DNA from: Candidatus Uhrbacteria bacterium
GTDB lineage: Bacteria; Patescibacteriota; Patescibacteriia; UBA9934; GWF2-40-263
Direction of reading: 5' to 3'
Length of the DNA: 64,000 bases
Assembly: GCA_016844925.1 (NCBI GenBank)
Contig: JAERTI010000038.1
Coordinates: forward strand, 2,936 to 66,935
In this document: piece by piece, positions 1 through 64,000 of the stretch
How positions within the stretch are numbered: position 1 is the stretch's first letter
How the letters are laid out: the number at the start of each line of letters is the position of its first letter
Position numbers and translations under genes: made by a program
Notes under the pieces: model-generated
Told to the model about the DNA's origin: nothing
The model's input: only the letters and a program-made list of their open reading frames with translations
Databases searched by the model: none

Positions 1-264
1 TTTGTGCATGCCCTGGCTACACACGATGGCCACCATGAAGTGGTTCGTGTCCTGGATGTCGGGGTCGAAGAACTCCTCGCCGTCGCAGATTTCGTCGGTG
101 CGTCCGTCGCTGTGGTCGCACCAGTAGATCCGGGGCTTGGCGTCTTGGAAGACCTCATCGAGGGCGTCATCGATGCGCTCGATGTACTCGGTCAGTCCAC
201 AGCGCTCTTCTTCTGGATCGCGGAGTTCTGCGGTCACAAACGCGATCTTGATCGTGCTCATGTC
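1..264 (-). CDS. hypothetical protein, high GC; start codon at 264, 3' end lies beyond the window start
   Basis: Reverse complement of 253-264 is ATGAGCACGATC, and the frame stays open to position 1. Third codon positions are strongly G/C, as expected for coding sequence in high-GC DNA. No recognisable domain. Confidence 0.45.
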
Positions 265-349
265 TGCTCTTTAGCCAGCCTTGCTGACATGCGCTCACTG
301 GTTATAGCCAGCTACTGTCCCTTGTTGGGGATACACGCGGTGTTGATAG

Positions 350-394
350 TAACCCTCACAGCCCACGAGGACCTCGTGAACTCTGAGGGTCAGG
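350..394. repeat. 45-nt imperfect palindrome, AACCCTC...GAGGGTT family, copy A (taaccctcacagcccacgagg a cctcgtg aa ctctgagggtcagg)
   Basis: Nested inverted repeat: ccctcacag/ctctgaggg and cacgagg/cctcgtg. 42 of 45 nt match copy B at 860-904. Confidence 0.8.
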
Positions 395-426
395 TCCGGC
401 GCAAGCGCTGGCCGGACCCAGGGGAG

Positions 427-774
427 CTAGGAGCTGACAACCCTGAGGTTGGGCTCGCCAGAATGGTCACTCATGGGGATGCCGCCGTCTCCGTCGGGAT
501 CCGTGATGGTGATCGTCTCCTTCTTGCTGTGGTAGAACTCGCCATCGAAGGGGAGGGCGTAGGCCTTGATCAGCTCCTTGTGGTCGGGGTTGTTCCCCGA
601 CAGGCGCGTGAACGCAGCCGTGAGGCCGGTCACGATCAGCCCGATGCTCAGGAATTCTCCCAGCAGGCTGTTGACCTGCGTCAGGAGGATCGCTCCGATG
701 ATGGCCATGAGGATCATGGTGGGCTTGATCAAGACGTTGATCTCGACTTCGCTCTCGGTGGTCGTCTCGGTCAT
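427..774 (-). CDS. small membrane protein (about 115 aa, acidic N-terminus plus two hydrophobic helices), hypothetical
   Basis: ORF-track frame 427..792. The ATG at 772-774 (reverse strand) has GGAG 5 nt upstream. Hydrophobic segments PTMILMAIIGAILLTQV and LSIGLIVTGLTAAF. Flanked by repeat copies A and B. Confidence 0.6.
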   Translation of the reverse strand: MTETTTESEVEINVLIKPTMILMAIIGAILLTQVNSLLGEFLSIGLIVTGLTAAFTRLSGNNPDHKELIKAYALPFDGEFYHSKKETITITDPDGDGGIPMSDHSGEPNLRVVSS

Positions 775-859
775 GTTCTCTCCGCCTCTCATTCAGGTAC
801 CGTCCTGAATTACTTGAACTCCCTTGCGGGCGCGAGGAGGATTGGTTGCGGGTTGGTGT

Positions 860-904
860 TAACCCTCACAGCCCACGAGGGACTCGTGGACTCTGAGGGT
901 CAGG
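860..904. repeat. 45-nt imperfect palindrome, AACCCTC...GAGGGTT family, copy B
   Basis: taaccctcacagcccacgagggactcgtggactctgagggtcagg. Direct-repeat partner of 350-394, 510 bp away. Confidence 0.8.
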
Positions 905-982
905 CTGCGCACGTCGTTTACGTTTGCAGCCAGCGTTCGCCAGGGAGGACCCTGGGTACTTGAGGTCTGTCTAGGTGCAGCG

Positions 983-1303
983 TCAACGATGAATCTTGCC
1001 GAGTTCCATGAACGCGAGGTCCATCTCTCCCGGATATTCCGGCCTGGTGACGACGATGCAGACGATCAGGAAGGCAGGGTCCCACGTATATCCGATGGCG
1101 CGGTCGTTCATCGGGTCGATGTTCCAGGAGCAGATATCGATGTCGTTCATCTTGACGGTGAACTGCTTGTTGTCCATCCAGCTGATCTCGAAGGTCTTCC
1201 CGTCGAGAGTCTTCGTCGTCTGCTGGCCCAGCTCGATGCTGAACTCTTCTTCCTCGAAGGAGTCGATGTGTCCATCGATCCGGATGGCGAGCTTGCTGGT
1301 CAT
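983..1303 (-). CDS. hypothetical protein (106 aa), high GC
   Basis: Complete ORF with strong GC3 bias. No recognisable motif. Confidence 0.55.
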   Translation of the reverse strand: MTSKLAIRIDGHIDSFEEEEFSIELGQQTTKTLDGKTFEISWMDNKQFTVKMNDIDICSWNIDPMNDRAIGYTWDPAFLIVCIVVTRPEYPGEMDLAFMELGKIHR

Positions 1304-1380
1304 GGTCGTTCTCTGGTGCCGAGTCTTCCTCGGCGTGCTCTCGCTGTCTTTACGCAGCGACGTCCCAGTGGGACACGAGC

Positions 1381-1417
1381 GGTTGGTGGTAGGTGCTAAC
1401 CCTCACGACCCGTCAGG
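1381..1417. repeat. partial or degenerate copy C of the AACCCTC palindrome family (ggttggtggtaggtgctaaccctcacgacccgtcagg)
   Basis: Shares the ggttggtg..taaccctcac 5' part and the gtcagg 3' end with copies A and B; the central part appears deleted. Confidence 0.5.
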
Positions 1418-1765
1418 CCACCTGTAATGTGTAACGACTGAGATTCTCCGAGGAGAGAGTCATTGAGTCGCCAAGTGTCGGTGTGCTCTGACGGGACATG
1501 AGGGTTGCCCGACGTGTGTCAGGCCGGTTGAAGACAAAGCCAGCGGGGGAGAACGCTGGCCGTGGCCCCAGAATAGATTGTCGAACTGTTTCGACCATCA
1601 CAGGGCAGAAGTGACTTCTGCACTCTGATGGTTACCCGTCGCAGCTTCAGAAGCTTTGACGGGCGGCCGGGCCGACACAGGTTCGGGAAGCATTCCCTAG
1701 CTGTGCCGGTCCGGCCCGTGTACCCCTACACCCATCCCACGGTCCCCAACCGCGGCGTCAGCTGT

Positions 1766-2527
1766 CTAGCTGGCGGCGGCCTCGGGGGCCTGCTCGTCCG
1801 CGTCGGTGGCCACGATGGGCTCCTCGGCGTCCGGGACGGGGGTGGCGGCGGCGTCGGCCTGCGCCTGCGCCTCCTTCTTGGCGGCGCGGTCGGCCTTGTC
1901 CTCGCCCATGGCGGCCTCGAACTGCTCCAGGAACTTCGCGCGGGGCTCGGCCGGGATGGTGTTCTCGGCGAGCCAGCGGAAGAGGCGCAGGTTGCGCCGG
2001 ACCAGCCGGGGCAGGTCCTTCTGGTGCAGCTCGCCCTTGCGGGGGGCGTTGAAGCCCGGGACCATCCAGCTGAGCAGGACCTCGGTCGCCTTGGGGCCCA
2101 GGCGCATGGGGCGGCCGGGGTTGCGGCCGCGCAGGAGCAGGGTGTCGGCGTCCTCCTTGCTGACGTCCTCGGCCCGGGCGTTCTGGCGGTCCTCGCGGTT
2201 GGCGTCCTTGAGCTCCTTGCAGAAGCCCTTGAACTGCTGGTCGCGCACCTTGGGGTTGCGGATGCGCTGGGCCAGCTCGACCTTCTTGGTCATCACGCCC
2301 ACCTCCATCATGCCGATGGCGGTGTGGACGCTGCCGGTCGCGAAGGTGAACAGCTCGCCGTACTGCTCGTCGTTGAGGCCGAACCAGTCCGCGTAGGTCG
2401 AGACGGCGATGCCGAGCTCGTTCTGCGTGGGCGGGAGCGGCCGACGGGTCTGCTGCGGGCGCTTGCCCTTGGGGTTCTTGGGGACGCTGCGGCGGGTCGG
2501 GACGGCGATGCGGTTGTCGGTGGTCAT
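1766..2527 (-). CDS. hypothetical protein (253 aa), basic N-terminus, Ala/Glu/Pro-rich C-terminus
   Basis: Complete ORF with AAGGAG 7 nt upstream of the ATG at 2527 (reverse strand). The long antisense ORFs on the + strand were rejected. Confidence 0.6.
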   Translation of the reverse strand: MTTDNRIAVPTRRSVPKNPKGKRPQQTRRPLPPTQNELGIAVSTYADWFGLNDEQYGELFTFATGSVHTAIGMMEVGVMTKKVELAQRIRNPKVRDQQFKGFCKELKDANREDRQNARAEDVSKEDADTLLLRGRNPGRPMRLGPKATEVLLSWMVPGFNAPRKGELHQKDLPRLVRRNLRLFRWLAENTIPAEPRAKFLEQFEAAMGEDKADRAAKKEAQAQADAAATPVPDAEEPIVATDADEQAPEAAAS

Positions 2528-2769
2528 GGTCAGTCTCCTTCAAGACGTCTTTCTAGATGTTCGTCACACGGACTGGGCTGCGGATGCAGCTCAGGACCTT
2601 CCGTGTCATCTAGATACCTGCGGCTGGCAGGTGAGTGGTGTAGAACATGGGATGAGTCAACTCGCCGACGATAGGCGAGTGTAGGTAGAAGATGTATCCC
2701 TCACGAAGGATCAGCGTGTGATCTTCCGTGAGGGATCCTCGACGCGAGCGGTGCGTCGAGGGCTCCTGA

Positions 2770-2904
2770 TCAGTTGCCGAGGGCGCCGCCGATGACGTCG
2801 ATCGCAGGCATGGCCTGCAGGATCGACGTTCCACCGATGCTGCCCATGAGCAGCGCGGGGCCGCACAGGGCGATGATCAGAAGCAGCTTGAGCCTTTTGC
2901 TCAT
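2770..2904 (-). CDS. small hydrophobic peptide (44 aa: MSKRLKLLLIIALCGPALLMGSIGGTSILQAMPAIDVIGGALGN)
   Basis: Not in the ORF track (<60 aa). Reverse-strand ATG at 2902-2904 with GGAGG 5 nt upstream. Good GC3 bias. Signal-peptide-like N-terminus and a Gly-rich tail. Confidence 0.45.
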   Translation of the reverse strand: MSKRLKLLLIIALCGPALLMGSIGGTSILQAMPAIDVIGGALGN

Positions 2905-3132
2905 GGGTGCCTCCTGGTTGATTCCCTAGAAGGTCACAAGTAGAACTTATGAACTTGTAGGGATGGACGACGCAGTTCTCGCGTTGAGTGTGAACTACGT
3001 CGCCCCGTCCTGGTGCCTTCTCGGCATGGAGGCTCTGCTTCCTCTAGGCTCACCAGTACGTAGGTGACAACGTGCACGTTTTATGAAGCTAGACTTGCTT
3101 CAACCCACTGTCATGGGATCTGGTTGTTGGTC

Positions 3133-4551
3133 CTACCGCAGGGGCAGGCCCAGGCTCCGACGCAGGTCGTTGGCCGTCTCCATCTTGGGGGCCTCCTCCT
3201 GCCGGCGCATCTCCCGCTGCTTCCACGCCAGGTGGTTCTTCTGGCGCTGCTGACCCTGGTGGACCAGGCGGCCGATCTGGCGGAGCGGCACCGTGTGCAG
3301 CAGGTTCTTGGCCTCGGCCTCCCACACGGGGATGGCCTTGTCCTTGAGCTCCTGCACGGTGGTGCGGTGGGTGCCGGCGGCGTCGTGGAGGCTCGTCCAC
3401 TCCAGCTCCGTCTTCTGCCGCTTGCTGTACAGCTCGCGGAAGGTCCGGGCGTCGGCGGCGCTGAGCTGCACCACGAAGCGGGTCGACCGGTGGCCGTCGC
3501 GGATGATGGGGTTGGTGCCGCCGAGGCTGGTCTCCCAGCGCTCGAGCTGCTCCATCATCCGGTCGCGGGTCTCCGTGAAGGAGAAGGACCGCATCCGCTT
3601 GTTGTGGTGACCCTTGATCCGGACGACCTTGTGCAGGTGCCAGACCTCCACGTGCTTGCTGTCCAGGGCCCGCTTGATGTCGGCGAACCCGGGGACGCGA
3701 GCGGAGGTCTCGAGGACCCGCTGACCGCAGCCGCAGCTGCAGATCAGCGCCAGGCCGTGCGGGGTCTCCACGCGGCCGAGCCAGTCGGCGCCGGCGGGGC
3801 GGGTGGCCGTGACAGCGGCCGGGTTGTTGGCGCGATCCGCGCGCCGGCGGCGGGGCGGGATGCCCTTGGTCGGCTTGCGGGCGGCCTCGACCTTGGCCTG
3901 GAGCTCGCCCGCCTCGTCGAAGAGGCGGTCGAAGCCGTAGTCGGCGGGGTTCTCACCCAGCTCGATGACGGCGTCCACGGCGGTCTTGATGACCCCGATG
4001 ACCTCCGGCCCGGACTCGGCGACCTTGGAGGCGCTCAGGCCGTGCACCTTCACCAGCTCGTGGCTGGCGAACGCGAGCACGAGCTCGTGCGCCTCGACGA
4101 CGGACTCGACGGCCTGGGGCGAGCGGCAGGTCTGGCCGTTGACGACGACGTGGAAGTCGCTCGCCTCGTGCCAGCTGTCGTCGTACTCGGGCTCCTCGAA
4201 GTCGGTCTCCAGCTCCACGGGGGCGCTGTCGAACTCGAGCTCGCTGTCCTCGTCGTCGAAGTCGACCCAGTCCTGGTCGTCCTCGTCGCCGGAGTCCATC
4301 TCGCCCTCGCTCGACCAGTCCCGCGCCATCATGGAGGTGATGAAGTCCTCGGTGATGGTCTCGGCGGTGGCGAAGTTCGAGCCGTAGTGGCTCAGCCGCG
4401 CCCGCTCCTGGGCCATGTCGTCCGAGCTCACCAGGCCGAGGTTCTCCAGCGCCATGTCGTCCCAGTCCGGCGAGTTGGCGTCTCCGATGATGGGGAGGCC
4501 GTACTCGTCGAGGTGGAGCTCGCGGGCGCTCTCGGTGCTCAGGTTCAGCAT
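3133..4551 (-). CDS. hypothetical protein (472 aa) with a very acidic N-terminal half and a CSCGCG cysteine cluster
   Basis: Complete ORF. GAGAGGA precedes the ATG at 4551 (reverse strand). DE-rich segment DSGDEDDQDWVDFDDEDSELEFD, then ICSCGCGQRV, then a basic C-terminus. Confidence 0.6.
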   Translation of the reverse strand: MLNLSTESARELHLDEYGLPIIGDANSPDWDDMALENLGLVSSDDMAQERARLSHYGSNFATAETITEDFITSMMARDWSSEGEMDSGDEDDQDWVDFDDEDSELEFDSAPVELETDFEEPEYDDSWHEASDFHVVVNGQTCRSPQAVESVVEAHELVLAFASHELVKVHGLSASKVAESGPEVIGVIKTAVDAVIELGENPADYGFDRLFDEAGELQAKVEAARKPTKGIPPRRRRADRANNPAAVTATRPAGADWLGRVETPHGLALICSCGCGQRVLETSARVPGFADIKRALDSKHVEVWHLHKVVRIKGHHNKRMRSFSFTETRDRMMEQLERWETSLGGTNPIIRDGHRSTRFVVQLSAADARTFRELYSKRQKTELEWTSLHDAAGTHRTTVQELKDKAIPVWEAEAKNLLHTVPLRQIGRLVHQGQQRQKNHLAWKQREMRRQEEAPKMETANDLRRSLGLPLR

Positions 4552-4859
4552 GTGTCAGTCCTCTCGACGTCTCGCGACGTCAGTGCAGTGCGCCCACCCG
4601 CTGGTGAGCAGGGGGTGGGGAAGGTTTCCGCTTGCTCTCGCTTGCGGAAGTCAGGGGGGTAGGGGTTGTGATGTGCTCGTTTCTCGGAAGACGTTGCACA
4701 GTCGCTTGAGAGGTGACTCTCAGTCGGCTGTGCAGCATCTTCGTCCTGCAGAGGGACTCAAGCATGGATGAGTCTCTCTGGTGGACGGACGAGAGCAGCG
4801 GCGTAGCGGCTCTCGTCAAGTTGTGCCCTCGAGGTGTCCATGCTCGAGAGTCCCGTCGC

Positions 4860-5033
4860 CTACCCCAGGAAGGGGATGGCGAGGGCGAGCACGGGGACGC
4901 CGGCGACGATCGCGAGTCCGCCGACGTCGACGCGGAAGGCGGCGGCGCGGGCGATGGTCTCGGTGTCGTCGGTGCTGTAGTTGGGGTTGACGACGCAGCG
5001 GGCGAAGGCGAGGGCGGTGCGGATGGCGTTCAT
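4860..5033 (-). CDS. small hydrophobic protein (57 aa: MNAIRTALAFARCVVNPNYSTDDTETIARAAAFRVDVGGLAIVAGVPVLALAIPFLG)
   Basis: Not in the ORF track (<60 aa). ATG at 5031-5033 (reverse strand) preceded by AGGAG. GC3 bias. Hydrophobic C-terminus. Last gene of the left high-GC block. Confidence 0.45.
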   Translation of the reverse strand: MNAIRTALAFARCVVNPNYSTDDTETIARAAAFRVDVGGLAIVAGVPVLALAIPFLG

Positions 5034-5768
5034 GTCGATCTCCTGGGTGTGGTCTGTCGCGGGTGCGACTCTGGTCGGAGGGTTCAGTTCCGATGCAGGA
5101 ATTCGGAGAAGATGATCTCAGTGACCGGCTAGAGCCAGGTGTGGGATCCAGGTCATCTAGATATGGGTCAAGTAAGCCGGGGCCTAGTTGATCCATTTGA
5201 TGATCTGTACTCTCTCCTCCGTATTTCTGCACCGGAGCATCTCGACAACTTGCTGGAGGTAGGGGTGAGGCAGTGATCTAGCCAAGGCTCGATATGCTTC
5301 GTGATCGCAGGTTGTGTGGATTGAGTCAGTTAGACCGAGTCAATCCGCTTAGCGATCCACGCCAGGCTTCCCTTGTTAGGGTCGAACTGGACGTGTGACT
5401 CTCTCCTCCAACAAGTTGGCGGGATAAAAGAAAACCGGTTGCTATGCGCATCTTCTGTGGAGATACGTACAACAACCGGCTCTAGATCACTTAAGATCTA
5501 GTCCTTCTGCTCGAGCTAGGCTCGATGTACTCTCTCCCCAGAGAATATTTAGTTGTAGTGTTCGAGAAGCTCTCTCTTTCTTCTCAACCTTGTGCATGCA
5601 TACTATCACTTTTTGTCAGATATGTCAAGACTAGATAGGGGCTATGTATCAATATCTTGACTAAATTTAGTAAAATAGAGCTGTCTAGATTCTGTTAACA
5701 TAGGTGAACATTGTGCGGTACTTTTAATCACAGGTGCGATATCGGGAGTCTGATATAATAAAAGAGCT

Positions 5769-6719
5769 ATGAATGCTTTTTCTTCCGTCATGGGCCACGA
5801 CAGGGCCATTACTTTGCTTTCAAAGATGCTCGAGCACGGCACAATCCCACACGCTTTTCTTTTTGTGGGCGCTCGGGGTCTTGGGAGGACTACGGTAGCC
5901 AAGGCATTAATAGGAGAGCTACTAGGACAACAGGTCTCAATGGATCTCCATCCAGACGTGCACACCCTCCAGGTGCTTAGCGACGAGAAAACGGGGAAAC
6001 TCAAAAAGAACATCTCCGTGGAGCAGGTGCGCGAGCTTAACGGGCGCATTGCCATGACATCATTGTCAGGCTCTTGGAAGATTGTTTGGATCGAAGAAGC
6101 AGAGAAGCTCTCTATGGGGGCAGCAAACGCCTTGCTCAAGACGCTTGAGGAACCAAAAGGCCAGACACTCTTTATTCTTCGAGCACCAGAAGTTGATCAG
6201 CTCCCGGCAACCGTTGTGTCTCGTTGTCAAACAGTACGATTCTCAACCGTTGCCCGTCAGGATATTGTTGATGGACTTGTGCGACTGGGATTTGCCCCAT
6301 CGGATGCAAGCCGCGCTGCTGCCAGGAGCATGGGGCGTCCAGGGCTCGCTCTGAGGTACTTAAAGGATACGGCGTATCGCTCGCTGAACGAGACTGGGGT
6401 GGCACAGGCACAGGCCTTTCTTTCTGCGGGCTTGCCAGAGCGTCTTGCACAGGTTCTGGAGATGATCCCCAAGGCAGAGGTCAACAAGATGGGGCGGCTA
6501 AGTGAAGTGGTTGATCAGCTGCAGCTCGTTTGCCGAGATCGACTTCTAGATTCCGTTGGTTGCTCTTCACTTTGTGTGACCGAAGAAACGTCAGGTCTAA
6601 AAGGACTCACACAAGCTGATGTGATTGTTGTATTGGATCGACTCGCACAAGTTCGCTCTGCTATTTCACAAAATATCAATCCTCATTTGGCACTAGAGCA
6701 TGTGGCTCTTAGTGCATAA
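5769..6719 (+). CDS. holB: DNA polymerase III delta-prime subunit
   Basis: AAA+ clamp-loader layout: HAFLFVGARGLGRTT Walker A region, then an ATVVSRCQ sensor motif. Extended -10 TGATATAAT at 5744-5752. Confidence 0.8.
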   Translation: MNAFSSVMGHDRAITLLSKMLEHGTIPHAFLFVGARGLGRTTVAKALIGELLGQQVSMDLHPDVHTLQVLSDEKTGKLKKNISVEQVRELNGRIAMTSLSGSWKIVWIEEAEKLSMGAANALLKTLEEPKGQTLFILRAPEVDQLPATVVSRCQTVRFSTVARQDIVDGLVRLGFAPSDASRAAARSMGRPGLALRYLKDTAYRSLNETGVAQAQAFLSAGLPERLAQVLEMIPKAEVNKMGRLSEVVDQLQLVCRDRLLDSVGCSSLCVTEETSGLKGLTQADVIVVLDRLAQVRSAISQNINPHLALEHVALSA

Positions 6720-6729
6720 ACAACATTTT

Positions 6730-7779
6730 ATGAAACGTCTTTCCATCATTGCTCTTTCCTTGGTCCTGCTGGGTGCGGGATGTCTTGGGGGCTCTAGCGG
6801 CAGCACCGGTACGGATGCTGGTGTATTTAAAAGCATTAACGCTGGTGAAGAGTGGGCGCAGCACGTTATTGTGCCAACCGCACAAGGTATCGGCACACTG
6901 GCCACCACCAACATTTTGCACATGGCCATGGATCCGCAAGATAACAATTTTCTTTACATAGCTACTCGTGGCAACGGAATGCTCTACAGTGAAGATGCAG
7001 GTGCATCTTGGCGACAGGTGAGAGATAAGGAGTTGCAGAGCGGTACGATCTCGCATGTGGCCATTGATAGTAAGGATGTTTGTACGGTGTATGTCGCCAC
7101 GGGCTCTCGTCTATTCAGGACAGATGATTGCATGCGCAGCTTTGATTCTGAGACGTATGTCGATAACCGCGGGGAGACGATTACACGCGTTGCTGTGGAT
7201 TGGTATGATAATGACAACGTCTGGATTGGGATGAGTAACGGAGATGTGCTTAAGAGTGAAGATGCCGGAAACACATGGAGAACAGTGCTTAATACAGGTC
7301 AAACGGTAGTGGCATTCTTGATGTCTAACACAGATTCTCGCCAGGTGATGGTTGCAACAGGACGAAAAGGAATCTGGAAGACAACGGATGCCGGAAGTAA
7401 CTGGTCTTCATTAGAAGAGGGACTTGATGAGTATAACGACGGAGATAATGTGTATTCACTTGTGCAGTCCGCCGATTCCGGAGTGGTCATTGCTGCCACA
7501 GAGTACGGACTACTGCGCTCACGAGATTTTGGAGAGAGCTGGGAGGCCGTTGAGCTTGTGACATCGCCAGGGCAGGTGGAGATTCGAGCTGTTGCTGTGA
7601 ACGAAAGAAATCCAGACCTGATCTACTACGCTGCTAACGCCACCTATTACTATTCTCAAGATGGTGGTTCCACATGGCTGACAGAGCGCTTGGCAACGAC
7701 GCGTACACCAACCGTGCTCTTGGTTGACCCAGAGGACTCAGCGGTGTTATATGTCGCCGTAGCTAATCTAGAAGATTAA
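6730..7779 (+). CDS. BNR/Asp-box repeat lipoprotein (Ycf48/sialidase-like beta-propeller)
   Basis: Lipoprotein signal MKRLSIIALSLVLLGAGC. Repeated SxDxGxTW boxes: SEDAGASW, SEDAGNTW, TTDAGSNW, SRDFGESW, SQDGGSTW. Confidence 0.7.
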   Translation: MKRLSIIALSLVLLGAGCLGGSSGSTGTDAGVFKSINAGEEWAQHVIVPTAQGIGTLATTNILHMAMDPQDNNFLYIATRGNGMLYSEDAGASWRQVRDKELQSGTISHVAIDSKDVCTVYVATGSRLFRTDDCMRSFDSETYVDNRGETITRVAVDWYDNDNVWIGMSNGDVLKSEDAGNTWRTVLNTGQTVVAFLMSNTDSRQVMVATGRKGIWKTTDAGSNWSSLEEGLDEYNDGDNVYSLVQSADSGVVIAATEYGLLRSRDFGESWEAVELVTSPGQVEIRAVAVNERNPDLIYYAANATYYYSQDGGSTWLTERLATTRTPTVLLVDPEDSAVLYVAVANLED

Positions 7780-7801
7780 TCGTGAAAAACTCGCCAATAC
7801 T

Positions 7802-8356
7802 ATGCATCCAATCCTTTCACAGAAACGTCCAGACTATCAGTCAGCTGTTGATCATTTGCACAAGGAGTTAGGGGCTCTTCGCACAGGTCGAGCAACACCG
7901 GCGCTCGTTGAGGATATTCCCGTTAGTGCCTATGACTCCATTATGGAGATTAAGGGTCTGGCTTCGATTCAATCGCAGGATGCTAAGACACTCGTCATTG
8001 ACCCGTGGGACAAGGGGCTTACAAGAAACATTGAGAAGGGGATTCGCGATGCAGGCGTTGGCTTGAGTCCTGTTGTTGATGGGGAGGTGATTCGTATTGT
8101 CATGCCACCAATGACCGAGGAGAATCGCGCGCAGATGGTGAAGAAGATGAAGGAGTTTCTTGAGGAGGCAAAGATTCGTATTCGCGGCGTGCGAGAGGAT
8201 GGGCGTGACCAGGTGAACAAGATGGAAAAAGAGAAGGAGATTAGTGAAGATGAGAAGTACAAGCTGTTTGATGAGTTCGATAAGATGACGAAGGAGTTCA
8301 CCAATGAGGTGGATCAGATTGGAAAAACAAAGGAAGAAGAAATAATGACGGTGTAG
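7802..8356 (+). CDS. frr: ribosome recycling factor
   Basis: 184 aa. The overall sequence fits RRF ([20 protein letters not shown]...). Confidence 0.85.
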
Positions 8357-8357
8357 T

Positions 8358-9734
8358 ATGGCTGAGACAAACGTAACAATGGAAAAAATCGTTGCCCTCG
8401 CAAAACAGCGAGGGTTCGTGTATCCAGGTTCGGCAATTTACGGCGGACTCGCAAACAGTTGGGACTTTGGTCCTCTGGGAGCGCAGATGCGCATGAATAT
8501 TAAGACGGACTGGTGGAAGCGGTTTGTTGAATCTCGACCCGACATGGTTGGGCTTGACGGAGCCATCTTGATGAACCCTCGTGTCTGGGAAGCGTCTGGC
8601 CACGTTGCGGGTTTCAGTGATCCACTCGTCGAGGATGTGAAGACACACAAACGCTACCGCGCCGATCATCTTATTGAAGAAGCGACGGGGGAGTCTGTTG
8701 ATGGTTGGTCTCTCGATCAGATCGCTGGAAAGCTTAAAGAACTAGAGCTCAAGAGTCCTGAGGGGAACGCACTGACCGAGCCCAAGGCGTTTAACTTGAT
8801 GTTTGAGACAGCCATCGGAAAGACAGAGGAGAGCAAAGCGAACGTCTACCTTCGTCCTGAGACGGCACAGGCGATCTTTGTGAACTTTAAGCATGTGCTG
8901 GATTCAACACGAAAGAGGATTCCGTTTGGTATTGCTCAGATCGGAAAAGCGTTTCGTAATGAGATTACGCCAGGAAACTTTATCTTCCGGACGCTCGAGT
9001 TTGAGCAGATGGAGATTGAGTATTTTATTGAAGAAGAGGGTTGGGAGGCGCACATTGAGAAATGGGCTGACGATATGGAGGCTTGGGCTGAGTCTATTGG
9101 TATCGATGGGGATCGATTGCATCGACTAGAAGTTCCAGAGGAGAGCTTGGCTCACTACTCAAAGAGAACCATTGATTTTGAATTCGCATTCCCATTTGGA
9201 ACCAAGGAGTTGTGGGGATTGGCTTATCGAACGGATTTTGATCTCGGGAATCATCAGGAGCACTCGGGTGAGAACCTTCGCTATGTAGATCCAAACGACA
9301 ATACACGAAAGATTGTTCCGCATGTTGTCGAGCCATCCATGGGAGTCGATCGCACGCTTCTGGCTGTTCTGCTCAGTGCGTACGATGAAGAAGAAGTGAA
9401 TGGTGACAAGCGTGTCGTGATGCGTTTTAAGCCGCACATGGCTCCATATCAAATCGCTGTACTCCCACTTTCAAAGAAAGAAGAACTTCAGGCTGGTGCA
9501 CGCCCAGTGTTTGAGGCCCTCGCTCCGCACTGGCGCGTAGACTACGACGAGACACAGTCCATTGGTAAGCGTTACCGACGTCAGGATGAGATTGGAACGC
9601 CGTATTGTGTAACCGTTGATTTTGATTCGCTGGAAGATAAGGCGGTCACCATTCGTGATCGCGATACCATGGAGCAGGTACGTGTACCTATTGCCGAGCT
9701 GGAACGTTGGTTCGCAGAGAAGTTGTCTATTTAA
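8358..9734 (+). CDS. glyQS: glycine--tRNA ligase, alpha2-dimer type
   Basis: 458 aa class II aaRS. The N-terminal [22 protein letters not shown] is typical of homodimeric GlyRS. Start lies 2 nt after the frr stop. Confidence 0.85.
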
Positions 9735-9742
9735 GAAGACAT

Positions 9743-11170
9743 ATGAATAGAATTGAGGGGTCACGAGCTTGTCCTCCCGAAGCACCGAAATCTGAAAAAG
9801 GTCCGTTTATTGAAGTTGAGAAGCCATCGAGAGAGCTTCAGGAAATGGATCGAGAGCTTCGAGAAGTGTTTTCCGATGCCGCGGAGAAAGAGGCACCAGG
9901 GTGGCTGCCTATCCCGGATGCGTTCAAGGTGGCAAAGCCGTTTCTATTTGCGTTGGCGGGAGCTGCTATTGGTGGTTTGGCGGTTGCTGAGAGAATGGGG
10001 CCACAAGAAGCGGGAGGGGCTCCAGAGGTGGCGTTGGAGACAGTAGAGTCGCAGGAAGCTGAGCGCGTGCAGCAATTGCAGGCAGTCTTTGATCGGGCTG
10101 GGGAGAAAATTGAGCGCTCTGATCAATTTGATGGATTATTGTCGCCGGAGGAGAAAGCAAATCTTTCTCAGCGCTTGAAGGATTATCCTATAGAAGGAGT
10201 GCTGGATGAGTTTGCTGCTATGGGAGGTGTTGAGCGAGGGGTGATTTTGGAGAAGGTGGATCTTGATGCGATTTCTTTTTACTCGGATGAAGACACAACG
10301 GCGTTTGTTGATGGGCTTAAAACAAGTGGTGTGACCATCGAGGCGGGGGAAGAAGATGTGGCGCATTCTCATGCAGCTCGTCGTACCGGGATGCAGTTTA
10401 ATGGTGTTATCTATCTAAATCTTTCGAAGATTGATCTTTCTCAACCGGGGGTTTTGGAAGATGTGCTTACCCACGAGGTTGGACATACAGCAACAGAGAC
10501 TTCTCATGATTGGAATTACTCAGAGGAAATGCTTAGCGAGTCATTTATTGAGTTGATGGCTGCGCGAGCAGGGGAGAATGTAGATGGTATTTCTGATGCG
10601 TTTCCTGGCTACCTGGATGGCCCCTCCGTTACAGCAGAGCTTTTGTTAGCTGGAACAGATAAGGACTCTCGTCTATGGCAGGGGATGTTTGAAGGGGCTG
10701 GTGGATTACAGGTAGCGCTTGATGATGTTTATGGGGCGGGTACGTATGATGCGTTTGCTCATTCTGCTGATGGGTACGATCTTTCACCAGCTGAGCAGCG
10801 ACTACTGCTTGTTGATCAAGCGTTACAAATTATGGATTACGATTCAGAAATCATTGCACAGGCCAATGGTAGGATGGCTCACGAGCAGATCGTGCTTCAT
10901 TCCGACGGTGGTCAAGAGGCGTTTTTGCTTCTGTCGGACTATTCCAAATCAGGACATTTCGGCGGGATGGTGCGTCGGCCGGGGGAGAGCGATAAGATGG
11001 TGTTTGTTCCTGCGGCGGTTCCGGAGGAGAAGGGGGTTCATACGTTTGAAGATTATGGTGGCTATGTTCTTGGGAGACTTGGGGCACAGGGGACTCCTGA
11101 GGGGCAAGTGAAGCGGTTTTTTCAAGAGCACGATGAGGACTTGAATACATTTTTTACACCTGAGGCGTAA
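9743..11170 (+). CDS. hypothetical protein with an HExxH zinc-metallopeptidase-like motif (LTHEVGHT)
   Basis: ATG at 9743 after the glyQS stop; the ORF-track start at 9707 overlaps glyQS. Single HEVGH motif; rest of the protein not recognised. Confidence 0.55.
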   Translation: MNRIEGSRACPPEAPKSEKGPFIEVEKPSRELQEMDRELREVFSDAAEKEAPGWLPIPDAFKVAKPFLFALAGAAIGGLAVAERMGPQEAGGAPEVALETVESQEAERVQQLQAVFDRAGEKIERSDQFDGLLSPEEKANLSQRLKDYPIEGVLDEFAAMGGVERGVILEKVDLDAISFYSDEDTTAFVDGLKTSGVTIEAGEEDVAHSHAARRTGMQFNGVIYLNLSKIDLSQPGVLEDVLTHEVGHTATETSHDWNYSEEMLSESFIELMAARAGENVDGISDAFPGYLDGPSVTAELLLAGTDKDSRLWQGMFEGAGGLQVALDDVYGAGTYDAFAHSADGYDLSPAEQRLLLVDQALQIMDYDSEIIAQANGRMAHEQIVLHSDGGQEAFLLLSDYSKSGHFGGMVRRPGESDKMVFVPAAVPEEKGVHTFEDYGGYVLGRLGAQGTPEGQVKRFFQEHDEDLNTFFTPEA

Positions 11171-11185
11171 TGCCAATGTAGTGTT

Positions 11186-12469
11186 ATGAACAAACGATTT
11201 ACTTTAGACAACGGCATGAAGGTGATGATGGTGCCGGTGAGTGGGACGGAGACCGTCTCTGTACTTGTGATGGTTCGTGTTGGGTCACGATACGAGTACG
11301 CAAAGATTAATGGTGCCTCGCACTTTATCGAGCATATGATGTTTAAGGGGACACGACGTCGCCCGACTGCACAGCACATTTCTCGAACGCTCGATGGAAT
11401 CGGTGCGGATTACAACGCGTTCACAGGGAAGAGCTATACCGGTTATTACGTGAAGGTTGATAAGAGTCACTTGGAGCTGGGGATCGACTTGATCGATGAC
11501 ATGTTGTTCTCTTCAAAGATGGATCCTAAGGAGCTCGACCGAGAGCGTGGGGCGATTGTTGAGGAGATTCATATGTACGAGGACAATCCTATGATGCATG
11601 TGAGCGATTTGCTTGAGCAGGAGATGTTTACCGGGTCCTCACTTGGTTGGGAGATCGCGGGAACACCGAAGATTATTAAGGAGATCGATCGGGATGAGAT
11701 GCATGCGTTTTATAAGAAGTACTATCAGCCATCGAACATGCTGCTCGTGGTGGCGGGGAACGTTGATCGACGGGCGCGTGGGTGGATTGAGTCACGGTTC
11801 GGTCGTCGGAAAGATGCCCGTGAGGCACCGGGTGGTTTTGAGACGTTAGAGCTTCCGCTTCCGAACAAGCGACCTCGGGCGCGTGTGCAAACAAAGAAGA
11901 CGCAGCAGATTCAACTCGCCATGGGGTTCCCTGGCTATGGGTATCAAGACCCTCGTAATCCTGCCGTTTCTTTGCTCGCGAATATCCTTGGTGGAACAAT
12001 GTCTTCAAGGCTTTTCACAGAGGTGCGAGAGCGTAAGGGGTTGGCGTACTTTGTGCGAGCCGCCCATTCGAGTTATGAGGACACGGGAGTCTTCATGATC
12101 CGTGCTGGACTCGACAAGACACGGCTTGAGCTCGCCATGAAGACGATTCGCAAAGAGGTGCGCAAGATCAAGCGAGAGAATGTATCGGCCAAGGAATTGA
12201 AGCAGGCGAAAGCGAATGTACGTGGACAGATGGCCATTCGTCTTGAGGATAGTTTCCAGCGGGCGCAGTGGTTTGCCAGCGAGATGATGTTTCAAAGACG
12301 CATACGCACGCCAAAGACGTATCTCAAACGTATTGAAGAAGTTCGCCCGCAGGATATCAAGGCAGCAGCAAACGACATTCTTAATGAGAAGGTCTTGTCT
12401 CTGGCTGCCGTTGGACCATTTAAGGACAGTGGGGCATTATTGAATGCATCGGGGTTTAAGGCGAGATAA
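11186..12469 (+). CDS. M16 family (pitrilysin/insulinase-like) zinc peptidase
   Basis: Inverted zinc motif HxxEH in GASHFIEHMMFKGT. Confidence 0.8.
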   Translation: MNKRFTLDNGMKVMMVPVSGTETVSVLVMVRVGSRYEYAKINGASHFIEHMMFKGTRRRPTAQHISRTLDGIGADYNAFTGKSYTGYYVKVDKSHLELGIDLIDDMLFSSKMDPKELDRERGAIVEEIHMYEDNPMMHVSDLLEQEMFTGSSLGWEIAGTPKIIKEIDRDEMHAFYKKYYQPSNMLLVVAGNVDRRARGWIESRFGRRKDAREAPGGFETLELPLPNKRPRARVQTKKTQQIQLAMGFPGYGYQDPRNPAVSLLANILGGTMSSRLFTEVRERKGLAYFVRAAHSSYEDTGVFMIRAGLDKTRLELAMKTIRKEVRKIKRENVSAKELKQAKANVRGQMAIRLEDSFQRAQWFASEMMFQRRIRTPKTYLKRIEEVRPQDIKAAANDILNEKVLSLAAVGPFKDSGALLNASGFKAR

Positions 12470-12472
12470 TAG

Positions 12473-13261
12473 TTGAGTGATATGAAAACCATCATTGCGA
12501 ACTGGAAAATGAATGTGGGAGTAAGGGAGTCTGTGGCGCTCGCGCGCGGCACGCTTTTAACGCTTCGTGGTCGCAAAGTGAGTCCGGCTTTGGTGATCTG
12601 CCCACCCTTTGTGGCTTTGTCAGAGGTTCGTAAGATTGTCGCGCGTTCCTCGGCCGGTCTTGGTGCCCAGAATATGTTTTGGGAGCAAAGTGGTGCTTAC
12701 ACGGGGGAAACCTCTCCGCGCATGTTGCAGGAGCTGGGAGTTTCTCATGTTATCTTGGGTCACTCAGAGCGACGGGCATTGTTTGGAGAGACAGATGAGA
12801 TGGTGAATAAAAAAGTTCTTCAAGCACTCGAGCAGAAGCTTGTACCAATTATTTGTATCGGTGAGTCGGCAGATCAGCGCCGAGAGGAGCAGACGCAGCA
12901 GGTAGTACGTGATCAACTCATGGCAGCTCTTCAAGGAGTTCGTCTCAAGTCTTCAGATACCATTATGGTGGCTTATGAGCCTCTCTGGGCGATTGGGTCT
13001 GGTGTCGCCGCTACGGTCTCAGATGTGATCGAAACACACCGATTCATTCACCTGCTTCTTGGGCAGGTGTTCGAGCAGGCAGCGCCAGGACAGTTTTCTG
13101 TACTTTATGGGGGGAGCGTAGATGCAGAGAACGCCTATGGCTTTTTACGTGAAGATGAGGTAAATGGTGTGCTTGTGGGAGGGGCAAGTGTAAAGATTAA
13201 TCAGTTCAAGGGGATTGTTCAGGCGGCCGCAGAGGTGCTTGAGGCAAAACAAACAAGCTAA
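12473..13261 (+). CDS. tpiA: triosephosphate isomerase
   Basis: IANWKMN N-terminal motif; 262 aa TIM-barrel length. Confidence 0.85.
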   Translation: MSDMKTIIANWKMNVGVRESVALARGTLLTLRGRKVSPALVICPPFVALSEVRKIVARSSAGLGAQNMFWEQSGAYTGETSPRMLQELGVSHVILGHSERRALFGETDEMVNKKVLQALEQKLVPIICIGESADQRREEQTQQVVRDQLMAALQGVRLKSSDTIMVAYEPLWAIGSGVAATVSDVIETHRFIHLLLGQVFEQAAPGQFSVLYGGSVDAENAYGFLREDEVNGVLVGGASVKINQFKGIVQAAAEVLEAKQTS

Positions 13262-13262
13262 T

Positions 13263-14099
13263 ATGTCATGGATTTTCGGAGTACTTATCGTGGTTGCGAT
13301 CGTTGTGATGGTTGTGGTTGTTATCCGAAAGATCCCGCAACTTCGAGTTATTGACGTGGATTCCATCGCCAAGGAACGGGAACGTAAGATTAAGGAGAAG
13401 ATTATTCTCTCGAAGATTAAGCGATCGGGTGGAGCCAAGCTGGGAGCTGTAGCTAAAACATCTGTTGGGGCAGTGAATACGGTTTCAAAATATGGACGCC
13501 GTGCCGTGCAGCGTCTCTATCATCTTGAGCAGTACTACCAGAAACTTCGTCGCAGCTCGACCGAGGGGATCCATGCCTATGACACGGATCGCATTCGTCA
13601 GCGTATCGAGGAGGCGCAGGAGCTCATTCGTGATGAGGAATTTATTCCTGCGGAAAAGATTTTCATCGACATCATCAGTCACAACCCTAAGAGCGTTGAT
13701 GCCTATGAGGGGTTAGGAAACATGTACATTAAATCTGGTCAGATCGATCAGGCGCGCGAGACATTGTCGTTCGCCCTGCGTCTTTCACCAGAGGATGCAA
13801 GCGTGCGCGTTTCTCTTGCTGAGCTTGAACTCCTGCAAGAAAATCATCAGGCAGCGTTGCCGCATCTCAGAGCAGCCGTACAAAAGCGCAGTAAGAACCC
13901 GAAGTATCTTGATTTTTATATCGATACCGCGCTGAAGGTGGGGTCGCTTAAAGATGCCCGAAAGGGGATTACGGCACTGAAGGAAGTGAACCCAGAAAAT
14001 ACCAAGATTAAAGAGTTTGAGGAGCGATTTACAAAAAAGAAAGAGGCTTACATCCGCAAGACGAGCGCGTCCACAGAAGAGGCTTCACAAGAAGAGTAG
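13263..14099 (+). CDS. membrane-anchored TPR-repeat protein
   Basis: The ATG at 13263 follows the tpiA stop. N-terminal TM helix IFGVLIVVAIVVMVVVVI, then TPR-like helices (AYEGLGNMYIKSGQIDQA...). Confidence 0.6.
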   Translation: MSWIFGVLIVVAIVVMVVVVIRKIPQLRVIDVDSIAKERERKIKEKIILSKIKRSGGAKLGAVAKTSVGAVNTVSKYGRRAVQRLYHLEQYYQKLRRSSTEGIHAYDTDRIRQRIEEAQELIRDEEFIPAEKIFIDIISHNPKSVDAYEGLGNMYIKSGQIDQARETLSFALRLSPEDASVRVSLAELELLQENHQAALPHLRAAVQKRSKNPKYLDFYIDTALKVGSLKDARKGITALKEVNPENTKIKEFEERFTKKKEAYIRKTSASTEEASQEE

Positions 14100-14129
14100 G
14101 CTTTGTTACTATTGCGCCCGTCGCAAGAC

Positions 14130-14205
14130 GCCGTCGTAGCTCAGTTGGTAGAGCGCATCCATGGTAAGGATGAGGTCAGCGGTTCAAGCCCGCTCGACGG
14201 CTCCA
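14130..14205 (+). tRNA. tRNA-Thr (anticodon GGU)
   Basis: Manual fold: acceptor GCCGTCG/CGACGGC, D-arm GCTC..GAGC, anticodon stem CATCC/GGATG with loop ATGGTAA, T-arm AGCGG/CCGCT, 3' CCA encoded. Confidence 0.85.
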
Positions 14206-14238
14206 GAAAACCACCCAGCATTGCTGGGTGGTTTTCTT
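14206..14238 (+). terminator. rho-independent terminator after tRNA-Thr
   Basis: ccacccagcattgctgggtgg hairpin followed by a T-tract. Confidence 0.8.
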
Positions 14239-14283
14239 TATGTGGAAAACACGATTAGAGATGTTTGATACGATGAGATTATT

Positions 14284-15609
14284 ATGTCGAAACATTTGTA
14301 CCCTCACTTTAAGCCTTCTACCGAATGGCTCATCACAATCATGTCGCTGTTCATGATTTTTGGAATCGCCATAGATGGATGGGCTCATAATCATATTGGC
14401 GTTGATCTGCATCCATTCTTCACGCCGTATCACGCAGTCCTTTACGGCTCTTATGGAATAACAGCACTCATTTTTTTCTACGAAGCTTTTAAAAATCACC
14501 AAAAGGGATTCTCGTTCAGGAAGTTGTTGCCAAAGGGGTATGGACTTTCGATGATCGGAATCATTGCGTTTGGCCTTGCTGGTTTTTTCGACATGATCTG
14601 GCATTTATTTTTGGGCGTTGAGATTGTGACGATGGACATCACCTTGAGCCCAGCACATTTGCTGCTTGCTTTTTCCGGGATGGCCATCATGAGTGGGGCT
14701 TGGCGTTCTCTGTGGCATCATCGTGAGTTACCTGTGGGTCTCTGGAATCAGCTCCCTTTTATTTTTTCTTTTGCGTTCACACTCATGCCGCTGCTGTTCA
14801 TGCTTCAGTGGGCGAATCCTTGGGTGTATCCATGGGTGGACGTGACTCAAGAGATTGTCTATCCGTATTTCATTGCCGGAGGGATACTAGACGCTGAGTT
14901 TCTTGGTGTGGCGATGGGGGCAGCAGGCATGCTTATTATTGGAACGCTGCTGACGATTGCCTTCCTGCATTCTCTCAAGAGGTTTATGTTTCCCGTCGGT
15001 GGAATTGCCCTCACGTTAGTGTTCTCTGCTTCCTATCTCATATTCATGAGAGATGGCTATTCGGTCATTCTATATGTGCTCATTGTGGGCCTTGTTCTCG
15101 AGTGGGTATTTGCCATGGTGCGTAAGTTGGGAGCTTCAAAATTACTTTTCGTTCGATTGTTTTCTGTGCTGTTCCCGCTCATTCTTTGGTTGGGTTATTT
15201 TGCGTGGATTAATGTGGTATCGAGTACGACCTGGTCCATGCATGTATTTACTGGAGAGCTCTTTCTCTTAGCGGCAACAGGTTTTCTCTTGGGGCATGTG
15301 ATTATTCCAGATAAGGACGCGGCATCTATTGAGCTACCAAGGGGGGGCACAACAACATCAAGCTTCTTGTTGCTCTGTGGAATTTCAGTTTTTGGTGTGC
15401 TTATGTACCTTCTCCCGACGCAAACATCCTTGCATACGATTCTTCAGCCACAATTTAATCGCGCGGATCTTGTGCAGCCACCTGTGGAGCTCTTGCCAAC
15501 GGTGCGTGAGTTTACTGGAAGAGATGATTTCATTATTTACGGTGAAGAAGAAACTCTGCCAGAGAATCATCATCTTTACGATGTGCTGTCCGATGATCAT
15601 CATGAGTAG
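14284..15609 (+). CDS. polytopic integral membrane protein (about 12 TM), function unknown
   Basis: 441 aa, many hydrophobic helices, backbone GC. Confidence 0.6.
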   Translation: MSKHLYPHFKPSTEWLITIMSLFMIFGIAIDGWAHNHIGVDLHPFFTPYHAVLYGSYGITALIFFYEAFKNHQKGFSFRKLLPKGYGLSMIGIIAFGLAGFFDMIWHLFLGVEIVTMDITLSPAHLLLAFSGMAIMSGAWRSLWHHRELPVGLWNQLPFIFSFAFTLMPLLFMLQWANPWVYPWVDVTQEIVYPYFIAGGILDAEFLGVAMGAAGMLIIGTLLTIAFLHSLKRFMFPVGGIALTLVFSASYLIFMRDGYSVILYVLIVGLVLEWVFAMVRKLGASKLLFVRLFSVLFPLILWLGYFAWINVVSSTTWSMHVFTGELFLLAATGFLLGHVIIPDKDAASIELPRGGTTTSSFLLLCGISVFGVLMYLLPTQTSLHTILQPQFNRADLVQPPVELLPTVREFTGRDDFIIYGEEETLPENHHLYDVLSDDHHE

Positions 15610-15670
15610 ATAAAAGAAAAGCCCCGCCCGAAAGGGTGGGGTTCGTTGTTGACGTGGTCAACGGAGAGGA

Positions 15671-17563
15671 TTACTTCTCGTAGGGGTTGTCGTAGTCGTC
15701 GTCACCGACATCGAAGATGGTCGGGACGTTCATGGTCGCCGAGAGCGACATCACGAACGCGGACGAGTCCGTTCCCTCTGCGGAAGTGATCACGTAGAAG
15801 GGGAACTTCTGCGCCTTCACTTGGGTTTCACCCATGAAGTCGACATCGAAGGTTTTGCCCAGACCAGGGAGTTCTTGGATGTGGGGAACCTTCGAGGCGT
15901 CCAGGCCGATGCTCGAACCTTCCGGCATGGGGAAGTTCTTCAAGGCACCTTCAGCGCGAGCGCTGAGGTTCATCGCCTCACCGTTGGTGACGGGGAGGGC
16001 CCTGATGCCGGTCTCATCCGCGGGGATGGTGTAGGTCACCGTCGGTCCGACGGAGATACCGATGCGAACAGGCTTCTCGAGGCTGTCCGCCAGCTCGGCG
16101 ATTTGCAGGGCGGCCTTGATGGCCATGGAGAGTCGCAGGTTCAGACTCATGCCTCGGCACTTGCCCAAGGCGCTCATCCAGACACACACGCAGCCGTCGC
16201 CGGTGAAGTTGTTGTACTTCCCGCCTTCCTTGAGGACGATCTGGTTGATGCCCGTCATGAAAGGTTGCATGAACTGGCCGACCTTGATGGGGTCGTCCAG
16301 CGTTGCCGACCAAGCGGTGAAGCCGACGATGTCCACGGTCATGGCGACCGTTTCTTCATCCGCCACCAGCGGGTTGTAGCCCGCCTGAACCCTTGCAAAG
16401 AACTCTGGGTCCGGGTGAACGGTCCTGGCGATGGCGCGCAAGATGGCGGCCTCGCGGGCCGTCTTTGCGGCCTGCATGGAGCGTCCCGTTGCCTGGCGTT
16501 CCTTCGTCCAGGTCTGCTCGTAGTCGCCCTTGCCGGTCAGGCGCTTGGCGTTGGGGATCAGTGCGGCGAGACGGTCGCCCAGGGTGCGGTTCCACTTGAC
16601 GGTCAGGACCGTGCGCAGGAACGGGGACTGGGCGTCATCGATCTGGTAGATCTCGCCCGCGTGCACGACGGGGAGCTGTTTGAGCTCGCCTTCCCGCACG
16701 ATCTTGTTGGGCGTGAGGATGTCCTTCTCGATGCGGATGCCGCGGACAGAGCCCGAGGGGGTGTCCGAGTAGTCTCCGTTGCAGGAGCCATCCTCGTCGA
16801 TCTTCAGCCAGACCAGTCGTCCGTAGATCTCACCGTCGATGATGAGCGTCTTGCCGTTCCAGTGAACCTCCTTCTCAGGGGCCCACATCTTCAGCAGGGG
16901 GACGATGGGGAGTTCCACGAGCCGGTACTTGACCGTCCCTTCGTCACGTCCGGGCAGGATGCCGGGCATGGCTTGGTTCATCCCGCGGATCAGGTGCAGG
17001 AGCGCCGGAGCGTCCTGCAGACGGTTGACCACCTTGTTCTGGGGGCCGCCAGGGTTGTAGACGCAGACGAGGCGGACTTCGCACTCGCCGATCCGGTAGG
17101 CGTACCAGGACTTGTTGGTGTTCCACGCGGCAGCACCTTCTTGGAGCTTCTGGTAGAGCACCCAGGGGCTGAGCATGAATCCGAGGAATCCGGCAAGCAG
17201 TCGTTCGATGGCGTCGAAGCCGAAGTTGATGTCCGGCGACGCACGGCCGATGAAGGACAGCTTGGAGACGTGCCCCAGCTGCTCGTCGACGATCTTGCTG
17301 ATGAGCTTGTCGTACTGCTCCAGCGTGATGTGGTCACTGTCATCCAGCATGGACGAGACGCTCTTGCCCTTGAGCTTGTCCGGAAGGTTGTCCCAGATCA
17401 CCTGACTCGAGAGCTGGAGCCTCTTGAGACCAACCATCAGAAGTCGAATGTTCCGTGCTGCGTTGATGGAGAGCCACTGCCTGATGGCCTCCATTTCTGC
17501 AACGTCCGTTCTCTTGTACCCGACAGACGTCAGGGTATCGATGCGCTGAGTGCGATCACCCAT
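15671..17563 (-). CDS. class III nucleotidyl (adenylyl/guanylyl-type) cyclase domain protein with a roughly 420-aa uncharacterised N-terminal region; high GC
   Basis: C-terminal catalytic motifs in canonical order: metal-binding Asp in TVDIVGFT, second Asp in NFTGDGCVCVW, VRIGISVGPTVTYTI, transition-state Asn/Arg in NGEAMNLSARAEG. Start placed at the ATG 17561-17563 (reverse strand) with GGAGG 6 nt upstream; the track's TTG start at 17638 is unlikely. Ends in a bidirectional hairpin region (15613-15668). Confidence 0.75.
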   Translation of the reverse strand: MGDRTQRIDTLTSVGYKRTDVAEMEAIRQWLSINAARNIRLLMVGLKRLQLSSQVIWDNLPDKLKGKSVSSMLDDSDHITLEQYDKLISKIVDEQLGHVSKLSFIGRASPDINFGFDAIERLLAGFLGFMLSPWVLYQKLQEGAAAWNTNKSWYAYRIGECEVRLVCVYNPGGPQNKVVNRLQDAPALLHLIRGMNQAMPGILPGRDEGTVKYRLVELPIVPLLKMWAPEKEVHWNGKTLIIDGEIYGRLVWLKIDEDGSCNGDYSDTPSGSVRGIRIEKDILTPNKIVREGELKQLPVVHAGEIYQIDDAQSPFLRTVLTVKWNRTLGDRLAALIPNAKRLTGKGDYEQTWTKERQATGRSMQAAKTAREAAILRAIARTVHPDPEFFARVQAGYNPLVADEETVAMTVDIVGFTAWSATLDDPIKVGQFMQPFMTGINQIVLKEGGKYNNFTGDGCVCVWMSALGKCRGMSLNLRLSMAIKAALQIAELADSLEKPVRIGISVGPTVTYTIPADETGIRALPVTNGEAMNLSARAEGALKNFPMPEGSSIGLDASKVPHIQELPGLGKTFDVDFMGETQVKAQKFPFYVITSAEGTDSSAFVMSLSATMNVPTIFDVGDDDYDNPYEK

Positions 17564-17609
17564 CCGTTGCCTCCTTTGTAAAGGGCACGCCATTGATTGG
17601 CGATGTGGT

Positions 17610-17638
17610 ACAATAGCCGTAATTACGGGGTTTGTCAA
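17610..17638 (-). promoter_or_regulatory. sigma70-like promoter TTGACA-N17-TATTGT upstream of the cyclase gene
   Basis: Read on the minus strand: TTGACA aaccccgtaattacggc TATTGT. Confidence 0.5.
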
Positions 17639-17649
17639 TCCTTTTTGCT

Positions 17650-19107
17650 ATGACAAGAATTTGGAGGTCTTCACTTGTTCGTTCCGCATATGGGGGCGCT
17701 GTTCAGGGATTTTATTATGGGCTTGCCTTTGTTCAGGCACCAATTTTGCTTGCGTTTGAAAAAGTTCTTCCGGTAGACACGCGAAAAGCGTTGTGGCGGA
17801 ACGTCTCCTACCTGAATTCACAGATGCTTTATGCTCTTTGGGGACTGAAGATTAAGGTGGATGATCGTCGAGATGGAGAGGGGCCATTTGTTTACATGTG
17901 TAACCATCCGTCAGCCTTTGATGGGTTTACCTGTTTTGGGTTGGTTGGTCCCAATGTCACAATGCTTACCGGGCCGAGAAAAATGTTCCCATACCCATTT
18001 AACTTTTGGTTCAAGAAAACAGGAGCCATTGATGTGATGCGCGATTGGTATGACGACGAGCATTTCAAGGATGGAGATTCTACGCCACGGCAGGAGGCCA
18101 TCGAGGAGCTTGTTCGTCGAGCGAAATCTGGAGAGAGTGTGTTCTTGTTTGGTGAGGGGCACATCGAGCGATCAGGTAGGTTGCAATACATTCATACGGG
18201 AGCTGCTCGGGTGGCGATCAAGGCTGGTGTGCCACTGGTGCCCATGTCACTTGTTGGGGAACAGAAGCTCATCTCAAAGCATCAGATGCGACCAGGGAAG
18301 TTAAAGGTTGTTTTTGGGGAGCCTATTCATCCACCAAAGGTCTCGACAGATAAGCAGTTTCGTAAGGCAGTGATTAAGCTTAGGGACCATGCCTGGAAGA
18401 TGATGCGTGAGCAGTTGCCACATCGGTATCAACGAGATTTTTTTAACGAGGGAGTAAGGGAGGATGTGGGAGTCTTTGTCGACATCGATGGAACGATTTA
18501 TAAGGGATATTCAATGAAAGATTTTTTTCGTTGGCTTATCCGCAAGGGACACTTATCAAAAGAGCAGATACGGGCTGTTGAAAAAGCGGTGTTTCTAAAT
18601 GCGACAAATGTTCTTTCTCATGCGGAGATGATGGAAGGCATTGCTAAGAGCTTTGCTGGCTGGAAGCAGCTAGATCTTCAAAGATATGCCAGAGAGTTTT
18701 ATGAGGAGGAGGGATATAAGAAGTACAATCACCATCTCTTAGGGTTCATGAAAGATCATCAAGAGTGCAAACATCGATTGGTGATTATTTCTGAGACGAT
18801 TCAGCCACTAGCTGAATGCTTCAGAGATGTCATTGGGGCAGAGGAGGTGTTTGGATCAAAGATGGAAGTGAGAAACGGGGTCTACACAGGGAAGATTTTG
18901 CGTCTGATGAGAGACAAGGAAAAGCGTTCCTGTGCGCAGGTCTATGCGCAGAATCATGATCTAAACATTCACGACAGCTTTGCTTACGCGGACTCTATGT
19001 CAGACCTTCCGATGTTTAGACTGGTGGGGCATCCTGTGGTTGTTGATCCCCATAACAGTGCATTATCCGCTATAGCCAAGAAGCGTCATTGGGAGATGAT
19101 TCATTAG
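17650..19107 (+). CDS. fusion protein: 1-acyl-sn-glycerol-3-phosphate acyltransferase (PlsC-like) domain plus a HAD-IB phosphatase-like domain
   Basis: HX4D acyltransferase motif in MCNHPSAFDGF. HAD motif I in VFVDIDGTIYKG. Start ambiguous between TTG 17632 and ATG 17650. Confidence 0.7.
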   Translation: MTRIWRSSLVRSAYGGAVQGFYYGLAFVQAPILLAFEKVLPVDTRKALWRNVSYLNSQMLYALWGLKIKVDDRRDGEGPFVYMCNHPSAFDGFTCFGLVGPNVTMLTGPRKMFPYPFNFWFKKTGAIDVMRDWYDDEHFKDGDSTPRQEAIEELVRRAKSGESVFLFGEGHIERSGRLQYIHTGAARVAIKAGVPLVPMSLVGEQKLISKHQMRPGKLKVVFGEPIHPPKVSTDKQFRKAVIKLRDHAWKMMREQLPHRYQRDFFNEGVREDVGVFVDIDGTIYKGYSMKDFFRWLIRKGHLSKEQIRAVEKAVFLNATNVLSHAEMMEGIAKSFAGWKQLDLQRYAREFYEEEGYKKYNHHLLGFMKDHQECKHRLVIISETIQPLAECFRDVIGAEEVFGSKMEVRNGVYTGKILRLMRDKEKRSCAQVYAQNHDLNIHDSFAYADSMSDLPMFRLVGHPVVVDPHNSALSAIAKKRHWEMIH

Positions 19108-19121
19108 TGTGGAGAACCTGG

Positions 19122-19150
19122 TTGACCTTCTGTGATCTATGGGTTAGTAT
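19122..19150 (+). promoter_or_regulatory. promoter TTGACC-N17-TAGTAT for the tRNA-Tyr/tRNA-Thr/rpmG cluster
   Basis: Consensus-like -35 and -10 boxes 15 nt upstream of tRNA-Tyr. Confidence 0.6.
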
Positions 19151-19164
19151 TTTCCCGCCTTTAT

Positions 19165-19249
19165 GGGTCGGTACCGAAGTGGTCAACCGGGGCAGACTGT
19201 AAATCTGCTGGCATCGCCTTCGCAGGTTCGAATCCTGCCCGGCCCACCA
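19165..19249 (+). tRNA. tRNA-Tyr (anticodon GUA), long variable arm
   Basis: Acceptor GGGTCGG/CCGGCCC (one G-U pair), anticodon loop CTGTAAA, T-arm GTTCGAATC, CCA encoded. Confidence 0.85.
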
Positions 19250-19290
19250 CCGAGCTTTGCTCGATGGGATGGATTTATAAGCAAAAATAC

Positions 19291-19366
19291 GCCGCCTTAG
19301 CTCAGTTGGTAGAGCAACGGTTTTGTAAACCGTAGGTCGTCGGTTCGAGCCCGACAGGCGGCTCCA
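19291..19366 (+). tRNA. tRNA-Thr (anticodon UGU)
   Basis: Acceptor GCCGCCT/AGGCGGC, anticodon stem ACGGT/ACCGT with loop TTTGTAA, T-arm GTCGG TTCGAGC CCGAC, CCA encoded. Confidence 0.85.
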
Positions 19367-19415
19367 TTGACACATTCTGGTAGAAACGGTATTGTCCGCG
19401 CCGTAAACGAATACT

Positions 19416-19571
19416 ATGTCTCAAGATAATCTCATCAATTTGGAGTGCACAGAATGCAAGCGTTCTGGGTACCGAAGCCACAAGAACAAGAAGAAGCTCA
19501 AGGATCGTCTTGAGATCAAGAAGTTCTGTAAGTGGTGCAAGACACACGTGCTCCATAAGGAGACCAAATAA
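19416..19571 (+). CDS. rpmG: 50S ribosomal protein L33
   Basis: 51-aa ORF not in the track: [51 protein letters not shown] with the CxxC..CxxC zinc ribbon typical of L33. Sits between the tRNA cluster and tRNA-Trp. Confidence 0.85.
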
Positions 19572-19620
19572 AAAAGCGAGTCATGAAGACTCGCGTGAAA
19601 GCCGACCTGCGTGGTCGGTT
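19572..19620. terminator. back-to-back hairpins serving rpmG (+) and the high-GC 194-aa gene (-)
   Basis: gcgagtcatgaagactcgc precedes TTTTTT on the minus strand. gccgacctgcgtggtcggt is followed by TTTC on the plus strand. Confidence 0.65.
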
Positions 19621-19622
19621 TT

Positions 19623-20207
19623 CTAGTTGCCCCGAATGCGGGCCAGGGCCGTGAGGATGTTCGCCCAGTCGTGCTCGGTGTCACCGTCGGGGTTCTGATC
19701 GATCCACTGCGCAACGATGCGGCCACCGTTGACCAGGGTGATGCCGTTGCGGACGCGGGGACCGCTGTTGAGCTTGATGCCGAGGATGCGGCGCAGGGTC
19801 TCCGAGGGGAGAAACACCGTGCGCTTGCCGGCCAGGCTCTCGATGCCGTGGTGGGTGCAGAGCTCACCGGCGCCGTAGACCGGCGCGCTGATGTAGGCGC
19901 GGTCGGTGTGACCGATCATGAGCAGTGCCGGCGTCTCCAGTTCGCAGGCGCGCTGCAAGAGCTGCTCGACTTCATCGAAGTGCTCCAGCCTCTTGATCGA
20001 GAGGATCAGGACCGGATCCTCGCTCGGCAGGATGCCGATGTGGATCGGCTTGTCCTGCGTGATGAGCCCGTCTCCTTCCGGACGCCAGAACGGCGTCATG
20101 GTGGCATCGGCAGGGAAGTCGCTCAGCAACGTCTGCGTCGACGTGCTGGGGGGCGGCTTCGTGGCCGGGGGCTGCTTGGGCCCGATCTGGGGGGTACGTC
20201 CTTCCAT
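19623..20207 (-). CDS. hypothetical protein (194 aa), high GC, Pro-rich N-terminus
   Basis: ATG at 20205-20207 (reverse strand) with GAGGAG 7 nt upstream; the track's TTG at 20213 is 2 codons longer. Own promoter and terminator. No domain recognised. Confidence 0.55.
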   Translation of the reverse strand: MEGRTPQIGPKQPPATKPPPSTSTQTLLSDFPADATMTPFWRPEGDGLITQDKPIHIGILPSEDPVLILSIKRLEHFDEVEQLLQRACELETPALLMIGHTDRAYISAPVYGAGELCTHHGIESLAGKRTVFLPSETLRRILGIKLNSGPRVRNGITLVNGGRIVAQWIDQNPDGDTEHDWANILTALARIRGN

Positions 20208-20275
20208 CTTCAAACTCCTCGATCTTCTGTAGTGGTTCAGCGTGCTCGCATCATTCAGCGGTTAGCACGAGCGGG

Positions 20276-20304
20276 ATTCTAAGGGTTTTGGGGGTTCGGG
20301 TCAA
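20276..20304 (-). promoter_or_regulatory. promoter TTGACC-N17-TAGAAT for the 194-aa high-GC gene
   Basis: Read on the minus strand: cTTGACC cgaacccccaaaaccct TAGAAT. Confidence 0.5.
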
Positions 20305-20357
20305 GGTGGGGATGTGGATTGGTTAAACGGTGGATCTACGATAAACTATCTTCTGTT

Positions 20358-21536
20358 ATGTCGAATAATCCCGTTGTTATCATTGGAGGAGGATTTGCTG
20401 GTGTGTACACCACAAAAGAGCTACTGAAGCTTGGTATCCCAGTTCTTCTTATTTCAGAAACAAATCACTTCACGTTCACGCCGTTGCTGCATGAGGTTGC
20501 TACAGGCTCGCTCATCAGCCATGACGTGATTTTTGAATACGAAAGTTTTTTCCCACAGGACGGGTTCGAGTTTGTGCGCGGATGGTGTGATGGAATTGAT
20601 CGAGCAAACAAGACGGTTTCTGTGGGTTCGAGAACGATTGCGTACAGCCAGCTCGTGATTGCGACGGGGGCCACGACGAACCCTTGGAAGATTGAGGGGG
20701 TTGAGCATGCGCTTGTTTTGAAAAACGTTGAGGATGCTGTGAAGCTTAAGCGGGCGATCTTGTCTAAGATTCAAGATGGCGATCATCACACGTGTATTTC
20801 CGTTATTGGTGGAGGGCCCACAGGGCTTGAGTTGATTTTCGATATTGCTCAAATGCTTGCTGAGCTCAAGAAGAAAAATAGAGAGATGAGCTACACGGTG
20901 CGGATGATTCATTCTCGTGACACGTTCTGTCAGACGGAGCAGGAGAGTGTTCAGACGTATATTCGTCAGGCACTTGATAAGGCAGGGATTGAAGTTGTTT
21001 GCGGCGCGTACGCACAAGCGATTACCGAGACGCAGGTTGTGACAAGTGTTGGAACGTTTGATTCGAACGTGACCGTGCTTAGTGCGGGTGTGCGTCCGAA
21101 CACGGATATGTTCAAGGGAGACCTTGAGCTTGATGAGCGTGGGCATGTGCTGGTGAATGAGCATCTGCAGACACTTCAGGATCCATCGATTTTTGCGGTG
21201 GGGGATGTGGCGTCGTTTGACGGCACACCTATTCCAAAGCTGGCACAGATCGCTGTGAGGGAAGCGCCAGTGGCGGCTCAAAATATTGCGATCGTACATC
21301 GGGGCGCGGGGGAGCCGATGAAGGTCTATACGCCAAAGACGCTCGGGATACTCTTCTCTCTTGGGTTCGGAGACGGTGTTGGAGTTATCCAGAGTCGTAT
21401 TTTCAAGGGGGTTCTTGCGTGGTATCTTTGGCGCACGGTGTATTTATTTAAAACCCCTGGATTGGGCAATAAACTGCGTGTAGCCTTTAGCTGGACGCTT
21501 GGATTGTTCCAAGGCAGGAATTTAACTGAACTGTAA
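20358..21536 (+). CDS. ndh: type II NADH dehydrogenase / FAD-dependent pyridine nucleotide-disulfide oxidoreductase
   Basis: N-terminal FAD fold VVIIGGGFAG and a second Rossmann motif SVIGGGPTG. Confidence 0.75.
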   Translation: MSNNPVVIIGGGFAGVYTTKELLKLGIPVLLISETNHFTFTPLLHEVATGSLISHDVIFEYESFFPQDGFEFVRGWCDGIDRANKTVSVGSRTIAYSQLVIATGATTNPWKIEGVEHALVLKNVEDAVKLKRAILSKIQDGDHHTCISVIGGGPTGLELIFDIAQMLAELKKKNREMSYTVRMIHSRDTFCQTEQESVQTYIRQALDKAGIEVVCGAYAQAITETQVVTSVGTFDSNVTVLSAGVRPNTDMFKGDLELDERGHVLVNEHLQTLQDPSIFAVGDVASFDGTPIPKLAQIAVREAPVAAQNIAIVHRGAGEPMKVYTPKTLGILFSLGFGDGVGVIQSRIFKGVLAWYLWRTVYLFKTPGLGNKLRVAFSWTLGLFQGRNLTEL

Positions 21537-21541
21537 GACAT

Positions 21542-22315
21542 ATGTTCAAGCACTTGTTTCCCGTACTCTTGTTCCCCCTCATTCTTCTTGGCGCCGGTTG
21601 TGCACCAGAGCCAGTAGTAGAGGTGGAGACTACAGAAGAGGAGGAGGCTGCTGTCCTATTGTTGGACGGAACGTACGACCTAGTCGTGGAGGAGAGTGTT
21701 GTTACCTGGGAGGGATCTAAAGTTGTTGTTGAGACAACGCATAATGGAACCGTTAACGCCGATAGTGGTCGTTTGACTGTTGAGGGAGGTGAAGTTACTG
21801 GAGGGACGGTGACGGTTGATATGGCAACCATCAAGAGTCTCGATTTGGATGAGGCTGGTGGAGCAAAGCTCGATGGTCACTTGAAGTCAGCAGATTTCTT
21901 TGGTGTGGCAACACATCCAGCGGCAACGTTTACCATCACAAGCGTTGATGGAAGCGCTGTCACAGGAACCATGACGATCAAGGGTATTGATCGAGAGGTG
22001 AGCTTCGACGCTGATATTGAAGCTGAGGGAGCAGAGATTGGCCTTGAGGCTACACTCGAGCTTGACCGAACGCTCTGGGATGTCCGTTATGGATCAGATA
22101 CATTCTTCGATGAGCTAGGTGACGCTGTTATTAGCGACACATTCACCATTGGGCTCGACCTTGAGTTCTTGAACCCAGACGCACCAGTTGTCGTTGAAGA
22201 GGCTGGAGACGCTGAGGGTGAAGAGGATGCAGAAGAGGTTGAGGCTGAGGGAGATGCCATGGAAGCCGGAGAAGGTGAAGAGATGGCTGAAGAGGGTACC
22301 GAGCTCGCTGAATAA
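21542..22315 (+). CDS. YceI-like domain lipoprotein with an acidic C-terminal tail
   Basis: Signal plus lipobox LLGAGC. YceI-like segment (KSADFFGVATHPAATFTITSV...). Terminator at 22332-22356. Confidence 0.6.
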   Translation: MFKHLFPVLLFPLILLGAGCAPEPVVEVETTEEEEAAVLLLDGTYDLVVEESVVTWEGSKVVVETTHNGTVNADSGRLTVEGGEVTGGTVTVDMATIKSLDLDEAGGAKLDGHLKSADFFGVATHPAATFTITSVDGSAVTGTMTIKGIDREVSFDADIEAEGAEIGLEATLELDRTLWDVRYGSDTFFDELGDAVISDTFTIGLDLEFLNPDAPVVVEEAGDAEGEEDAEEVEAEGDAMEAGEGEEMAEEGTELAE

Positions 22316-22331
22316 ACTTGAACTGAGACAA

Positions 22332-22356
22332 AACGAGGTCGATTGACCTCGTTTTT
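22332..22356 (+). terminator. rho-independent terminator after the YceI-like gene
   Basis: aaacgaggtcgattgacctcgttttt. Confidence 0.8.
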
Positions 22357-22412
22357 GTTTTCCGATACCCTCTGCCGTTGCCGACAGTTTCGGTGATGAG
22401 AAGGAGAACATC

Positions 22413-24428
22413 GTGAGTTATGCACTGATCACGGGTGGCGGAACGACTGCCCCCGTGGATGTGATTCGCTCCATGGCCAACAGTGCCAAGGGAAGCTTCG
22501 CCATCGAGTTCGCACAGCAGTTTCAGCGTCGCGGTGTTCCTGTGGTGCTGGTGCTTTCCAAGGTGGCCAACGCCTTCAACGGCAGCCGGATCCCCAAGGG
22601 GGTCGAGGTGCTGCTCTACGAGACCTACGACGACTACATCCGCACCATCGCCTGCCTGCTCTCGCGGCGAGGTCAGCCGGCCTATGCGCTCAGCGCGGCG
22701 GCTGTGAGCGACTTCGGGAAGCTCGAGCCGGTGGTGGGCAAGATCAGTTCCGGTGGCAAGCTCACCCTCGAGCTCGATCCGCTCCCCAAGGTACTGGACA
22801 GCTGGCGCCCTCAGATGGGCAAGGCCTGCACGATCGTCGGCTTCAAGCTGATGAGCGCGCAGACATCCACGGTGGCGCAGGTGCTCGCGGCCGCGCGCAA
22901 GCAGAACAAGCGGGCGCGGTTGAACATGACCCTTGCCAACATCAAGGAGGAGATCACCGGTGGGATTCACCCTGTCTGGATGGTCACCCCCGACGGCGGC
23001 ACGGTTCGCATCGACGGCTACGCCGACGAAGTGGCACGGCAGGTGGTGGATCACATCATCCGCATCCACTACACGACGTGGCACCGAAGCGTGCGTCAGG
23101 GCGCTTTCGAAGAAGCGAGAGTGAGTTCGGGGGTGCTGGAGGAGCTTGCTTCGCCGATCATCGAGCTGGCTCAGCGGGTGGGGTTGCTCACGGATGCGTC
23201 CGGGAACATCTCTGTCTGTGACCCTGGGGTCGACGAGACCTTGCTGGTTTCGCCTCGTGGCGTCGACAAGTCGAAGTTGCGTGCCCGGGACATGGTGGTC
23301 GTTCAGCTGGGTGACGCGGGAGATCATGTGGTCCGTTGGTGGGGCAAGCAGGGAACCAAGCCCTCCATCGACACATCGGTGGTGCTGACCCTCAAGGGGC
23401 AGCTCAAGCCGTTCCAGGCCTCTCTGCACTTCCATGATGGCTGGGTTCTCGGCGACATCCCGCGCACGCGCCTGGCGTACCCCTGCGGAACGCTGGAGCA
23501 AGCCGCGGTGATCCGGGAGGCGGCGGCGAGCTTCCCGCGAAGGGCGTACTTCTGTCCCAACAAGCGGGGCCACAGCCTGATGATTGAGCTGCGCGACCAT
23601 GGACACATCCTGTTCGTGCACGAGCTGCGGACGTTGGTTCGTCGGCTTTCTCGCGAGTGGGATGCGGTCCTCAGCGCGTATCGACAGCACCTTGCTGACA
23701 TCGGTCGCGAGGACTTCATGGAGCGCATTCGTGTTCAGCCCATCTGGCTCGTCAACGAGATCATCGGTCTCACGGCAGAACTCGACGGCAACCGCTCCTT
23801 CTACTTGCTGGAGACCGCTCGCGGTAAGGGCCTGGGTGAGCAGCTCATCGAGCTGATCTACAGGCGCGGCCAGCAGGTCGTCGCTCACGACGGCTGCGGT
23901 GTGGCAGACTTCTACCGCCGCCGCGGATTCCGAACGGTCGAGCGCATCGAGGAAGAGGGTCTGACGGTCCTCGAACCGCCGACGCTTCGTCAGGACCTCA
24001 TCGACGCGACGACGGTCACGTTCCACTGCACCACGACGGATCGAGTGCTGCTCATCCAGCGCGGAGAGGGAACGACCTATCCCGAGTGGTGGGCCAACCC
24101 TGGCGGCCGAGATGATGAGGGTGATCGCAACCCTGTCGCCACGGCCGTGCGTGAGGGGCTCGAGGAGATCGGTGTGGACTTCACGGGGCTTCCGGATCCG
24201 GACAGGATCACGGTGCACTACACCGGCTGGGTGAACCCCAAGGCTCCTCAGCAGGAGCGCGGCTACCGGGTCAAGCACCTGGTGGTCCCGGTCGTGATCG
24301 AGTTCGAGCCGCATCCCGACGGCAGTGAGGTCACCGACGCGCAGTGGTCCTCCAAGGACGAGGCGCGCGAACGAAAGATGGGGCCCGCCACGCGCGCGAC
24401 GCTCCGCAAGATCTGGTCGGACTTCTAG
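22413..24428 (+). CDS. four-domain fusion protein: CoaB-like (phosphopantothenate--cysteine ligase-like) / class II aldolase-adducin-like / GNAT-like / NUDIX hydrolase; high GC
   Basis: N-terminus ITGGGTTAPVD...SAKGSFA...DFGKLEPVVGKISSGGKLTLEL follows the CoaB pattern. Middle SGNISVC, LVSPRGV, HFHDGW, RDHGHILF follow the FucA/AraD pattern. Then ARGKGLGEQL (GNAT-like). C-terminal Nudix box GGRDDEGDRNPVATAVREGLEEIGV. GTG start at 22413 with AAGGAG upstream. Confidence 0.7.
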   Translation: MSYALITGGGTTAPVDVIRSMANSAKGSFAIEFAQQFQRRGVPVVLVLSKVANAFNGSRIPKGVEVLLYETYDDYIRTIACLLSRRGQPAYALSAAAVSDFGKLEPVVGKISSGGKLTLELDPLPKVLDSWRPQMGKACTIVGFKLMSAQTSTVAQVLAAARKQNKRARLNMTLANIKEEITGGIHPVWMVTPDGGTVRIDGYADEVARQVVDHIIRIHYTTWHRSVRQGAFEEARVSSGVLEELASPIIELAQRVGLLTDASGNISVCDPGVDETLLVSPRGVDKSKLRARDMVVVQLGDAGDHVVRWWGKQGTKPSIDTSVVLTLKGQLKPFQASLHFHDGWVLGDIPRTRLAYPCGTLEQAAVIREAAASFPRRAYFCPNKRGHSLMIELRDHGHILFVHELRTLVRRLSREWDAVLSAYRQHLADIGREDFMERIRVQPIWLVNEIIGLTAELDGNRSFYLLETARGKGLGEQLIELIYRRGQQVVAHDGCGVADFYRRRGFRTVERIEEEGLTVLEPPTLRQDLIDATTVTFHCTTTDRVLLIQRGEGTTYPEWWANPGGRDDEGDRNPVATAVREGLEEIGVDFTGLPDPDRITVHYTGWVNPKAPQQERGYRVKHLVVPVVIEFEPHPDGSEVTDAQWSSKDEARERKMGPATRATLRKIWSDF

Positions 24429-24436
24429 TCTGGCAC

Positions 24437-24461
24437 CCCCGCCACAAAAGCGGGGTTTTTT
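24437..24461 (+). terminator. rho-independent terminator after the fusion gene
   Basis: ccccgccacaaaagcggggtttttt. Confidence 0.8.
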
Positions 24462-24528
24462 GATTGATGTTGGTTGACATGAGGGTGTTCGTGTATTATG
24501 AAGAGTGAGCATCCAACCTGGAGGGATC

Positions 24529-25350
24529 ATGCACATGCGTTCTTTGCTCTTGCCTTTCTGCCTCTTCGCTCTGGTGAGCTGCACGCCGCCGGACGCCGAG
24601 GATCCGTTCGTGAAGTCGGACGACAGCGACAACACCGGCACCGTCGAAGACTCCGACGACGGAGATGGCGGTGGTGACACGGACGACGACGACAGCGCCG
24701 AGCCGGTCGACGAAGACGGTGACGGGTACAGCCCCGATCTGGACGACCAGGACTGCGACGACAGCGACGACACGATCTACCCGGGCGCGCCCGAGGTCTG
24801 CGGCGATGGCATCGACCAGGACTGCGACGGTTCGGATCTCGAGTGCGAAGAGAAGACCGGTGAGTGGAGCGCCATCGTGTGCGAGATGGAGCACAGCTGG
24901 TTCCGCGACGACGAGATCGAGTGGGAGATCGAGTGGTACGAGGATCGTGGTGGTGACGACCCCCTCGAGGTGGGCGTCGCCTTCAACTACCTCATGGAGG
25001 AAGACCAGCTCATCCAGGCCGACGCCTACACGGTGACCTGGCCCACGCACTACGAGAGCCTCGAGTCCTACCCCGTCTACGACGGCGAGGTCGACTACGA
25101 CGGTCAGCCCCTCAACTTCACCAGCTTCCGCATGGAGTGGAGCGACCGGAGCGAGCCCCAGCCGGGCCTCTACGACTTCTTCGACGCCGCGGGCAACATG
25201 ACCCTCAGCCCCGGAGACGTCGTCTCCTTCGCCATGTGGTCCTGGAGCGACTACGACGGCGAGCCCGTCTACCTCCACTGGACCATCAACGAGTACGGCA
25301 TGGAGGACTACTACGGGACCTGCTACCTGACCTGGTCCACCGAGGAGTAG
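24529..25350 (+). CDS. Asp-rich lipoprotein with a MopE-type (Myxococcus-type) cysteine-rich putative metal-binding motif; high GC
   Basis: Signal plus lipobox MRSLLLPFCLFALVSC. Motif DEDGDGYSPDLDDQDCDDSDDTIYPGAPEVCGDGIDQDCDGSD. GGAGG 4 nt upstream of the ATG at 24529. Confidence 0.65.
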   Translation: MHMRSLLLPFCLFALVSCTPPDAEDPFVKSDDSDNTGTVEDSDDGDGGGDTDDDDSAEPVDEDGDGYSPDLDDQDCDDSDDTIYPGAPEVCGDGIDQDCDGSDLECEEKTGEWSAIVCEMEHSWFRDDEIEWEIEWYEDRGGDDPLEVGVAFNYLMEEDQLIQADAYTVTWPTHYESLESYPVYDGEVDYDGQPLNFTSFRMEWSDRSEPQPGLYDFFDAAGNMTLSPGDVVSFAMWSWSDYDGEPVYLHWTINEYGMEDYYGTCYLTWSTEE

Positions 25351-25364
25351 CCTCACGGCCACGC

Positions 25365-25393
25365 ACTCCCGAGCTCCTTGCTCGGGATTTTTT
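25365..25393 (+). terminator. rho-independent terminator after the lipoprotein gene
   Basis: cccgagctccttgctcggg followed by ATTTTTT. Confidence 0.75.
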
Positions 25394-25425
25394 ATTGCCG
25401 AAAGGTTTGTTATGCTTTGTTCGAT

Positions 25426-26160
25426 ATGTTTGCATTGTTTTCACCATCAGAGGGAAAGTCATCCGGAGGCACGGGCGCGTTTGAGGATGTTAGGGAGAAG
25501 CTTCCTGGTGGATGGGAGATTCGTTCAGGGTTTGCGGAAGTCTATGAGCAGATTCTGCAGGAGGGAAGTGAGGAACAAAAAAAGAAGCTGACTGGCTGGA
25601 TAGATGTGTCTAAGATCGATGCATTGCCGAGCGCTCTGAGGTCAGCACCTGTGCGTATGGCTCTGGAGCGGTACACGGGGGTGGGGTATCAGTATCTCGA
25701 TGTGGCAACACTGTCAGATCCGCAGCGGGTATTTCTCTCTGAGCAAGTACTGATCTTTTCAAACTTGTTGGGACCTGTGAGGGGAGGGGATTTAATTCCT
25801 GAGTACAAAGCAAAGACACTCCCTCTACACTCGGGGGCGGCAATCGCTCGTCATTATCGACAGCACACGTCGAGAATGCTAGATAAAATTATTGATCCTG
25901 ATCCCGTGTTGGATTTAAGAGCAGGGGCCTTTAAGGGATTCTACGAACCGAAGGGCGAGGTGATCGAGTATCGTTTTTTGAAAGAAGGAAAGAGCGTGAA
26001 TCATTGGTCCAAAGCCTATAGGGGGTTAGTGCTCAGAGCCTTCGCGCAGAATAGACCAAGTTCGGTTCAAGAGATGATCGAGCTGGAGATTCCGGGACTT
26101 AATCGCGTTGACGTCCAAGCGGGCGGCAACAAGACGTTGATTACCTGCGAGGCTCAATAA
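25426..26160 (+). CDS. yaaA: peroxide-stress protein YaaA (UPF0246/DUF328)
   Basis: N-terminal MFALFSPSEGK resembles the YaaA start; the YTGVGYQYLD region and the roughly 245-aa length fit. A perfect hairpin gactcttttcaaagagtc lies downstream. Confidence 0.6.
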   Translation: MFALFSPSEGKSSGGTGAFEDVREKLPGGWEIRSGFAEVYEQILQEGSEEQKKKLTGWIDVSKIDALPSALRSAPVRMALERYTGVGYQYLDVATLSDPQRVFLSEQVLIFSNLLGPVRGGDLIPEYKAKTLPLHSGAAIARHYRQHTSRMLDKIIDPDPVLDLRAGAFKGFYEPKGEVIEYRFLKEGKSVNHWSKAYRGLVLRAFAQNRPSSVQEMIELEIPGLNRVDVQAGGNKTLITCEAQ

Positions 26161-26229
26161 CAGCGTCTTTACACAAGACTCTTTTCAAAGAGTCAGGTTC
26201 CTGTATAATGCCCGCGGATAGTCCAATAG

Positions 26230-26304
26230 AGGGGTGTAGTGAAATGGCTATCACTAGGGTCTCCAAAACCCTCATTCAGGGTTCGAATCCCTGCACCCCT
26301 GCCA
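26230..26304 (+). tRNA. tRNA-Trp (anticodon CCA)
   Basis: Acceptor AGGGGTG/CACCCCT, D-stem GTGA/TCAC, anticodon stem AGGGT/ACCCT with loop CTCCAAA, CCA encoded. Extended -10 TGTATAAT at 26203-26210. Confidence 0.85.
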
Positions 26305-26305
26305 G

Positions 26306-26337
26306 CAAAAAATCCGAGCAAGGCTCGGGTTTTTTGT
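26306..26337 (+). terminator. rho-independent terminator after tRNA-Trp
   Basis: tccgagcaaggctcgggtttttt. Confidence 0.8.
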
Positions 26338-26523
26338 TGATTTGGTTGTCTGGCTAGGGATCCGAACCGGAGGGATGGTAAGAAGAGTGCCTAATGTACG
26401 GACGGTCCGTTTATGCATGGACATATAAAATATTGCTAAAGCCGCCTTACCGGCCCGGCCAGTAAATCTAAAACCACCTGACCTCAGTCGGGTGGTAGAT
26501 TAACCCCTGGGTGTATTTTCAAG

Positions 26524-28359
26524 CTAAGTGGCGCCAGCTTTATCTTGCTTGATATACTCAAGCTCTTGATGCAACATCCTTTCAAACTCATTTGCTTTTC
26601 CAAGTTCGCGCATAATCTCCCATATCGGTTCATCTTTGATTCCCTCAACACCTTTTTCTTCTAAACGTCCTGTCTGGCTGAGTGTGTAGATAAGAAACTC
26701 TGTGCTTGAAAGGAGGATATCTGCAGCCTGTTGTACGGCAGTCTCTTGCTCACCATCGCGATTTTCTAGTATTGCGGTAGATGTTTCAGGGTTTAGTGCA
26801 ATTTGATTGATTGTTGTGAAGTATGTGTGGTACCAGACTTTCTCTCGCCATGATTCAGATTCGTCCTGCAGAAGATTTGCAAATCGAAGGACGGCATTTG
26901 CATATTCTTCCACTTCGGATACTTGCCATTCATGTGAGTGGTTAAGCATATCACCTCCTCCCGCAAGGTCCATCAGGACCTGGCCGGCAGCAAAAAATAG
27001 CGCTTCATCTTCGGTGCCTGGGTGCTGTTCTATAAATGTGACAAGCGTGCGTACTTGCGACAAACTTCCTTCAAATGTCTTTAAGGCTTCCAGAACTTGC
27101 TCAGCAGACTGAACGGCATCTTTGCCGAAACGCTCTGTAAGAAATGTGGGGATGTGATGATACTGTTTTGGTTCTAGCGCTATGAGTGATGCGTGTACAA
27201 AGGTGTGTACCTCTGGTCCAAGGAGGGTGCCAAAATGCGTCGCTTTGTCCATTTGGTTCAGGATCCCTTGGATTCGGGTTTCTAGTCCATTTCGGAGTCT
27301 TGTTACATGTCGGTTCAGTTCAGGTGTTGCAAGTGTTCCTTCGAATTGCTTGAATAAATTCAAGAGTTTTCCAACTTCATTTCCGGCAGTGGACATTGTG
27401 GCAATGGACCACATTGGACGTGCGGCATTTCGGTTGCTTAGACTGCTATATACTTCTCCGGTGTATCGGTGTGTTGTTCGGCTTTCAGCAGTTCGGGTAT
27501 GTGCAAGAAGCTCGTCTTTCAAGCCAAAAAGAAGGTCGTCAACAGATGTGGACTCCAGCCAAAACTCATTTGCTGCAATAGTTCCCATGAGCTCATCAGA
27601 TCCGGTGTCGTCACCTTCGGCTTCTTTAAGTCTCTCCCTTGTCGATTCCGCTAAGATCATCTGGATTCGTGTGGTGGAATAGGTGTAATCAGCTCCTCGC
27701 AAATAGGATCCATCCGTAATGGTATGAACCAGTTCGTGTTCTCGTGTGCGCATGGTTTCATACTCGTCTCTTCGAAGGATGATGTTCACTGGTGATCTGT
27801 AAATATGCCGTCCAAGTGCTCGTAGTCTTCCGTTAGCGAACAGGGCTAATGGTTTGTCTGCAATGATATCTACCGAATAGGCACCAAATCGTAACTCTGC
27901 TGTTGGGTCATCTGGACCTACATAGCGCTCAAGCAGTTTGCGTTGGAGTTCTGGGCTTCTTCGAATATTTTCAACATCATGCGCTCGATGTTGAAGATTT
28001 TCTAAAACTTGCAGAACCTGCCCCATGAGCAATACACCCTTGTCATTCTCAAGAGTTCTTATTTCATTTAATAAATCAAGTTTTTTCAATGAGGATCCTT
28101 TCTTTCCAAGTTCTATGAGCTCTTGTTTTAGTTCTTGTAGCTGATCGTGTCTCTCAAGAGTCTCATCATCAACCTTCTGAAAGAAGGTGATTGTCCGTTG
28201 CTCAAGATCATTTAATGTGTCTTCTAGTGATACATTTTCTACAACCTCATACAGGCCCTCAAATGCCGCGGCACAGAGCTCGATGTTACGGACAGCCTCT
28301 CTTTTCAGCTTGTCTCTTTGCTCTAGGCGTGCTGATCGCCGTTCTGAGAATCGGATCAT
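26524..28359 (-). CDS. hypothetical protein (611 aa) with an HExxH motif (REHELVHT)
   Basis: Backbone GC. Single HELVH motif; otherwise unrecognised. A minus-strand hairpin at about 26478-26500 (ccacctgacctcagtcgggtgg) lies past the stop. Confidence 0.55.
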   Translation of the reverse strand: MIRFSERRSARLEQRDKLKREAVRNIELCAAAFEGLYEVVENVSLEDTLNDLEQRTITFFQKVDDETLERHDQLQELKQELIELGKKGSSLKKLDLLNEIRTLENDKGVLLMGQVLQVLENLQHRAHDVENIRRSPELQRKLLERYVGPDDPTAELRFGAYSVDIIADKPLALFANGRLRALGRHIYRSPVNIILRRDEYETMRTREHELVHTITDGSYLRGADYTYSTTRIQMILAESTRERLKEAEGDDTGSDELMGTIAANEFWLESTSVDDLLFGLKDELLAHTRTAESRTTHRYTGEVYSSLSNRNAARPMWSIATMSTAGNEVGKLLNLFKQFEGTLATPELNRHVTRLRNGLETRIQGILNQMDKATHFGTLLGPEVHTFVHASLIALEPKQYHHIPTFLTERFGKDAVQSAEQVLEALKTFEGSLSQVRTLVTFIEQHPGTEDEALFFAAGQVLMDLAGGGDMLNHSHEWQVSEVEEYANAVLRFANLLQDESESWREKVWYHTYFTTINQIALNPETSTAILENRDGEQETAVQQAADILLSSTEFLIYTLSQTGRLEEKGVEGIKDEPIWEIMRELGKANEFERMLHQELEYIKQDKAGAT

Positions 28360-28804
28360 ATCATGGAGGTTATTTGTTTAGGTTAGGGTATCGTATTTTG
28401 TTGCACGTGTCAGTGTATGGGAGAAAAGTTAAGGTGACCTCTGGGGACGTTGTTTATTCTGGAAGTTGCTTATAATGCAATTGAAAATGTTTTTTTGAAA
28501 CCTGCAAATCTTGGGTTGTAAATCTCAAGAGCTGTTTCACCATTAAGATCTATAAGGGCAACGGTCTCGTTATAGATGGTTTGTCTGATGTTGAATTTGA
28601 GGGGTCGACAATGAGGAGTGTATTTATATCAAAGCACGACGCTCAGTAGCAACATGGTCAGAAGTACGAGTAAAGATTCAAGGACGATCAGTTGGAAAAA
28701 AGAGTTTTCTGATGCTGCATTTGCTTTGGGTGGGTGGAAGTTGGAGTAATCATGGCATTTCAACACATATTAAGGTTCGAACGTCCAACGCTAGCCCCTG
28801 CCAA

Positions 28805-28836
28805 AAACCCCCGAGCTGTATCTCGGGGGTTTTTGT
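28805..28836 (+). terminator. orphan rho-independent terminator with no obvious upstream + strand gene
   Basis: cccccgagctgtatctcgggggtttttg. Confidence 0.7.
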
Positions 28837-28851
28837 TATTGGAGACAGATA

Positions 28852-28880
28852 TTGACAAACGCAACTCATTTGCGTTAGTT
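28852..28880 (+). promoter_or_regulatory. promoter TTGACA-N18-TAGTTT carrying the perfect palindromic operator AACGCAA-N5-TTGCGTT (28858-28876)
   Basis: The inverted repeat fills the spacer and overlaps the -10 box. It lies about 95 nt upstream of the His-rich COG0523 gene. Confidence 0.55.
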
Positions 28881-28972
28881 TATGAATCGCGGTGCTGGAT
28901 TTTCTCATACCTGCAGAGCGAGAGGATTTTGCAGGTGTGGGAAGAGCTCACGCCGGATACAGGGAGGCAACG

Positions 28973-30526
28973 TTGACTCAAGTCATTCTTCTACTCGGAG
29001 CTGCTGGGTGTGGCAAGACCACGCTCATCGGCAGCATCGTTCGCAACTTCGGAGGCGATCGATCGATCGCGGTCGTCTTCAACGACGACGGGGATCCCGA
29101 GGCCACCGATCTGCCCGACGATCTCGGGCGGTTCGCCGACATCACGTCCATGACAGCAGGGTGCTTCGGATGCACCGATTCGACGGCCTTCCTGGAGTGC
29201 ATTCAGGCTCTCCAGGAGCAGGTGCCGGCACTCGACGTCATTCTGGTGGAGCCCGTGGGTTTCACCGATGCACAAGAGATGCTCGACACGCTGGCCGAGA
29301 TCCATGTGATCCCGACGGTGGTCGCACTGGTGGATGCGGCGCATCACGCACACAACCTGAAGCTGGGTACGACCGAAGGTCACGTTTTGGCCGCCGACTG
29401 CACGCTGGTCACCAAGATCGACGCTGCGGACACGAGCATGAACGTGGTCTCCTGGTCCCAGGAGCGCTGTTCGGATGTCCGGGTCTTCCGGGCTGACGAC
29501 GTCTTCGACCCGGCGACCATCAGGTTGCCAGCGCATGCGCATCATCACGACTGCGGCCACGATCACGTGCACGGCGAATCGTGCGATCACCACCATCATC
29601 ATGACGATGGTCATCATGACCATCACCACAGCCACGGACATTCCCACGGACATGTCTGCACCTTCCATGCGCGACTCGCGTCGGAGGTGAATGTCGACAC
29701 GGTCAGGGGAGTGCTCGAAGATCACCCACTGGTGCTCCGAGCCAAGGGGCTCGCTTCCAGCGGACGCTTCAGCATGGTCCAGGGGAGCTGGGACATCTCG
29801 GAGGATAGTCCGGGAGTCAGCTTCATTACCTTCTACACCGCGCCCGGCGACAGTGTCGCTGGTGAGGCGTGCCTCGAGGCCTTGCGACCGCACTACGCGG
29901 TTGGGTCCGGAGGATTGAAGGGGACGATGGCCGCCATGCGCGGAGATACCGACGTGGAGGTGGTCGAGTACCAGCTCGATGTCTGTCGCCGCAAGCCGCT
30001 GACCTTCTCCGCAGGGCATCCGGTGCCCAGTCCGGAGTGGCTCGAGGTGCTGATCCTGCTGCGACATCGGCCGGGAGTCCCTGAAGACCTGAAGCTCGCG
30101 TGTGAGGAGGTGTATGTCAATCACTGCCTCGCGTGCGCGCGTTGGTACATGGACAATCCTGGTCGCGATGGTGAACCTGTTGCCACGGCGCGCATCCACG
30201 ACATCGCCGTCGGTCTGGGGTGGTTCGTGAACAAGAACGCTGAGAGTCTGCGTCCGGAGGTGGTTCGGGAAGCCGAGCGCATCCCGGTTGCCGGCTGGCT
30301 GCGAACCTCCCTCCTGGCCCGTACGCGGATCAGTCCCAACCGGGACAAGGAGCTGGTCATCGCAGAGGACGTCGCTGTCAGTGCCGCCTGGGCACTGCGC
30401 GTCGGTCAGACTCCCCAGGACCTCAAGAGCGCCTGGGATCACAACCGGCGTCTGGCTGAGGCCTCTGGCGACGCCACGGCTGTCGAGGCCTGGGTCGCAT
30501 CCTGGGAGACGGTCGCCTCCGCGTGA
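28973..30526 (+). CDS. divergent COG0523/G3E-family P-loop GTPase (CobW/ZigA-like metallochaperone) with a His-rich tract and a long C-terminal extension; high GC
   Basis: Walker A GAAGCGKTT at residues 9-17. The family's usual CxCC becomes GCFGC. His-rich stretch HAHHHDCGHDHVHGESCDHHHHHDDGHHDHHHSHGHSHGH. TTG start at 28973 with GGAGG 5 nt upstream; the in-frame ATG at 28892 lies in low-GC sequence with no RBS. Confidence 0.7.
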   Translation: MTQVILLLGAAGCGKTTLIGSIVRNFGGDRSIAVVFNDDGDPEATDLPDDLGRFADITSMTAGCFGCTDSTAFLECIQALQEQVPALDVILVEPVGFTDAQEMLDTLAEIHVIPTVVALVDAAHHAHNLKLGTTEGHVLAADCTLVTKIDAADTSMNVVSWSQERCSDVRVFRADDVFDPATIRLPAHAHHHDCGHDHVHGESCDHHHHHDDGHHDHHHSHGHSHGHVCTFHARLASEVNVDTVRGVLEDHPLVLRAKGLASSGRFSMVQGSWDISEDSPGVSFITFYTAPGDSVAGEACLEALRPHYAVGSGGLKGTMAAMRGDTDVEVVEYQLDVCRRKPLTFSAGHPVPSPEWLEVLILLRHRPGVPEDLKLACEEVYVNHCLACARWYMDNPGRDGEPVATARIHDIAVGLGWFVNKNAESLRPEVVREAERIPVAGWLRTSLLARTRISPNRDKELVIAEDVAVSAAWALRVGQTPQDLKSAWDHNRRLAEASGDATAVEAWVASWETVASA

Positions 30527-30615
30527 ACGCACTCGCGTTCTACAACCTTCTGTCCGGCCACCTGCTTTGCGACGGCAGAGTGGGTGGCCGAGACACTTTT
30601 TAAAACATTCGTCTT

Positions 30616-31575
30616 ATGAAAATTGCATTCGTTGGAAAGGGTGGTTCTGGTAAAAGCACCATGTCATCTCTTTTCATCAACTACCTACAAAAAAATGGCC
30701 GTTCGGTTATTGCTGTAGATGCCGATATTAACGTGCATCTTCCGACGCTTTTGGGATGCCAGATTGAATCTTGTAACGCCCTATCGCTACCAGCGAATAG
30801 CCTGAAGATAAAAGCGTATCTCAAGGGATCAAATCCACGCATTAAACAAGCTGCTTCTATTGTAAAGTCTACGCCTCCTGGCGAAGGTTCCTGTTTTTTA
30901 ACGCACCAAGCTGACAATCCGATTCTGTCTTCATTTTCATCACCGATTGGCAACGCTGGTTTTCTGCTCCACGTGGGGACCTACGACAAGGATGGGATTG
31001 GCGAAAGTTGTTACCACACAAACTTAGCAATCTTTGAGTCGCTTCTTTCCCATACACTTCTCAAAGATGATGAGTGGCTTGTAGCTGACATGGTTGCGGG
31101 TACCGATGCGTTTGCCGGAACACTGCACGCGCAATTCGATGCGATCGTTCTTGTTGTTGAGCCAACACCGGAGGGGGTGAGTGTCTTCAAGCAGTATATA
31201 GAATTAGCAGAGGTGGCAGGTGTTCAAGAGTATATTTATGCCCTCGGGAATAAGGTGGATGATGATGAGGACATTTCTTATTTGAAAGAGCACATTGGGG
31301 ACAAGCTTATTGGTTCTCTTAACCGCCAGGTTTATCTCAAGCGATCACGACAGTCAGGTGAGGCGATTGATATCGAGAAGATTGATGGGATTGAGGAGGT
31401 GTTTGATTTGATTGCAGAAGTCACACGAAGGAATAAAGAAACAGAGACACATCGAATTGCTATTTTGCATGAATTGCATCGCAAGCACGCCCAGGCTGAC
31501 TACATCGTGGCACGCCACGGTGACCTGACAGAACAAATCGATCCAGATTTTTCCTTGCATGATGTGAAGGTATGA
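30616..31575 (+). CDS. MinD/ParA-superfamily P-loop ATPase, CooC-like (metal-centre maturation ATPase family)
   Basis: Deviant Walker A MKIAFVGKGGSGKST. Stop overlaps the next start (ATGA). Confidence 0.65.
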   Translation: MKIAFVGKGGSGKSTMSSLFINYLQKNGRSVIAVDADINVHLPTLLGCQIESCNALSLPANSLKIKAYLKGSNPRIKQAASIVKSTPPGEGSCFLTHQADNPILSSFSSPIGNAGFLLHVGTYDKDGIGESCYHTNLAIFESLLSHTLLKDDEWLVADMVAGTDAFAGTLHAQFDAIVLVVEPTPEGVSVFKQYIELAEVAGVQEYIYALGNKVDDDEDISYLKEHIGDKLIGSLNRQVYLKRSRQSGEAIDIEKIDGIEEVFDLIAEVTRRNKETETHRIAILHELHRKHAQADYIVARHGDLTEQIDPDFSLHDVKV

Positions 31576-32969
31576 GTTTCAAGCTGACGCCTCGTATTCA
31601 TGAGGAGGTTGCAAACTTCTTGAGTGATAAGAAGCGTCTCTTTGAATTGACTCAGCAGCACGGATCACCTCTCAACATGCTGTTTCCCGCTCTCATGCTT
31701 CGAAACATTTCAGGGTTTCAATCGGTGCTGAAGAACAATCTTGATCGTAGTCAGATGTACTACGCACACAAGCCAAACAAATCTGCCGAGCTTCTTCATC
31801 CCATCAAAGAAGCGGGTGTGGGTGTTGATGTTGCTTCTTTAAGTGAGCTGAAGAATGCGCTGGAGGTTGGTCTCGCGCCTGAAGCTATTGAGGCAACAGG
31901 ACCCAAAAATGATCAGTTCATTCAACGAGGGGTAGAGGTTGGCATTACCTTCAATGTTGATAGTCACACGGAACTCAAGCTGGTTCTTGAGGAAAGTGCA
32001 CGCCAACGAAAGCAAACACGTGTGTATCTACGGCTAAATGGTTTTTCAGCGAAGCACACACAGGTTCGTTGGGGGGAATCTCGGTTTGGGATTCTAGTGA
32101 AGGATGTACACGCATCATTGCGATTGCTTGTAGATCACAAGGAATCGCTTAAGCTAGTCGGTTTCTCTTTTCATGTAAACGCGGGTGGTAAAAAAGAACG
32201 ATTGATTGCTATTGAAAATGCTATTGAGTGTACTCTCGAAGCTCGCAAGTTAGGTCTCAATCCTCAGTTTATGAATATTGGAGGAGGATTTCCTATTACG
32301 TATCTTGCCGATCAGGAGCAGTGGCATGACTACATATCAGCTCTCAAGCAGTCGGTGCTGGGTCGAGGTCAACGTCTCTCGTGGAATGACTCAGGGCTTG
32401 GATTTAAGAATCGTGGTGGGGCCCTTGAGGGCGGTCCAAATTTCGGAGAATTCTACCGTGAGCTTGTGAAAGAACATGAGTTAGAAGATTTGCTGAACGC
32501 GCATCTGCCTACTTACAAACAGCCCGTCAAAACGATTCTTAATGAGATGCTTATTGGGCTCGCTATAGAACCAGGGCGCGCGCTTCTTGATCAGGTGGGT
32601 GTGACGATGACTCAAGTCCTAGACGTGAAAGAAACGTCTTCGGGAGATCAGGTTGTTATTGTGGACATGAATCGCTCCAATATTAATGCGATTGACATGG
32701 AGTTCATGTGCGATCCTGTGCTCATCACTCAGAGCGAAAAATGCGATGAGCCCTTCTCGGGATTCATTGCGGGAAACCTTTGTCTTCACAGTGATTTGAT
32801 CTACCGACACAAAACATTCTTTTCACGGAAACCCTCACGGGGAGAGGTGTTCGTGTTTATCAATACCGGTGCGTACAACATGAATTTCGTTGAAAGTGCC
32901 ACACTTGGCCAACCCATTGCTGAAACAGTCATCATAAAAGACGGTGTCGTATGCTCTACAGAACGATAA
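31572..32969 (+). CDS. PLP-dependent decarboxylase, Orn/DAP/Arg decarboxylase family (alanine-racemase-like fold III)
   Basis: PLP-Lys motif YYAHKPNK plus the GGGF motif in NIGGGFPITY. Confidence 0.7.
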   Translation: MSFKLTPRIHEEVANFLSDKKRLFELTQQHGSPLNMLFPALMLRNISGFQSVLKNNLDRSQMYYAHKPNKSAELLHPIKEAGVGVDVASLSELKNALEVGLAPEAIEATGPKNDQFIQRGVEVGITFNVDSHTELKLVLEESARQRKQTRVYLRLNGFSAKHTQVRWGESRFGILVKDVHASLRLLVDHKESLKLVGFSFHVNAGGKKERLIAIENAIECTLEARKLGLNPQFMNIGGGFPITYLADQEQWHDYISALKQSVLGRGQRLSWNDSGLGFKNRGGALEGGPNFGEFYRELVKEHELEDLLNAHLPTYKQPVKTILNEMLIGLAIEPGRALLDQVGVTMTQVLDVKETSSGDQVVIVDMNRSNINAIDMEFMCDPVLITQSEKCDEPFSGFIAGNLCLHSDLIYRHKTFFSRKPSRGEVFVFINTGAYNMNFVESATLGQPIAETVIIKDGVVCSTER

Positions 32970-34255
32970 CGGATCTCATCGGAAATACACCGCTTCTTGA
33001 AATTGATTCTGCTGTCCACGGTATTGATAACGTGAATCTCTTTGCAAAACTTGAATATTATAATCCCTTTGGATCTGTGAAGGATCGGGTTGTTTGGGGG
33101 ATTCTGAAGGATGATATCCAAACGATTAAACAAAATGATCAAAAGATTGTTGAGATGTCCAGTGGGAACACTGCCAAAGCACTGCAGGGCATTGCTTCTG
33201 CTCATGGGATTGCGTTTAAAACGATCACGAATCGGATCAAGGTGCCTGAGGTCAAAGATATTTTGAACATCATGGGAACAGAGATTCAGGAGCTTCCTGG
33301 AAAGAGTGATTGTCATGACCCTAATGACCCAAATGATCCTCTTGTGTATGTTCATGAAGAAATTCGCAAGCATCCGGGTAAGGTCTACTTTACGTCACAG
33401 TACAGCAATAAAAAGAACATAGATGCCCACTACAGGACAACCGGTGAAGAGCTACTGAACGACGTTGATCGTATCGATTTCTTTTTTGGTGGGGTTGGTA
33501 CATCAGGTTCGACACGCGGTACAGCAATGCGTATCCAGAAACGCGATACAGAACTGAAGACCGTTGGCGTTGTCGCTTCAAAGGGGGGATATATTCCAGG
33601 TATTCGCAACCGCGATGAGGTGCTTGAAGTTGGGTTATTTGACCCTTCGTTCTATACGGAGATATTGGAAGTGAAACCGGAAGAGGCTGTTCATGGTGAA
33701 ATTGAACTTATTCAACGATCTGGGGTGATGTGTGGCCCGACAAGCGGTGCTACCTATGAAGCTGTCAAAGCTTACTTTCAGAAGCACCCAGCGAAAAAAC
33801 CTGTGAACGTTGTCTTCATCGTGTGTGATCGTATGGAATGGTATGCGAGTTACATCGCGAAATATCGACCAGATCTTTTGGGGCTAGACAAGCCTGTTTG
33901 TGCTGCTGAAAAACTTACGGAATATGATATTCTTGATGTAGAAGAGTTGTCCCCACAAGAGGCAAAAAAGAAGTTGACCGAAGGGGCGCTTCTTATCGAT
34001 AGCAGAAGCCATGTATCCTTTAAATCGATTCACGTTGAGGGGTCTCTAAATATTCCAGAAGAAACACTGTTTGAGTGGCTTGAAAACGACGTAAAATTCT
34101 GCCCAGATAAGCCGATCATTTTTGTGTGTCCGTTCGGAAGAAGGAGCAAGCGAGCCGCGGCGATGATGAAGAGAACGGGATACGAAGCTTATTCATTGAG
34201 GGGAGGTATTCTTGCTTGGCAAGATGAGGGGCTTCCTATACACAACCATCTTTGA
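32951..34255 (+). CDS. cysteine synthase/CBS-family PLP enzyme fused to a C-terminal rhodanese domain
   Basis: PLP-Lys motif FGSVKDRV. C-terminal rhodanese active-site loop FVCPFGRRSKRAA. Overlaps the upstream gene by 19 nt. Confidence 0.7.
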   Translation: MLYRTITDLIGNTPLLEIDSAVHGIDNVNLFAKLEYYNPFGSVKDRVVWGILKDDIQTIKQNDQKIVEMSSGNTAKALQGIASAHGIAFKTITNRIKVPEVKDILNIMGTEIQELPGKSDCHDPNDPNDPLVYVHEEIRKHPGKVYFTSQYSNKKNIDAHYRTTGEELLNDVDRIDFFFGGVGTSGSTRGTAMRIQKRDTELKTVGVVASKGGYIPGIRNRDEVLEVGLFDPSFYTEILEVKPEEAVHGEIELIQRSGVMCGPTSGATYEAVKAYFQKHPAKKPVNVVFIVCDRMEWYASYIAKYRPDLLGLDKPVCAAEKLTEYDILDVEELSPQEAKKKLTEGALLIDSRSHVSFKSIHVEGSLNIPEETLFEWLENDVKFCPDKPIIFVCPFGRRSKRAAAMMKRTGYEAYSLRGGILAWQDEGLPIHNHL

Positions 34256-34426
34256 GAGTATGTGCATGGTCTGCGGTGATCCTGTTCAGATACAACAAGA
34301 GGTAACGATTGTCGCAAACATGATGCAGGTGTTTGGGTCAATCCCGATCATTGCTATTTTGTCATGGCAAGCCAAGAATTTACTTCAGGCAATCAAAGAA
34401 TTTAAAGCTGGTGTGAGCAAACGATT

Positions 34427-34846
34427 ATGCAGAAAGAAGAAATAGCAAAACTGCTTAGGCAAGAGGGGATGCGTGCAACAAAAAATCGTATTCAAGTGCT
34501 TCTGTTTGTCGAGCAACAAAAGCATCCGGTTGGCATTGAGGTGCTTAGAAAAACGTTTCCCAGCATTAATGAAGTCACCTTGTACCGCATGGCATCTGAT
34601 TTTGTTGAAAAAGGTATTTGGAACGCGTGCGATTTAGGTCATGGCCACATTGATTATGAATCAGCTAATCGACCACATCACCATCATGCCGTTTGTGAAA
34701 CATGCGGAACAATTGAGGAGGTTTACGGTTGCCAAGATGAATGCCAACTCACAAAGGCGTTTCAGCGTAATGCAAAGAAGTTTCAAATATTACATACGCC
34801 AAACGCAGCTATTTTCGGTACCTGCACTGATTGTGCCAAAGTTTGA
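34427..34846 (+). CDS. Fur-family metalloregulator (Fur/Zur/PerR)
   Basis: 139 aa. Winged-helix N-terminus, then HGHIDYE, RPHHHHAVCETCG and CTDC metal-site motifs. Confidence 0.75.
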   Translation: MQKEEIAKLLRQEGMRATKNRIQVLLFVEQQKHPVGIEVLRKTFPSINEVTLYRMASDFVEKGIWNACDLGHGHIDYESANRPHHHHAVCETCGTIEEVYGCQDECQLTKAFQRNAKKFQILHTPNAAIFGTCTDCAKV

Positions 34847-35037
34847 TGGGTTGTGTTGAGATACAACCCAGTTTCAACCTACCTCTACAAGTTATTCCCA
34901 GAACACCATCGGTGAAAGCCGGCGGTTTTTTGTATTTATACAGTATGCCTTGCTAACAACCCTAGAGGCTGTTAGGGTACTTGTCCTCGTTAAGCAAACG
35001 TCCTTTTTGGCGTGCTGACTAGGTAGAGGAGGAATAC

Positions 35038-35925
35038 TTGAAGCTTCAATTCGTCCTGGGGGCTCATGACCCTGAAATGGATTGTATTGAATCGATTCTC
35101 CAGAGTTTGTCCGTCCCGTGTGTGTACGCCATGAGAGGTGCTCGACGAGTGCTCCCTCACCAGGCGTACCAGGTTGATGGGCTCTCAAAGCCGCTCCCCA
35201 GCGACCGTCCGACCTGCTGGGTAGAGTGCCTTCCGGAGACGAGTGAGTCAGCGCTCCTTCCAGGCGTCACGGCATATGCCGACCATCACGGCGAGCATCC
35301 CTGCGCCAGTGCGCCACCGGAACGTTTCTTTGAAGCGAGCAGTCTCGGGCAGGTCATTGGGATCCTGCGGGACACGTCTGCCATCGGTGAGGACTGGGGC
35401 ATCACTGAAGCACTGTTGTTCGAGGCGGCAAATGATCACTGCAAGTGGTCTGCCGCTTCAGGTGAGTGTCCGGGCGTTGACCCTGAGCGATTCATCGTTT
35501 GGGTGACAGGCCGGTACGCTGAATTCAACAATTGGGACCCCGTTGAATTTGCCGAGGATGTGGCGCGGGCCACGAACTTGATTGAAAAGGCTCCAAGGGT
35601 CCCATGGCTCCCTGGAGATATTGCCGACTTGTCTGCGGTTCCGCTCCCGGAACAACCGTGTGAGAGCGGTCCCTACATCCAGGGGCTCCACTACGCGACG
35701 CACATTGCGTGCATGAAGGCACGTAGGGCCTGCGTCGTCACGGCGATGCGCAAGGCGGATGGGTGTTCGGGCCTGCAGCTCAATGGCACAGGAGCGGAAA
35801 CGCCTGCTGGCAAGAGGCCCGTCGAAGTGTTCCTGAAGTATTGGGAGAAACGAGGCTTCGCGGCTCCCGATCTCTATGGAAACTCTGACCGCGGATACGC
35901 GGGGGTGTGGTTTACCTGCACTTAG
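35038..35925 (+). CDS. putative metal-dependent hydrolase (DHH-phosphoesterase-like or LmbE/PIG-L-like motifs); high GC
   Basis: FVLGAHDPEMDC near the N-terminus and YADHHGEHP about 85 aa later. No DHHA1 GGGH motif. TTG start with GGAGG upstream. Confidence 0.45.
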   Translation: MKLQFVLGAHDPEMDCIESILQSLSVPCVYAMRGARRVLPHQAYQVDGLSKPLPSDRPTCWVECLPETSESALLPGVTAYADHHGEHPCASAPPERFFEASSLGQVIGILRDTSAIGEDWGITEALLFEAANDHCKWSAASGECPGVDPERFIVWVTGRYAEFNNWDPVEFAEDVARATNLIEKAPRVPWLPGDIADLSAVPLPEQPCESGPYIQGLHYATHIACMKARRACVVTAMRKADGCSGLQLNGTGAETPAGKRPVEVFLKYWEKRGFAAPDLYGNSDRGYAGVWFTCT

Positions 35926-36057
35926 CCCCACGCAAGAGGTTACGTAACCTCTTTTTTTATTTTCTTAGATCAAGTTATTTAGAGTTGCGTATATTTTGTC
36001 TGGGTTTATACTGTCAGTATTAAGCTGATTCATTAATGTAAGTAACCAGCAAAATAT

Positions 36058-36453
36058 ATGAACAGATTCGGATTATTCAGGAGAGGTCCTGAGGCACCCT
36101 CACACGAAACTCCGCCAACTCAACCTAAGGTAGAGTCGGAAACTCCTCCAGAAGTGGAGAAAACCGCTGCGGAAAAGAATAAGGAGATTATGATTGACGC
36201 CATTGCAGAAAATTTTTGGAATTTGGGCATGACACAGGGGATGGGGGGATCTGTTGAAGAAAGAAAAGCTGCGGCAAGAAGCATGGCCGAAGAAGCTCTT
36301 GGAATGGTGCCGAGCAAGTACGAGACGTTACCGACACAAGAGTTGAACCAGAACAAAAGTTTCTTGGTAGCCGAGGCTGTTCGGCTTTATCAAGAATCAA
36401 AAGAGGGTGATGGAGATGTTGGGGCGGAAGAGGAGGCGTTGGCGGCTAAGTAA
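36058..36453 (+). CDS. hypothetical protein (131 aa)
   Basis: Backbone GC; complete ORF; no motif recognised. Confidence 0.5.
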   Translation: MNRFGLFRRGPEAPSHETPPTQPKVESETPPEVEKTAAEKNKEIMIDAIAENFWNLGMTQGMGGSVEERKAAARSMAEEALGMVPSKYETLPTQELNQNKSFLVAEAVRLYQESKEGDGDVGAEEEALAAK

Positions 36454-36628
36454 TGCTTGTTTATTGAGCGTTCTTGGCTCAGGGTCAAGGGTTTAATGAA
36501 TGGATTCAAGACGCCTGTCACAGTTGTGGCGGGCGCTATTTATTTTGAATCGATTTCACTGCCCCTTGTAACAAGTTACCTTCTTTTGGTTAGTATCTTT
36601 ATACTGTTATTAATGAGATCTATTCTTT

Positions 36629-36907
36629 ATGGATAAACTTATGAAAAAGAACTTACTTTTCCTATTTTTGGGACTCCTTATGATCTTTGCTGTTGTGGCC
36701 TTGATCAGTGCAGGTGGCTCACAAGAGGCTGTGGTGGAGACTGAAGAAACAACTACCAGTACTTCAACTGACACCGTCACACCTGCTTCAACGATTCAAC
36801 AAAAAGATTTTTCATCAGACGGGCCTGGTGGAGAACTGTCAGATGTAGATCAACTAGAGATTCAATGGGGGCTTCCTGGAGATGTGCCGGTCCCAGGCAC
36901 GTATTAA
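36629..36907 (+). CDS. small secreted Thr/Ser-rich protein (92 aa)
   Basis: Signal peptide MKKNLLFLFLGLLMIFAVVALISAGG. Promoter TTGTAA-N17-TTAGTAT upstream. Terminator at about 36908-36950. Confidence 0.55.
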   Translation: MDKLMKKNLLFLFLGLLMIFAVVALISAGGSQEAVVETEETTTSTSTDTVTPASTIQQKDFSSDGPGGELSDVDQLEIQWGLPGDVPVPGTY

Positions 36908-37204
36908 AAAATCACTAAACCACAGTATGTAGAGCTGTGGTTTTATGTTTGCTGTACAAGTTTTTAGTGGCGGAATACGTTGACAAAAGCGTTAAAAAAT
37001 GGTAGTCTCCTTTCCTGGCTTACAATCTGGAACCCACTCTTTCTTCCGTGGAGGAGTGGATACCGATGGGTACTAGAATCCCCAAAAAGCATTCAGAAAC
37101 ACGCATTAGCGGTTCTCCCTCTGTGAGGGATTTAGGACAATTAGTGCGTGTTTTTGGTCACGGAGACCATTGAATGCGATCAAGCCTTCAGTCCAAGAGA
37201 CAAC

Positions 37205-37765
37205 ATGAAGCGTTTTCTGATCCCCATGACCCTTATCCTTACCTCCTGCTTCGAGGGGGGTGCGAGTTTCCCCCTGGGGAAGAGTGGCTACTGCATGGGT
37301 GTTGGTCTGGGAACGGGAGAGGGGAAGCTCGAGTGGCTCGACATCGAGCTCAACGAGTGCATCCCGGAGGGATACTACGGCTGCGACCAGATCGACGTGA
37401 ACTACGATGGGGCCTTCGGTGGAGCGAGTTGCCAGGGGGCGTACGACTTCCCGGATTCCTACACCATGAGCTTCGTCACGTCTCGAGAGGTGACCCTCGC
37501 TGTGGTCTCGTGGGAGACGGACATGATGGACAGTTCTTTCAACGAGATCCTGTACCCTGTCTGGGTGGGTGATTCGAACTACGAGTTCGTCATGCACTTC
37601 CCGAACCCTGGGTACGGATCCGACGGTGACCAGATCGACTACAGCATCGACGTCTACATCGGCAACACGCTGATCGCTGACCCGGTGGTCAGCGCGACGC
37701 TCGACGGCGTCCCCGAAGACGTCGACTACGACGCACGAGACCGCGAGTACAGCTCGAGGTGGTAA
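37205..37765 (+). CDS. lipoprotein, hypothetical; high GC
   Basis: ATG at 37205 gives the lipobox MKRFLIPMTLILTSC. About 170-nt leader containing a 35-codon uORF. Confidence 0.55.
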   Translation: MKRFLIPMTLILTSCFEGGASFPLGKSGYCMGVGLGTGEGKLEWLDIELNECIPEGYYGCDQIDVNYDGAFGGASCQGAYDFPDSYTMSFVTSREVTLAVVSWETDMMDSSFNEILYPVWVGDSNYEFVMHFPNPGYGSDGDQIDYSIDVYIGNTLIADPVVSATLDGVPEDVDYDARDREYSSRW

Positions 37766-37887
37766 ACAAAGACAGGGTCACTACGACCCACACGGCCGTC
37801 ATCTGCCCTCGCGCAGCTGACGGTTTTGTCTTTATCGAACTTGGTCGTTTTTTTGCAAGAATCTTTGAGGACTACTCGTTGAGGGAT

Positions 37888-38832
37888 TTAACCTTGAATG
37901 GCAAAAAGTATAAGGGAGACATAGTAGGCCCCATAGAGACCTGCGCAGATAAGCGCTTCACGTTTAGATAATTTTGCGCGTGAATAGAGCATTGTCAAAA
38001 TAACGAGTGAGGCAATAAAGAGATAGGGAAAATCAAACATGAGCAACCGCTTTTCAACAACAAAGGTGGAGATGGTTGTGGCAACACCTGTGGTCAGGAG
38101 AATATCTATAATGTTGCTTCCAATCAGGCCAGAGACGGCCATCTCTGCGCTCTTTCGTCGAAAGGCTGAGAGTGTTGTGGCGAGCTCGGGGAGACTTGTT
38201 CCCATTCCCACGAGAAGCGCTCCAATGATTGAGGTAGAGACGCCGAGCTGGATGCTGATCTCAAGAGCGGTTGAGATCGTGAGTGAGGATGCCCAGATGA
38301 GCAGGATAAATCCACCTATGATGGAGACGATCGACCATCCGATATTGACGTGTGTGGCCGTGCGAACTTTTTTTACAAAGCCTTCTTCGCGAACCAGGAG
38401 TAAGAGGTAGAGCCCATAAAGAATGATCATGACGAGGCCTTCTGGACGAGAAAGTGTTCCGTTGAGTGCAAATAAAAATAACAGGAGGATAGAGGTGCAC
38501 ATGACGATCCCGTCGCGGAGAAGAAGTTTTTTTCGAATGACCGTCACACCGAGAAAACCGGCGACTCCCATCATGAGTCCCATTTGACTCATGACCGTTC
38601 CCAATGTTTCCCCAAGGACAAGACCTGAGGTTTCCACGCCTTGCAGGCGCTGGATGGCCGCATTGATTCCCACAACAAATTCTGGAAGGTCAGTTCCAAA
38701 AGCCAAGATGGTTAATCCAAAAAAGACACGGGAAATTTTAAAACGATCGGAAAGCTCGATGGAGGCACGGATGGCGAGCTCGGCACCAATCCAGAGTCCA
38801 AGGATTCCGAGCGCAAGATAGAAGAACGGCAT
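37888..38832 (-). CDS. Ca2+/cation antiporter (CaCA/YrbG family)
   Basis: Two alpha-repeat halves with GTDLPEF and GTSLPELAT motifs; 10 TM helices. Confidence 0.75.
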   Translation of the reverse strand: MPFFYLALGILGLWIGAELAIRASIELSDRFKISRVFFGLTILAFGTDLPEFVVGINAAIQRLQGVETSGLVLGETLGTVMSQMGLMMGVAGFLGVTVIRKKLLLRDGIVMCTSILLLFLFALNGTLSRPEGLVMIILYGLYLLLLVREEGFVKKVRTATHVNIGWSIVSIIGGFILLIWASSLTISTALEISIQLGVSTSIIGALLVGMGTSLPELATTLSAFRRKSAEMAVSGLIGSNIIDILLTTGVATTISTFVVEKRLLMFDFPYLFIASLVILTMLYSRAKLSKREALICAGLYGAYYVSLILFAIQG

Positions 38833-38953
38833 AGGGTCTTTTGGAAGTAAGGCTGTTTTTATTATACAAGCTTTCGGAGCTCTTGTTTTGAAATGAACGA
38901 CTGGAGAGGTTCATGTTATGATGTTTCTGAACTAAGACAATCTATTTTGATCT

Positions 38954-39412
38954 ATGCATATTCCAGAACAGTTTCTCGGCTACGATGAAAAGACGCTCAT
39001 TCTTGTTTGTGACAAAAAAATCGCAAAGTTCTACACGGCGTTCGATCGAGAGTTTCAGTCTCTTGAGCAATTGGAGAATGACCGATTGTCTCTGGATGAT
39101 ACTGAGCGGTACACGGCGGCTATTGCCGAGGGTAAGCTCACAAAAGGTCAGGATGAGTCGTTGAAAGATCGTGAAGGGCAGACATTCTATAAGCATTTGG
39201 CACAGGTGCTCTTCACAAAGAAGCAAGAAGGACTCTTTGATACGTTGATACTCGTCGTGCCTCAAGACGATAAGAATAATCTTGTTGGTGCCCTGCATTC
39301 TGAGGTGGAGAAAACACTCGACCGCGTGATTGGCAAGCAGCTCACAAAAGTTTCAGAAGATCAGCTCGTAGAGAAGATTGACGCAGAGCGTCGGTCAGTG
39401 GCCAATAGCTAG
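38954..39412 (+). CDS. hypothetical protein (152 aa)
   Basis: Complete ORF. Terminator hairpin at 39429-39461. Confidence 0.5.
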   Translation: MHIPEQFLGYDEKTLILVCDKKIAKFYTAFDREFQSLEQLENDRLSLDDTERYTAAIAEGKLTKGQDESLKDREGQTFYKHLAQVLFTKKQEGLFDTLILVVPQDDKNNLVGALHSEVEKTLDRVIGKQLTKVSEDQLVEKIDAERRSVANS

Positions 39413-39428
39413 ATGTAAACACCTGCTG

Positions 39429-39461
39429 AAAAAACCAATGGAATTAATCCATTGGTTTTTT
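39429..39461. terminator. terminator hairpin aaaaaccaatggaattaatccattggttttttc
   Basis: Perfect stem ccaatgg/ccattgg with an A-run before and a T-run after. Near-duplicate of 42037-42070. Confidence 0.75.
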
Positions 39462-39537
39462 CTTTTTCATGAGATAAGTTGAGCTCGATGTCACAAAATG
39501 AGGTCTAGGTGCATAGTACTTGTGTAGGCCTATTTCT

Positions 39538-40044
39538 ATGAATGAACAAGAAAAGAAAAACCTGTTTTTACGGGAATACTCTAATCTATTTGATTACGTC
39601 TATCGTTACGTTTGTTATCGCGTTCCTCAGAGAGAGGAGGCTGAGGATTTGGTCTCTGAGACGTTCTTGCAAGCGTATCACCGGTTATGGGATTTCGATC
39701 CCTCTCGGGGACAGTTGCGTCAGTGGTTGACGGGAATAGCGAAAAATAAACTGCTCATGCATTGGCGCCGGCGTGTGGTGAGTGTGGATTTGGATGCGGT
39801 TGCAGAGATTCCGGATGGGCAGGAGGGGGAAACGTTGGCACTGCTGGATCATAAGTTAATCGTCGAGAAGCTCTTGGATCATGTGTCTGACGATATGAGC
39901 GCACTCTTAGCATTTCGTTATGTCGATGGGTTGTCCTGCGAAGAGATTGCGGAGATTCTCGGGAAGGAGGCGGCGGCTGTGAGGAAGAGTTTCTCTCGGC
40001 TGCATAAAAAACTTCAGAAGGTTTACGAAGAACACTATGCTTAA
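39538..40044 (+). CDS. ECF-subfamily sigma-70 factor
   Basis: Region 2 (ETFLQAYHRLWDFDP) and region 4 (LSCEEIAEILGKEAAAVRKSFSR). Confidence 0.75.
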   Translation: MNEQEKKNLFLREYSNLFDYVYRYVCYRVPQREEAEDLVSETFLQAYHRLWDFDPSRGQLRQWLTGIAKNKLLMHWRRRVVSVDLDAVAEIPDGQEGETLALLDHKLIVEKLLDHVSDDMSALLAFRYVDGLSCEEIAEILGKEAAAVRKSFSRLHKKLQKVYEEHYA

Positions 40045-42031
40045 GAAAACTTTTACTGAGCGTTACGAGCGTGACCTCAAGTCGATTACCGTGAATGAAA
40101 ACTTGAAGCAGCAGATTGCTTCACAGCTTCAAGTTGAACAAGATGTTCCTGTAAAACAGAAAGCACCTTTACTTACATTAATGCGACCGCTCTTAGGGGT
40201 CGCTGCTACGGCTCTGGTGATTGTGTTGGTTGTTGGGATAGATGCAGAGCAGAACGTAAGCGTACTACCATCTTATGGTGAGCAGGTGGATGATTGGATG
40301 AGTAGAGAAACGGCGGAGTCTGGCGGGGGTAGTGGTCGGGCACTGAGTAATTCTTCTGGATTGGGTTCAGGTCTTAGCTCCATGGGAGGATTCCTCGATT
40401 CATTTTCTGCCACAACTTCATTAGGCTCTGGTTCGGCGCTTTCCAATGAGGCGATCGTCGAGTCTGACTCCATTGGGTTCTCCGTTGGCGGATCAAAGGA
40501 TGTCGATAGTTTCCGTACGAACATTGAGAACGGCTATCTCCCACTGATCGATTCGATTACTTATGAGGGGCTGTTCTATGAATACTTCTTTGAGACAGGT
40601 GCTGCAAAGGAATGCGATGAGTTGTTCTGTCCGTCGTATGCGCAGGCTGTCTCACGAGACCCTCTTTCAGGTGAGGAGGAGTATTACCTCGCGGTCGGTC
40701 TGAACTCCGGTATGAAAGAATCTGATTTTGAGCGGAAGAAGTTAAACTTGGTAATCGTGATGGATATTTCAGGGTCCATGAGTTCGCCGTTCGATCAGTA
40801 TTATTACGACGCTCACGGAAACTACATTGAGGCCGAAGGATACACGTCAGACTCAAAAATGCAGGTGGCGAATGAATCCGTCGTGGGACTCCTTGATCAC
40901 CTCAATGCAGATGATCGTTTGGGAGTCGTGCTGTTTAATAATGGGGCGCATGTAGCAAAGACTGTTCGTTACATCGGTGAAACAGACATGGAGGCACTTC
41001 AGGGGCACATTCTGGACATCAGTCCGGACGGTGGGACAGATATGTCAGAGGGGATGGAAGCGGCGAGTGATTTACTTGCTGAGTTTGAAGGTGTCGATGC
41101 TGATGAGTACGAGAACAGAATTATCTTCATCACCGATGCTATGCCAAACAGTGGTGAAACCTCAAAGGGTGGACTCTTCGATATGGTGGAAGATAATGCC
41201 GACGATGGAATCTATACAACCTTCATTGGAGTGGGGGTAGATTTTCAGGCTGAGCTTGTCGAATCTATGACAAAGGTGCGAGGAGCGAACTATTATTCTG
41301 TGCATTCCTCGAGTGAGTTTAACGAGCGTATGGACGAGGGGTTTGAATACATGGTCACGCCACTTGTGTTCGACTTAGAACTTACGCTTGAGGCAGAAGG
41401 GTATGACATTGAGAACGTCTACGGCTCTCCTGAGGCGGATAAATCTACCGGAGAGATTCTCTATGTGAACACGTTGTTCCCCTCAAAGACGGAAGGGGGA
41501 GAGACACGTGGAGGATTGGTCCTCTTGAAGCTTACGAAGACATCCGAGAATGGAGAGATAAGGCTAAGCGCGAAGTACGAGGATCGTACTGGTGATACAT
41601 TTTCTCACTCGTCGGAGATTGAGTTTGAAGATGTGGAAGCTGGGTCCTATGACAACATGGGCATCCGCAAGGGGATTCTGCTCTCACGGTATGTCGACCT
41701 CATCAAAAATTGGATCATCGATGAGCGCGGAGCTGTGGTGTATGGTGGGGAGGTGGAAGTGAGTCTCGATGATGAGGTGGGTATTATTGCGCCAGATGAT
41801 ATTCCTACGGGGAGCCAGTGGGAACAGACGTCGGTTCCACTCTCTGTCTCAGGGGGCTATCAGGAGATATTTGAACTGTTCTCCGAGTATCTACAATGGG
41901 AGATTGAGGAGATTGGCGATGAGGAGCTCGAGCAGGAGCTTGAATTGCTAGATCTTCTTTTGGACGATGTTGAATATGATGAGGTTGAAGACGGGGTATC
42001 AGGCAACTTCTTTGATGACTGGGATTTTTAG
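40037..42031 (+). CDS. membrane-anchored anti-sigma-like protein with a vWA domain
   Basis: Overlaps the ECF sigma gene by 8 nt. Single TM helix LLGVAATALVIVLVVGI. vWA MIDAS start LNLVIVMDISGSMSS. Confidence 0.65.
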   Translation: MLKKTFTERYERDLKSITVNENLKQQIASQLQVEQDVPVKQKAPLLTLMRPLLGVAATALVIVLVVGIDAEQNVSVLPSYGEQVDDWMSRETAESGGGSGRALSNSSGLGSGLSSMGGFLDSFSATTSLGSGSALSNEAIVESDSIGFSVGGSKDVDSFRTNIENGYLPLIDSITYEGLFYEYFFETGAAKECDELFCPSYAQAVSRDPLSGEEEYYLAVGLNSGMKESDFERKKLNLVIVMDISGSMSSPFDQYYYDAHGNYIEAEGYTSDSKMQVANESVVGLLDHLNADDRLGVVLFNNGAHVAKTVRYIGETDMEALQGHILDISPDGGTDMSEGMEAASDLLAEFEGVDADEYENRIIFITDAMPNSGETSKGGLFDMVEDNADDGIYTTFIGVGVDFQAELVESMTKVRGANYYSVHSSSEFNERMDEGFEYMVTPLVFDLELTLEAEGYDIENVYGSPEADKSTGEILYVNTLFPSKTEGGETRGGLVLLKLTKTSENGEIRLSAKYEDRTGDTFSHSSEIEFEDVEAGSYDNMGIRKGILLSRYVDLIKNWIIDERGAVVYGGEVEVSLDDEVGIIAPDDIPTGSQWEQTSVPLSVSGGYQEIFELFSEYLQWEIEEIGDEELEQELELLDLLLDDVEYDEVEDGVSGNFFDDWDF

Positions 42032-42036
42032 CCCAT

Positions 42037-42070
42037 CAAAAAACCAATGGCATTGCCCATTGGTTTTTTG
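42037..42070. terminator. bidirectional terminator caaaaaaccaatggcattgcccattggttttttg
   Basis: Same ccaatgg/ccattgg stem as 39429-39461. Lies between the anti-sigma gene (+) and the deacetylase-like gene (-). Confidence 0.75.
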
Positions 42071-42076
42071 TTTATT

Positions 42077-43243
42077 CTATTGTGGACATTCTCCCACACG
42101 CTCACACATGTAGTCAGAAACGGTCATGCCAACAAGGAAATCTCGGCTTGCTAACTCCTGAAAGAATGCGTCGAATGCATCAGAGTTTTCTTCGTTCGTG
42201 TCATAGTCCTTGGGGTGGAATACAACATTGATGACACTTGTTGGATCAATGGTTTCTGGATCCAGGGCATCAATGACTTGGAGGATATGTGTCGAGACAG
42301 TCTCGGTGCAGCTGCCAGTTTGTGCCCCAATCCACGTGTGGCCGATAGAGGTAATACCTTGGCCTCGGAGAATGCGTGGAGTGTTTGGGAGCGAGACGGT
42401 GGACCATGTTGGTCGACCACTTGGGCAGTGATTGTTGGGGTCATGAAGCTCTTCGCTGTTGGGGTTGTTGCCATCGTCTCCTGTTTGGTAAATCCATTCT
42501 GGTTGACGATCAACGATGAGGTCTGTTCCTTCAACGGTTCTCGCTATGTGCCCCCATGCATCTTGCCAGTCATTAATAATCTCCATGTACTCATCCATTG
42601 ATTGTGTTTCAAGGTCTGAGTAGATCGAGTGACCGTGTGCTGCTTCTGGGTCGTCGCTGTACCCGTCCCAGTCATTGTGTGTGAAGCCGTGTCGGTGAAT
42701 GGCGAGTTCATGACCGCCGTCGATCATGGATTGAGTGATGGCTATCCCTCTTTCTGATTCAGCAAGGCGCGTGATCCAGTGGATCTGATGCTGAAACGTT
42801 CCTTTGAGGCCAGCATCATCCAGTGCGGCGATCATGCGTTCTAAGCTATCGAGGGAATCTTCCCATTCTTCTTCTGTGACACATCGGGCGCTGGTGTCGT
42901 CACAGACACGAGAAGATGATGATTCCATGTGTATTGAGAGCAAGACAGGGATACCTTCGTTGCTCGTTTTTTCCTCGAGGGTCGGTTCTTCTTCATCAGG
43001 TGGTTCATCGGGTTCAGTTTGTGGTGTGCTCTCTTTTTCTGGTGGCTGGTCAGTGTTTGTTACGACATCTTCGGTAGTTGGTTGGTTTTGACTTGAGACA
43101 TAGAGCCAACCCAATCCTCCGATGATGAGCACGAGGACGACGACGATACCTACGAGTAGTCGCGTGAGATGTTTCTCTTGCTCTGCCTCATTGTCATTAT
43201 TAAGATTCGATGTTTCTTGTGTGGGTGCGTCAGATTCGTTCAT
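42077..43243 (-). CDS. membrane-anchored protein, polysaccharide-deacetylase-like (tentative)
   Basis: N-terminal TM helix, acidic linker, then GGHELAIHRHGFTH-type histidine motifs. Confidence 0.4.
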   Translation of the reverse strand: MNESDAPTQETSNLNNDNEAEQEKHLTRLLVGIVVVLVLIIGGLGWLYVSSQNQPTTEDVVTNTDQPPEKESTPQTEPDEPPDEEEPTLEEKTSNEGIPVLLSIHMESSSSRVCDDTSARCVTEEEWEDSLDSLERMIAALDDAGLKGTFQHQIHWITRLAESERGIAITQSMIDGGHELAIHRHGFTHNDWDGYSDDPEAAHGHSIYSDLETQSMDEYMEIINDWQDAWGHIARTVEGTDLIVDRQPEWIYQTGDDGNNPNSEELHDPNNHCPSGRPTWSTVSLPNTPRILRGQGITSIGHTWIGAQTGSCTETVSTHILQVIDALDPETIDPTSVINVVFHPKDYDTNEENSDAFDAFFQELASRDFLVGMTVSDYMCERVGECPQ

Positions 43244-43346
43244 AGATGTTGTAACAATAAGTGTATGTTCGTGTTCATATACATCAGTATAGCAAGAAAG
43301 TTACATGCTATACTTCGATTAACTTTTTCTTTTTCAAAATGATTCT

Positions 43347-44933
43347 ATGTTGCGCAAGTCCGTTTTTACTCTCTTGGTCATGGCCATAGGTGTGATCAGT
43401 TCCTTTGGTCTCGTTCGCGCCTACGACGCGGAGCTCGCAGAGCGTCTTCATGGCTACATTCTTCTTCAGGTCGAAGAGCATGGTGAGGCCTGGTTTATTC
43501 GCTCATCAGACTCATTGCGCTACTACATGGAAGACGGAGATGCAGCGTACACGATGATGCGATACTTCAGTCTTGGAATTACTGATGAGGATTTGGAGAG
43601 TATTCCATCTGTTGAGGACACATCTGAAATGCTCTCAGCTGAGTCTGTGTGTGATTCAAATGATCTTGCGAGCCGGCTGGCCGGAGAGATTTTGTTGCAA
43701 GTCGAGCAAAACGGTGAGGCTTGGTATGTCTATCCTGGCACGTGTCGCATGATTTACATGGCAGACGGAGATGAGGCTTACACCATCATGCGTTACCTCG
43801 GGTTGGGTATTACAAATGGAGACCTTGAGCTTATTGAAGAGGGGGTCTTGGCGGTCAATGAATACAAAGATTATTCTATTTCTATTTATCCTGATTATTC
43901 AGAGCTCGAGACAGAAGATGGTTACAAGCCGTTCATTCCTTATGGCAATGGTCGCGGAGTACAAGTAACTTCATCGGCGATTGTGACCTTGCAGACCATG
44001 GAGGCGGGGCAAGTATCGGCCATTCAACACGGGCTCGAGGAAGAGGAGGTAACACAGGAGTCCGTTACTGTGGCCGACGGGTCAGGTATGGCGTTTTCAG
44101 CAGCGTCACTTTCCGAGGTGAATGACACACTTCTTGCCGTCTGGCTCTCTCCATCGGGGATCACCACGGGGTTTTCTGTAGATGGGGGAATGCAGTGGGG
44201 TGATGAGGAAGTTCTTACTGAGCGTCCAACAGGCCCATCGGTACCAAGCTCATGTCTTTGGCAGGATGATGAGGGAGAGCTTCGTGGCATGGTGGCCTGG
44301 GTTGATCCTCCAACAAGTGAGGATGGAGGCCCACTGTATGTCGCAGAGTACGAAGGAGGTGCTTGGGGAGATGCTGTGCAGGTGGGGGAAAGTGAGCTGA
44401 TCTCAAGTCCATCACTTGCCTGTTTTTCAGATCACCAGTCTATGGTGTTTCGTCAGGATGGTGACAGTGGCTTACATGTTCACTTCACGCAGCGTCGTGA
44501 CGGTGAGTGGGAAGACCCCGAAGAGATTTTGCTCGGAGCCGATCCACACATGGCAGAGTGTGGTGATGATATTTGGGTGGGGTATCACTGGAACGGTGCA
44601 CGCCGCGGTCACTCCAGTGATGGGGGAGATACGTGGACCTACGAGACCGTCGACAATTCAGGAAAATTTGGATCCATTGCTTGTGAAGGAAATATTGTAG
44701 CCTATCAGTGGGGAGATTACGCTTCGCGGGAGGCGGCAAATACAAAAGACAGTACACAGCGAACGGTCGGCGTTGAGTTGAGTTTCGATGGTGGGGAGAG
44801 CTGGGAGAGTTGGGAACCTGCCGAAGGTGAGATGGAGCAGAGTATTGCTTCTGTGGATGTGTATGACTCAGAGGTGATTATTTTCTGGCGTTCTCCAGAC
44901 AGCATTCGTATAAAACGTTATTCCGGTAATTAG
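43347..44933 (+). CDS. secreted protein with two about 60-aa N-terminal repeats and C-terminal BNR/Asp-box repeats
   Basis: Signal peptide. Internal repeat (ELAERLHGYILLQVEEHGEAWFI.. and LASRLAGEILLQVEQNGEAWYV..). Asp-boxes such as SFDGGESW. Confidence 0.6.
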   Translation: MLRKSVFTLLVMAIGVISSFGLVRAYDAELAERLHGYILLQVEEHGEAWFIRSSDSLRYYMEDGDAAYTMMRYFSLGITDEDLESIPSVEDTSEMLSAESVCDSNDLASRLAGEILLQVEQNGEAWYVYPGTCRMIYMADGDEAYTIMRYLGLGITNGDLELIEEGVLAVNEYKDYSISIYPDYSELETEDGYKPFIPYGNGRGVQVTSSAIVTLQTMEAGQVSAIQHGLEEEEVTQESVTVADGSGMAFSAASLSEVNDTLLAVWLSPSGITTGFSVDGGMQWGDEEVLTERPTGPSVPSSCLWQDDEGELRGMVAWVDPPTSEDGGPLYVAEYEGGAWGDAVQVGESELISSPSLACFSDHQSMVFRQDGDSGLHVHFTQRRDGEWEDPEEILLGADPHMAECGDDIWVGYHWNGARRGHSSDGGDTWTYETVDNSGKFGSIACEGNIVAYQWGDYASREAANTKDSTQRTVGVELSFDGGESWESWEPAEGEMEQSIASVDVYDSEVIIFWRSPDSIRIKRYSGN

Positions 44934-44939
44934 AATCAT

Positions 44940-46187
44940 GTGACATCCCAAACAAAACATCTTATCGCCATCGTTGTTTTACTGATCGTGGCAATTGCTC
45001 TGGGTGCGGCGTACTACTTTAGATCTGCAGAGGGGCTGCAATACACCATCCCGCTTTTTGAAGAAGAGGTGGATTTGCTGGAACCCGATGTCGAAGATGA
45101 CCTCTCGCAAGAGCCCGTCGTCGAGGAAGAGCGCGCTCCTTCGATCTATCCATCCTATTCATTCATTGCTACACCAGACACGACGCGTCCCGGCGTGCCC
45201 TTTGGCAATGGGACAGGGGTGCAGATTGTTGACGATGCGATTGTGACAGTTCATTCAGAAAATAGAGCGCTCTACGTTACACGTCACCAGCTGATTGATG
45301 ATGAGGTTGTTGCTCAGAGCACTGAACTTTCCTATGAAGGATCGTGGTCAACCCCTGGAGCGCTTTCAGAATCTGATGAGTCCCTGGTGTTTCTCTATCT
45401 GACGGATAAGGGAATGTATACGCGTATGTCTGATGATGGGGGTTTGAGCTGGAATGAGCCAGTTCGTGTCGGAGAGAATCCGGTGGGCCCAGCAACACCA
45501 TCTGCGTGTCTGTGGCATGAAGATGGTGAACTCCGTTCGCTCATCGCTTGGGTTGCCCCTCCGCAATCTGGCGATGGTGGACCCGTGTATGTTGGTGAGT
45601 GGGATGGTGAGGGTTGGGAGGTTGTCGAAGTAGGTGACTTCTCTTATGCCTCAAGCCCGTCGCTTGATTGCGACGAGGGGCAGCAGTCAATAGTGTTGCG
45701 TGTGGCCGCTGAGGCGGGATCAACTTCTGAGATCGATCTCTACTTTGCCCGGCGAGATGCTGCAGGGAATTGGCCAGAGCCAGAATATGTCTTTGCTGGA
45801 GCAGATCCACATCTGGCTGTGTGCGATGAGCAATACTGGATCGGCTATCACCACAGGGGATACAGCTACGCTTCTTCACAGGATGCAGGCGAGAGTTGGG
45901 AGAAGACTTCTATTAGCACAACATCAAAGTTCGGTTCTATTTCATGTGATGGAGATGTCGTTGTGACGAGTTGGGGGCTGTGGCCGACACTGCGCCAGGC
46001 GAACGAGCGAGATCCTGATACAAGACAGCTGAGTGCACAAGTGAGTTTTGATAACGGTGAGACCTGGCAGAGCTGGGCACCAGTGGGAGAGGAGACGGGG
46101 CACGGTACGGCATCTTCGGATGTGGTTGAGGGGGCGATCGTTCTTTTTTGGAGATCACCAGAGGGCGTGCACGTGGCGACGTACTAG
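44940..46187 (+). CDS. secreted BNR/Asp-box repeat protein, paralog of the upstream gene
   Basis: Shares PSACLWHEDGELRSLIAWVAPPQSGDGGPVYV with the PSSCLWQDDGELRGMVAWVDPPTSEDGGPLYV of the upstream protein. Asp-boxes SDDGGLSW and SFDNGETW. Confidence 0.6.
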   Translation: MTSQTKHLIAIVVLLIVAIALGAAYYFRSAEGLQYTIPLFEEEVDLLEPDVEDDLSQEPVVEEERAPSIYPSYSFIATPDTTRPGVPFGNGTGVQIVDDAIVTVHSENRALYVTRHQLIDDEVVAQSTELSYEGSWSTPGALSESDESLVFLYLTDKGMYTRMSDDGGLSWNEPVRVGENPVGPATPSACLWHEDGELRSLIAWVAPPQSGDGGPVYVGEWDGEGWEVVEVGDFSYASSPSLDCDEGQQSIVLRVAAEAGSTSEIDLYFARRDAAGNWPEPEYVFAGADPHLAVCDEQYWIGYHHRGYSYASSQDAGESWEKTSISTTSKFGSISCDGDVVVTSWGLWPTLRQANERDPDTRQLSAQVSFDNGETWQSWAPVGEETGHGTASSDVVEGAIVLFWRSPEGVHVATY

Positions 46188-46194
46188 CGCGAGA

Positions 46195-46229
46195 AATGAA
46201 AAAGCATCAGATTAATCTGATGCTTTTTG
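46195..46229 (+). terminator. rho-independent terminator after the BNR paralogs
   Basis: aaaaagcatcagattaatctgatgcttttt. Confidence 0.8.
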
Positions 46230-46231
46230 TA

Positions 46232-46260
46232 TTGACAGGGCGACGATTCACGGGTATATA
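46232..46260 (+). promoter_or_regulatory. consensus sigma70 promoter TTGACA-N17-TATATA driving the HIT gene, followed by a leader hairpin (46265-46290)
   Basis: TTGACA gggcgacgattcacggg TATATA, then gatgtctccctaagtcggttcttagggggg, then TAGGAGCAAAC ATG. Confidence 0.65.
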
Positions 46261-46325
46261 GATGTCTCCCTAAGTCGGTTCTTAGGGGGGCTGGTTCAAA
46301 TGGGAATGGTCCCATAGGAGCAAAC

Positions 46326-46757
46326 ATGAGCGCGTCTCGACGGAAAATCTTCCTCGACATCCTCGCTGGCGAGAGTCGGTGTGTGAAGGTCTATGAGGAC
46401 GAGTACTGTCTCGCGATTCTCAACATCTTCCCGCACAAGCCTGGGCACGTCCTGGTTCTGCCCAAGCGGACCGACGCGACCAACGTGTTGGAGATGAATG
46501 TGGGTCTCTTTGCCCGCCTCATGCAGGTGGCGCAGTACATCACCCCGCACGTCATCAAGGCGATGGGGGCGGACGCAGCGAAGATCGACATGAGCACCGG
46601 TCCGGCAGCAGGTCTGCTCATCGACTACCCGCACGTGCACATCATCTGCTACAAGCAGGGGCAGTACACCCCGCGCCCTTCCTCGGACCCCGGCTGGCGA
46701 GTCCTGGAGGAAGACGGCGAGAAGATCCGAGCCGCCATCTCTGGCGCTCTGGACTGA
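46326..46757 (+). CDS. HIT-family (Hint-branch) protein with a degenerate histidine triad (HVHII instead of HxHxH); high GC
   Basis: IFLDILAGESRCVKVYEDEYCLAILNIFPHKPGHVLVLPKR matches the HIT N-terminal pattern. The triad region reads DYPHVHIICYK. Terminator at 46760-46787. Confidence 0.65.
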   Translation: MSASRRKIFLDILAGESRCVKVYEDEYCLAILNIFPHKPGHVLVLPKRTDATNVLEMNVGLFARLMQVAQYITPHVIKAMGADAAKIDMSTGPAAGLLIDYPHVHIICYKQGQYTPRPSSDPGWRVLEEDGEKIRAAISGALD

Positions 46758-46817
46758 GTCACGCACCCGATACGCGGGTGCTTTTTGATTGTAGAAAAAA
46801 TCCTAGCCACGTGTTGG

Positions 46818-47273
46818 CTAGGTGGTCCTCACAACGGTGATGGGTGAGGGGTCGAGGGTGTCCAGCTCCAAAGGGTGGGGCCCTTCCGTGAAGATCACGG
46901 ACAATCCCTTCTTCTCTCTCGAACTAACGAGGGAGAAGAGATCGCCGTTGCTGAGAAAGTGCTTCTGTCCTTTTGCCAGGCGCGAACCCTTGCGCCAGAC
47001 GCCGTTTTTGGACAGGTCGGCGATGACCCACATGTTTAAGGCAGCTGGCCTAATCACCATGTGGAGCCTGCTGAGTTTTCCCATGAGTTCCGGGTGGGAC
47101 CAGGGCTCACGAGCGAACTGGAGATGGGCACGATGCATTCCGTCGTGCATGTTCGGGGCCGGGTAGTGATCCCTGCCCACTGATACACCACTGTCCGGCA
47201 GGTCGTTTTCCAGGAACGCTTGTCCCTTCCAACACCATACGAGTTTAGGCACCACGAGTCCTTTCGTCAGCAA
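46818..47273 (-). CDS. FHA-domain protein (C-terminal FHA-like), intermediate GC
   Basis: VSVGRDHYPAPNMHDGMHRAHLQF...VIADLSKNGVWRKGSRL...NGDLFSL follows the FHA core pattern. The stop codon sits inside the hairpin cctagccacgtgttggctagg, which is followed by T6 on the minus strand. Confidence 0.5.
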   Translation of the reverse strand: MLTKGLVVPKLVWCWKGQAFLENDLPDSGVSVGRDHYPAPNMHDGMHRAHLQFAREPWSHPELMGKLSRLHMVIRPAALNMWVIADLSKNGVWRKGSRLAKGQKHFLSNGDLFSLVSSREKKGLSVIFTEGPHPLELDTLDPSPITVVRTT

Positions 47274-47427
47274 GCGGATAGCCTAAGTGAGTTTTATCAC
47301 AGAAGGTTTGTGGGAGCCAACGGGTATGCATATCAGGCTCAAAAAAGTTTTCAAAATGAAGACCCCGTACCAGACAGGCAGGGGGCCTTCATCTGATGCG
47401 GGGTTCGTTACCGCGTACGGTGATGCG

Positions 47428-47820
47428 TCAGTCGGTGAAGGGCCAGGTGGGCACCTCGTCGAGCTTCGCCAGCTGAGCGTCGATCTCGACCAGCGCCTGG
47501 TTGAACGCGCGCTGGTGCTCGTACTCCCTGATCAAGCCCGGGATGATTCCGCAGAGCATGTGCAGGAGGCTGGTGAGGTTGAAGCCGGCGATCCAGTTTC
47601 GGATCCACTCCATCTTGGTCGTGGACTGGGTCAGGGTGAGCGTCTTGGGTCCACCGTCTTCTTCGCTGGTGTCCGGTCGGAGGATGAAGCTGAGCTCCGT
47701 GATCTCCCAACCCATGATCTGATGCGCCTCATCGTGATCTGTGGCGATGTGGTGCGTGAGCTTCAGAATGAGGCGCAGTTCGCCCACATCCTCGCTGATC
47801 TCGTGCAGTTCCTGTCGCAT
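47428..47820 (-). CDS. hypothetical protein (130 aa); high GC
   Basis: ATG at 47818-47820 (reverse strand) with AGGAG 5 nt upstream. The 5'UTR is near-identical to that of the HIT gene. Confidence 0.5.
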   Translation of the reverse strand: MRQELHEISEDVGELRLILKLTHHIATDHDEAHQIMGWEITELSFILRPDTSEEDGGPKTLTLTQSTTKMEWIRNWIAGFNLTSLLHMLCGIIPGLIREYEHQRAFNQALVEIDAQLAKLDEVPTWPFTD

Positions 47821-47865
47821 GTGTGCTCCTAGTTGGCCATGCATGTTTCGAAAAAGAAACATCTA

Positions 47866-47894
47866 TATATACCAGAAAATAAGCTTTTTGTCAA
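47866..47894 (-). promoter_or_regulatory. consensus promoter TTGACA-N17-TATATA for the 130-aa gene, followed by the leader hairpin atgtttctttttcgaaacat
   Basis: Minus strand: TTGACA aaaagcttattttctgg TATATA gatgtttc...TAGGAGCACAC ATG. Confidence 0.6.
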
Positions 47895-47960
47895 TCCAAA
47901 GAGGCTAAAATAAAAGAAAAAACGGATCACAATGATCCGTGGCGTGTGTTCGTGGATGAA

Positions 47961-48929
47961 CTAGAGCAGGCCTTCTTGCCGGTACCAGTCAATGGCTCTG
48001 GTGAGCCAGGCTTGGGTTGGTTCCGGGTGCCAGTCCAGTTCCTCGCGGGTTCGTTCGCAGAGGAAGTCTGCGTTGTCGCGGAGCATGGCTTGAACCTTTT
48101 CCGTGCCCATGGGGGTGGCCTTGCGTCCTGTCCGGTGACAGGTCCAGGTGATGACCTTTGCGAGGGAGAGAGCGAGCCAGCCTGGCAGGATGCGAGCGCG
48201 CTTGATGCGGGTTCCAAGCGCGAGCTCCAGCTGGAGGTACAGCTCCTCGGTTGTGTAGCTGTCTGCCGTGAGGGTGTAGATGCCGCGATGGGTCCCACGT
48301 TCACCGGCGGCGATGATGCCGCGCACGCAGTCGTCGATCGAGAGCAGGTAGAACGTGCTCTGGACGAATGCGGGGAGTGAGCCCTTGGCCATGGCCAGCA
48401 TGATCTTGGCGGAGCCTCCGAGGCGACGGCCCTGTACGGATGCCGGGCGCACGATGACGACCTCGGGTCCTTCGGGCCCCAGGTTTTGAACCACCGTCTC
48501 TGCGCAGAGCTTGGTGTGACCGTAGGCAGATCCTCGGAAGTCGGATGCGCCTGTGACACTCTTCTGCGAGATGGCCGTGACGCTGCTGATGTAGACGAGC
48601 CGCTTCACCTCTGCGCGCCGCATGGCTTCGCAAACGATCTGGGTTCCAAGCCCGTTCACCTTCCACATCTCCCCGACCTCTTGAGGGGGGAGATCCCATC
48701 CGTTGATGCCGGCCAGGTGGTAGACCACTTGGCAGCCTCGCATCATCTTGGTGAGCTGTCCGGTGTTGAACAGGTCTCCGTGCACGGCTTGGGCGCCTGC
48801 AGCCTCGACGGTTGCGGCGGCATCTTCTGAGCGGACGAGGGCGATCACGTCGTGGTGTTCACTCAGGGCGCGGATCAGCGATTCGCCGATGAATCCGCTT
48901 CCTCCGGTGATGAATACTCGTGAGTTCAC
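47961..48929 (-). CDS. NAD-dependent epimerase/dehydratase (extended SDR family); high GC
   Basis: FITGGSGFIG Rossmann motif right after a GTG start at 48927-48929 with AAGGAGGAACC upstream. YxxxK-like SAYGHTK. Terminator acggatcacaatgatccgt at 47922-47940. Confidence 0.7.
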   Translation of the reverse strand: MNSRVFITGGSGFIGESLIRALSEHHDVIALVRSEDAAATVEAAGAQAVHGDLFNTGQLTKMMRGCQVVYHLAGINGWDLPPQEVGEMWKVNGLGTQIVCEAMRRAEVKRLVYISSVTAISQKSVTGASDFRGSAYGHTKLCAETVVQNLGPEGPEVVIVRPASVQGRRLGGSAKIMLAMAKGSLPAFVQSTFYLLSIDDCVRGIIAAGERGTHRGIYTLTADSYTTEELYLQLELALGTRIKRARILPGWLALSLAKVITWTCHRTGRKATPMGTEKVQAMLRDNADFLCERTREELDWHPEPTQAWLTRAIDWYRQEGLL

Positions 48930-49054
48930 GGTTCCTCCTTCATGCGTGTGCATGCGCCGTATCTGTACCATATGTTACGGCCCTGTCAATGGATTTGTCG
49001 TATCATGCGAAGTTTTCCTCTTGAGATTTCGCCATTTTCTGGCATAGTAGGGCC

Positions 49055-50311
49055 ATGAGTGAAGATGTGTACGACATAATTGTCATAGGGGGTGGACCCT
49101 CTGGCATGATGGCTGCGGGTCGGGCTGGTGAGCTCGGTGCCCGCGTTTTGCTTTTAGAGAAGAATGATCGTCTGGGGAAGAAGTTGAGTATTACGGGGGG
49201 ACGTCGATGTAACATCACCAATGCTGAGTACGACAACCGTTTGTTCCTCGATAGCTTTCCCGAGTCAAAACAGTTTTTGTTCTCACCGTTCTCTCAGTTT
49301 AATGTCGAGAGTACGTTCGAGTTTTTTGAAGAGCGTGGACTGCCGCTCGTTGTCGAAGAGCGTAAGCGCGCCTTCCCTAAGTCGCAGAAGGCGGAGGATG
49401 TGTGTACGACTCTCAAAGAATATGTCGAAGAGAGTGGAAATGTCACGGTGAAGCTGTCTGTGACCGTGGAGTCGTTTGTTCTCGTCGATAAGGAACTCAA
49501 GGGAGTGCGTACATCTGCAGGAGAGTTTCTCGGTTCAAAGATTGTGGTCGCAACCGGTGGGCTCGCTGCGCCTGAGACAGGGTCGACGGGGGAGGGGCTT
49601 TCCATGCTCGCACAGATTGGTCACAAGGTAGACGATCCAGATCCGAACCTGGCACCACTGCGCACATCGTCTAAGTGGGTGCATCAGCTCTCTGGTGTCA
49701 CTGTCGACGATATGACGCTCCGGTTTATGCAAAATGGTAAGACGGCGCACAAGGCGCGTGGGCGATTGTTGTTTACCCACTTTGGCATCTCAGGTCCGCT
49801 CGTGATCAATTCAGCGCATAAAGTAAAAACGTTGCTCAAGCAGGGGGCACTCACCGCATCGGTCGATTTGTTTCCAGATCACGACCTTGGAAGCTTGGAT
49901 ACATTTTTTATCGAGCTGTTTGAGCAGCAGAAAAAGAAGACTCTTAAAAATGTTCTCAAGGAGGTTCTCCAGAAGAAACTTAGTGAGAGTGTTCTGAACA
50001 GGCAGGATTTACGTATTGGCGATCTTCCTGTGCACGAGATTTCACGGGACCAGCGCAAACTCCTTGTGCGTACACTCAAAGACTTAAACTTTCCCATCAC
50101 GGGCACTATGGGGTTTGAGTGGTCGATTGTGGCTGATGGGGGCGTTGAACCTAAGGAGGTGGATTTTCGCTCTATGACCTCTCGATTGTTTCCGAACCTG
50201 TATCTCATTGGTGACACGCTGAACATTAATCGACCCTCAGGAGGGTTCTCGCTCCAGCTTTGTTGGACCACTGGTTGGGTGGCGGGAACGCATGCCGCAC
50301 AGGCAGACTAG
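49055..50311 (+). CDS. HI0933/YhiN-like FAD-dependent oxidoreductase (aminoacetone-oxidase family)
   Basis: YDIIVIGGGPSGMMAAGRA FAD motif and a KLSITGGRRCNITN segment. Confidence 0.7.
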   Translation: MSEDVYDIIVIGGGPSGMMAAGRAGELGARVLLLEKNDRLGKKLSITGGRRCNITNAEYDNRLFLDSFPESKQFLFSPFSQFNVESTFEFFEERGLPLVVEERKRAFPKSQKAEDVCTTLKEYVEESGNVTVKLSVTVESFVLVDKELKGVRTSAGEFLGSKIVVATGGLAAPETGSTGEGLSMLAQIGHKVDDPDPNLAPLRTSSKWVHQLSGVTVDDMTLRFMQNGKTAHKARGRLLFTHFGISGPLVINSAHKVKTLLKQGALTASVDLFPDHDLGSLDTFFIELFEQQKKKTLKNVLKEVLQKKLSESVLNRQDLRIGDLPVHEISRDQRKLLVRTLKDLNFPITGTMGFEWSIVADGGVEPKEVDFRSMTSRLFPNLYLIGDTLNINRPSGGFSLQLCWTTGWVAGTHAAQAD

Positions 50312-50316
50312 ATGCT

Positions 50317-52116
50317 ATGCCACATCCACTTCTTGAAGGGCGACAGCTCAGAAAAAAATATGGACTGCAGACCGTGCTCGACGGCCTGTCATTTCTTGTA
50401 ACAGAAAAACAGAAAGTGGCACTCATTGGTCGCAACGGAGCAGGGAAGTCGACATTGTTGAAATTGATTACTGGCGCAGAGCAGCCTGATGGCGGAGAAG
50501 TATTTTTCTACCCGCAGACACGCCTCGGGGTGGTGAAGCAGCATGAGGAGCTTCCTGATGAGGGGACGGTCTTGGAGTATCTCGAGGCAGGGAGCGGGAA
50601 GCAGGAGTGGGAAGTGAAAAAGCAGGCAGCGCAGTTTGGGTTGCAGCAGGGTCATTTAGCGCAGGTACCAGCGAGTCTCTCTGGTGGATATCAGATGCGT
50701 GTGAAGCTGGTGGCGATGTTGCTTGAAGACCCGAATCTTTTGCTGCTCGATGAGCCGGTCAACTATCTGGACCTGCAGACATTGATTCTTCTTGAGCGGT
50801 TCCTGCAGTCTTATAAGGGAAGCTTTATTATCGCCGCGCACGACCGGACGTTTTTGCAGAATACGTGTACACACACGTTTGAGATCGAGCGAGCTGGTCT
50901 GACGAGCTATAAGGGGTCGGTGCAAGAGTATTTGGAATTCAAAGAGCAGCAGCGTGAGTATGAACTGAGTGCGAATAAAAAACTGGCGAAGGAAATTGCG
51001 CACCAGCAGAAATTCGTCGATCGGTTTCGCTATAAGGCATCGTTGGCTACACGTGCACAGAGCAAGATTAAGCACATCACCAAGCTGCGCAACAAGATTA
51101 CAGCGATCGATGCGGCGCTCGCGACCGTCTCGATGACGATCCCGTCACCACGCGTCGTTGCGGGTACGGCGATACGGGTCGAGGGATTAACGATTGGGTA
51201 CGGCGACCTGGTGATTGCGGATGGCATTGATTTTGAAATTCAGCGCGGTGACAAGATTGTGATTGCCGGAGAGAACGGCCGAGGAAAGTCGACACTTCTT
51301 AAGACCCTCGCAGGTCGTATCGAATCTTTGAGTGGGAGTTATAAATGGTGGCATCGTGCAGACATTGGGTATTACGATCAAAAGACCGAGGCGACGCTCA
51401 AACCATCGGAGACCGTGCTCCAGCACCTCACGCGCTTGGCACCGGCTGATGCTTCGGGGGAGCGGATTCTCATGATGGCAGGGAACTTCTTGTTCAAGGG
51501 AGATGATCTCGACAAGTCCACGAGTGTGCTTTCGGGAGGAGAGCGCGCACGGCTGTGTCTTGCGGGAGTGCTTCTGCACGAGCATAACGTCTTGCTACTA
51601 GATGAGCCGACCAACCACTTGGACGTCGAGACAACAGAAGCACTGGCGTTGGCTCTGAGCAAGTACGAGGGGACCGTGATTTTTGTCTCTCACGCTCGGA
51701 CGTTTGTGAATACGCTCGCGGAAAAGATTTTTGAAGTGCGCAACGGAACCGTGAGGAGATACATGGGGACGTATGAGGAGTACGTCGAAGACCTTGCCGC
51801 GCTTACAAGTGCATCGACAAAAGAGGAGGCCCAGGTGGAGCAGGGGGCTAAGGAGATGAATGCCGCCCAACGCGCCGAGTATCAGACACGGGTGAAAGAA
51901 CACCAGCGTTCACAAGAGAGGATTGATAAGAAGATGAAAAAACTTGATGGGGAGAAGAGTGAGATCCTGGCGTACTTCTTTGAGAACCCAACGGACTACG
52001 CGCCCGTGAAGGCCCAGCGTTTGAGTGAACTTGATCAGCAGATTGAAGCGTTGGAGCTGGCTTGGGTGGAGGATCAGGAGTCCATCGATGAGTTACGAAT
52101 AAAATTGAATCATTAG
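50317..52116 (+). CDS. ABC-F family ATPase (tandem ABC domains, no TM domain)
   Basis: Two Walker A motifs (GRNGAGKST, GENGRGKST) and two LSGG signatures separated by a linker. Confidence 0.8.
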   Translation: MPHPLLEGRQLRKKYGLQTVLDGLSFLVTEKQKVALIGRNGAGKSTLLKLITGAEQPDGGEVFFYPQTRLGVVKQHEELPDEGTVLEYLEAGSGKQEWEVKKQAAQFGLQQGHLAQVPASLSGGYQMRVKLVAMLLEDPNLLLLDEPVNYLDLQTLILLERFLQSYKGSFIIAAHDRTFLQNTCTHTFEIERAGLTSYKGSVQEYLEFKEQQREYELSANKKLAKEIAHQQKFVDRFRYKASLATRAQSKIKHITKLRNKITAIDAALATVSMTIPSPRVVAGTAIRVEGLTIGYGDLVIADGIDFEIQRGDKIVIAGENGRGKSTLLKTLAGRIESLSGSYKWWHRADIGYYDQKTEATLKPSETVLQHLTRLAPADASGERILMMAGNFLFKGDDLDKSTSVLSGGERARLCLAGVLLHEHNVLLLDEPTNHLDVETTEALALALSKYEGTVIFVSHARTFVNTLAEKIFEVRNGTVRRYMGTYEEYVEDLAALTSASTKEEAQVEQGAKEMNAAQRAEYQTRVKEHQRSQERIDKKMKKLDGEKSEILAYFFENPTDYAPVKAQRLSELDQQIEALELAWVEDQESIDELRIKLNH

Positions 52117-52118
52117 AT

Positions 52119-53069
52119 ATGGCAGAGAAAAAAATACCCGTGACGTTAATCACCGGTTTCTTGGGAGCGGGGAAGACAACCTTGTTGAATAATTTACTTA
52201 CACAGCTCCATGACGAAAAAGTCGCGGTGATTGTGAATGAGTTTGGGGAGGTGGGGATTGATGACAAGTTGATCCTACGTACCGATGAGGAGATTATTGA
52301 GATGAACAACGGAGCCATTTGTTGCGCGGTACGGACGGACACAGTGAAGGTGCTCTTGAAGCTGACTGAGCGCAAGGATCTTTCGTTTGATCGTGTCATT
52401 ATCGAAACAACAGGTTTGGCAAATCCGATTCCTATTGCGCGCGCATTCCTCGATAAGCCTGCACTGGCAGAGCGCTACGAGATCGATGCCATTGTCACGA
52501 TGGTGGATGCCTCGCAGATCGCGCAGCAACTCAAGACGACTCCTGAGGCGAAGATGCAGATTGCTTCTGCGGATATTGTCTTGCTGAACAAGATTGATCT
52601 AACGGATGAGAGAACGGTTGCGATCGCGAAGCACGACATTAAGCGCATCAATCCACTTGCGACGATTCATCAGACAACGAAGTCGGACCTTACCCTAGAG
52701 ACACTACTGGAGGCGCAGCGCGACCAGACGTTTGTGCGTGAGTATACAACTGATGGAGAAGAGCATGGGCACGACAGTGACGTAACGAGTTTTGTGCTTA
52801 CCGCAGAGCAGCCTCTCGATTTAGAAAAAGTCGGTCGATGGATTGGGGAGTATGTCTTGCTTAACAGCGAGAACCTGCTGCGCTATAAGGGGTTGTTGAG
52901 CATCAAGGGGATGGACGAGCGGTTCGTGTTCCAGGGGGTGCATGAACATTTTGAGAACCGAAAGGATCGACCCTGGGGGGATGATCTGCGACTGAGTCAG
53001 GTGGTGATTATTGGAAAGGGTCTGGATCAAGCAGCCTTTGAAGAATCATTTGCACAGCTGATTTCTTGA
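52119..53069 (+). CDS. COG0523/G3E GTPase (CobW/YeiR/ZigA-like) with the canonical CxCC motif
   Basis: GFLGAGKTT Walker A, GAICCAVRTD (GCxCC) and a CobW_C-like C-terminus. Backbone GC. Confidence 0.75.
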   Translation: MAEKKIPVTLITGFLGAGKTTLLNNLLTQLHDEKVAVIVNEFGEVGIDDKLILRTDEEIIEMNNGAICCAVRTDTVKVLLKLTERKDLSFDRVIIETTGLANPIPIARAFLDKPALAERYEIDAIVTMVDASQIAQQLKTTPEAKMQIASADIVLLNKIDLTDERTVAIAKHDIKRINPLATIHQTTKSDLTLETLLEAQRDQTFVREYTTDGEEHGHDSDVTSFVLTAEQPLDLEKVGRWIGEYVLLNSENLLRYKGLLSIKGMDERFVFQGVHEHFENRKDRPWGDDLRLSQVVIIGKGLDQAAFEESFAQLIS

Positions 53070-53167
53070 CGAGGAAACTGCCGTCTGATTGCGGCGGTTT
53101 TGTTATACTGGGCTCTAAAGCATAAGAAACTCGATTCCATTTTGGGTCGTAACTAGCGTGAGATTAC

Positions 53168-54172
53168 ATGTCGACACTTTTAGAAAAAGCCGTGAAGAAC
53201 CTCGGGGATACCGTTACGCACGCGATTGAATTTACCTCTGATGCGCGAGCCGTGGTGGTGTATGACGATGATTCGGTTCTGTCGAAGACGCTCACGCAGG
53301 CGTACGGACAGGTTCTTCCAGAACAGACGTTTTTGTTGTTTAGGGATCTTGGAGCGGAAGACATCATGAAACAGATCGAAGCCCTCTCACCAGGGGATCT
53401 TGTTATTCTTGTGCAGTCCACAAACTTCCGTCTGAACGAGTTCCGGATTCGTATTGAGTTGTTTAAACGAGGGCTCAAGACTATCGAACACGCGCATCTC
53501 GACAGGTTTGATGAGGATCAGCTCGAGCGCTACATCGATACGCTTGCGTACGATCCTGACTACTATCGTCCACTCGGCCACGCACTCAAGAAGCGCGTCG
53601 ATGCGTGCAAAAAGATTACCGTGACATGTCCAGGGACGACGCTTGTTTACGACAGTCCTTTTGAAGAAGCACGTCTCAACATCGGCGACTACTCGCAGAT
53701 GAAAAACGTCGGTGGGACGTTTCCTATCGGGGAAGTGTTCTCCGAGCCGGCAGATCTCTCTCAGGTCAACGGTGAGGTTCGCATCTTTGCGTATCCAGGA
53801 AAGGATCATATTCTCCGCGAGTGTGAACCGTTCACAGCGCTGATTAAAGATGGAATCCTTTCGGCACCAGATGGCCCTGAGGGGTTCAAGGAGATGCTTG
53901 AGATGATCGAAGAAAAATCACCCGTGCATGTTCGTGAATTTGGTCTCGGACTGAATCCTGCGATCGGCAAGGGGAGAATCATTAACGATGTGACGGCGTT
54001 TGAGCGCATGAGAGGCCTTCATCTTTCACTTGGGTCAAAGCATTCCATTTATAAAAAGCCAGGACTCCCTCGTAAGGCAGCTGGATATCATATTGATGTC
54101 TTTCTTGATCTCGAGCAGATCAAGATTGATGACGAGGTAGTATTTGAGAACGATCGGTATACGGTGTCGTAG
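53168..54172 (+). CDS. hypothetical protein, possibly an M29-type aminopeptidase relative (tentative)
   Basis: EFGLGLNP and HIDVF motifs recall thermophilic metalloprotease relatives. Weak. Confidence 0.35.
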   Translation: MSTLLEKAVKNLGDTVTHAIEFTSDARAVVVYDDDSVLSKTLTQAYGQVLPEQTFLLFRDLGAEDIMKQIEALSPGDLVILVQSTNFRLNEFRIRIELFKRGLKTIEHAHLDRFDEDQLERYIDTLAYDPDYYRPLGHALKKRVDACKKITVTCPGTTLVYDSPFEEARLNIGDYSQMKNVGGTFPIGEVFSEPADLSQVNGEVRIFAYPGKDHILRECEPFTALIKDGILSAPDGPEGFKEMLEMIEEKSPVHVREFGLGLNPAIGKGRIINDVTAFERMRGLHLSLGSKHSIYKKPGLPRKAAGYHIDVFLDLEQIKIDDEVVFENDRYTVS

Positions 54173-54175
54173 TGT

Positions 54176-55471
54176 ATGAAAAAGAAGTTGAAGCTTACAA
54201 AAGAGTTCAAGGCTGCCTTCAAGGCGATGAACGAGACGGATGACGATATTTTTCTGACAGGACGTGCTGGAACAGGGAAGTCCACGCTCCTGAAATACTT
54301 TCGTAAGAACACAAAAAAGAAACACGTGGTATTGGCACCAACGGGTGTAGCAGCGTTGAATGTGAAAGGCCAAACGATTCATTCGTTTTTTGGATTTCAT
54401 CCAGCCATCACTCCCGCTAGGGTGCGGAAGGCCGATCCGGATTCCCTAGCGATCTTCAAGGCGATCGAGACGATTGTGATTGATGAGATCTCCATGGTGC
54501 GGGCGGACCTGCTTGATTGTGTTGATCGTGCGCTGCGACTCAATCGTGAGCGACCCAAGGAGCCGTTTGGTGGGGTGCAGATGATTTTCATCGGTGACCT
54601 CTATCAGTTGCCGCCAGTGGTAACACGTGACGATGCACATCGATTCCAGACGGAGTACACGTCTCCGTATTTTTTCTCCGCTGATGCCATGCGTGGCACC
54701 CCGATCAAGATTATTGAGTTGCAGAAGGTGCATCGTCAAAAGGAGCAGTCGTTTGTCGACCTGCTTGAGAAGCTGCGTACAGGAGCTCTAGATGCGGACG
54801 ATGTCGAGGCGTGGAATCAGCGTCACGATCCGTACTTTGATCCTCGTGAGGAGTCAGATGTGATTCATCTGACAACCACCAACAAGATGGCAAAGCAACG
54901 AAATGATTATGAAATGAAGTGTCTTGAGGGGAAGGAGTGGAAGCTTCAGGCGCGAACGGAAGGTCATCTGCCAGATCGTCGCATGCCATCGGAGCCGACG
55001 ATTATTCTCAAAGAGGGGGCCAGGGTCATGTTCACTATGAATGATCCGGCAAAGCGCTGGGTCAACGGAAGTCTTGGAACGGTTGTCCGTATTAAAAAGA
55101 TTGGGCTATCAAAATTTCCCGATGTCACCGTGGAGCTTGAGGACGGGAAAGAGGTTGAGGTGAAGCCACACAAATGGGAGCTCTTTGAATATGGATCGGA
55201 TGGGGGAGACATCGAGGAAGAGATTACGGGATCATACACACAGTATCCGATTGCTCTGGCATGGGCGGTAACGATTCATAAGGGACAGGGGAAGACCTTT
55301 AAGCGTGTTCTCGTTGATGTAGGGTGGGGAGCATTCGCTCATGGTCAGATGTACGTAGCCCTGAGTCGTTGCACGACGTTTAAAGGATTAGTCTTGCTCA
55401 AACCGTTTCGGGTGAAGGATGTGATCCTGGATCAGGCGGTTGTTGATTTTATGAACATGGCCTCTATATGA
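54176..55471 (+). CDS. PIF1/RecD-like superfamily-1 DNA helicase
   Basis: Walker A GRAGTGKST, DEISMV (Walker B) and C-terminal VTIHKGQGKTFKRV. Confidence 0.75.
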   Translation: MKKKLKLTKEFKAAFKAMNETDDDIFLTGRAGTGKSTLLKYFRKNTKKKHVVLAPTGVAALNVKGQTIHSFFGFHPAITPARVRKADPDSLAIFKAIETIVIDEISMVRADLLDCVDRALRLNRERPKEPFGGVQMIFIGDLYQLPPVVTRDDAHRFQTEYTSPYFFSADAMRGTPIKIIELQKVHRQKEQSFVDLLEKLRTGALDADDVEAWNQRHDPYFDPREESDVIHLTTTNKMAKQRNDYEMKCLEGKEWKLQARTEGHLPDRRMPSEPTIILKEGARVMFTMNDPAKRWVNGSLGTVVRIKKIGLSKFPDVTVELEDGKEVEVKPHKWELFEYGSDGGDIEEEITGSYTQYPIALAWAVTIHKGQGKTFKRVLVDVGWGAFAHGQMYVALSRCTTFKGLVLLKPFRVKDVILDQAVVDFMNMASI

Positions 55472-56016
55472 AGAAGGTTGAGCTCTATAGACACTCGATA
55501 AAACTAGGGCATGGTGATTGTGATCTGAGTCCGGAGGGGATTGAGAAGGCCATGGCCATGGGCAGAGAACTCCTCCGGGGGAAGGGCTATACGCACCTCT
55601 ATGTAAGTCCGCTCATTCGAACAACGGAAACGATTAATGCGTTTGCGCTCGGAGCTGGTGATTTTCCTGATGTGACCCTCCAGGAGTTCCCACCCCATGT
55701 GACTGTCTCAACCAGTCAGGAGGCTATGCGTCTTTGGACGGGGGTCTGTCATCGAGCGGAAGCTCATGGAACCGACATGCTTCAAGCTGTCCTTGAACAA
55801 GAGGCTGAGGTGGGTCAGGTGGTGGCAGCCGAGGCGGCCAAGGCATTTGTCTTGTGGCTTAAAGATTTGCCCGAGGAGGCACATGCGCTCGTCGTGGGGC
55901 ACAGTCCATTTCTTGAGTTGATGATTTACGGGCTGTTCAACAAACAGTTAACACAGTTTCAGCCCTGTGATGGTGCTTGCATCACGTTTAATGACGGGGT
56001 GTTGTCCCTTGAGTAA
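55468..56016 (+). CDS. histidine phosphatase (phosphoglycerate-mutase family)
   Basis: RHS..G catalytic His motif at the N-terminus and SPLIRTTETI. Confidence 0.65.
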   Translation: MKKVELYRHSIKLGHGDCDLSPEGIEKAMAMGRELLRGKGYTHLYVSPLIRTTETINAFALGAGDFPDVTLQEFPPHVTVSTSQEAMRLWTGVCHRAEAHGTDMLQAVLEQEAEVGQVVAAEAAKAFVLWLKDLPEEAHALVVGHSPFLELMIYGLFNKQLTQFQPCDGACITFNDGVLSLE

Positions 56017-56045
56017 ACAAAACCAAAACCACCGGTCAGGCCGGT
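56016..56045. terminator. bidirectional terminator between the phosphatase gene and typA
   Basis: aaaaccaccggtcaggccggtggtttttt. Confidence 0.75.
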
Positions 56046-56058
56046 GGTTTTTTGATGG

Positions 56059-57873
56059 CTATTTCTTTGGGTTGTTGCGCTTGCGTTCGCTCTCGGTCAA
56101 AAACTTCTTTCGGATGCGGACGTTCTGCGGGGTGATCTCTGCGTACTCATCGTCCTCGATGTATTCGAGGGCGCGCTCGAGGGTCATCTCAAGCGGTGGG
56201 GTGAGGTTGATGGCAGCATCGGCTCCACTGGAGCGCATGTTGGTGAGCTGCTTTCCCTTTGTTGGGTTCACAACCAGAGATCCCTTTGAGCTGGTTCCGA
56301 TCACCATGCCCTCATAGACATCTACGGCAGCACCGATGAACAAGGTTCCTCGTGTCTGCAGGTTGTCGAGTGAGTAGGCGCTGGTCTTTCCCTGGAATCC
56401 AGAGATCATCGAGCCGTTTGCACGTCGCTCAATGGCTCCCTTGAAGGGGCCGTATTCAGCAAAGATGTGAGAGAGTGTTCCTTCTCCTCGAGTGGCGGTG
56501 ACGAATTCCATGCGGAAGCCGAGCAGGCCACGTGTTGGGATGAGGTACTCAAGTCGGGTTGAACCGTTTTCGCTGTTCATGCCCAGCATCTCACCTTTAC
56601 GGACACCGAGTTTTTCGATCACGACTCCGGCGAGTTCGTCTGGGACGTCGATGACAACGTTCTCATACGGTTCCAAGACCTTTCCATTTTCTTCTTTCAA
56701 AATAACCTGTGGCTGACTCACTTGGAGTTCGTACCCCTCACGGCGCATGGTTTCGATCAATACGGAAAGGTGCATTTCTCCACGTCCGTGCACTTTGAAC
56801 GCGTCAGAGTTTTCTGAGAACTCCACGTGCAGTCCAACGTTGGTCTGTAGCTCTCGCTCAAGGCGCTCACGAATCTGTCGTGACGTTACGAGTGATCCTT
56901 CCTTTCCGGCGAACGGAGAGTTGTTCACCAGGAAGTCCATGGTCAGGGTTGGGGGATCAATGTGAATGGATGGGAGTGCCTCTGCGTCCGGATCCTCAGC
57001 AACCGTCTCTCCTACATCGATGTTTGGAATACCGGCGATGGACACAATATCTCCAGCGACAGCCTCGTTCACCTCGACTTTCTTTAGGCCCTCCGTAGAG
57101 AGGATTTTTGTAATCTTGTGTTTCTCACGACCGCCGTTTTGAGTAATGACCGTCACAGGCATGCCGACCTTTACCGTTCCTTCGTACACACGACCCAAGG
57201 CCATGCGTCCAACGAAATCATCGTAGGCAAGGTTCACGGGCTGCAGGCGCATCTTCTCATCTGGCTTGCTATCAGCGGGTGGAACGGTCTCGAGGATCAG
57301 GTCGAATAGTGGCTGTAAGTCTGTACTCTCGTCGCCAAGTTCTTTCATGGCGATACCGTCTCGAGCGTTTGTGTAGATGTGTTTGAAATCGAGTTGCTCA
57401 TCTGTGGCACCAAGCTCTGAGAAAAGATCGAACGTCATATCGAGTACAGCATCCGGACGAGCGGACGGCTTGTCGATTTTGTTGATGACCAAAATAGGCT
57501 TGAGCCCGAGCTCGAGCGACTTGCGCAGCACAAACTTTGTCTGTGGCATGGGTCCCTCGTAAGCATCGACGAGCAGAAGCACACTGTCGACCATTCGTAG
57601 GACGCGCTCAACTTCTGAACCGAAGTCGGCGTGACCTGGAGTGTCGACAATGTTCACCTTTACATCGTCCAGACGAATAGAAGTCGTCTTGGCGTAAATG
57701 GTGATGCCGCGCTCTTTCTCTTGGTCGTTGCTGTCCATCACACGCTCCTCAACGATTTCGCGTTCAGTAAACGTACCAGACTGTTTGAGCATGGCATCAA
57801 CGAGCGTTGTCTTTCCGTGATCAACGTGAGCAATAATGGCGATGTTTCGAAAATTCACAATGGTGTTATTCAT
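56059..57873 (-). CDS. typA: translational GTPase TypA/BipA
   Basis: IAIIAHVDHGKTTLVD G1 motif, DTPGHADF. The roughly 600-aa length and C-terminal region match BipA. Confidence 0.85.
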   Translation of the reverse strand: MNNTIVNFRNIAIIAHVDHGKTTLVDAMLKQSGTFTEREIVEERVMDSNDQEKERGITIYAKTTSIRLDDVKVNIVDTPGHADFGSEVERVLRMVDSVLLLVDAYEGPMPQTKFVLRKSLELGLKPILVINKIDKPSARPDAVLDMTFDLFSELGATDEQLDFKHIYTNARDGIAMKELGDESTDLQPLFDLILETVPPADSKPDEKMRLQPVNLAYDDFVGRMALGRVYEGTVKVGMPVTVITQNGGREKHKITKILSTEGLKKVEVNEAVAGDIVSIAGIPNIDVGETVAEDPDAEALPSIHIDPPTLTMDFLVNNSPFAGKEGSLVTSRQIRERLERELQTNVGLHVEFSENSDAFKVHGRGEMHLSVLIETMRREGYELQVSQPQVILKEENGKVLEPYENVVIDVPDELAGVVIEKLGVRKGEMLGMNSENGSTRLEYLIPTRGLLGFRMEFVTATRGEGTLSHIFAEYGPFKGAIERRANGSMISGFQGKTSAYSLDNLQTRGTLFIGAAVDVYEGMVIGTSSKGSLVVNPTKGKQLTNMRSSGADAAINLTPPLEMTLERALEYIEDDEYAEITPQNVRIRKKFLTESERKRNNPKK

Positions 57874-58018
57874 GAGTCAGAACGCGCGGAGTATAGGCTT
57901 TGAGGGGCGTTTTGTCAATCATTGAACAGACGATTTCTCTCTTTGAATTTTATTGTGTGGCAACAGGGGAGCGTTGTTTTCAGAGAGATGATATCCTTAG
58001 TGATAGAAAAACACTCCT

Positions 58019-58975
58019 ATGAAATACATTTTCCTGCTCCTTACGATTTTTCCGCTTCCTGCACTGGCGCACGTTGAATACGTCCTCGATGACGACACGT
58101 TTACAGATCACGCGGGTTCTGATGTGCCTTTTTTACTCGAGGCCGTAACGGATGTTGGTGCATGGGCACTCATCTTGCTCTCGTTGTTGGCAGGGGCTCT
58201 TGTGTATGTTTTAGCGAGTCGTTCAAAGATCGTTCAGGAGGAGCATGAGCATATTAATGAGTGTCGTAAGCACTACGAAGATTATTTCCCTTGGATGGCT
58301 CGTCTTGCCATCGGAATTTCGCTCATTGGTGCGGGGTCTTCTGGGGCGTTTATTTCACCTGCGTTTGAGGCGGTTTCATGGGTTGGAGATCTCCAGATAC
58401 TCTTAGGGTTCATGGTGCTTGTTGGATTTTTGTTGAGTCCAGTGATGTTAGCAGTAGCGTTTTTGTATCTGCTCGCACTTGTCCTCGATCCTTATGCGAT
58501 AGGGAACTTGGACCTCTTGGCACTGGTAGTCATGTTCATGATGTACGGCAGCACTCGTCCAGGTGCCGATGATCTTCTGGAGATTCCTTTTGTTTCTCCG
58601 CTAAAGAAGTTTAAAGCGTATGCTCCGTTTGTCTTACGTGTGGGGATTGGCGTCGCGATGATCTACCTCGCGCTTTGGGAGAAGTTGCTTAATCCTCATA
58701 CGGCCGAACTCGTCGTTCAGAATTATGAGCTCACATCCGTTGTTCCCGTGAGTGCTGCTGCCTGGGTGTTTTGGGCGGGATTCGTTGAGCTGTTTATTGG
58801 AGTCTGTCTGCTGTTAGGGGTTCGCGTGCGAACCATGAGTCTTATTGCCTTTTTGGTGCTTAGTCTTTCGTTCTTCTATTTTGGTGAAGAAGTGTATTCA
58901 CACATTACGCTCTTCACCGTGCTGTCGATCTTGTTTGTTGTGGGTCCTGAAAAGTGGAAGCCTTCGATTAAGTAA
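58019..58975 (+). CDS. membrane protein with a signal peptide and a DoxX-like region (tentative)
   Basis: Signal peptide, several TM helices. Terminator aactatcagtttgcgctgatagtt at 58986-59012. Confidence 0.45.
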   Translation: MKYIFLLLTIFPLPALAHVEYVLDDDTFTDHAGSDVPFLLEAVTDVGAWALILLSLLAGALVYVLASRSKIVQEEHEHINECRKHYEDYFPWMARLAIGISLIGAGSSGAFISPAFEAVSWVGDLQILLGFMVLVGFLLSPVMLAVAFLYLLALVLDPYAIGNLDLLALVVMFMMYGSTRPGADDLLEIPFVSPLKKFKAYAPFVLRVGIGVAMIYLALWEKLLNPHTAELVVQNYELTSVVPVSAAAWVFWAGFVELFIGVCLLLGVRVRTMSLIAFLVLSLSFFYFGEEVYSHITLFTVLSILFVVGPEKWKPSIK

Positions 58976-59019
58976 TGGATTAAAAAACTATCAGTTTGCG
59001 CTGATAGTTTTTTCGTTGA

Positions 59020-59499
59020 CTAGTTTTCTGTTCGCTTGAGATCTTCTAATTGCATGAGGATCGGTCCATCACTTCCTCCTCCTTCGAGTTTAAAGACTTC
59101 TTTAAAACGTTTCTGGTCTCCGGCTTGGCTGTGTGGTCGAACGCGCAGGGTTCCGTCTGAGTGTGTGATGAAATAGACTTCTTGAATTCCCTCTATCCAG
59201 GTGTTCAGGGTTCCACGGGTTCCGCTATCTATCCGATCGAAAAAGTCATTCCATTCTTTTTCTACAACGCGACCTTGTTCATATTGCGAGCTTCCTGGTC
59301 GGCCCAACATGCTTGTTGAGGCAGCGGCAAGAACCGCTTTCATTTCTTCAAGATCTCGTGAGGCCAGAGCATTTGCCACAAGGTCTCGTGCTCCTTTTTC
59401 TTTGATGATCTCACGAAGTTCTCCTACGTGGGCCATGATTTCTCTTTGTCTTTCCAGGCGCGCTGCCTCCTCAGCTCCTGGGTCAAGTGTGTCTCGCAT
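59020..59499 (-). CDS. hypothetical protein (about 159 aa)
   Basis: Start moved to the ATG at 59497-59499 (reverse strand). The track's TTG at 59553 would put the HAD gene's terminator hairpin (59546-59566) inside the coding region. Confidence 0.45.
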   Translation of the reverse strand: MRDTLDPGAEEAARLERQREIMAHVGELREIIKEKGARDLVANALASRDLEEMKAVLAAASTSMLGRPGSSQYEQGRVVEKEWNDFFDRIDSGTRGTLNTWIEGIQEVYFITHSDGTLRVRPHSQAGDQKRFKEVFKLEGGGSDGPILMQLEDLKRTEN

Positions 59500-59577
59500 A
59501 ATGTGGATTAATGAATTTGATTCAAGTGTAGCAGCAAATAAAAAATGCTCCAACGAGGTGTTGGAGCGTGCTCACGT

Positions 59578-60225
59578 TCAGAGCAGTTGAGGGAGGATGT
59601 CCGGGAGCTCGGTGAGGCTCCGGATGTGGAACTGGGCATCGTGGCTGCGCTGGAACTCTTCGCTGCGCAGGATCTGGATGCGATGGACGTTGGGGTGGGC
59701 GAGTGCTTCGCGGTGCTCCACCGGGTTGTCATCGATCAGCACAACGGTCGCGCTACGGCCGAGCTTCTTGGTGATGAGCCGTGCCTTGCGGCCAGACTGG
59801 CTCGTCACCATGATGGGCCCCATCTTGTCGGTGGGGAACGGCACCGAGCCGAACTTCCTCGACTGGAAGGTTCCCTCACCAAAGGTGGCCACACAGACAC
59901 ACTCCACGATCTCGCTGCGCGCGAACAGGTTCATGCTCGTGGCAACGTCCTCGTAGAGCGCGTGTCCGTCGGAGATCCACTGGTAGAAGATCTGGATGGC
60001 CGCATGCAGAGGCTCGAGTGCCTCGCTCGGCGGTTCCAGTTCCCACAGGTGGAGTTCGGGCGAGTAGACCTTGCCCGCAGTGGACCAGAGTCGGGCACCA
60101 GCTTCGCGGATCAACTCGGCGTCGGTGCCGAGGATCTTGCTCCAGGTTTCGCACATGGCGTTCCAGCCTTCGAAGACATTCACGAGGGTGAAGTCCAGGT
60201 CAAAGGCCAAGGTAAGTCTGCTCAT
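59578..60225 (-). CDS. HAD-superfamily hydrolase; high GC
   Basis: Motif I LAFDLDFTLV (DxDxT). Terminator gctccaacgaggtgttggagc plus T6 on the minus strand. Confidence 0.7.
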   Translation of the reverse strand: MSRLTLAFDLDFTLVNVFEGWNAMCETWSKILGTDAELIREAGARLWSTAGKVYSPELHLWELEPPSEALEPLHAAIQIFYQWISDGHALYEDVATSMNLFARSEIVECVCVATFGEGTFQSRKFGSVPFPTDKMGPIMVTSQSGRKARLITKKLGRSATVVLIDDNPVEHREALAHPNVHRIQILRSEEFQRSHDAQFHIRSLTELPDILPQLL

Positions 60226-60325
60226 TCGCTCATCTCCTTCGTGGGGAGTCTAGGAGAAGTTGTGGGTGAGGTCAATGCGTCATGGGCCTAGTGTTGGGGT
60301 TTAGAAATAGGTACCATGCAGACAT

Positions 60326-61135
60326 ATGGCGATTAGTAGAATGCGTAGCACACTTGGAAAAACAACGCTTGGTGCGTTGGGGGTTGTTTGGTTGGGAGTT
60401 CAACCTCCTGAGGCAAAACCACTCACGCTTGAGGGGGAGGAGCAGATGGCACAGGTTTTGAATGAACTTGATGATTTAACGAGTGTCGCTAGAGAGGCTC
60501 TCGACATGATGGACGAGGGGGTGTTTGAGCGCGCCCAAGGATCGTTTGGTTCTAAGGAACAAGTTGGGAGGTTGCTCAAGAATACACCTGGGGCGTTTAA
60601 GAATATGCTTAAGGCCGGTTCGGTAAGAACAATGGATGCCTCATATATGGCTGGGAAAACACGTAGCGCTCTAGCATCCGGAGTGCTCACACCTTGGGAG
60701 AGTGATGATGTGGTGGTGATCCCTTGGGATGAAGAAAAGAAAAAGATTATTGTGCAGGGCGGAGATTCTCTTCCAGCCGTGCTTGCCCATGAGTACACAC
60801 ATTTTATCGTTGGCCCGCATTCGTTCTCCTATCTTGTCGACGTCCATGAAGATACAGAACGAACGTCCGCAGAGTGGACTGCTCTAGCTCGTGAGCATGG
60901 AGATGTTCCATACCTTGTCGGTGACTTGCTTTGGTTGTTGGATGAATGGAGCGAGAATCGTCGTGATAACGAGGGAGATCTGACCTATCTAGATATGGCA
61001 GAGGTTTTTGGAATTGATCATGAGGAGGCCGAAGTGCTTGCCGAGCGGATCCAGGAATTGTCTCGCGAGCGCGATCAGGAGCGCCTTGCTGAGGTGCGAC
61101 GGAGTGAGGGGGCATCGAGACTATCAAGAAAATAA
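60326..61135 (+). CDS. hypothetical protein with an HExxH motif (LAHEYTHF)
   Basis: Backbone GC. Third protein in the window with an LxHExxH(T/F) motif. Confidence 0.5.
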   Translation: MAISRMRSTLGKTTLGALGVVWLGVQPPEAKPLTLEGEEQMAQVLNELDDLTSVAREALDMMDEGVFERAQGSFGSKEQVGRLLKNTPGAFKNMLKAGSVRTMDASYMAGKTRSALASGVLTPWESDDVVVIPWDEEKKKIIVQGGDSLPAVLAHEYTHFIVGPHSFSYLVDVHEDTERTSAEWTALAREHGDVPYLVGDLLWLLDEWSENRRDNEGDLTYLDMAEVFGIDHEEAEVLAERIQELSRERDQERLAEVRRSEGASRLSRK

Positions 61136-61140
61136 AAAGA

Positions 61141-61160
61141 CCCACCAGGGAGTTGGTGGG
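61141..61160. terminator. hairpin cccaccagggagttggtggg between convergent genes; terminator for the minus-strand nrtR-like gene
   Basis: Preceded by AAAAA on the plus strand, which is a T-run on the minus strand. Related to the hairpin at 61849-61869. Confidence 0.7.
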
Positions 61161-61775
61161 TTAGAAGATCGTGCGATAGATGGTTGCGGGCCTCGTCGGT
61201 GTCGGGCGCTTTTCTTTGGTGTCCCACACCAAACCCTTGCGCTGCATGCGCAGGACGCGCTTGCGGAAGTTGGAGTGGTCCAGCGAAACATCCAGGATGC
61301 TCTCATAGACGCGTCGGAGTTCTGTGGCGGTAAAACCGTCACGACTCACGAAGCGGAAAGCTGTCACGCCCCGGCCGTGGGCCAGGTCTTCCTTGAGGAA
61401 GTCAAGGGCTTTTCTCAGTGCCTCGTTTCCCTTGTGGTCCTTGGTTGGCATCCTTGAGACATCTTTCCAGCAGAGGAATCGAAACTCGTGCTGGACGGAG
61501 TAGGGCTCTCCGATCATCAGTGGGTAGATGGTCATTCGGCCGGAGTTGTCAGCGGCCACAGACACGTGTCCTGAGAAGCGGAGGCGACCCTCCAGGCTCA
61601 GGTGGTTGTTGTGTTGGAGCATGGGCTCCAGGGGGCCTTCTGTCCAGTGGTGCTCCGGCCACCGTACGGGTTCGTCGGGAGGGTCGTTCAGCAGCACTCG
61701 CAGGGAAGGTTCCTTACCGTTCAGTCGAACATTGGCAACAGCGAGGCAGATGGTCTTGATCAAGACTTGCGCCAT
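61161..61775 (-). CDS. nrtR: NrtR-family Nudix-related transcriptional regulator (degenerate Nudix N-domain plus C-terminal winged helix); high GC
   Basis: C-terminal FTATELRRVYESILDVSLDHSNFRKRVLRMQRKGLV...RPATIYR matches the conserved NrtR wHTH signature. Own promoter TTGACA-N17-TAGGTT at 61812-61840 (minus strand). Confidence 0.7.
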   Translation of the reverse strand: MAQVLIKTICLAVANVRLNGKEPSLRVLLNDPPDEPVRWPEHHWTEGPLEPMLQHNNHLSLEGRLRFSGHVSVAADNSGRMTIYPLMIGEPYSVQHEFRFLCWKDVSRMPTKDHKGNEALRKALDFLKEDLAHGRGVTAFRFVSRDGFTATELRRVYESILDVSLDHSNFRKRVLRMQRKGLVWDTKEKRPTPTRPATIYRTIF

Positions 61776-61848
61776 GGCAGTCCCTTTCTCTCCGCGGTAG
61801 GCGAAGATTTGAACCTACTGTGTGTAGTTGATTATGTCAATAAAAAAT

Positions 61849-61869
61849 CCCACCGTGGCGTTTGGTGGG
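61849..61869 (-). terminator. hairpin cccaccgtggcgtttggtggg immediately after the stop of the 61870 gene
   Basis: Followed by a T-run on the minus strand. Same family as 61141-61160. Confidence 0.7.
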
Positions 61870-62394
61870 TTACTTGGTGGTCTTGAGTGAATCGTAGCCT
61901 GACTCCACGACCTCAAACAGGCTGATGCAGGTTTCGCGCGCCTGTTCCTCTGAGAGGTCGACGATGGACACGCTGGCACGGAGAAGGTCCATGGCGTCCT
62001 TGATCTTGTGCTTGCGTGCAGCACGTTCAGGGCCGGGCTTCATCTTCGCCGCGGACATGCTGGAGATGTGCAGCGACAGCGTGTAGTCCGTCTCGAGGCT
62101 GGCACGGCGAGTTGGGTCCAACAGGTCTTCGGTGCACCCTTGAATGAACGCGTCCTTGGATTCTTGCGCCCATTGCGACATGGCTGTCGCGAGTGACCGG
62201 ACATCTTGTCTGATCTGTTCTCGCGAGTAGCGAGCTTCCGCTTGCTCTTGTCTGTACCACTCGATCTCTTCTCCGAGCTCAGCGGTGGTGTCGCTGCTGC
62301 GCGCTGATTGGAACTTCAGCACGCTGGCTTTTCGACGGATGTCCTGCAGCTCATGCCAGCTCAGTAGCGCCGTGATGAGGATGATCACGATCAT
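61870..62394 (-). CDS. single-pass membrane protein (174 aa) with coiled-coil-like segments; high GC
   Basis: MIVIILITALLSWHEL N-terminal TM helix. The start at 62394 avoids overlap with the upstream gene. Confidence 0.5.
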   Translation of the reverse strand: MIVIILITALLSWHELQDIRRKASVLKFQSARSSDTTAELGEEIEWYRQEQAEARYSREQIRQDVRSLATAMSQWAQESKDAFIQGCTEDLLDPTRRASLETDYTLSLHISSMSAAKMKPGPERAARKHKIKDAMDLLRASVSIVDLSEEQARETCISLFEVVESGYDSLKTTK

Positions 62395-62428
62395 CGTCGA
62401 CAGGCGCCAGTACGGCAGCCTTTGGTGC

Positions 62429-62812
62429 CTAGCGGACACTGGACTCGTCCAGCAAGATGGGCTCGATAGCCAGGCAGACGCGGAGTCGGTCTGCCCCCTT
62501 GGGGTTCTCCAGCTGAGCGAAGTGCTGTGTCTCGACGATGGCGTTGTCGAGTTCGATGACCAGCTGGGGGGTGCCGTGCTGGTAGATCTGGTCCGTGAGA
62601 TCCTCGAGGTACTCCAGGTGCATCTGCGCGCCGTTGTCCGGGTCTTCGAAGAAGATCTGGCCACAGCGATGGAGGAACATCTTGGCGTTCTCGGACGCTG
62701 GGATGATCACCTTGTCTGCAGGTGGCGACGCAGCGTGTTGCGGGGAGTGTGATTCCAGCAGGAGGAACAAGCACAGGGGCAGCAGGTAAAGGAACGAGGG
62801 GAAGGGGCGCAT
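62429..62812 (-). CDS. small secreted protein (127 aa); high GC
   Basis: Signal peptide MRPFPSFLYLLPLCLFLLL. GAGAAAGG before the ATG at 62812 (reverse strand). Confidence 0.55.
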   Translation of the reverse strand: MRPFPSFLYLLPLCLFLLLESHSPQHAASPPADKVIIPASENAKMFLHRCGQIFFEDPDNGAQMHLEYLEDLTDQIYQHGTPQLVIELDNAIVETQHFAQLENPKGADRLRVCLAIEPILLDESSVR

Positions 62813-62891
62813 GGCGACCTTTCTCTGCGCGGTGAATTCGGCAGATGATGAGGGTGCCAGTCAGCGAGTCTTTTGTCAATGGAAATAGAAG

Positions 62892-62936
62892 AACCCTCGC
62901 GACACAGGGACGAGAGAGTCCTTCTGTGCGAGGGTT
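62892..62936. repeat. hairpin aaccctcgc-N27-gcgagggtt, related to the AACCCTC...GAGGGTT palindromes at 350/860; likely terminator of the 141-aa gene
   Basis: 9-bp perfect stem. Lies between the stop of 62947..63372 and the TTGACA box of the next gene. Confidence 0.6.
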
Positions 62937-62946
62937 TCGCGTGTGC

Positions 62947-63372
62947 CTAGGCTCGGACGAGTCCGAGCTGGATCATCTCACCGAGGCTGATGCCCCGGCG
63001 GCGGGTGTGCGCGGTGTGCGCGTCCCACTTTCCGGTCACCCAGAGGGTGCCCAGCCGCACGTACTCGGGGACGTAGACGCCCTCGGGCTTGAACGTGGTG
63101 TGCTTGGCCGGGATCTGGTACATCGGCCCCTTCCAGCTGCGGTAGTCATTGACGTACACCGTGTAGCCGGCGGCGTGCAGGCCAGCCATGAAGCTGATCA
63201 CGCAGCAGTGGCGCGGGAGAACCACGCCGGTGCCCATGAAGTACTCCAGCTGCGGGTCGATCCGCACCTTGGGCTTGCCGTACCGGTTCACCATGATGGT
63301 GCGCTCGCTCCACGGGCGTCCGCCGCGGATGATGGTGACGTCCTTGCGGTTGGTCTTGTTGGTCTTGCTCAT
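62947..63372 (-). CDS. hypothetical basic protein (141 aa); high GC
   Basis: AAGAGG before the ATG at 63372 (reverse strand). About 100-nt high-GC 5'UTR. No domain recognised. Confidence 0.5.
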   Translation of the reverse strand: MSKTNKTNRKDVTIIRGGRPWSERTIMVNRYGKPKVRIDPQLEYFMGTGVVLPRHCCVISFMAGLHAAGYTVYVNDYRSWKGPMYQIPAKHTTFKPEGVYVPEYVRLGTLWVTGKWDAHTAHTRRRGISLGEMIQLGLVRA

Positions 63373-63678
63373 GTTCTCAACCTCTTGCGAGGGGGCGGCA
63401 CTTGCGCGCTGCCCATGTTGGGTGTGTGGCCCGGAGGCCGCGGAGCGACTTGGGTGAGGCCGCGTTCCATGAGGTCATCAGCAGTAGATAAGATGACGCT
63501 CAACCCACATGTGAGAAACTCTGTCTATGCAGACGTTTCCTTCTGAATCATTGCCGTTGCAAATTGCTTGTGTGCATATATTGCAGGCAATGTCAGCTGA
63601 CGAGGATAGCGGAAAAACAGGCTTTTGTCAACCGTCTGTGTCTGTTAAACTGGGCGGGAGATTCATAAAAATGATCGT

Positions 63679-64000
63679 ATGTTTGAACTACCAGAACTTC
63701 CATTTGAAAAAGATGCCTTGGGTGACTGGACGAGTGCTGAGACACTTGAGTATCACCACGGGAAACATCACGCTGGCTACGTAAAGAAATTGAACGGGGC
63801 TGTGCTTGGAAACGAGTTTGAGGGGCAGGAGCTTCTTGAGGTAATTGCTGGCTCTCGTGATCGAAATCAAAAAGTGTTCAACTTGGCAGCACAGCATTAC
63901 AACCACAGCTTTTTCTGGAATGGGCTGACGGGGGAGACAGGTGCTCTTGAGGGCGCACTTGCCGAAGCGATTGATCGCGATTTCGGATCATTGGACGAGT
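63679..64000 (+). CDS. sod: Fe/Mn superoxide dismutase (N-terminal part; continues past the window)
   Basis: MFELPELPFEKDALGDWTSAETLEYHHGKHHAGYV matches the Fe/Mn-SOD N-terminal domain, including metal-ligand His. Confidence 0.8.
   Translation, partial: MFELPELPFEKDALGDWTSAETLEYHHGKHHAGYVKKLNGAVLGNEFEGQELLEVIAGSRDRNQKVFNLAAQHYNHSFFWNGLTGETGALEGALAEAIDRDFGSLDE

Follow-up and report, generated by a model that had tools for sequence, protein, structure and literature searches.

The RNase III processing sites of the phage T7 early operon, reportedly described by Dunn and Studier, are related imperfect hairpins of about 20 bp that lie between cistrons, carry an internal unpaired feature and have neither a promoter nor a U-tract. 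The operon itself is read from a single promoter and holds many small accessory genes, and after cleavage the hairpin stabilises the upstream message.

In T4-like phages, the promoter-early stem-loops (PeSLs) are repeated intergenic modules that stand on either side of small ORFans in hyperplastic regions (Arbiol et al. 2010, PMC2839356; Comeau et al. 2014, PMC4122927). The core of an attC site is the R''/R' pair RYYYAAC...GTTRRRY, in which AAC/GTT, at the inner end of the R box, is universally conserved; folding is more favourable for the bottom (antisense) strand, which has more G:T pairs (PMC5027507). One end of a REP element bears an unpaired tag, GTAG or CGTC (PMC3733652).

The window analysed here is a 64-kb stretch of a bacterial chromosome; with about 3 kb of flank, about 67 kb of the source genome was examined in all. 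Its AACCCTC...GAGGGTT palindromes are copies of one conserved intercistronic stem-loop family, which we call hairpin-1. We file hairpin-1 as an intercistronic palindromic/regulatory-cassette element and not as a member of the attC, REP, PeSL or T7 RNase III sites. There is, in our judgement, about an even chance that these hairpins act as intercistronic RNA punctuation and serve at the same time as homology for recombination.

Copies and fold of hairpin-1

A covariance model built from the copies found six sites in the window, all in two operons (Table 1). It found none in the 56 kb between the two islands that hold these operons (5.2-61 kb) and none in the window's remaining high-GC islands. 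Every copy sits between same-strand ORFs, in a single orientation relative to the genes. An exact search with the pattern of the c1/c2 subfamily gave 0 matches in GTDB representative genomes and IMG/VR.

Copies c1 and c2, two palindromes of 45 nt, are identical at 42 of 45 positions, lie 510 bp apart from start to start and bracket a small gene, as an earlier sequence-only reading had stated; the gene is on the minus strand. The same reading had proposed a family of related nested palindromes, which stands, but its list was incomplete: c4 and c5 had been missed, and what had been listed as a truncated third copy (1381-1417) forms the left arm of the 109-nt hairpin c3. The arms of c3 (1398-1421 and 1483-1506) are 83% complementary, and its loop carries a 14-nt indel between strains. 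The relative that had been noticed at the far end of the window, c6, is a genuine member by its covariance-model score and is 100% conserved in L005. The outer stem of c4 (ACCATCACAG...CTCTGATGGT) shows a compensatory C>A / G>T change, and the arms of c5 can also be given as ATCCCTCAC...GTGAGGGAT.

Table 1. Features of the two hairpin-bearing islands in window coordinates.
Feature	Coordinates	Strand	Remarks
Hairpin-1 c1	350..394, core 352-390	(-)	Sense strand UGACCCUCAGAGUUCACGAGG-UCC-UCGUGGGCUGUGAGGGUUA; -31 kcal/mol sense, z -5.1; 55.7 bits
Hairpin-2 at c1	393..418	(-)	GGUCCGGCC...GCCGGACC; abuts c1 on sense 5' side
115-aa ORFan	427..774	(-)	Body of 510-bp cassette; GC3 0.89
Hairpin-1 c2	860..904, core 862-900	(-)	-34.1 kcal/mol, z -7.2; 61 bits
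Hairpin-2 at c2	903..931	(-)	GGCUGC...GCAGCC
106-aa ORFan	983..1303	(-)	Replaced by 109-aa ORF in sister strain
Hairpin-1 c3	1398..1506	(-)	109 nt, 61-nt branched terminal structure; -60 kcal/mol, z -7.4
Hairpin-1 c4	1594..1632	(-)	ACCAUCAGAG...CUGUGAUGGU; 55.2 bits; hairpin-2 at 1635-1663
p253	1766..2527	(-)	Conserved core protein of island 1; GC3 0.99
Hairpin-1 c5	2696..2736	(-)	AUCCCUCACGG...UUCGUGAGGGAU; 55.1 bits; hairpin-2 at 2737-2761
p472	3133..4551	(-)	Second conserved core protein; GC3 0.98
Island 1 operon start	5420..5628	(-)	Sigma-70-like promoter, then structured leader with intrinsic terminator
Hairpin-1 c6	62892..62936	(-)	Between p141 (62947-63372) and p127 (62429-62812), island 2; 42.9 bits

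Folding bore out the palindromes, c1 and c2 each forming a stable 19-pair hairpin (z -5 to -7). The sense-strand consensus of hairpin-1 reads R-S-CCCU-M-AGAG / inner stem / CUG-Y-K-AGGG-Y. An outer stem of 7-9 bp, CCCU(C/A)A / U(G/U)AGGG, is found in every genome examined. It is followed by a conserved internal mismatch, 1x1 G.G (or 2x2), whose always-unpaired G.G is flanked by conserved A-U and G-C pairs. The inner stem has about 10 bp, and the terminal loop ranges from 3 nt to about 85 nt; the terminal loops are indel hot spots between strains.

Covariation was assessed on an alignment of 16 distinct hairpin copies from six or more genomes. Paired cells made up 85.8% of the alignment, versus 36-41% when the partner columns were slid, and none of 500 shuffled controls reached the observed score. 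Since 13 of the 19 pairs have compensatory or double changes while the G.G mismatch is kept, the covariation supports the fold.

A second hairpin, hairpin-2, which is GC-rich and variable in sequence, ends 0-2 nt before hairpin-1 in 17 of 18 cases, so the unit is a double hairpin placed after an ORF. A near-identical copy of the hairpin-2 of c1 lies at 2550-2575 of the Logan contig L001, where it precedes the last hairpin of the array.

Strand asymmetry was considered as a test of RNA versus DNA and rejected. The sense strands of c1 and c2 fold better by 9-10 kcal/mol, and the asymmetry is clear in the window's own related copies. Over 18 hairpins of the wider family it is gone (sense better in 8, antisense in 7; Wilcoxon p = 0.21), and it therefore cannot decide between the two.

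Operon context of the hairpins

The window is chromosome of about 50% GC, with holB, RRF, an aminoacyl-tRNA synthetase, TIM, four tRNAs and SOD among its identified host genes, interrupted by high-GC islands. Both hairpin-bearing islands are minus-strand operons, each with one sigma-70-like promoter and one canonical terminator. The promoter of island 1 (5628->5600, TTGACA-17-TAGTAT with a TG extension) is divergent from holB, and the leader behind it ends in an intrinsic terminator (5482->5430 plus UUUUCUUUU); promoter and leader are conserved in L007, one of the distant relatives treated below. ORFs of 57, 472, 253, 106, 115, 116 and 91 aa follow the leader in this order, and a classical U-tailed terminator closes the operon just past the left edge of the window, as seen in L001, which is identical. 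Island 2, likewise GC3-rich, is laid out in the same way (promoter 63631->63603, terminator 61161->61140). The GC3 of island genes is 0.80-0.99, versus about 0.5 in host genes.

A promoter scan of island 1 returned 5628->5600 as the sole promoter-like site in 5.7 kb, with none 3' of the hairpins, and no consistent ECF-type or other promoter motif was seen after the hairpins, by scan or by eye. A U-tract scan found no U-tailed site at any hairpin-1 copy; C/A-rich sequence follows the stems. Rfam matched neither the hairpins nor the leader. Long-range pairing of GGAGAGAGU in the leader with ACUCUCUCC in the 3' end and loops was also considered and set aside, the motifs pairing mostly locally in GAGAG/CUCUC stems.

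We infer an RNA function from the position of the hairpins in operons with a single promoter and a single terminator, from their fixed orientation, from the covariation and from a sequence constraint across species that exceeds the needs of a bare stem. The proposed role of the double hairpin is to punctuate a long polycistronic transcript, through endonucleolytic processing, protection of the 3'/5' ends of the flanking cistrons or attenuation, and the conserved outer stem with its G.G mismatch is probably recognised by a conserved factor. In architecture, hairpin-1 is like the T7 RNase III sites: it lies between cistrons, and its imperfect duplex of about 19 bp is interrupted by an internal mismatch. 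It differs from them in being a double hairpin and in an outer stem more conserved in sequence than RNase III would require.

It is unlikely that hairpin-1 is simply a factor-independent transcription terminator or attenuator, of a high-GC type without a U-tract. Stable GC-rich stems directly after stop codons would suit such a role, and PeSL stem-loops without classical tails terminate efficiently, but at hairpin-1 the missing U-tract comes together with the lack of any promoter 3' of the hairpins from which transcription of the downstream ORFs could restart. The same operons, moreover, end in textbook U-tailed terminators, and a terminator does not need an outer stem and a G.G mismatch conserved in sequence across species.

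Island proteins

The island proteins gave no match in Pfam, PHROG or PADLOC and have essentially no homologues (ORFans). Neither a nuclease nor an RNA-binding domain was identified among them. Gene callers mis-annotate these islands, calling antisense shadow ORFs.

The gene between c1 and c2 had been taken for a small membrane-protein gene, and this agrees with its 115-aa product, which is hydrophobic from about residue 10 to residue 55 (Kyte-Doolittle maximum 2.2), a probable membrane segment. The protein has no homologue in 5.8 billion proteins. For p253, about 15 distant homologues were found among 1.84 billion representative proteins, and a confident structure model is all-helical with no known fold; the protein has a disordered, arginine/lysine-rich basic N-terminus and an acidic C-terminal tail. 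For p472, an invariant motif was found, P..D..GR..T..GLA..C.C.C. A phage or plasmid origin was tried and rejected, as p472 and p253 had no tblastn match in INPHARED, nor p253 in PLSDB.

We hold it improbable that p253, p472, the double-hairpin site and the array of slots for fast-turnover ORFans together make up an undescribed, self-contained, lineage-wide system. In such a system the two proteins might recognise the outer stem and its G.G mismatch, and either the transcript would be processed or protected, or the cassettes would be recombined; in the latter case the system would be an integron-like platform that lacks a tyrosine recombinase. The system, or its recombination (e.g. GC-biased gene conversion), would hold GC3 at about 0.99 in a genome of 50% GC.

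Cassette turnover between strains

The behaviour of the cassettes was followed by comparing two strains, that of the window and a sister strain (strain B) that is about 90% identical and was recovered as the same sequence in three independent assemblies (L002, L003 and L004). Strain B lacks exactly the 510-bp unit, made up of one hairpin and the 115-aa gene together with its 5' untranslated flank and its 3' flank, and the junction falls at the hairpin. The cassette-like arrangement of repeat, ORF and repeat proposed from the sequence was borne out in its behaviour. The single hairpin that remains in strain B has the sequence of c2 followed by the downstream flank of c1, which places the crossover in the last 19-20 shared bases.

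Two further exchanges were seen. An unrelated 109-aa ORF takes the place of the 106-aa ORF in strain B, between the same 5' and 3' untranslated flanks; homology ends about 5 nt upstream of the start codon and picks up again immediately past the stop codon. A hairpin with a 114-aa ORF in strain B stands where the window strain has a translationally coupled 91-aa ORF. The repeat-ORF-repeat unit therefore behaves as a cassette, and genes are gained, lost and swapped between the stem-loops. Most breakpoints lie in conserved flanks or at ORF ends and not at one point of the hairpin: four of the six are at ORF ends, not in hairpin-1, which makes the hairpin only part of the recombining homology. Between the two strains the intergenic segments are 95.7-99% identical, versus 82-96% for the coding sequences. 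Synonymous divergence in the island is about 2- to 16-fold below that of the neighbouring host genes, and dN/dS is near 1.

In the reading of the hairpins as RNA punctuation that doubles as recombination homology, the strain comparison demonstrates the recombination consequence. Direct repetition of the module provides homology for slippage or homologous recombination, at which cassettes are deleted, duplicated, replaced and reordered. The PeSL modules are alike in that they bound the insertions, deletions and replacements by which close relatives are told apart, and in that they take in the untranslated flank down to the Shine-Dalgarno sequence. They differ in three respects. The PeSL module includes an early promoter of sigma-70 consensus, whereas the hairpin-1 module has none; hairpin-1 belongs to a bacterial chromosome and not to a phage, and its locus is shared between species; and the hairpin-1 module is a double hairpin whose outer stem is conserved in sequence.

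The strain comparison also bears on whether the hairpins could be structure-specific DNA recombination sites, functionally like attC and served by an unrecognised recombinase, possibly p472 or p253. One cassette indel is indeed bounded by two direct hairpin-1 copies, with its junction at the ...GAGGGTT end, and gene order is shuffled between species. Like attC sites, the hairpins are imperfect, stand 3' of promoterless cassettes and form an array of one orientation behind one upstream promoter. Their conserved outer stem, unpaired internal mismatch, inner stem and variable tip recall the R box, spacer, L box and variable terminal structure of attC (PMC5027507). Two conserved proteins of unassigned fold and function always accompany the hairpins, and the GC skew of the window suggests that the antisense strand would be the lagging-strand template.

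Such a role is nevertheless quite improbable. The attC-like character suggested by the sequence-only reading did not hold up: hairpin-1 measures 39-45 nt as against 57-141 nt for attC, its arrays have no IntI, no bottom-strand folding advantage and no one-sided extrahelical bases in the predicted folds, and no RYYYAAC...GTTRRRY pair occurs within 40-150 nt in either island. AAC/GTT is present in only some copies of hairpin-1 and there at the outer, not the inner, end of the stem. Scans of the island proteins gave no domain of a tyrosine or serine recombinase, and neither these proteins nor ten ORFs scanned from the other regions of the window yielded any recombinase, integrases included. Breakpoints at ORF ends inside conserved UTRs are unexplained by a site-specific hairpin crossover, and the 19-20 nt of identity at the junction suffice for slippage or homologous recombination.

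Hairpin and locus in distant relatives

Homologues of p253 with usable context (L007 and L009) occupy the same locus, holB...TrmB-GT4 where both flanks are present. The host proteins of these relatives are 52-75% identical to those of the window and p253 about 33-35%. Those islands that were profiled for composition are still high-GC, and the same hairpin stands directly after the island ORFs. The genes for p253 and p472 come in opposite orders in different species.

An exact 37-40-nt hairpin pattern retrieved six metagenome contigs, whose readable flanks (TrmB/GT4; holB in one) and p253/p472 homologues match the holB...TrmB locus, with no second locus among the retrieved contigs. The cross-species pattern gave 0 matches in IMG/VR. 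A holB search of genome contigs returned only a 30% identical match in Bdellovibrionota, which is uninformative.

As the hairpin pattern is kept while p253 is about 33-35% identical, the hairpin is better conserved than the proteins. The presence of the same island and hairpin at the same holB...TrmB site makes them old and positionally inherited, and it argues against a recent import from a donor genome. The idea that the high-GC segments come from one donor genome is thus not supported, and hairpin-1 is missing from the remaining high-GC islands.

The REP, BIME and REPIN elements offer a further comparison, being palindromes of 20-40 nt after ORFs, often paired, probably transcribed and linked to mRNA stability or termination (PMC3733652, PMC3116915). 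Hairpin-1, an imperfect palindrome of about 40 nt after ORFs between unidirectional genes, with a second hairpin whose pairing recalls REP dimers (PMC3733652), could be seen as a selfish or structural extragenic palindrome of this kind, spread by a RAYT-type transposase or by gene conversion and having generic effects only, but this is very improbable: the six copies in 64 kb are not dispersed but confined to two GC-rich operons, with none in the other 56 kb; the GTAG/CGTC tag is absent from the flanks of 18 copies; no RAYT was seen within the window and its flank of about 3 kb; and the copies, unlike those of a proliferating repeat, keep orthologous positions and a conserved sequence in species that have diverged deeply. 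The REP-like nature that had been proposed for the palindromes was not supported.

Implications

If the hairpins are RNA punctuation that also serves as recombination homology, a bacterial chromosome would use phage-style regulatory cassettes to maintain a small array of slots, where unrelated ORFans replace one another within an unchanging RNA scaffold. Cassette turnover would then have a third route, next to integrons and phage PeSLs. The islands also pose a puzzle that is kept across deeply diverged species, with non-coding sequence better conserved than protein, GC3 of 0.98-0.99, low synonymous divergence and dN/dS of about 1. The hairpin model provides a specific marker with which such islands can be located.

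An operon leader and the motif it shares with the hairpins

A multi-hairpin leader of about 175 nt (z -5.6) lies directly downstream of the promoter of the first-island operon and is closed by an intrinsic terminator (see table). The leader is kept in L007, a distant relative carrying the same locus, where its counterpart spans about 6460-6795. No family was matched when the leader was compared with Rfam. Its possible identities are an attenuator, a riboswitch-like leader and a small RNA. The motif GAGAGAGT(A/C) has five exact matches in the 64-kb window, all of them inside the two hairpin islands, and CUCUCUCC, which is complementary to it, was also found after the last hairpin in several species.

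Features of the window and their coordinates
Feature	Position	Strand	Remark
Leader	5420-5594	minus	multi-hairpin
Intrinsic terminator	5482->5430 plus UUUUCUUUU	minus	ends leader
GAGAGAGT(A/C)	5528-5536, 5397-5405, 5208-5216	minus	each at head of repeated GGAGGAGAGAGUA unit, roughly 1-kb leader
GAGAGAGT(A/C)	1453-1461, 62912-62920	plus	present as complement in loops of hairpins c3 and c6
p253	1766-2527	minus	GC3 0.99
p472	3133-4551	minus	GC3 0.98
57-aa ORF	4860-5033	minus	GC3 0.97
p141	62947-63372	minus	GC3 0.94
Shadow ORFs	4-963, 989-1399, 3064-4662 (L001 2946-3905, 3931-4341, 6006-7604)	plus	public gene calls
Further high-GC, high-GC3 islands	15.7-17.6, 22.1-25, 28.9-30.5, 35-36, 37.1-37.8, 46.3-49 kb		no hairpin-1 copy

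A 10-mer, TAACCCTCAC, was seen on the plus strand at 349-358, 859-868 and 1396-1405. It equals the part of the phage T3 RNA polymerase promoter consensus that sets specificity. Since the three sites are antisense to genes and no phage-type polymerase was found near them, the likeness is probably a coincidence.

Junctions and strain differences

The 57-aa ORF and p472 are separated by another hairpin (4687-4742), with 26-bp arms and of a sequence family different from hairpin-1, the conserved intercistronic stem-loop. This 26-bp-arm hairpin is kept in the sister strain (L002, 7719-7774), and the intergenic region around it is 99% identical between the strains. Beyond the left edge of the window, on the identical Logan contig L001, the 116-aa gene ends within the first codon of the 91-aa membrane ORF: stop and start share the sequence TGATG at 2853-2855 (window about -87 to -89). 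No other junction in the array lacks a hairpin module.

Two presence/absence differences were noted. The 855-bp segment at 60276-61131 is missing from the matching position (7860-7862) of L005, a related contig in which hairpin c6 is conserved. It corresponds to a 269-aa ORF (60326-61135) that at its upstream end extends a few bases past the segment. The sister strain carries, between TrmB and the GT4 glycosyltransferase (L002, 14085-14447), a gene of the bAvd / 23S_rRNA_IVP family that is absent from the window strain (L001, 1128-1153). Members of this family are accessories of diversity-generating retroelements.

Composition and divergence of the island genes

A covariance model scan of the window found no hairpin-1 copies in the further high-GC islands. 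Ordinary domains are encoded in some of these islands: cyclase-like, CobW, FHA and NAD-dependent epimerase. The mosaic in base composition thus spans the genome and does not depend on the hairpins.

The four tabulated island genes have an extreme GC3 of 0.94-0.99, against about 0.5 in host genes, and the public gene calls on L001 are antisense "shadow" ORFs of such GC3-rich genes. Between the two strains, dN/dS is about 1.07 for p472, with a dS of just 0.15, and about 0.93 for p253, with a dS of just 0.047, whereas host genes in the same comparison gave dS of 0.31-0.76 and dN/dS of 0.01-0.03. The synonymous sites of p472 and p253 are under constraint far above that of host genes, and the proteins they encode are fast-evolving.

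What the first reader, a model, noticed from the sequence alone, without database searches (positions are those of the whole stretch)
15671..17638. Orphan class III nucleotidyl cyclase with a large unknown N-terminal domain, in its own promoter/terminator cassette
The C-terminal 200 aa carry the full class III cyclase motif set in canonical order (DIVGFT, TGDG, RIGISVGP, NxxAR). The first roughly 420 aa match nothing recognisable and have no TM segment or Walker motif. Class III cyclase folds include adenylyl/guanylyl cyclases and the pyrimidine cyclases of Pycsar anti-phage systems. In my hand alignment the purine-specifying Lys position before TGDG reads Asn (KYNNFTGDG), which would hint at a non-canonical substrate; this is weak. 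The gene is a single high-GC CDS between unrelated backbone genes, with a TTGACA-N17-TATTGT promoter, a GGAGG RBS and a bidirectional terminator.
Basis: partly seen in the sequence, partly recalled or inferred. Interest (0 to 1): 0.75.

Follow-up and report, generated by a model that had tools for sequence, protein, structure and literature searches.

The report
H-NOX-fold sensor fused to cyclase
This gene encodes a rare soluble signalling enzyme of tiny uncultured (CPR) bacteria: a nucleotide cyclase with an altered base-binding pocket, fused to a previously undescribed sensor domain that folds like the gas-sensing H-NOX domain, and almost always sitting next to a lipid acyltransferase gene.

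Summary
The ORF is real, but the CDS is 15671-17563 (-), 630 aa. The TTG at 17638 is the -35 hexamer of its promoter. Evidence for a working gene: GC3 0.84 and dN/dS 0.14 against a 94%-identical orthologue.

The sensor domain defines a rare family: 47 clusters among 1.84 billion representatives. The members that could be named come from Candidatus Uhrbacteria and Kerfeldbacteria, and nearly all carry a cyclase.

The gene is vertically inherited and syntenic, not an island. A PlsC-type acyltransferase+HAD gene lies beside it in 11 of 13 independent contexts. One relative carries cNMP-binding genes instead.

It is a sensor cyclase, not Pycsar. Ligand and product are unknown.

The parts
15671..17563 (-). 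CDS of the sensor cyclase, 630 aa (stop TAA 15673-15671; start ATG 17563-17561)
   Evidence: ORF. Start agrees with the 630-aa orthologue P0001 (94% id) and a conserved SD. GC3 0.84. dN/dS 0.14 against L003.
16874..17491 (-). aa ~25-230: sensor domain with an H-NOX/V4R/Bet3-type fold. Family-invariant residues are N38, G97-H98, N150-K151, D184 and G194.
16595..16867 (-). aa 233-323: all-beta subdomain of unassigned fold. It carries the TPC (Cys286) motif in 73% of relatives; the window has Asn here.
   Evidence: Secondary structure of the model. Conservation. No structural match was attributed to it.
16364..16582 (-). aa 328-400: helical linker (long helix 346-379), then the conserved P384...G395 lead-in to the cyclase domain
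   Evidence: secondary structure. P384 is conserved in 96% of relatives.
15779..16363 (-). aa 401-595: class III nucleotidyl cyclase catalytic domain. Metal Asp D411 and D456; R500; N532/R536; non-canonical base-pocket residues N452 and V525 (T526).
15674..15778 (-). aa 596-630: acidic, poorly conserved, disordered C-terminal tail
   Evidence: pLDDT below 50 for residues 598-630. Alignment A1.
17610..17638 (-). sigma-70-type promoter: TTGACA (17638-17633), 17-nt spacer, TATTGT (17615-17610)
   Evidence: Scan gives 10 of 12 matches. The -35 TTGACA and a TAnnnT -10 are conserved upstream of orthologues in L003, L001, L002, L009, L012, L010 and L014.
17570..17574 (-). Shine-Dalgarno GGAGG, 6 nt before the ATG
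   Evidence: Sequence. Conserved in L001 and L003.
15612..15641 (.). Bidirectional terminator-like hairpin (CCCCACCC-UUUC-GGGCGGGG) plus U-tract, shared with the convergent gene 14284-15609
   Evidence: Fold: - strand -19.7 kcal/mol (z -3.2); + strand -29.2 kcal/mol (z -6.6). The simple consensus scan missed it because of one mismatch.
17632..19107 (+). Divergent partner gene: membrane-anchored PlsC-type acyltransferase (NHPSAFD motif) fused to a HAD-IB hydrolase. The likely true start is ATG 17650.
   Evidence: Pfam PF01553 3.2e-15 and PF12710 8.7e-27. NCBIfam TIGR01490, TIGR00530. Adjacent to the cyclase in 11 of 13 independent contexts.

Best explanation
The gene encodes a cytoplasmic, probably homodimeric, ligand-regulated nucleotidyl cyclase. 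It belongs to a small family whose members, where they could be named, come from CPR/Patescibacteria (Candidatus Uhrbacteria and Kerfeldbacteria).

Proposed mechanism:
- An N-terminal module has an H-NOX/V4R/Bet3-type fold, which in other proteins holds heme or small hydrophobic ligands. Together with a beta-rich subdomain it binds an unknown ligand.
- The signal passes through a long helical linker to a class III cyclase domain.
- That domain converts an NTP into a 3',5'-cyclic mononucleotide.

The catalytic machinery is intact. In this clade both base-recognition residues have changed (Lys to Asn452, Asp/Glu to Val525). ATP is still the most likely substrate (about 50%), but relaxed or different specificity is possible.

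The gene is part of the vertically inherited core of the lineage. It is genetically coupled, through a shared divergent promoter region, to a PlsC-type acyltransferase-HAD enzyme. The signal is therefore most likely tied to membrane-lipid acylation or remodelling.

Shown: gene reality, domain folds, catalytic residues, family distribution, synteny and gene pairing.
Inferred: dimer, ligand class, product, link to lipid metabolism.
For: Gene reality:
- GC3 0.84.
- dN/dS 0.14 in both domains.
- Conserved promoter and SD.

Cyclase domain:
- Profile against PDB: sAC 7.8e-7, with D411 and D456 aligned to the sAC metal Asp positions.
- D411, D456 and R500 are invariant in 45-46 relatives; N532 and R536 are present.

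Sensor domain:
- Model pLDDT 88.2.
- V4R, Bet3, VirS and DmpR sensor domains follow.
- An exhaustive HMM search finds only 47 clusters, nearly all 550-750 aa. Guanylate_cyc is the only recurrent partner domain.

Vertical inheritance:
- The same gene order occurs in L001, L003 and the Candidatus Uhrbacteria MAG L009. Identities are RRF 62%, acylT-HAD 47%, cyclase 40%.
- The window is colinear with L003 at 88-92% nt identity.

Functional coupling:
- The acylT-HAD gene is adjacent in 11 of 13 contexts, although other neighbours differ.

Product type:
- In L013 the cyclase is followed by small proteins with PF00027 cNMP_binding (29.3 and 27.0 bits).
Against: - No ligand can be named. H-NOX heme determinants are absent: YxSxR in 0 of 48, and no conserved His in the segment equivalent to helix alphaF. 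hhalign against H-NOX gives 0.2% probability.
- The window clade has lost residues conserved in the wider family: H101, C286 and, in this species, S187. Its sensing may therefore differ or be degenerate.
- Pfam Guanylate_cyc is below its gathering score for this protein.
- No cNMP receptor was found in the 64-kb window.
- The conserved adjacency could partly reflect ancestral synteny rather than function, although it survives where all other neighbours have changed.
Confidence: 0.7

Rival explanations
1. It is the cyclase of a Pycsar-like anti-phage system. It would make cCMP or cUMP on infection, and the altered pocket (Asn452) would reflect pyrimidine specificity.
For: - PADLOC PycC HMM PDLC00734: E 3.5e-8, 31 bits.
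- The position 4 residues before the second metal Asp is a specificity determinant in PycC enzymes: D94 in BcPycC, R142 in EaPycC, K104 in AnPycC (PMC11224242). Here it is non-canonical.
Against: - No CNBD-TM or CNBD-TIR effector lies next to it in the window or in 12 other contexts.
- The gene is syntenic and vertically inherited among housekeeping genes.
- It is absent from viral contigs.
- PycC HMMs also hit 25 of 48 family members, including those with the canonical Lys, so the hit is generic.
- Canonical AC/GC structures and profiles score better.
- A large sensor domain is not a PycC feature.
Confidence: 0.05
2. It is a true heme-based gas sensor. This would be a bacterial analogue of soluble guanylate cyclase, in which NO, O2 or CO binding to a heme in the H-NOX-like domain switches the cyclase.
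For: - H-NOX proteins, including human sGC beta1, are the best structural matches.
- The order sensor - middle domain - helical linker - class III cyclase parallels sGC.
- The wider family conserves His98 (98%), His101 (54%) and Cys286 (73%), which could act as axial or metal ligands.
Against: - There is no Pfam HNOB hit, and hhalign gives 0.2% probability.
- YxSxR is absent in 48 of 48.
- No conserved His lies in the alphaF-equivalent segment. By motif alignment His98 maps to the alphaD-alphaE junction (inference).
- The window clade lacks His101 and Cys286.
- From general knowledge, not tested here: CPR bacteria generally lack heme biosynthesis.
Confidence: 0.12
3. It is a horizontally acquired high-GC island gene from an unrelated GC-rich donor, sitting as a self-contained cassette.
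For: - GC is 0.61 and GC3 0.84, against a backbone GC3 of about 0.5.
- It has its own promoter and terminator.
- Very few homologues were found by the word-indexed search.
Against: - Orthologues occupy the same locus in genomes with 33-50% GC (L009, L001, L002, L003).
- Divergence from L003 matches the flanks: 93% against 88-92% nt identity.
- The only organism names recovered for family members are CPR taxa.
- Elevated GC3 is shared by the 64%-identical orthologue in L001. That is too deep a split for an un-ameliorated transfer.
Confidence: 0.05
4. It is a catalytically silent or repurposed pseudo-cyclase. The cyclase fold would serve only as an NTP-binding or dimerisation module, as in the class III cyclase-like ATP-binding regulator 6yii.
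For: - Both base-specifying residues are non-canonical.
- Pfam is below threshold.
Against: - All residues needed for chemistry (two Asp, Arg500, Asn532, Arg536) are kept under purifying selection.
- A relative is followed by cNMP-binding protein genes.
Confidence: 0.08

Closest known systems
Soluble guanylate cyclase (H-NOX - PAS - coiled coil - class III cyclase) of eukaryotes
- A middle domain and a helical linker follow.
   Different: - There is no sequence homology to HNOB.
- There is no proximal His or YxSxR motif.
- The middle domain is all-beta rather than PAS.
- It is presumably a homodimer with all catalytic residues in one chain.
- The pocket is Asn/Val, not Glu/Cys.
- It is bacterial (CPR).
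Bacterial H-NOX sensors (Tt H-NOX, So H-NOX, Ns H-NOX)
   Different: - Known bacterial H-NOX proteins act on histidine kinases or diguanylate cyclases/phosphodiesterases, or are fused to MCP domains (PMC8738867; PMC9814294 abstract). To my knowledge none is fused to a class III cyclase.
- The heme-binding motifs are missing here.
Modular bacterial class III adenylyl cyclases with non-canonical substrate residues (e.g. M. tuberculosis Rv1900c, Asn/Asp pair)
   Same: - Homodimer-type CHD with an N-terminal regulatory domain.
   Different: - Rv1900c keeps the Asp of the pair and has an alpha/beta-hydrolase N-domain.
- Here both positions are changed (Asn452/Val525), with a one-residue insertion (P-V-T-N), and the sensor is of H-NOX type.
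V4R / Bet3 / VirS-N / DmpR-type small-molecule sensor domains
   Different: - No Pfam match to V4R or TRAPP families.
- The conserved-residue signature differs (N38, GH98, NK151, D184).
- The output is a cyclase, not a transcription or trafficking function.
Pycsar PycC pyrimidine cyclases
   Same: Class III fold. They are hit by the PADLOC PycC HMM. The residue 4 positions before the second metal Asp is variable.
   Different: - No adjacent effector.
- Core-genome synteny.
- A large sensor domain.
- Weaker structural and profile similarity than to AC/GC.

Membership tests
Class III nucleotidyl cyclase (CHD, Pfam PF00211) | Cyclase homology domain fold | tested here: met
Class III nucleotidyl cyclase (CHD, Pfam PF00211) | Two metal-binding Asp residues | tested here: met
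   D411 (DIVGFT) and D456 (TGDG). They align with sAC VDISGFT and FAGDA. They are invariant in 46/46 and 45/45 relatives.
Class III nucleotidyl cyclase (CHD, Pfam PF00211) | Transition-state Asn/Arg pair and phosphate-binding Arg | tested here: met
   N532 and R536 (NLSAR); R500 (RIGISVG). R500 is present in 46/46, R536 in 38/45, N532 in 27/45.
Class III nucleotidyl cyclase (CHD, Pfam PF00211) | Canonical base-specifying pair (Lys-Asp for AC; Glu-Cys/Ser/Thr etc. for GC; rules from PMC4215837) | tested here: not met
   N452 sits at the Lys position and V525 (then T526) at the Asp/Thr position; sAC T405 aligns with V525. Relatives have K in 30/45 and D/E in 34/45.
Class III nucleotidyl cyclase (CHD, Pfam PF00211) | Pfam gathering score | tested here: not met
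   18.1 bits against a cutoff of 21.9 for this protein. 30 of 48 family members match at E<=0.01, best 4.7e-17.
Class III nucleotidyl cyclase (CHD, Pfam PF00211) | Cyclase activity and product identity | not testable with these tools
   Needs an enzyme assay.
H-NOX (HNOB, PF07700) | H-NOX fold | tested here: met
H-NOX (HNOB, PF07700) | Sequence-profile membership | tested here: not met
   No PF07700 hit at E<=10 for 6 members or at E<=0.01 for 48 members. hhalign against a 5-sequence H-NOX alignment gives probability 0.2%.
H-NOX (HNOB, PF07700) | Proximal heme-ligating His on helix alphaF | tested here: inconclusive
   No column with at least 30% His lies between aa 102 and 168. The one conserved His (H98) maps by motif and secondary-structure order to the alphaD/alphaE junction. 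A residue-level superposition was not possible because no coordinates were available.
H-NOX (HNOB, PF07700) | YxSxR heme-propionate motif | tested here: not met
   0 of 48 family members contain Y.S.R in the N-terminal 360 aa.
H-NOX (HNOB, PF07700) | Heme binding | not testable with these tools
   Needs spectroscopy of purified protein.
Pycsar anti-phage system | PycC-type cyclase | tested here: inconclusive
   PADLOC PDLC00734 gives 31 bits. The same HMMs hit 25 of 48 relatives regardless of pocket residues. Profile against BcPycC (7r65) gives E 0.22 and against AnPycC (8jsz) 0.46.
Pycsar anti-phage system | Adjacent effector gene with a cNMP-binding domain fused to a TM or TIR module | tested here: not met
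   The window neighbours are acylT-HAD and a 441-aa membrane protein with no Pfam or NCBIfam match and not conserved at the locus. No CNBD was found in the window. Only L013 has CNBD genes, and those are small and soluble.
Pycsar anti-phage system | Patchy, island-like or mobile distribution | tested here: not met
   The locus is conserved and syntenic across Uhrbacteria-like genomes. There were no viral-contig hits.
Soluble guanylate cyclase architecture | H-NOX - PAS - coiled coil - cyclase, with a GTP-specifying Glu/Cys pair | tested here: not met
   The middle domain is all-beta with no PAS helices. The pocket is Asn/Val. Only the overall order of modules is analogous.

The most novel reading that the evidence does not exclude
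The H-NOX-fold domain is a sensor for a host-derived hydrophobic molecule, either a lipid/acyl species or a scavenged tetrapyrrole. In this clade the remodelled Asn/Val pocket makes a non-canonical cyclic nucleotide. This would form a housekeeping second-messenger circuit that controls membrane-lipid acylation (the paired PlsC-HAD enzyme) in lipid-auxotrophic CPR episymbionts. It would also be a prokaryotic counterpart of the sGC sensor-cyclase design.
Probability: 0.12. Interest if true: 0.85.

Novelty: new variant of a known kind. Interest (0 to 1): 0.55.

Why it matters
Class III cyclases fused to sensor domains are common. This sensor domain, however, is an undescribed sequence family with an H-NOX-type fold. 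To my knowledge that fold has not been reported fused directly to a class III cyclase in bacteria.

The family is rare (47 clusters in 1.84 billion representatives), and its named members come from CPR/Patescibacteria, organisms with minimal signalling repertoires and no cultured models.

The near-universal pairing with a PlsC-HAD lipid enzyme gives a concrete, testable link between second-messenger signalling and lipid handling. These are bacteria thought to depend on hosts for lipids.

The variable base-pocket residues across the family (K/D-E, Q/D, N/H, R/D, N/V) offer a natural series for studying how class III cyclases change nucleotide specificity.

Tried and rejected
- **Word-indexed homologue searches.** The full-length protein gave 5 hits. 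The N-domain alignment gave only 3. Tt H-NOX gave only 2, too few for a good H-NOX profile. I therefore verified four H-NOX sequences from memory against the PDB and ran hhalign locally. It was not significant.
- **Genome scans.** Genome contigs with A1 found nothing. A4 was too diverse for the pattern generator. A5 found one Candidatus Uhrbacteria MAG. Viral contigs found nothing. Metagenome contigs found only 2 loci, which correspond to P0007.
- **afdb50 fold library.** Unavailable.
- **Receptor search.** phmmer with E. coli CRP and with the L013 CNBD proteins against six-frame ORFs of the window found nothing. Sensitivity was low.
- **Small conserved neighbour.** The 196-aa GC-rich protein 19623-20213 has no Pfam, NCBIfam or PDB match.
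- **Rfam.** No riboswitch or known RNA lies near the gene or in the long leaders of distant orthologues.
- **Palindrome in the promoter spacer.** The 12-bp CCGTAATTACGG is not conserved and was rejected as an operator.
- **Literature.** Searches found no description of this family or of cAMP signalling in CPR.
Full report
**1. Observation**

The maximal ORF 15671..17638 (-) exists. The coding sequence almost certainly starts at ATG 17563:
- A GGAGG lies 6 nt upstream.
- The 94%-identical orthologue P0001 is 630 aa and starts MGDRT.
- The TTG at 17638 is the first base of the TTGACA -35 hexamer of a promoter-like site, TTGACA-17-TATTGT.

That promoter is not a chance match. TTGACA followed 17-18 nt later by TAnnnT is found upstream of the orthologues in L003, L001, L002, L009, L012, L010 and L014.

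A hairpin plus U-tract follows the stop codon at 15641-15612. It folds well on both strands, so a bidirectional terminator shared with the convergent gene 14284-15609 is plausible.

The frame is real:
- GC3 is 0.84, against GC1 0.59 and GC2 0.41.
- dN/dS against the L003 orthologue is 0.14, equally in the N- and C-terminal halves.
- The 586-aa antisense ORF is a GC-rich artefact.
- There is no TM segment and no Walker A motif.

**2. The cyclase domain**

Pfam Guanylate_cyc scores only 18.1 bits, below its gathering score of 21.9. Three other lines of evidence make the assignment safe:
- The PADLOC PycC model PDLC00734 gives E 3.5e-8.
- A profile of six orthologues hits sAC (7.8e-7), photoactivated cyclases (4e-6) and CyaB (5e-6) in the PDB.

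The catalytic residues are in place: D411 and D456 (metal), R500, N532 and R536. The first three are invariant across 45-46 relatives.

N452 occupies the adenine-specifying Lys position. V525 occupies the Asp/Thr position, since sAC T405 aligns with it.

Among 45 relatives that share the N-domain, 30 have Lys and 34 have Asp or Glu at these two positions. The window clade (window, P0001-P0007) invariably has Asn and a P-V-T-N insertion. Other subgroups have Gln/Asp, Asn/His or Arg/Asp. The pocket is therefore evolutionarily labile in this family.

The canonical rules are K-D for AC and E plus C/S/T/H/A/G for GC (PMC4215837). In PycC enzymes the same -4 position is a specificity determinant (PMC11224242). 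From my own knowledge, Rv1900c has Asn at this position and is still an adenylyl cyclase. The product therefore cannot be inferred.

**3. The N-terminal 345 aa**

By sequence this region matches nothing in Pfam, NCBIfam or the PDB.

An exhaustive profile search of 1.84 billion representatives finds only 47 proteins, nearly all 550-750 aa long. The only recurrent partner domain is Guanylate_cyc. The domain is therefore a dedicated cyclase-associated module.

With a 25-sequence alignment, AF2 gives a confident model (pLDDT 88.2, pTM 0.86):
- Next come the VirS N-domain, TRAPP Bet3-like subunits, YslB, V4R and the DmpR sensor domain.
- Foldseek independently ranks H-NOX and sGC beta1 chains first.

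Residues ~25-230 therefore adopt the H-NOX/V4R/Bet3 superfold. Residues 233-323 form an all-beta subdomain that I could not assign. Residues 328-400 are helical and lead into the cyclase domain through a conserved Pro384.

It is not a canonical H-NOX:
- There is no HNOB Pfam hit.
- hhalign against an alignment of four PDB-verified H-NOX sequences plus one homologue gives 0.2% probability.
- YxSxR is absent in 48 of 48 members.
- No His is conserved in the segment that corresponds, by order of secondary-structure elements, to helix alphaF.

The family signature is N38, G97-H98 (100% and 98%), N150-K151 (92% and 100%), Y/H169, D184, S187 and G194. H101 (54%) and C286 (73%, in a TPC motif) are also frequent.

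The window clade has lost H101 and C286, and this species also has A187. Its sensor site has therefore diverged together with its catalytic pocket.

**4. Genomic and evolutionary context**

The only species-representative genome hit is a Candidatus Uhrbacteria MAG (L009, 40% identity). A more distant member (P0009) is annotated from Candidatus Kerfeldbacteria.

L009 shares the window's gene order: acylT-HAD, cyclase, TPR, TIM, M16 peptidase, a class II aminoacyl-tRNA synthetase (Pfam tRNA-synt_2b + HGTP_anticodon), RRF. Identities are RRF 62% and acylT-HAD 47%. The window is colinear with L003 at 88-92% nt identity, and the cyclase itself is at 93%.

The gene is therefore vertically inherited core content of a CPR lineage, not an island. 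No relative was found on viral contigs.

The most informative result is the neighbourhood. A gene encoding a PlsC-type acyltransferase (NHPSAFD motif) fused to a HAD-IB hydrolase lies next to the cyclase in 11 of 13 independent contexts:
- The contexts are window/L003, L001, L002, L009, L012, L010/11, L013, L014, L015, L016 and L019/20.
- The orientation is usually divergent.
- The pairing holds even where every other neighbour differs and the cyclases are only ~20-26% identical.
- It was not seen in L017 (short flank) or L018.

In the window the two start codons are 87 bp apart. The cyclase -10 region read on the other strand gives TGnTAnnnT, an extended -10, and this too is conserved. This suggests overlapping back-to-back promoters, but that is inference.

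In L013 the cyclase is followed by three small ORFs. Two match PF00027 cNMP_binding, at 29.3 and 27.0 bits against a gathering score of 27.5. This supports a cyclic mononucleotide product sensed by CNBD proteins in at least part of the family.

No CNBD protein and no second cyclase was found in the window.

**5. Interpretation**

The best-supported reading is a soluble sensor cyclase:
- An H-NOX/V4R-fold ligand-binding module regulates a class III cyclase through a helical linker. In other proteins this fold holds heme or hydrophobic small molecules.
- The cyclase has a complete catalytic core and a derived, non-canonical base pocket.
- The conserved pairing with a lipid acyltransferase-phosphatase points to a role in lipid acylation or remodelling, and makes a hydrophobic or lipid ligand attractive.

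Ligand class, dimer state, product and physiological target are all inferred, not shown.

Rival readings:
- Pycsar is not supported. There is no effector, the gene shows core synteny, and the HMM hit is generic.
- A true heme/NO sensor is possible but disfavoured, because the heme motifs are missing.
- Recent HGT is contradicted by the synteny.

**6. Unexplained**

The gene's GC3 (0.84) belongs to a bimodal pattern in the window. About eight genes have GC3 of 0.73-0.90, against a backbone of ~0.5. The 64%-identical orthologue in L001 shows the same excess (0.77, against flanks of 0.48 GC), while the orthologue in the 33%-GC relative L009 does not. Colinearity with L003 excludes recent transfer. 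I have no explanation for this gene-specific codon bias.

**7. Verdict**

It is a new variant of a known kind. The sensor-cyclase design is familiar. The sensor family, its H-NOX-type fold, its rarity with only CPR taxa named among members, and its coupling to a PlsC-HAD gene appear to be undescribed (literature searches found nothing).

Noticed in passing
window, whole; e.g. 19623-20213(-), 22413-24428(+), 24505-25350(+), 28892-30526(+), 37148-37765(+), 47961-48971(-), 61161-61775(-): GC3 is bimodal. Backbone genes sit at about 0.45-0.58, but about eight scattered genes on both strands reach 0.73-0.90. The same genes are GC-rich in the 64%-identical orthologous region L001. The region is colinear and 88-92% identical with L003. 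This looks like gene-specific codon bias rather than recent HGT. Unexplained.
   Followed up: partly
window 17564-17650 (intergenic region between the cyclase and the acyltransferase-HAD gene): Only 87 bp separate the two divergent start codons. The reverse complement of the cyclase -10 region reads TGGTACAAT, an extended -10 pointing at the acyltransferase gene. The same arrangement is seen in L001, L002, L009 and L012. This suggests overlapping back-to-back promoters.
   Followed up: partly
window 17588-17602 (-); L001, L002, L003 equivalents: A small 5'-UTR hairpin (CGCC-N7-GGCG) lies just downstream of the predicted transcription start. It is conserved, with compensatory changes in stem extension, in L001 and L002. 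No Rfam family matches.
   Followed up: no
L010 ~7830-7870 and L014 ~5850-5890: The distant orthologues from Kerfeldbacteria-like genomes have ~190-nt leaders with a conserved hairpin (GAAGAGGTGCAYTTCGGTGCWRATTCTTC) after the promoter. No Rfam match. This could be an uncharacterised regulatory RNA element.
   Followed up: no
L013 7802-9887: In one relative (P0015, Arg at the Lys position) the cyclase is followed by three small soluble ORFs. Two match cNMP_binding (29.3 and 27.0 bits). The acyltransferase-HAD gene lies just beyond.
   Followed up: partly
window 22413-24428 (+): A 671-aa GC3-rich protein fuses four domains: DFP (CoaB/C-like), class II aldolase, GNAT and NUDIX. The fusion is also present in L003. 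It is an unusual multi-domain metabolic fusion.
   Followed up: no
window 19623-20213 (-): A 196-aa protein has the highest GC3 of this group (0.89) and no Pfam, NCBIfam or PDB match. It is conserved near the locus in L001 and L003.
   Followed up: partly
window 17616-17627: A perfect 12-bp palindrome, CCGTAATTACGG, lies in the promoter spacer. It has one mismatch in L003 and is absent in L001, so it is probably chance.
   Followed up: yes
window 15821-17581 (+): A 586-aa antisense ORF overlaps the cyclase gene. It is an artefact of the high GC content, since GC3 is in phase with the minus-strand frame.
   Followed up: yes
L016 11184-13968: The GyrB gene next to a distant family member carries an intein (PF14890).
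   Followed up: no

What the first reader, a model, noticed from the sequence alone, without database searches (positions are those of the whole stretch)
22413..24428. Unusual four-domain fusion: CoaB-like ligase, class II aldolase-like, GNAT-like, NUDIX
Motif reading places a CoaB-type domain (ITGGGTT...SAKGSFA...DFGKL..VGKISSGGKLTLEL), an AraD/FucA-like class II aldolase fold (GNISVC, LVSPRGV, HFHDGW, RDHGHI), a GNAT-like acyl-CoA motif (ARGKGLGEQL) and a canonical Nudix box in one 671-aa polypeptide. All four can act on CoA, pantetheine or nucleotide-diphosphate substrates. This suggests an enzyme that makes, edits or recycles a CoA-like or nucleotide-linked small molecule. I do not recall seeing this architecture described. 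It is one of the high-GC inserts.
Basis: partly seen in the sequence, partly recalled or inferred. Interest (0 to 1): 0.75.

Follow-up and report, generated by a model that had tools for sequence, protein, structure and literature searches.

The report
Four-domain CoaB-family fusion enzyme
A bacterium of the candidate phyla radiation encodes one 671-residue protein that joins a coenzyme-A-pathway ligase (CoaB) to an aldolase-like metal domain, a small acetyltransferase-like domain and a Nudix hydrolase; this layout recurs in many uncultured bacteria and giant phages, has never been studied, and probably belongs to coenzyme A or pantetheine metabolism.

Summary
ORF 22413..24428 (+) is a real, monocistronic 671-aa gene. 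It has a Shine-Dalgarno site and terminator-like hairpins on both sides.

All four domains are supported:
- CoaB/DFP: Pfam E 1e-20, Foldseek TM 0.75-0.84.
- Nudix: Pfam E 8e-13.

It is not an assembly artefact. About 45 relatives at 30-50% identity share the domain order. The aldolase-like/GNAT module occurs in about 157 clusters, nearly always after a CoaB domain. The core is CoaB, aldolase-like, GNAT; Nudix is optional (27 of 44).

The host is a CPR bacterium. NUDIX-less versions occur on huge-phage-like contigs.

In three distinct lineages a CoaC decarboxylase gene lies directly beside the gene. A TrmB-like regulator (9 loci) and a special M23-like protein also recur.

Best reading (about 0.45): a monofunctional-type phosphopantothenate-cysteine ligase with an added metal and CoA-binding module and a nucleotide hydrolase. 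What the aldolase-like, GNAT and Nudix domains do is unknown.

I found no literature on it. I rate it a new variant of a known kind, of moderate to high interest.

The parts
22330..22355 (+). Terminator-like hairpin ending the upstream YceI-like gene. It separates that gene from the target gene.
   Evidence: 11-pair stem followed by a T-run. Sequence read.
22401..22406 (+). Shine-Dalgarno sequence aaggag, 6 nt upstream of the GTG start.
   Evidence: Read directly from the sequence.
22413..24428 (+). Complete coding sequence: 671 aa plus stop, GTG start.
   Evidence: An identical 671-aa protein, P0001, is in the database on a 226,880-bp contig.
22413..23075 (+). Domain 1 (aa 1-221): CoaB/PPCS-type ligase of the acyl-nucleotide-forming Rossmann-like fold. 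Motifs: G9-G10-T11, D16, R19, N23, G27; A96-A97-V98-S-D100; G109-K110-I-S-S113; P125-K126; V142-G143-F144-K145; N176.
   Evidence: Pfam DFP E 9.8e-21. Family profile against the PDB sequence set: 2gk4 E 2.8e-36, 5int 1.7e-30, 4qji 7e-29, aligned end to end. Foldseek top 50 hits are all CoaB/PPCS, target-normalised TM 0.75-0.84 for the CoaB-only bacterial chains and about 0.44-0.59 for longer PPCS/CoaBC chains. Conservation.
23076..23708 (+). Domain 2 (aa 222-432): trimmed class II aldolase (AraD/FucA-like) fold with a candidate metal site, followed by a long linker helix (405-429). Conserved residues: G264-N265, P281-R282, K286, K316-P-S318-I-D320, H339-x-H341, P357-C358-G359, H396-G397, H426.
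23709..23993 (+). Domain 3 (aa 433-527): small GNAT-fold domain with the CoA pyrophosphate-binding loop R470-G-K-G-L-G475, an invariant Y501 in the alpha4 'xFYxxxGF' position, and invariant C495.
23994..24425 (+). Domain 4 (aa 528-671): MutT-like Nudix hydrolase. The box reads G565-x5-D571-x8-R580-E581-x2-E584-E585-x-G587-V588.
   Evidence: Pfam NUDIX E 8.4e-13. PHROG 1198 MutT/NUDIX E 2.3e-9. PDB sequence hits to MutT, NudG, DIPP and Ap4A hydrolases at E about 1e-10. Foldseek against BFVD gives target-normalised TM up to 0.78 to phage Nudix proteins.
24437..24465 (+). Terminator-like hairpin (CCCCGC...GCGGGG plus T-run) 9 nt after the stop codon. The gene is monocistronic.

Best explanation
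The gene encodes one multifunctional enzyme of an uncharacterised but widespread family. The family's obligatory core is a CoaB-type ligase domain, a trimmed AraD-like metal domain and a small GNAT domain. Here, as in about 60% of members, a MutT-like Nudix hydrolase is added. It most likely works in the phosphopantothenate to phosphopantetheine segment of coenzyme A synthesis or salvage.

Step 1 (best supported; inferred from intact motifs and gene neighbourhood). The N-terminal domain activates a carboxylate, most probably 4'-phosphopantothenate, with CTP or ATP as an acyl-nucleotide. It then joins the amino group of cysteine, as monofunctional (streptococcal or eukaryote-type) PPCS does.

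Step 2 (inferred from neighbourhood in relatives, not in this window). The cysteine adduct is decarboxylated by a separate CoaC flavoprotein.

Step 3 (inferred, weak). The aldolase-like and GNAT domains form one rigid module. It offers a His3/Asp-type metal site, a phosphate pocket and a CoA/pantetheine-binding cleft. The module either senses CoA and acyl-CoA to throttle the ligase, or carries out a further metal-dependent or acyl-transfer step on the phosphopantothenoyl product. It may also serve as the oligomerisation scaffold that CoaC provides in classical CoaBC.

Step 4 (inferred, weak). The Nudix domain hydrolyses a nucleoside-diphosphate-linked compound or an NTP connected with the ligase reaction or with CoA turnover.
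For: Shown:
- All four folds are present.
- The CoaB motifs are conserved across 44 members: the Gly-rich GGTxxPxDxVRxxxNxSxG with the Asn equivalent to E. coli N210 (from my own knowledge), the AAVSD Asp equivalent to M. smegmatis D281 (PMC7794376), the first Lys of the K-x-K-K loop, VGFK and AN(D).
- The nearest solved relative is the monofunctional S. pneumoniae protein 2gk4. It shares the K-I-S-S loop variant.
- A CoaC-like gene (NCBIfam coaC_strep E 3.9e-37, coaBC_dfp N half E 7.4e-39) lies directly beside NUDIX-less family members in three lineages no more than 39% identical to each other. It is downstream with a 4-bp overlap or a 2-bp gap in L005/L006 and L040. It is upstream by 23-31 bp in L046/L050.
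- The aldolase-like/GNAT module is found almost only downstream of a CoaB domain: 157 clusters, with the module starting at residue about 220-260. This indicates obligatory functional coupling.
- Candidate metal ligands D320, H339 and H341 align to AraD D76, H95 and H97 (ligand roles from my own knowledge) and are invariant, as is H396-G397.
- The GNAT pyrophosphate loop and Y501 are conserved.
- CoaB is known to be inhibited by CoA thioesters and to need a partner domain for dimerisation in mycobacteria (PMC7794376). This makes a CoA-sensing or scaffolding add-on plausible.
- More distant stand-alone CoaB-like genes in phages and metagenomes are almost always followed by a CoaC-like gene. They are sometimes preceded by TANGO2, a reported CoA/acyl-CoA binder (PMC13044924), or fused to a Rossmann-like+DUF2520 domain pair.
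Against: - No CoaC, CoaD, CoaE, pantothenate kinase or other CoA-pathway gene was recognised near the gene. My local CoaC, TrmB, M23 and TANGO2 models found nothing in the 64-kb window.
- CoaC adjacency holds for only 3 of about 14 NUDIX-less lineages and 0 of about 11 NUDIX-fused lineages, including this one.
- The K-x-K-K triphosphate loop is reduced to K-I-S-S.
- The distribution is patchy (CPR bacteria, other uncultured bacteria, huge phages), and the gene is 9-12 GC points richer than its flanks in five related genomes. That looks more like an accessory than a core pathway gene.
- On phage-like contigs the neighbours are ADP-ribosylglycohydrolase, Nudix, a T4 PNK-like kinase, RNA ligase, and a directly coupled protein with a weak NadD/PPAT-like half. 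This fits NAD or RNA-repair themes as well as CoA.
- The Nudix domain lacks the CoA-pyrophosphatase signature.
- Nothing explains why a metal-binding aldolase fold is needed.
- CoA synthesis from pantothenate is reported only in some CPR groups (PMC9166423).
Confidence: 0.45

Rival explanations
1. It is a biosynthetic enzyme for a different, non-CoA small molecule. The aldolase-like domain would make or tailor a phosphorylated hydroxy-carbonyl acid. The CoaB-like domain would ligate cysteine or another amine to it, and a CoaC-like enzyme would decarboxylate it where present. The GNAT domain would N- or S-acylate the product, and Nudix would remove a nucleotide handle. The result would be a new cysteine- or cysteamine-containing thiol, cofactor or signal.
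For: - All three extra domains keep catalytic-type residues rather than decaying: candidate metal ligands, the GNAT loop and Tyr, and the Nudix REx2EE.
- A sugar-regulator-type TrmB gene lies divergently upstream in 9 loci.
- A dedicated M23-like partner recurs in CPR and phage loci.
- The distribution is patchy and the gene's GC is atypical for its genome.
Against: - No candidate product is known.
- No other biosynthetic genes recur in the neighbourhood.
- The CoaB domain is no more divergent from true PPCS than true PPCS types are from one another.
- The CoaB plus CoaC pairing is exactly the classical CoA activity.
Confidence: 0.25
2. It acts in nucleotide, NAD or ADP-ribose metabolism as part of phage-host conflict. 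The Nudix and aldolase-like domains would process ADP-ribose or a ribulose/ribose phosphate. The CoaB-like domain would act as a nucleotide-dependent ligase in that pathway.
For: - The NUDIX-less version sits on huge-phage-like contigs next to ADP-ribosylglycohydrolase, a separate Nudix, a T4 PNK-like kinase, RNA ligase 1 and Tad4.
- A conserved 431-465-aa partner directly downstream has a GSFNPxTxxH ... SSTxxR half that is collinear with NaMN adenylyltransferase, at a weak E of 0.078.
- The best sequence match of the aldolase-like domain is L-ribulose-5-phosphate 4-epimerase.
- L005 also carries ADP_ribosyl_GH and an Apyc1-like gene within 6 kb.
Against: - PADLOC gives no defence-system hit beyond a weak Nudix match.
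- The cellular copies sit among housekeeping genes, with CoaC as the recurrent enzyme neighbour.
- The adenylyltransferase-like match is sub-threshold and fits PPAT motifs equally well.
- No NAD-pathway gene lies in the window neighbourhood.
Confidence: 0.12
3. It modifies a peptide or protein rather than a small molecule. The CoaB-like domain would add cysteine to a C-terminal carboxylate. A CoaC-like (HFCD) enzyme would decarboxylate it, as in lanthipeptide-type pathways. The M23-like protein would bind or cleave the peptide.
For: - A specific M23-like domain is fused to the CoaC-like protein in at least 8 phage loci. It also lies next to the four-domain gene in Uhrbacteria-type genomes, at E 1e-25 to 1e-35 between the two sets.
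- HFCD enzymes include peptide-cysteine decarboxylases. NCBIfam gives a weak CypD hit, E 2.6e-6, for the L005 CoaC.
Against: - No precursor-peptide gene was seen.
- The adjacent flavoprotein scores far better as CoaC (E 1e-37 to 1e-39) than as a RiPP decarboxylase.
- No CoaB-family enzyme is known to act on peptides (my own knowledge).
- The window has no M23-like gene.
Confidence: 0.05
4. It is an artefact: a frameshifted or chimeric join of separate genes, or the real gene is the 876-aa ORF on the opposite strand.
For: A longer ORF (22143..24773, minus strand) overlaps the whole gene. High-GC segments often create such ORFs.
Against: - The identical protein occurs on other contigs, and about 45 orthologues keep the same four- or three-domain order at 30-50% identity.
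- The model has pLDDT 92.9 and pTM 0.88.
- The Shine-Dalgarno site and flanking terminators fit the plus-strand gene.
- The minus-strand translation is low-complexity Ser/Pro/Arg-rich sequence.
Confidence: 0.01

Closest known systems
Monofunctional phosphopantothenate-cysteine ligase (CoaB/PPCS) of streptococcal or eukaryotic type, for example S. pneumoniae PDB 2gk4 and human PPCS 1p9o/7edz
   Same: - Same fold over the whole 220-residue domain (Foldseek target-normalised TM 0.76-0.84; profile E down to 2.8e-36).
- Same Gly-rich nucleotide loop with the Asn, the same AAVSD Asp, the same VGFKL and AN(D) motifs, and the same K-I-S-S variant of the flap loop.
- In three lineages it is encoded next to a separate CoaC gene, as monofunctional CoaB genes are.
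   Different: - Here the ligase is only the first third of the protein. It is always followed by an aldolase-like/GNAT module, and often by Nudix.
- No activity data exist.
- The window copy has no CoaC neighbour.
Bifunctional CoaBC (Dfp) of most bacteria
   Same: It is also a fusion protein built around CoaB, in which the partner domain organises the oligomer and takes the ligase product (PMC7794376).
   Different: - In CoaBC the partner is the FMN-dependent CoaC decarboxylase, placed N-terminal to CoaB, and the flap loop is K-x-K-K.
- Here the partners are C-terminal and unrelated (class II aldolase fold, GNAT, Nudix). There is no flavoprotein domain, and the loop is K-I-S-S.
Class II aldolase/adducin superfamily (AraD L-ribulose-5-phosphate 4-epimerase, FucA, MtnB, OtnC/YgbL and HMPDdc decarboxylases)
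   Different: - Only about 150-165 of about 210-230 residues superpose.
- Sequence similarity ends after HxH.
- The stretch between HxH and the following PxG[ST] turn is roughly 20 residues shorter than in the canonical member P0073 (my reading). In FucA this stretch carries the catalytic Tyr (my own knowledge).
- There are extra invariant residues: R282, K286, C358 and H426.
- It occurs almost only fused after a CoaB domain (rare CoaB-less forms: L058/L059, L106).
GNAT acyl-CoA N-acyltransferases, for example E. coli YjaB 2kcw and plant serotonin N-acetyltransferase 7dai
   Different: - It is very short (about 95-120 residues), and the N-terminal arm is replaced by the linker helix of the aldolase-like domain.
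- It scores below the Pfam gathering threshold in this protein.
- The acceptor substrate is unknown.
- It might only bind CoA (a regulatory role).
MutT-type Nudix NTP pyrophosphohydrolases (MutT, NudG CTPase, DIPP/Ap(n)A hydrolases)
   Same: It has a Nudix fold and the catalytic R-E-x2-E-E core, with the upstream WxxPGG typical of MutT-like members.
   Different: - The box has one extra residue and Asp for the first Glu in this clade.
- The domain is fused to the C-terminus of a ligase.
- Specificity is unknown.
- The CoA-pyrophosphatase (NuCoA) signature is absent.
Stand-alone CoaB-like plus CoaC-like(-M23) gene pairs of large phages
   Same: They share the CoaB-like ligase, and the same special M23-like domain family appears as a partner.
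   Different: - The phage pairs lack the aldolase-like/GNAT module and always have a CoaC-like gene.
- Their CoaB-like proteins are only about 25-33% identical to the family's N domain.
- As far as my searches show, they are undescribed as well.

Membership tests
CoaB / PPCS (phosphopantothenate-cysteine ligase; Pfam DFP PF04127) | DFP-type Rossmann-like fold over the whole domain | tested here: met
   Pfam E 9.8e-21, above the gathering score. Family profile E 2.8e-36 to 2gk4, aligned over residues 3-217. Foldseek target-normalised TM 0.75-0.84, and the top 50 hits are all CoaB/PPCS.
CoaB / PPCS | N-terminal Gly-rich nucleotide loop G-G-T-x-x-P-I-D-x-V-R-x-I-x-N-x-S-S-G, including the Asn needed for the second half-reaction (E. 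coli N210; my own knowledge) | tested here: met
   G9, G10, T11, D16, R19, N23 and G27 are conserved in at least 90% of 44 members and align to the motif in 2gk4, 5int, 4qji and 1u7u.
CoaB / PPCS | AAV(A/S)D(Y/F) motif, whose Asp coordinates the cation with the triphosphate (M. smegmatis D281; PMC7794376) | tested here: met
   A96-A97-V98-S99-D100-F101. D100 is invariant.
CoaB / PPCS (bacterial type I) | K-x-K-K flap loop contacting the CTP triphosphate (PMC7794376) | tested here: not met
   The loop reads G109-K110-I-S-S113, so only the first Lys is kept. The same K-I-S-S is present in the monofunctional S. pneumoniae protein 2gk4. This argues against type I membership, not against PPCS in general.
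CoaB / PPCS | Genomic or physical coupling with CoaC (PPCDC) | tested here: inconclusive
   A CoaC-like gene is adjacent in three lineages of relatives (L005/6, L040, L046/50). It is absent from all 11 or so NUDIX-fused loci and from the 64-kb window.
CoaB / PPCS | Catalysis of 4'-phosphopantothenate + cysteine + CTP/ATP to phosphopantothenoylcysteine | not testable with these tools
   This needs an enzyme assay or genetic complementation.
Class II aldolase / AraD-FucA superfamily (Pfam PF00596) | Aldolase_II fold | tested here: met
Class II aldolase / AraD-FucA superfamily | Divalent-metal site of one Asp/Glu plus three His | tested here: inconclusive
   D320, H339 and H341 align to AraD D76, H95 and H97 and are invariant. 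The third His is assigned to the invariant H396-G397 only by motif position (AraD H171-G; my own knowledge). Model coordinates could not be inspected.
Class II aldolase / AraD-FucA superfamily | Complete C-terminal half, with the acid/base residues supplied across the tetramer interface (FucA Y113, AraD D120/Y229; my own knowledge) | tested here: not met
   Sequence and profile alignments stop after HxH. Only 150-165 residues superpose. The segment after HxH is about 20 residues shorter than in the canonical member P0073 (my reading). I therefore do not file it as an aldolase or epimerase, only as a member of the fold.
GNAT acetyltransferases | GNAT fold with the beta4-alpha3 CoA pyrophosphate-binding loop (Q/R-x-x-G-x-G/A) | tested here: met
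GNAT acetyltransferases | Score above the curated family threshold | tested here: not met
   The window protein scores 24.2 bits against 27 for Acetyltransf_7. Other family members pass, with a best E of 3.8e-9, and 27 of 44 hit at E no higher than 0.01.
GNAT acetyltransferases | Acyl-CoA-dependent acyl transfer | not testable with these tools
   This needs binding and activity assays. The domain could be a CoA-binding regulatory module.
Nudix hydrolases (PF00293) | Nudix box G-x5-E-x7-R-E-U-x-E-E-x-G-U | tested here: inconclusive
   The R580-E581-G-L-E584-E585-I-G587-V588 core is present and invariant in the close clade. The first part reads G565-x5-D571-x8, with one inserted residue and Asp for Glu. 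More distant members (P0003, P0029) have the canonical spacing. Pfam E is 8.4e-13.
CoA pyrophosphatase subfamily of Nudix (NudL/Nudt7) | Upstream NuCoA signature LLTxR[SA]x3[RK]x3Gx3FPGG (my own knowledge) | tested here: not met
   The sequence LLIQRGEGTTYPEWWANPGG does not fit the spacing or the required residues. The NCBIfam CoA pyrophosphatase model gives only E 0.0038, 16.8 bits, against a 134-bit cut-off.

The most novel reading that the evidence does not exclude
The aldolase-like/GNAT module is a previously unrecognised catalytic unit of pantetheine or CoA metabolism. It would be a metal-dependent enzyme that acts on the cysteine adduct made by the fused CoaB domain, held in the GNAT pantetheine cleft. 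It would either replace the flavin-dependent CoaC step or divert the intermediate to a CoA-like thiol. Together with the special M23-like protein, TANGO2 and a PPAT/NadD-like adenylyltransferase, it would define a new pathway variant shared by CPR bacteria and huge phages.
Probability: 0.15. Interest if true: 0.85.

Novelty: new variant of a known kind. Interest (0 to 1): 0.58.

Why it matters
Coenzyme A synthesis is regarded as a closed, five-step textbook pathway and is a drug target. Here a conserved family welds its second enzyme to three further domains that look catalytic. The family occurs in the metabolically minimal CPR bacteria and in giant phages. That points to an unknown regulatory or chemical step around phosphopantothenoylcysteine and phosphopantetheine, or to a new cysteamine-type metabolite.

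It would also help explain how organisms with fragmentary cofactor pathways obtain CoA, and why large phages carry CoaB/CoaC-like genes. The side observation that TANGO2 genes sit next to phage CoaB/CoaC-like pairs touches the unresolved question of TANGO2's biochemical role in CoA and acyl-CoA metabolism.

If the protein turns out to be only a decorated PPCS, the finding is a useful annotation for about 150 protein clusters now labelled 'hypothetical' or 'NUDIX domain-containing protein'.

Tried and rejected
- Artefact or frameshift: rejected on orthologue evidence.
- Minus-strand 876-aa ORF: rejected as a shadow ORF, since its translation is low-complexity.
- Riboswitch or other RNA element near the gene: Rfam finds only four tRNAs in the window.
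- Defence-system membership: PADLOC gives only a weak Nudix hit, PDC-S07 E 1.6e-5.
- CoA-pyrophosphatase identity of the Nudix domain: the signature is not met.
- Conserved operon in cellular copies: none beyond TrmB-like, CoaC-like and M23-like genes.
- Nudix fusion and CoaC adjacency as alternatives: 0 of about 11 against 3 of about 14 lineages. The numbers are too small to conclude anything.
- The phage AAA_33 neighbour as dephospho-CoA kinase: rejected, because it matches T4 polynucleotide kinase.
- The conserved 431-465-aa phage partner: no Pfam or NCBIfam hit. Its N half hits nothing in the PDB sequence set. My motif impression of a CinA-like N half is therefore unsupported.
- Literature searches for the architecture, phage CoaB/CoaC, CPR CoA synthesis and bacterial TANGO2 contexts found no description.
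P0001 is not on record in the contig index. The profile search with A5 returned only 3 new proteins. The afdb50 fold library was unavailable. Model coordinates cannot be inspected, so inter-domain geometry and a possible Cys/His zinc site (C358, H426, H492, C495) could not be checked.


Full report
**1. The observation**

The window holds an ORF at 22413..24428 on the plus strand. It has a GTG start and encodes 671 aa, as reported. A Shine-Dalgarno aaggag lies 6 nt upstream at 22401-22406. Terminator-like hairpins lie just upstream at 22330-22355, ending the YceI-like gene, and 9 nt after the stop at 24437-24455. The gene is therefore a separate transcription unit.

The longer ORF on the opposite strand (22143..24773) translates to low-complexity Ser/Pro/Arg-rich sequence. 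It is the usual shadow of a high-GC gene.

**2. The four domains**

Pfam gives four hits:
- DFP, residues 4-179, E 9.8e-21.
- Aldolase_II, 253-343, E 6.8e-10.
- NUDIX, 541-662, E 8.4e-13.
- Acetyltransf_7, 448-507, 24.2 bits, just below the 27-bit cut-off.

NCBIfam and PHROGs agree on the kinds of domain, but no equivalog cut-off is reached.

An AlphaFold2 model built on 44 family sequences is confident and compact, with pLDDT 92.9 and pTM 0.88. Foldseek against the PDB returns only CoaB/PPCS structures in the top 50. Target-normalised TM is 0.75-0.84 for the bacterial CoaB-only chains.

A profile of the GNAT-like region hits almost only GNATs in the PDB sequence set: 53 of 54 matches, best E 1.3e-4. 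It aligns the RGxGxG loop and the 'FY..GF' helix. The Nudix domain superposes on phage and giant-virus Nudix proteins.

GNAT is the weakest by sequence but is clear by structure.

**3. Not an artefact, and not unique**

A word-indexed search of 5.8 billion proteins found the identical protein (P0001, on a 226,880-bp contig) and about 45 relatives at 30-50% identity with the same order of domains. Beyond these, only ordinary CoaBC proteins appear, at E above 1e-9.

Across 44 aligned members, DFP is detected in 44, Aldolase_II in 42, NUDIX in 27 and Acetyltransf_7 in 27. About a dozen members in that search are 500-570 aa and simply end after the GNAT domain.

An exhaustive phmmer search was run with only the aldolase-like/GNAT module against 1.84 billion cluster representatives. 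It found 157 clusters at E no higher than 1e-3 and 94 at E no higher than 1e-10. In nearly all full-length hits the module starts at residue about 220-260 of a 500-690-aa protein, that is, right after a CoaB domain.

A metagenome scan plus local domain HMMs confirmed the two main architectures. It also revealed rare variants:
- Ald-GNAT-Nudix without CoaB (L058/L059).
- An aldolase-like ORF followed by a separate CoaB ORF (L106).
- CoaB-GNAT-Nudix (L056, L064).
- A two-domain CoaB/aldolase-like protein in a 595-kb uncultured phage (L037).

The evolutionary unit is therefore CoaB, aldolase-like and GNAT, with Nudix as a frequent add-on.

**4. Residue-level anatomy**

*CoaB domain.* The family keeps the Gly-rich loop (G9 G10 T11 .. 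D16 .. R19 .. N23 .. G27). It also keeps AAVSD (D100 invariant), G-K110-I-S-S113, P-K126, V-G143-F-K145 and N176. The domain aligns end to end with solved PPCS enzymes. D100 corresponds to the cation-binding Asp, and K110 to the first Lys of the K-x-K-K flap described for M. smegmatis CoaB (PMC7794376). The flap here is K-I-S-S, as in the monofunctional S. pneumoniae protein 2gk4, which is the best PDB match (E 2.8e-36).

*Aldolase-like domain.* The best sequence match is AraD (1jdi, E 1.9e-12). The alignment pairs G264-N265 with the GN motif, P281-R282-G with K-P-S-G, K316-P-S318-I-D320 with K-K-P-S-S-D76, and H339-x-H341 with H95-x-H97. The roles of these AraD residues as phosphate-pocket and metal ligands come from my own knowledge. 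H396-G397 is invariant and sits where the third His-Gly of the family lies; this is inferred from motif position. Sequence similarity ends after HxH, and the following segment is about 20 residues shorter than in a canonical family member (P0073). I therefore treat the domain as a trimmed member of the fold with a probable metal and phosphate site. I do not treat it as an aldolase or epimerase. R282, K286, C358 and H426 are additional invariant residues.

*GNAT domain.* R470-G-K-G-L-G475, Y501, C495 and G505 are conserved.

*Nudix domain.* The R580-E581-x2-E584-E585 core is invariant in the close clade. The box has one extra residue and Asp571 for Glu, whereas more distant members are canonical. 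The CoA-pyrophosphatase signature is absent.

**5. Host and setting**

The window is a cellular chromosome. Recognised genes include DNA polymerase III delta', GlyRS, M16 peptidases, an ABC-F protein, tRNAs, NDH-2, YceI and YaaA.

The best named relatives of its GlyRS are Candidatus Peregrinibacteria (72%) and Ca. Uhrbacteria (68%). The organism is therefore a CPR/Patescibacteria bacterium.

The relative that shares 79% GlyRS identity (the 186-kb contig of L011) has the four-domain protein at only 51% identity, so the family evolves fast.

The gene is 9-12 GC points richer than its flanks in the window and in four related genomes.

**6. Gene neighbourhoods**

Cellular copies show no long conserved operon. 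Three partners do recur.

*(a) CoaC.* A CoaC-like flavoprotein (NCBIfam coaC_strep E 3.9e-37) lies directly beside NUDIX-less members in three lineages no more than 39% identical to one another. It is downstream in L005/L006 (4-bp overlap) and L040 (2-bp gap). It is upstream in L046/L050. None of the 11 or so NUDIX-fused loci has it, and neither does the window.

*(b) TrmB-like regulator.* It lies divergently upstream in 9 loci.

*(c) M23-like protein.* A particular M23-like protein (H-T-G-V-D ... L-H-L-E) lies divergently upstream in Uhrbacteria-type genomes (L002/3/9, L010). It matches, at E 1e-25 to 1e-35, the C-terminal domain fused to CoaC-like proteins of large phages.

*Phage-like contigs.* On L004/L051, L007 and L013 the NUDIX-less gene is followed, with overlap in L004/L051, by a conserved 431-465-aa protein that has no Pfam hit. 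Its C half carries GSFNPxTxxH ... SSTxxR and is collinear with NaMN adenylyltransferase, at a weak E of 0.078. PPAT scores E 0.82. Further neighbours are ADP-ribosylglycohydrolase, a separate Nudix, a T4 PNK-like kinase and RNA ligase.

**7. Explanation**

The intact ligase motifs, the closeness to monofunctional PPCS and the repeated, tight pairing with CoaC in either gene order together make the CoA reading the best supported. On this reading the N-terminal domain makes a cysteine amide of a carboxylate, most simply 4'-phosphopantothenate, which CoaC then decarboxylates.

The strict coupling of the aldolase-like/GNAT module to CoaB implies that the module acts on, or is controlled by, something in that reaction. 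GNAT clefts bind the pyrophosphate-pantetheine arm of CoA. CoaB of mycobacteria is inhibited by CoA thioesters and needs its partner domain for dimerisation (PMC7794376). A sensing or scaffolding role, or a tailoring step on the product, are therefore the most economical ideas.

As pure inference, I note a structural parallel. The phosphopantoyl group (P-O-CH2-C-CH(OH)-C=O) has the same spacing of phosphate, hydroxyl and carbonyl as C5-C2 of L-ribulose 5-phosphate, the AraD substrate. It could therefore fit a phosphate pocket plus metal site of this kind.

The role of the MutT-like Nudix domain is open.

I put 0.45 on the CoA/phosphopantetheine-pathway reading. The rivals are a different cysteine- or cysteamine-containing metabolite (0.25), an NAD/ADP-ribose or conflict-related role suggested by the phage contexts (0.12), peptide modification (0.05) and artefact (0.01).

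**8. Comparison with what is known, and novelty**

Each domain belongs to a well-known superfamily. The architecture, and the family defined by the aldolase-like/GNAT module, appear undescribed. Database names are 'hypothetical protein' or 'NUDIX domain-containing protein', and six literature searches found nothing.

It is not a type I CoaBC, because it has no flavoprotein domain and no K-x-K-K loop. It should not be filed as an aldolase or epimerase, nor as a CoA pyrophosphatase.

I classify it as a new variant of a known kind. Interest is moderate to high, because it bears on an essential, supposedly complete pathway and links CPR bacteria with huge phages.

Noticed in passing
Loci L014-L034 (IMG/VR) and about 25 of L060-L121 (metagenomes): Large phages (contigs up to 435 kb) and many metagenome contigs carry a stand-alone CoaB-like ORF of 221-263 aa. 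A CoaC-like flavoprotein ORF lies next to it in nearly every case, all 21 of the IMG/VR loci included, usually directly downstream. In at least 8 phage loci the flavoprotein has a C-terminal Peptidase_M23-like domain, and in L015, L018 and L078 a separate M23-like ORF lies upstream. I found no description of this module.
   Followed up: partly
L027 9169-10020, L029 8179-8937, L031 8875-9582, L034 9271-9993: A TANGO2-family (PF05742) ORF sits immediately upstream of the phage CoaB-like/CoaC-like pair in four loci. TANGO2 is reported to bind CoA and acyl-CoA, and its biochemical role is unresolved (PMC13044924). The linkage may be informative for that question.
   Followed up: partly
L002/L003 6583-7218 (-), L009 8550-9185 (-), L010 8662-9291 (-): A roughly 200-aa M23-like protein (H-T-G-V-D ... 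L-H-L-E; the first His of the usual HxH is missing) lies divergently upstream of the four-domain gene in Uhrbacteria-type genomes. It is homologous, at E 1e-25 to 1e-35, to the M23-like domains fused to phage CoaC-like proteins. It is absent from the window.
   Followed up: partly
L005 5908-6702, L038 6037-6852, L040 5089-5877, L042 5007-5798, L043 4883-5656, L046 1917-2732, L050 3930-4745, L106 3948-4826 (all minus strand); L010 5700-6419 (+): A TrmB-family transcription regulator is encoded next to the family gene in 9 loci. It is usually divergently transcribed, which suggests dedicated regulation.
   Followed up: partly
L004 9505-10902, L051 7463-8860, L007 3868-5184, L013 4408-5703: A conserved 431-465-aa phage protein lies directly downstream of the NUDIX-less family gene, overlapping it in L004/L051. 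It has no Pfam or NCBIfam hit. Its C half has GSFNPxTxxH ... SSTxxR and is weakly collinear with NaMN adenylyltransferase (E 0.078) and PPAT (E 0.82). Its N half matches nothing.
   Followed up: partly
L111 6001-7497: A CoaB domain is fused to a Rossmann-like+DUF2520 pair, with a CoaC-like ORF 2 kb downstream. From memory, this domain pair is that of the PanG-type ketopantoate reductase. If so, this is a pantothenate/CoA pathway fusion.
   Followed up: no
window 1-64000; high-GC stretches at about 1-5000, 16000-17000, 22400-25000, 29000-30500, 35000-36000 and 48000-49000: The window has a strongly mosaic base composition: about 0.44-0.52 GC background with segments of 0.60-0.69. The target gene is one such segment. 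Its orthologues are likewise 9-12 GC points above their flanks in L001, L002, L010 and L011. Several high-GC ORFs have no Pfam hit (3064-4662, 15821-17581) and carry long antisense shadow ORFs.
   Followed up: partly
window 22143-24773 (-): An 876-aa ORF antisense to the whole target gene. Its translation is low-complexity Ser/Pro/Arg/Leu-rich sequence, and I consider it a non-coding shadow ORF.
   Followed up: partly
L010 (CAYRYG010000021.1), L011 (CAZIDX010000002.1): Two MAG contigs titled 'uncultured Gammaproteobacteria bacterium' carry the family gene. One of them (the 186-kb contig) also carries a GlyRS 79% identical to the window's CPR-type GlyRS. The taxonomic label is probably wrong.
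   Followed up: no
window 24505-25350 (+) and 24496-25362 (-): The gene downstream of the target encodes a 281-aa protein with a MopE-type Cu-binding motif (E 8e-12). It lies in the same high-GC segment, and a near-full-length antisense ORF overlaps it.
   Followed up: no
L058 5809-7167, L059 5863-7221; L106 4778-5992 and 5938-6636: Rare rearranged versions exist. One is an Ald-GNAT-Nudix protein with no CoaB domain, on 96- and 321-kb contigs. Another is an aldolase-like ORF with an unknown 200-aa N-terminal region followed by a separate CoaB ORF, on a 962-kb contig. These could serve as natural domain-deletion experiments.
   Followed up: no
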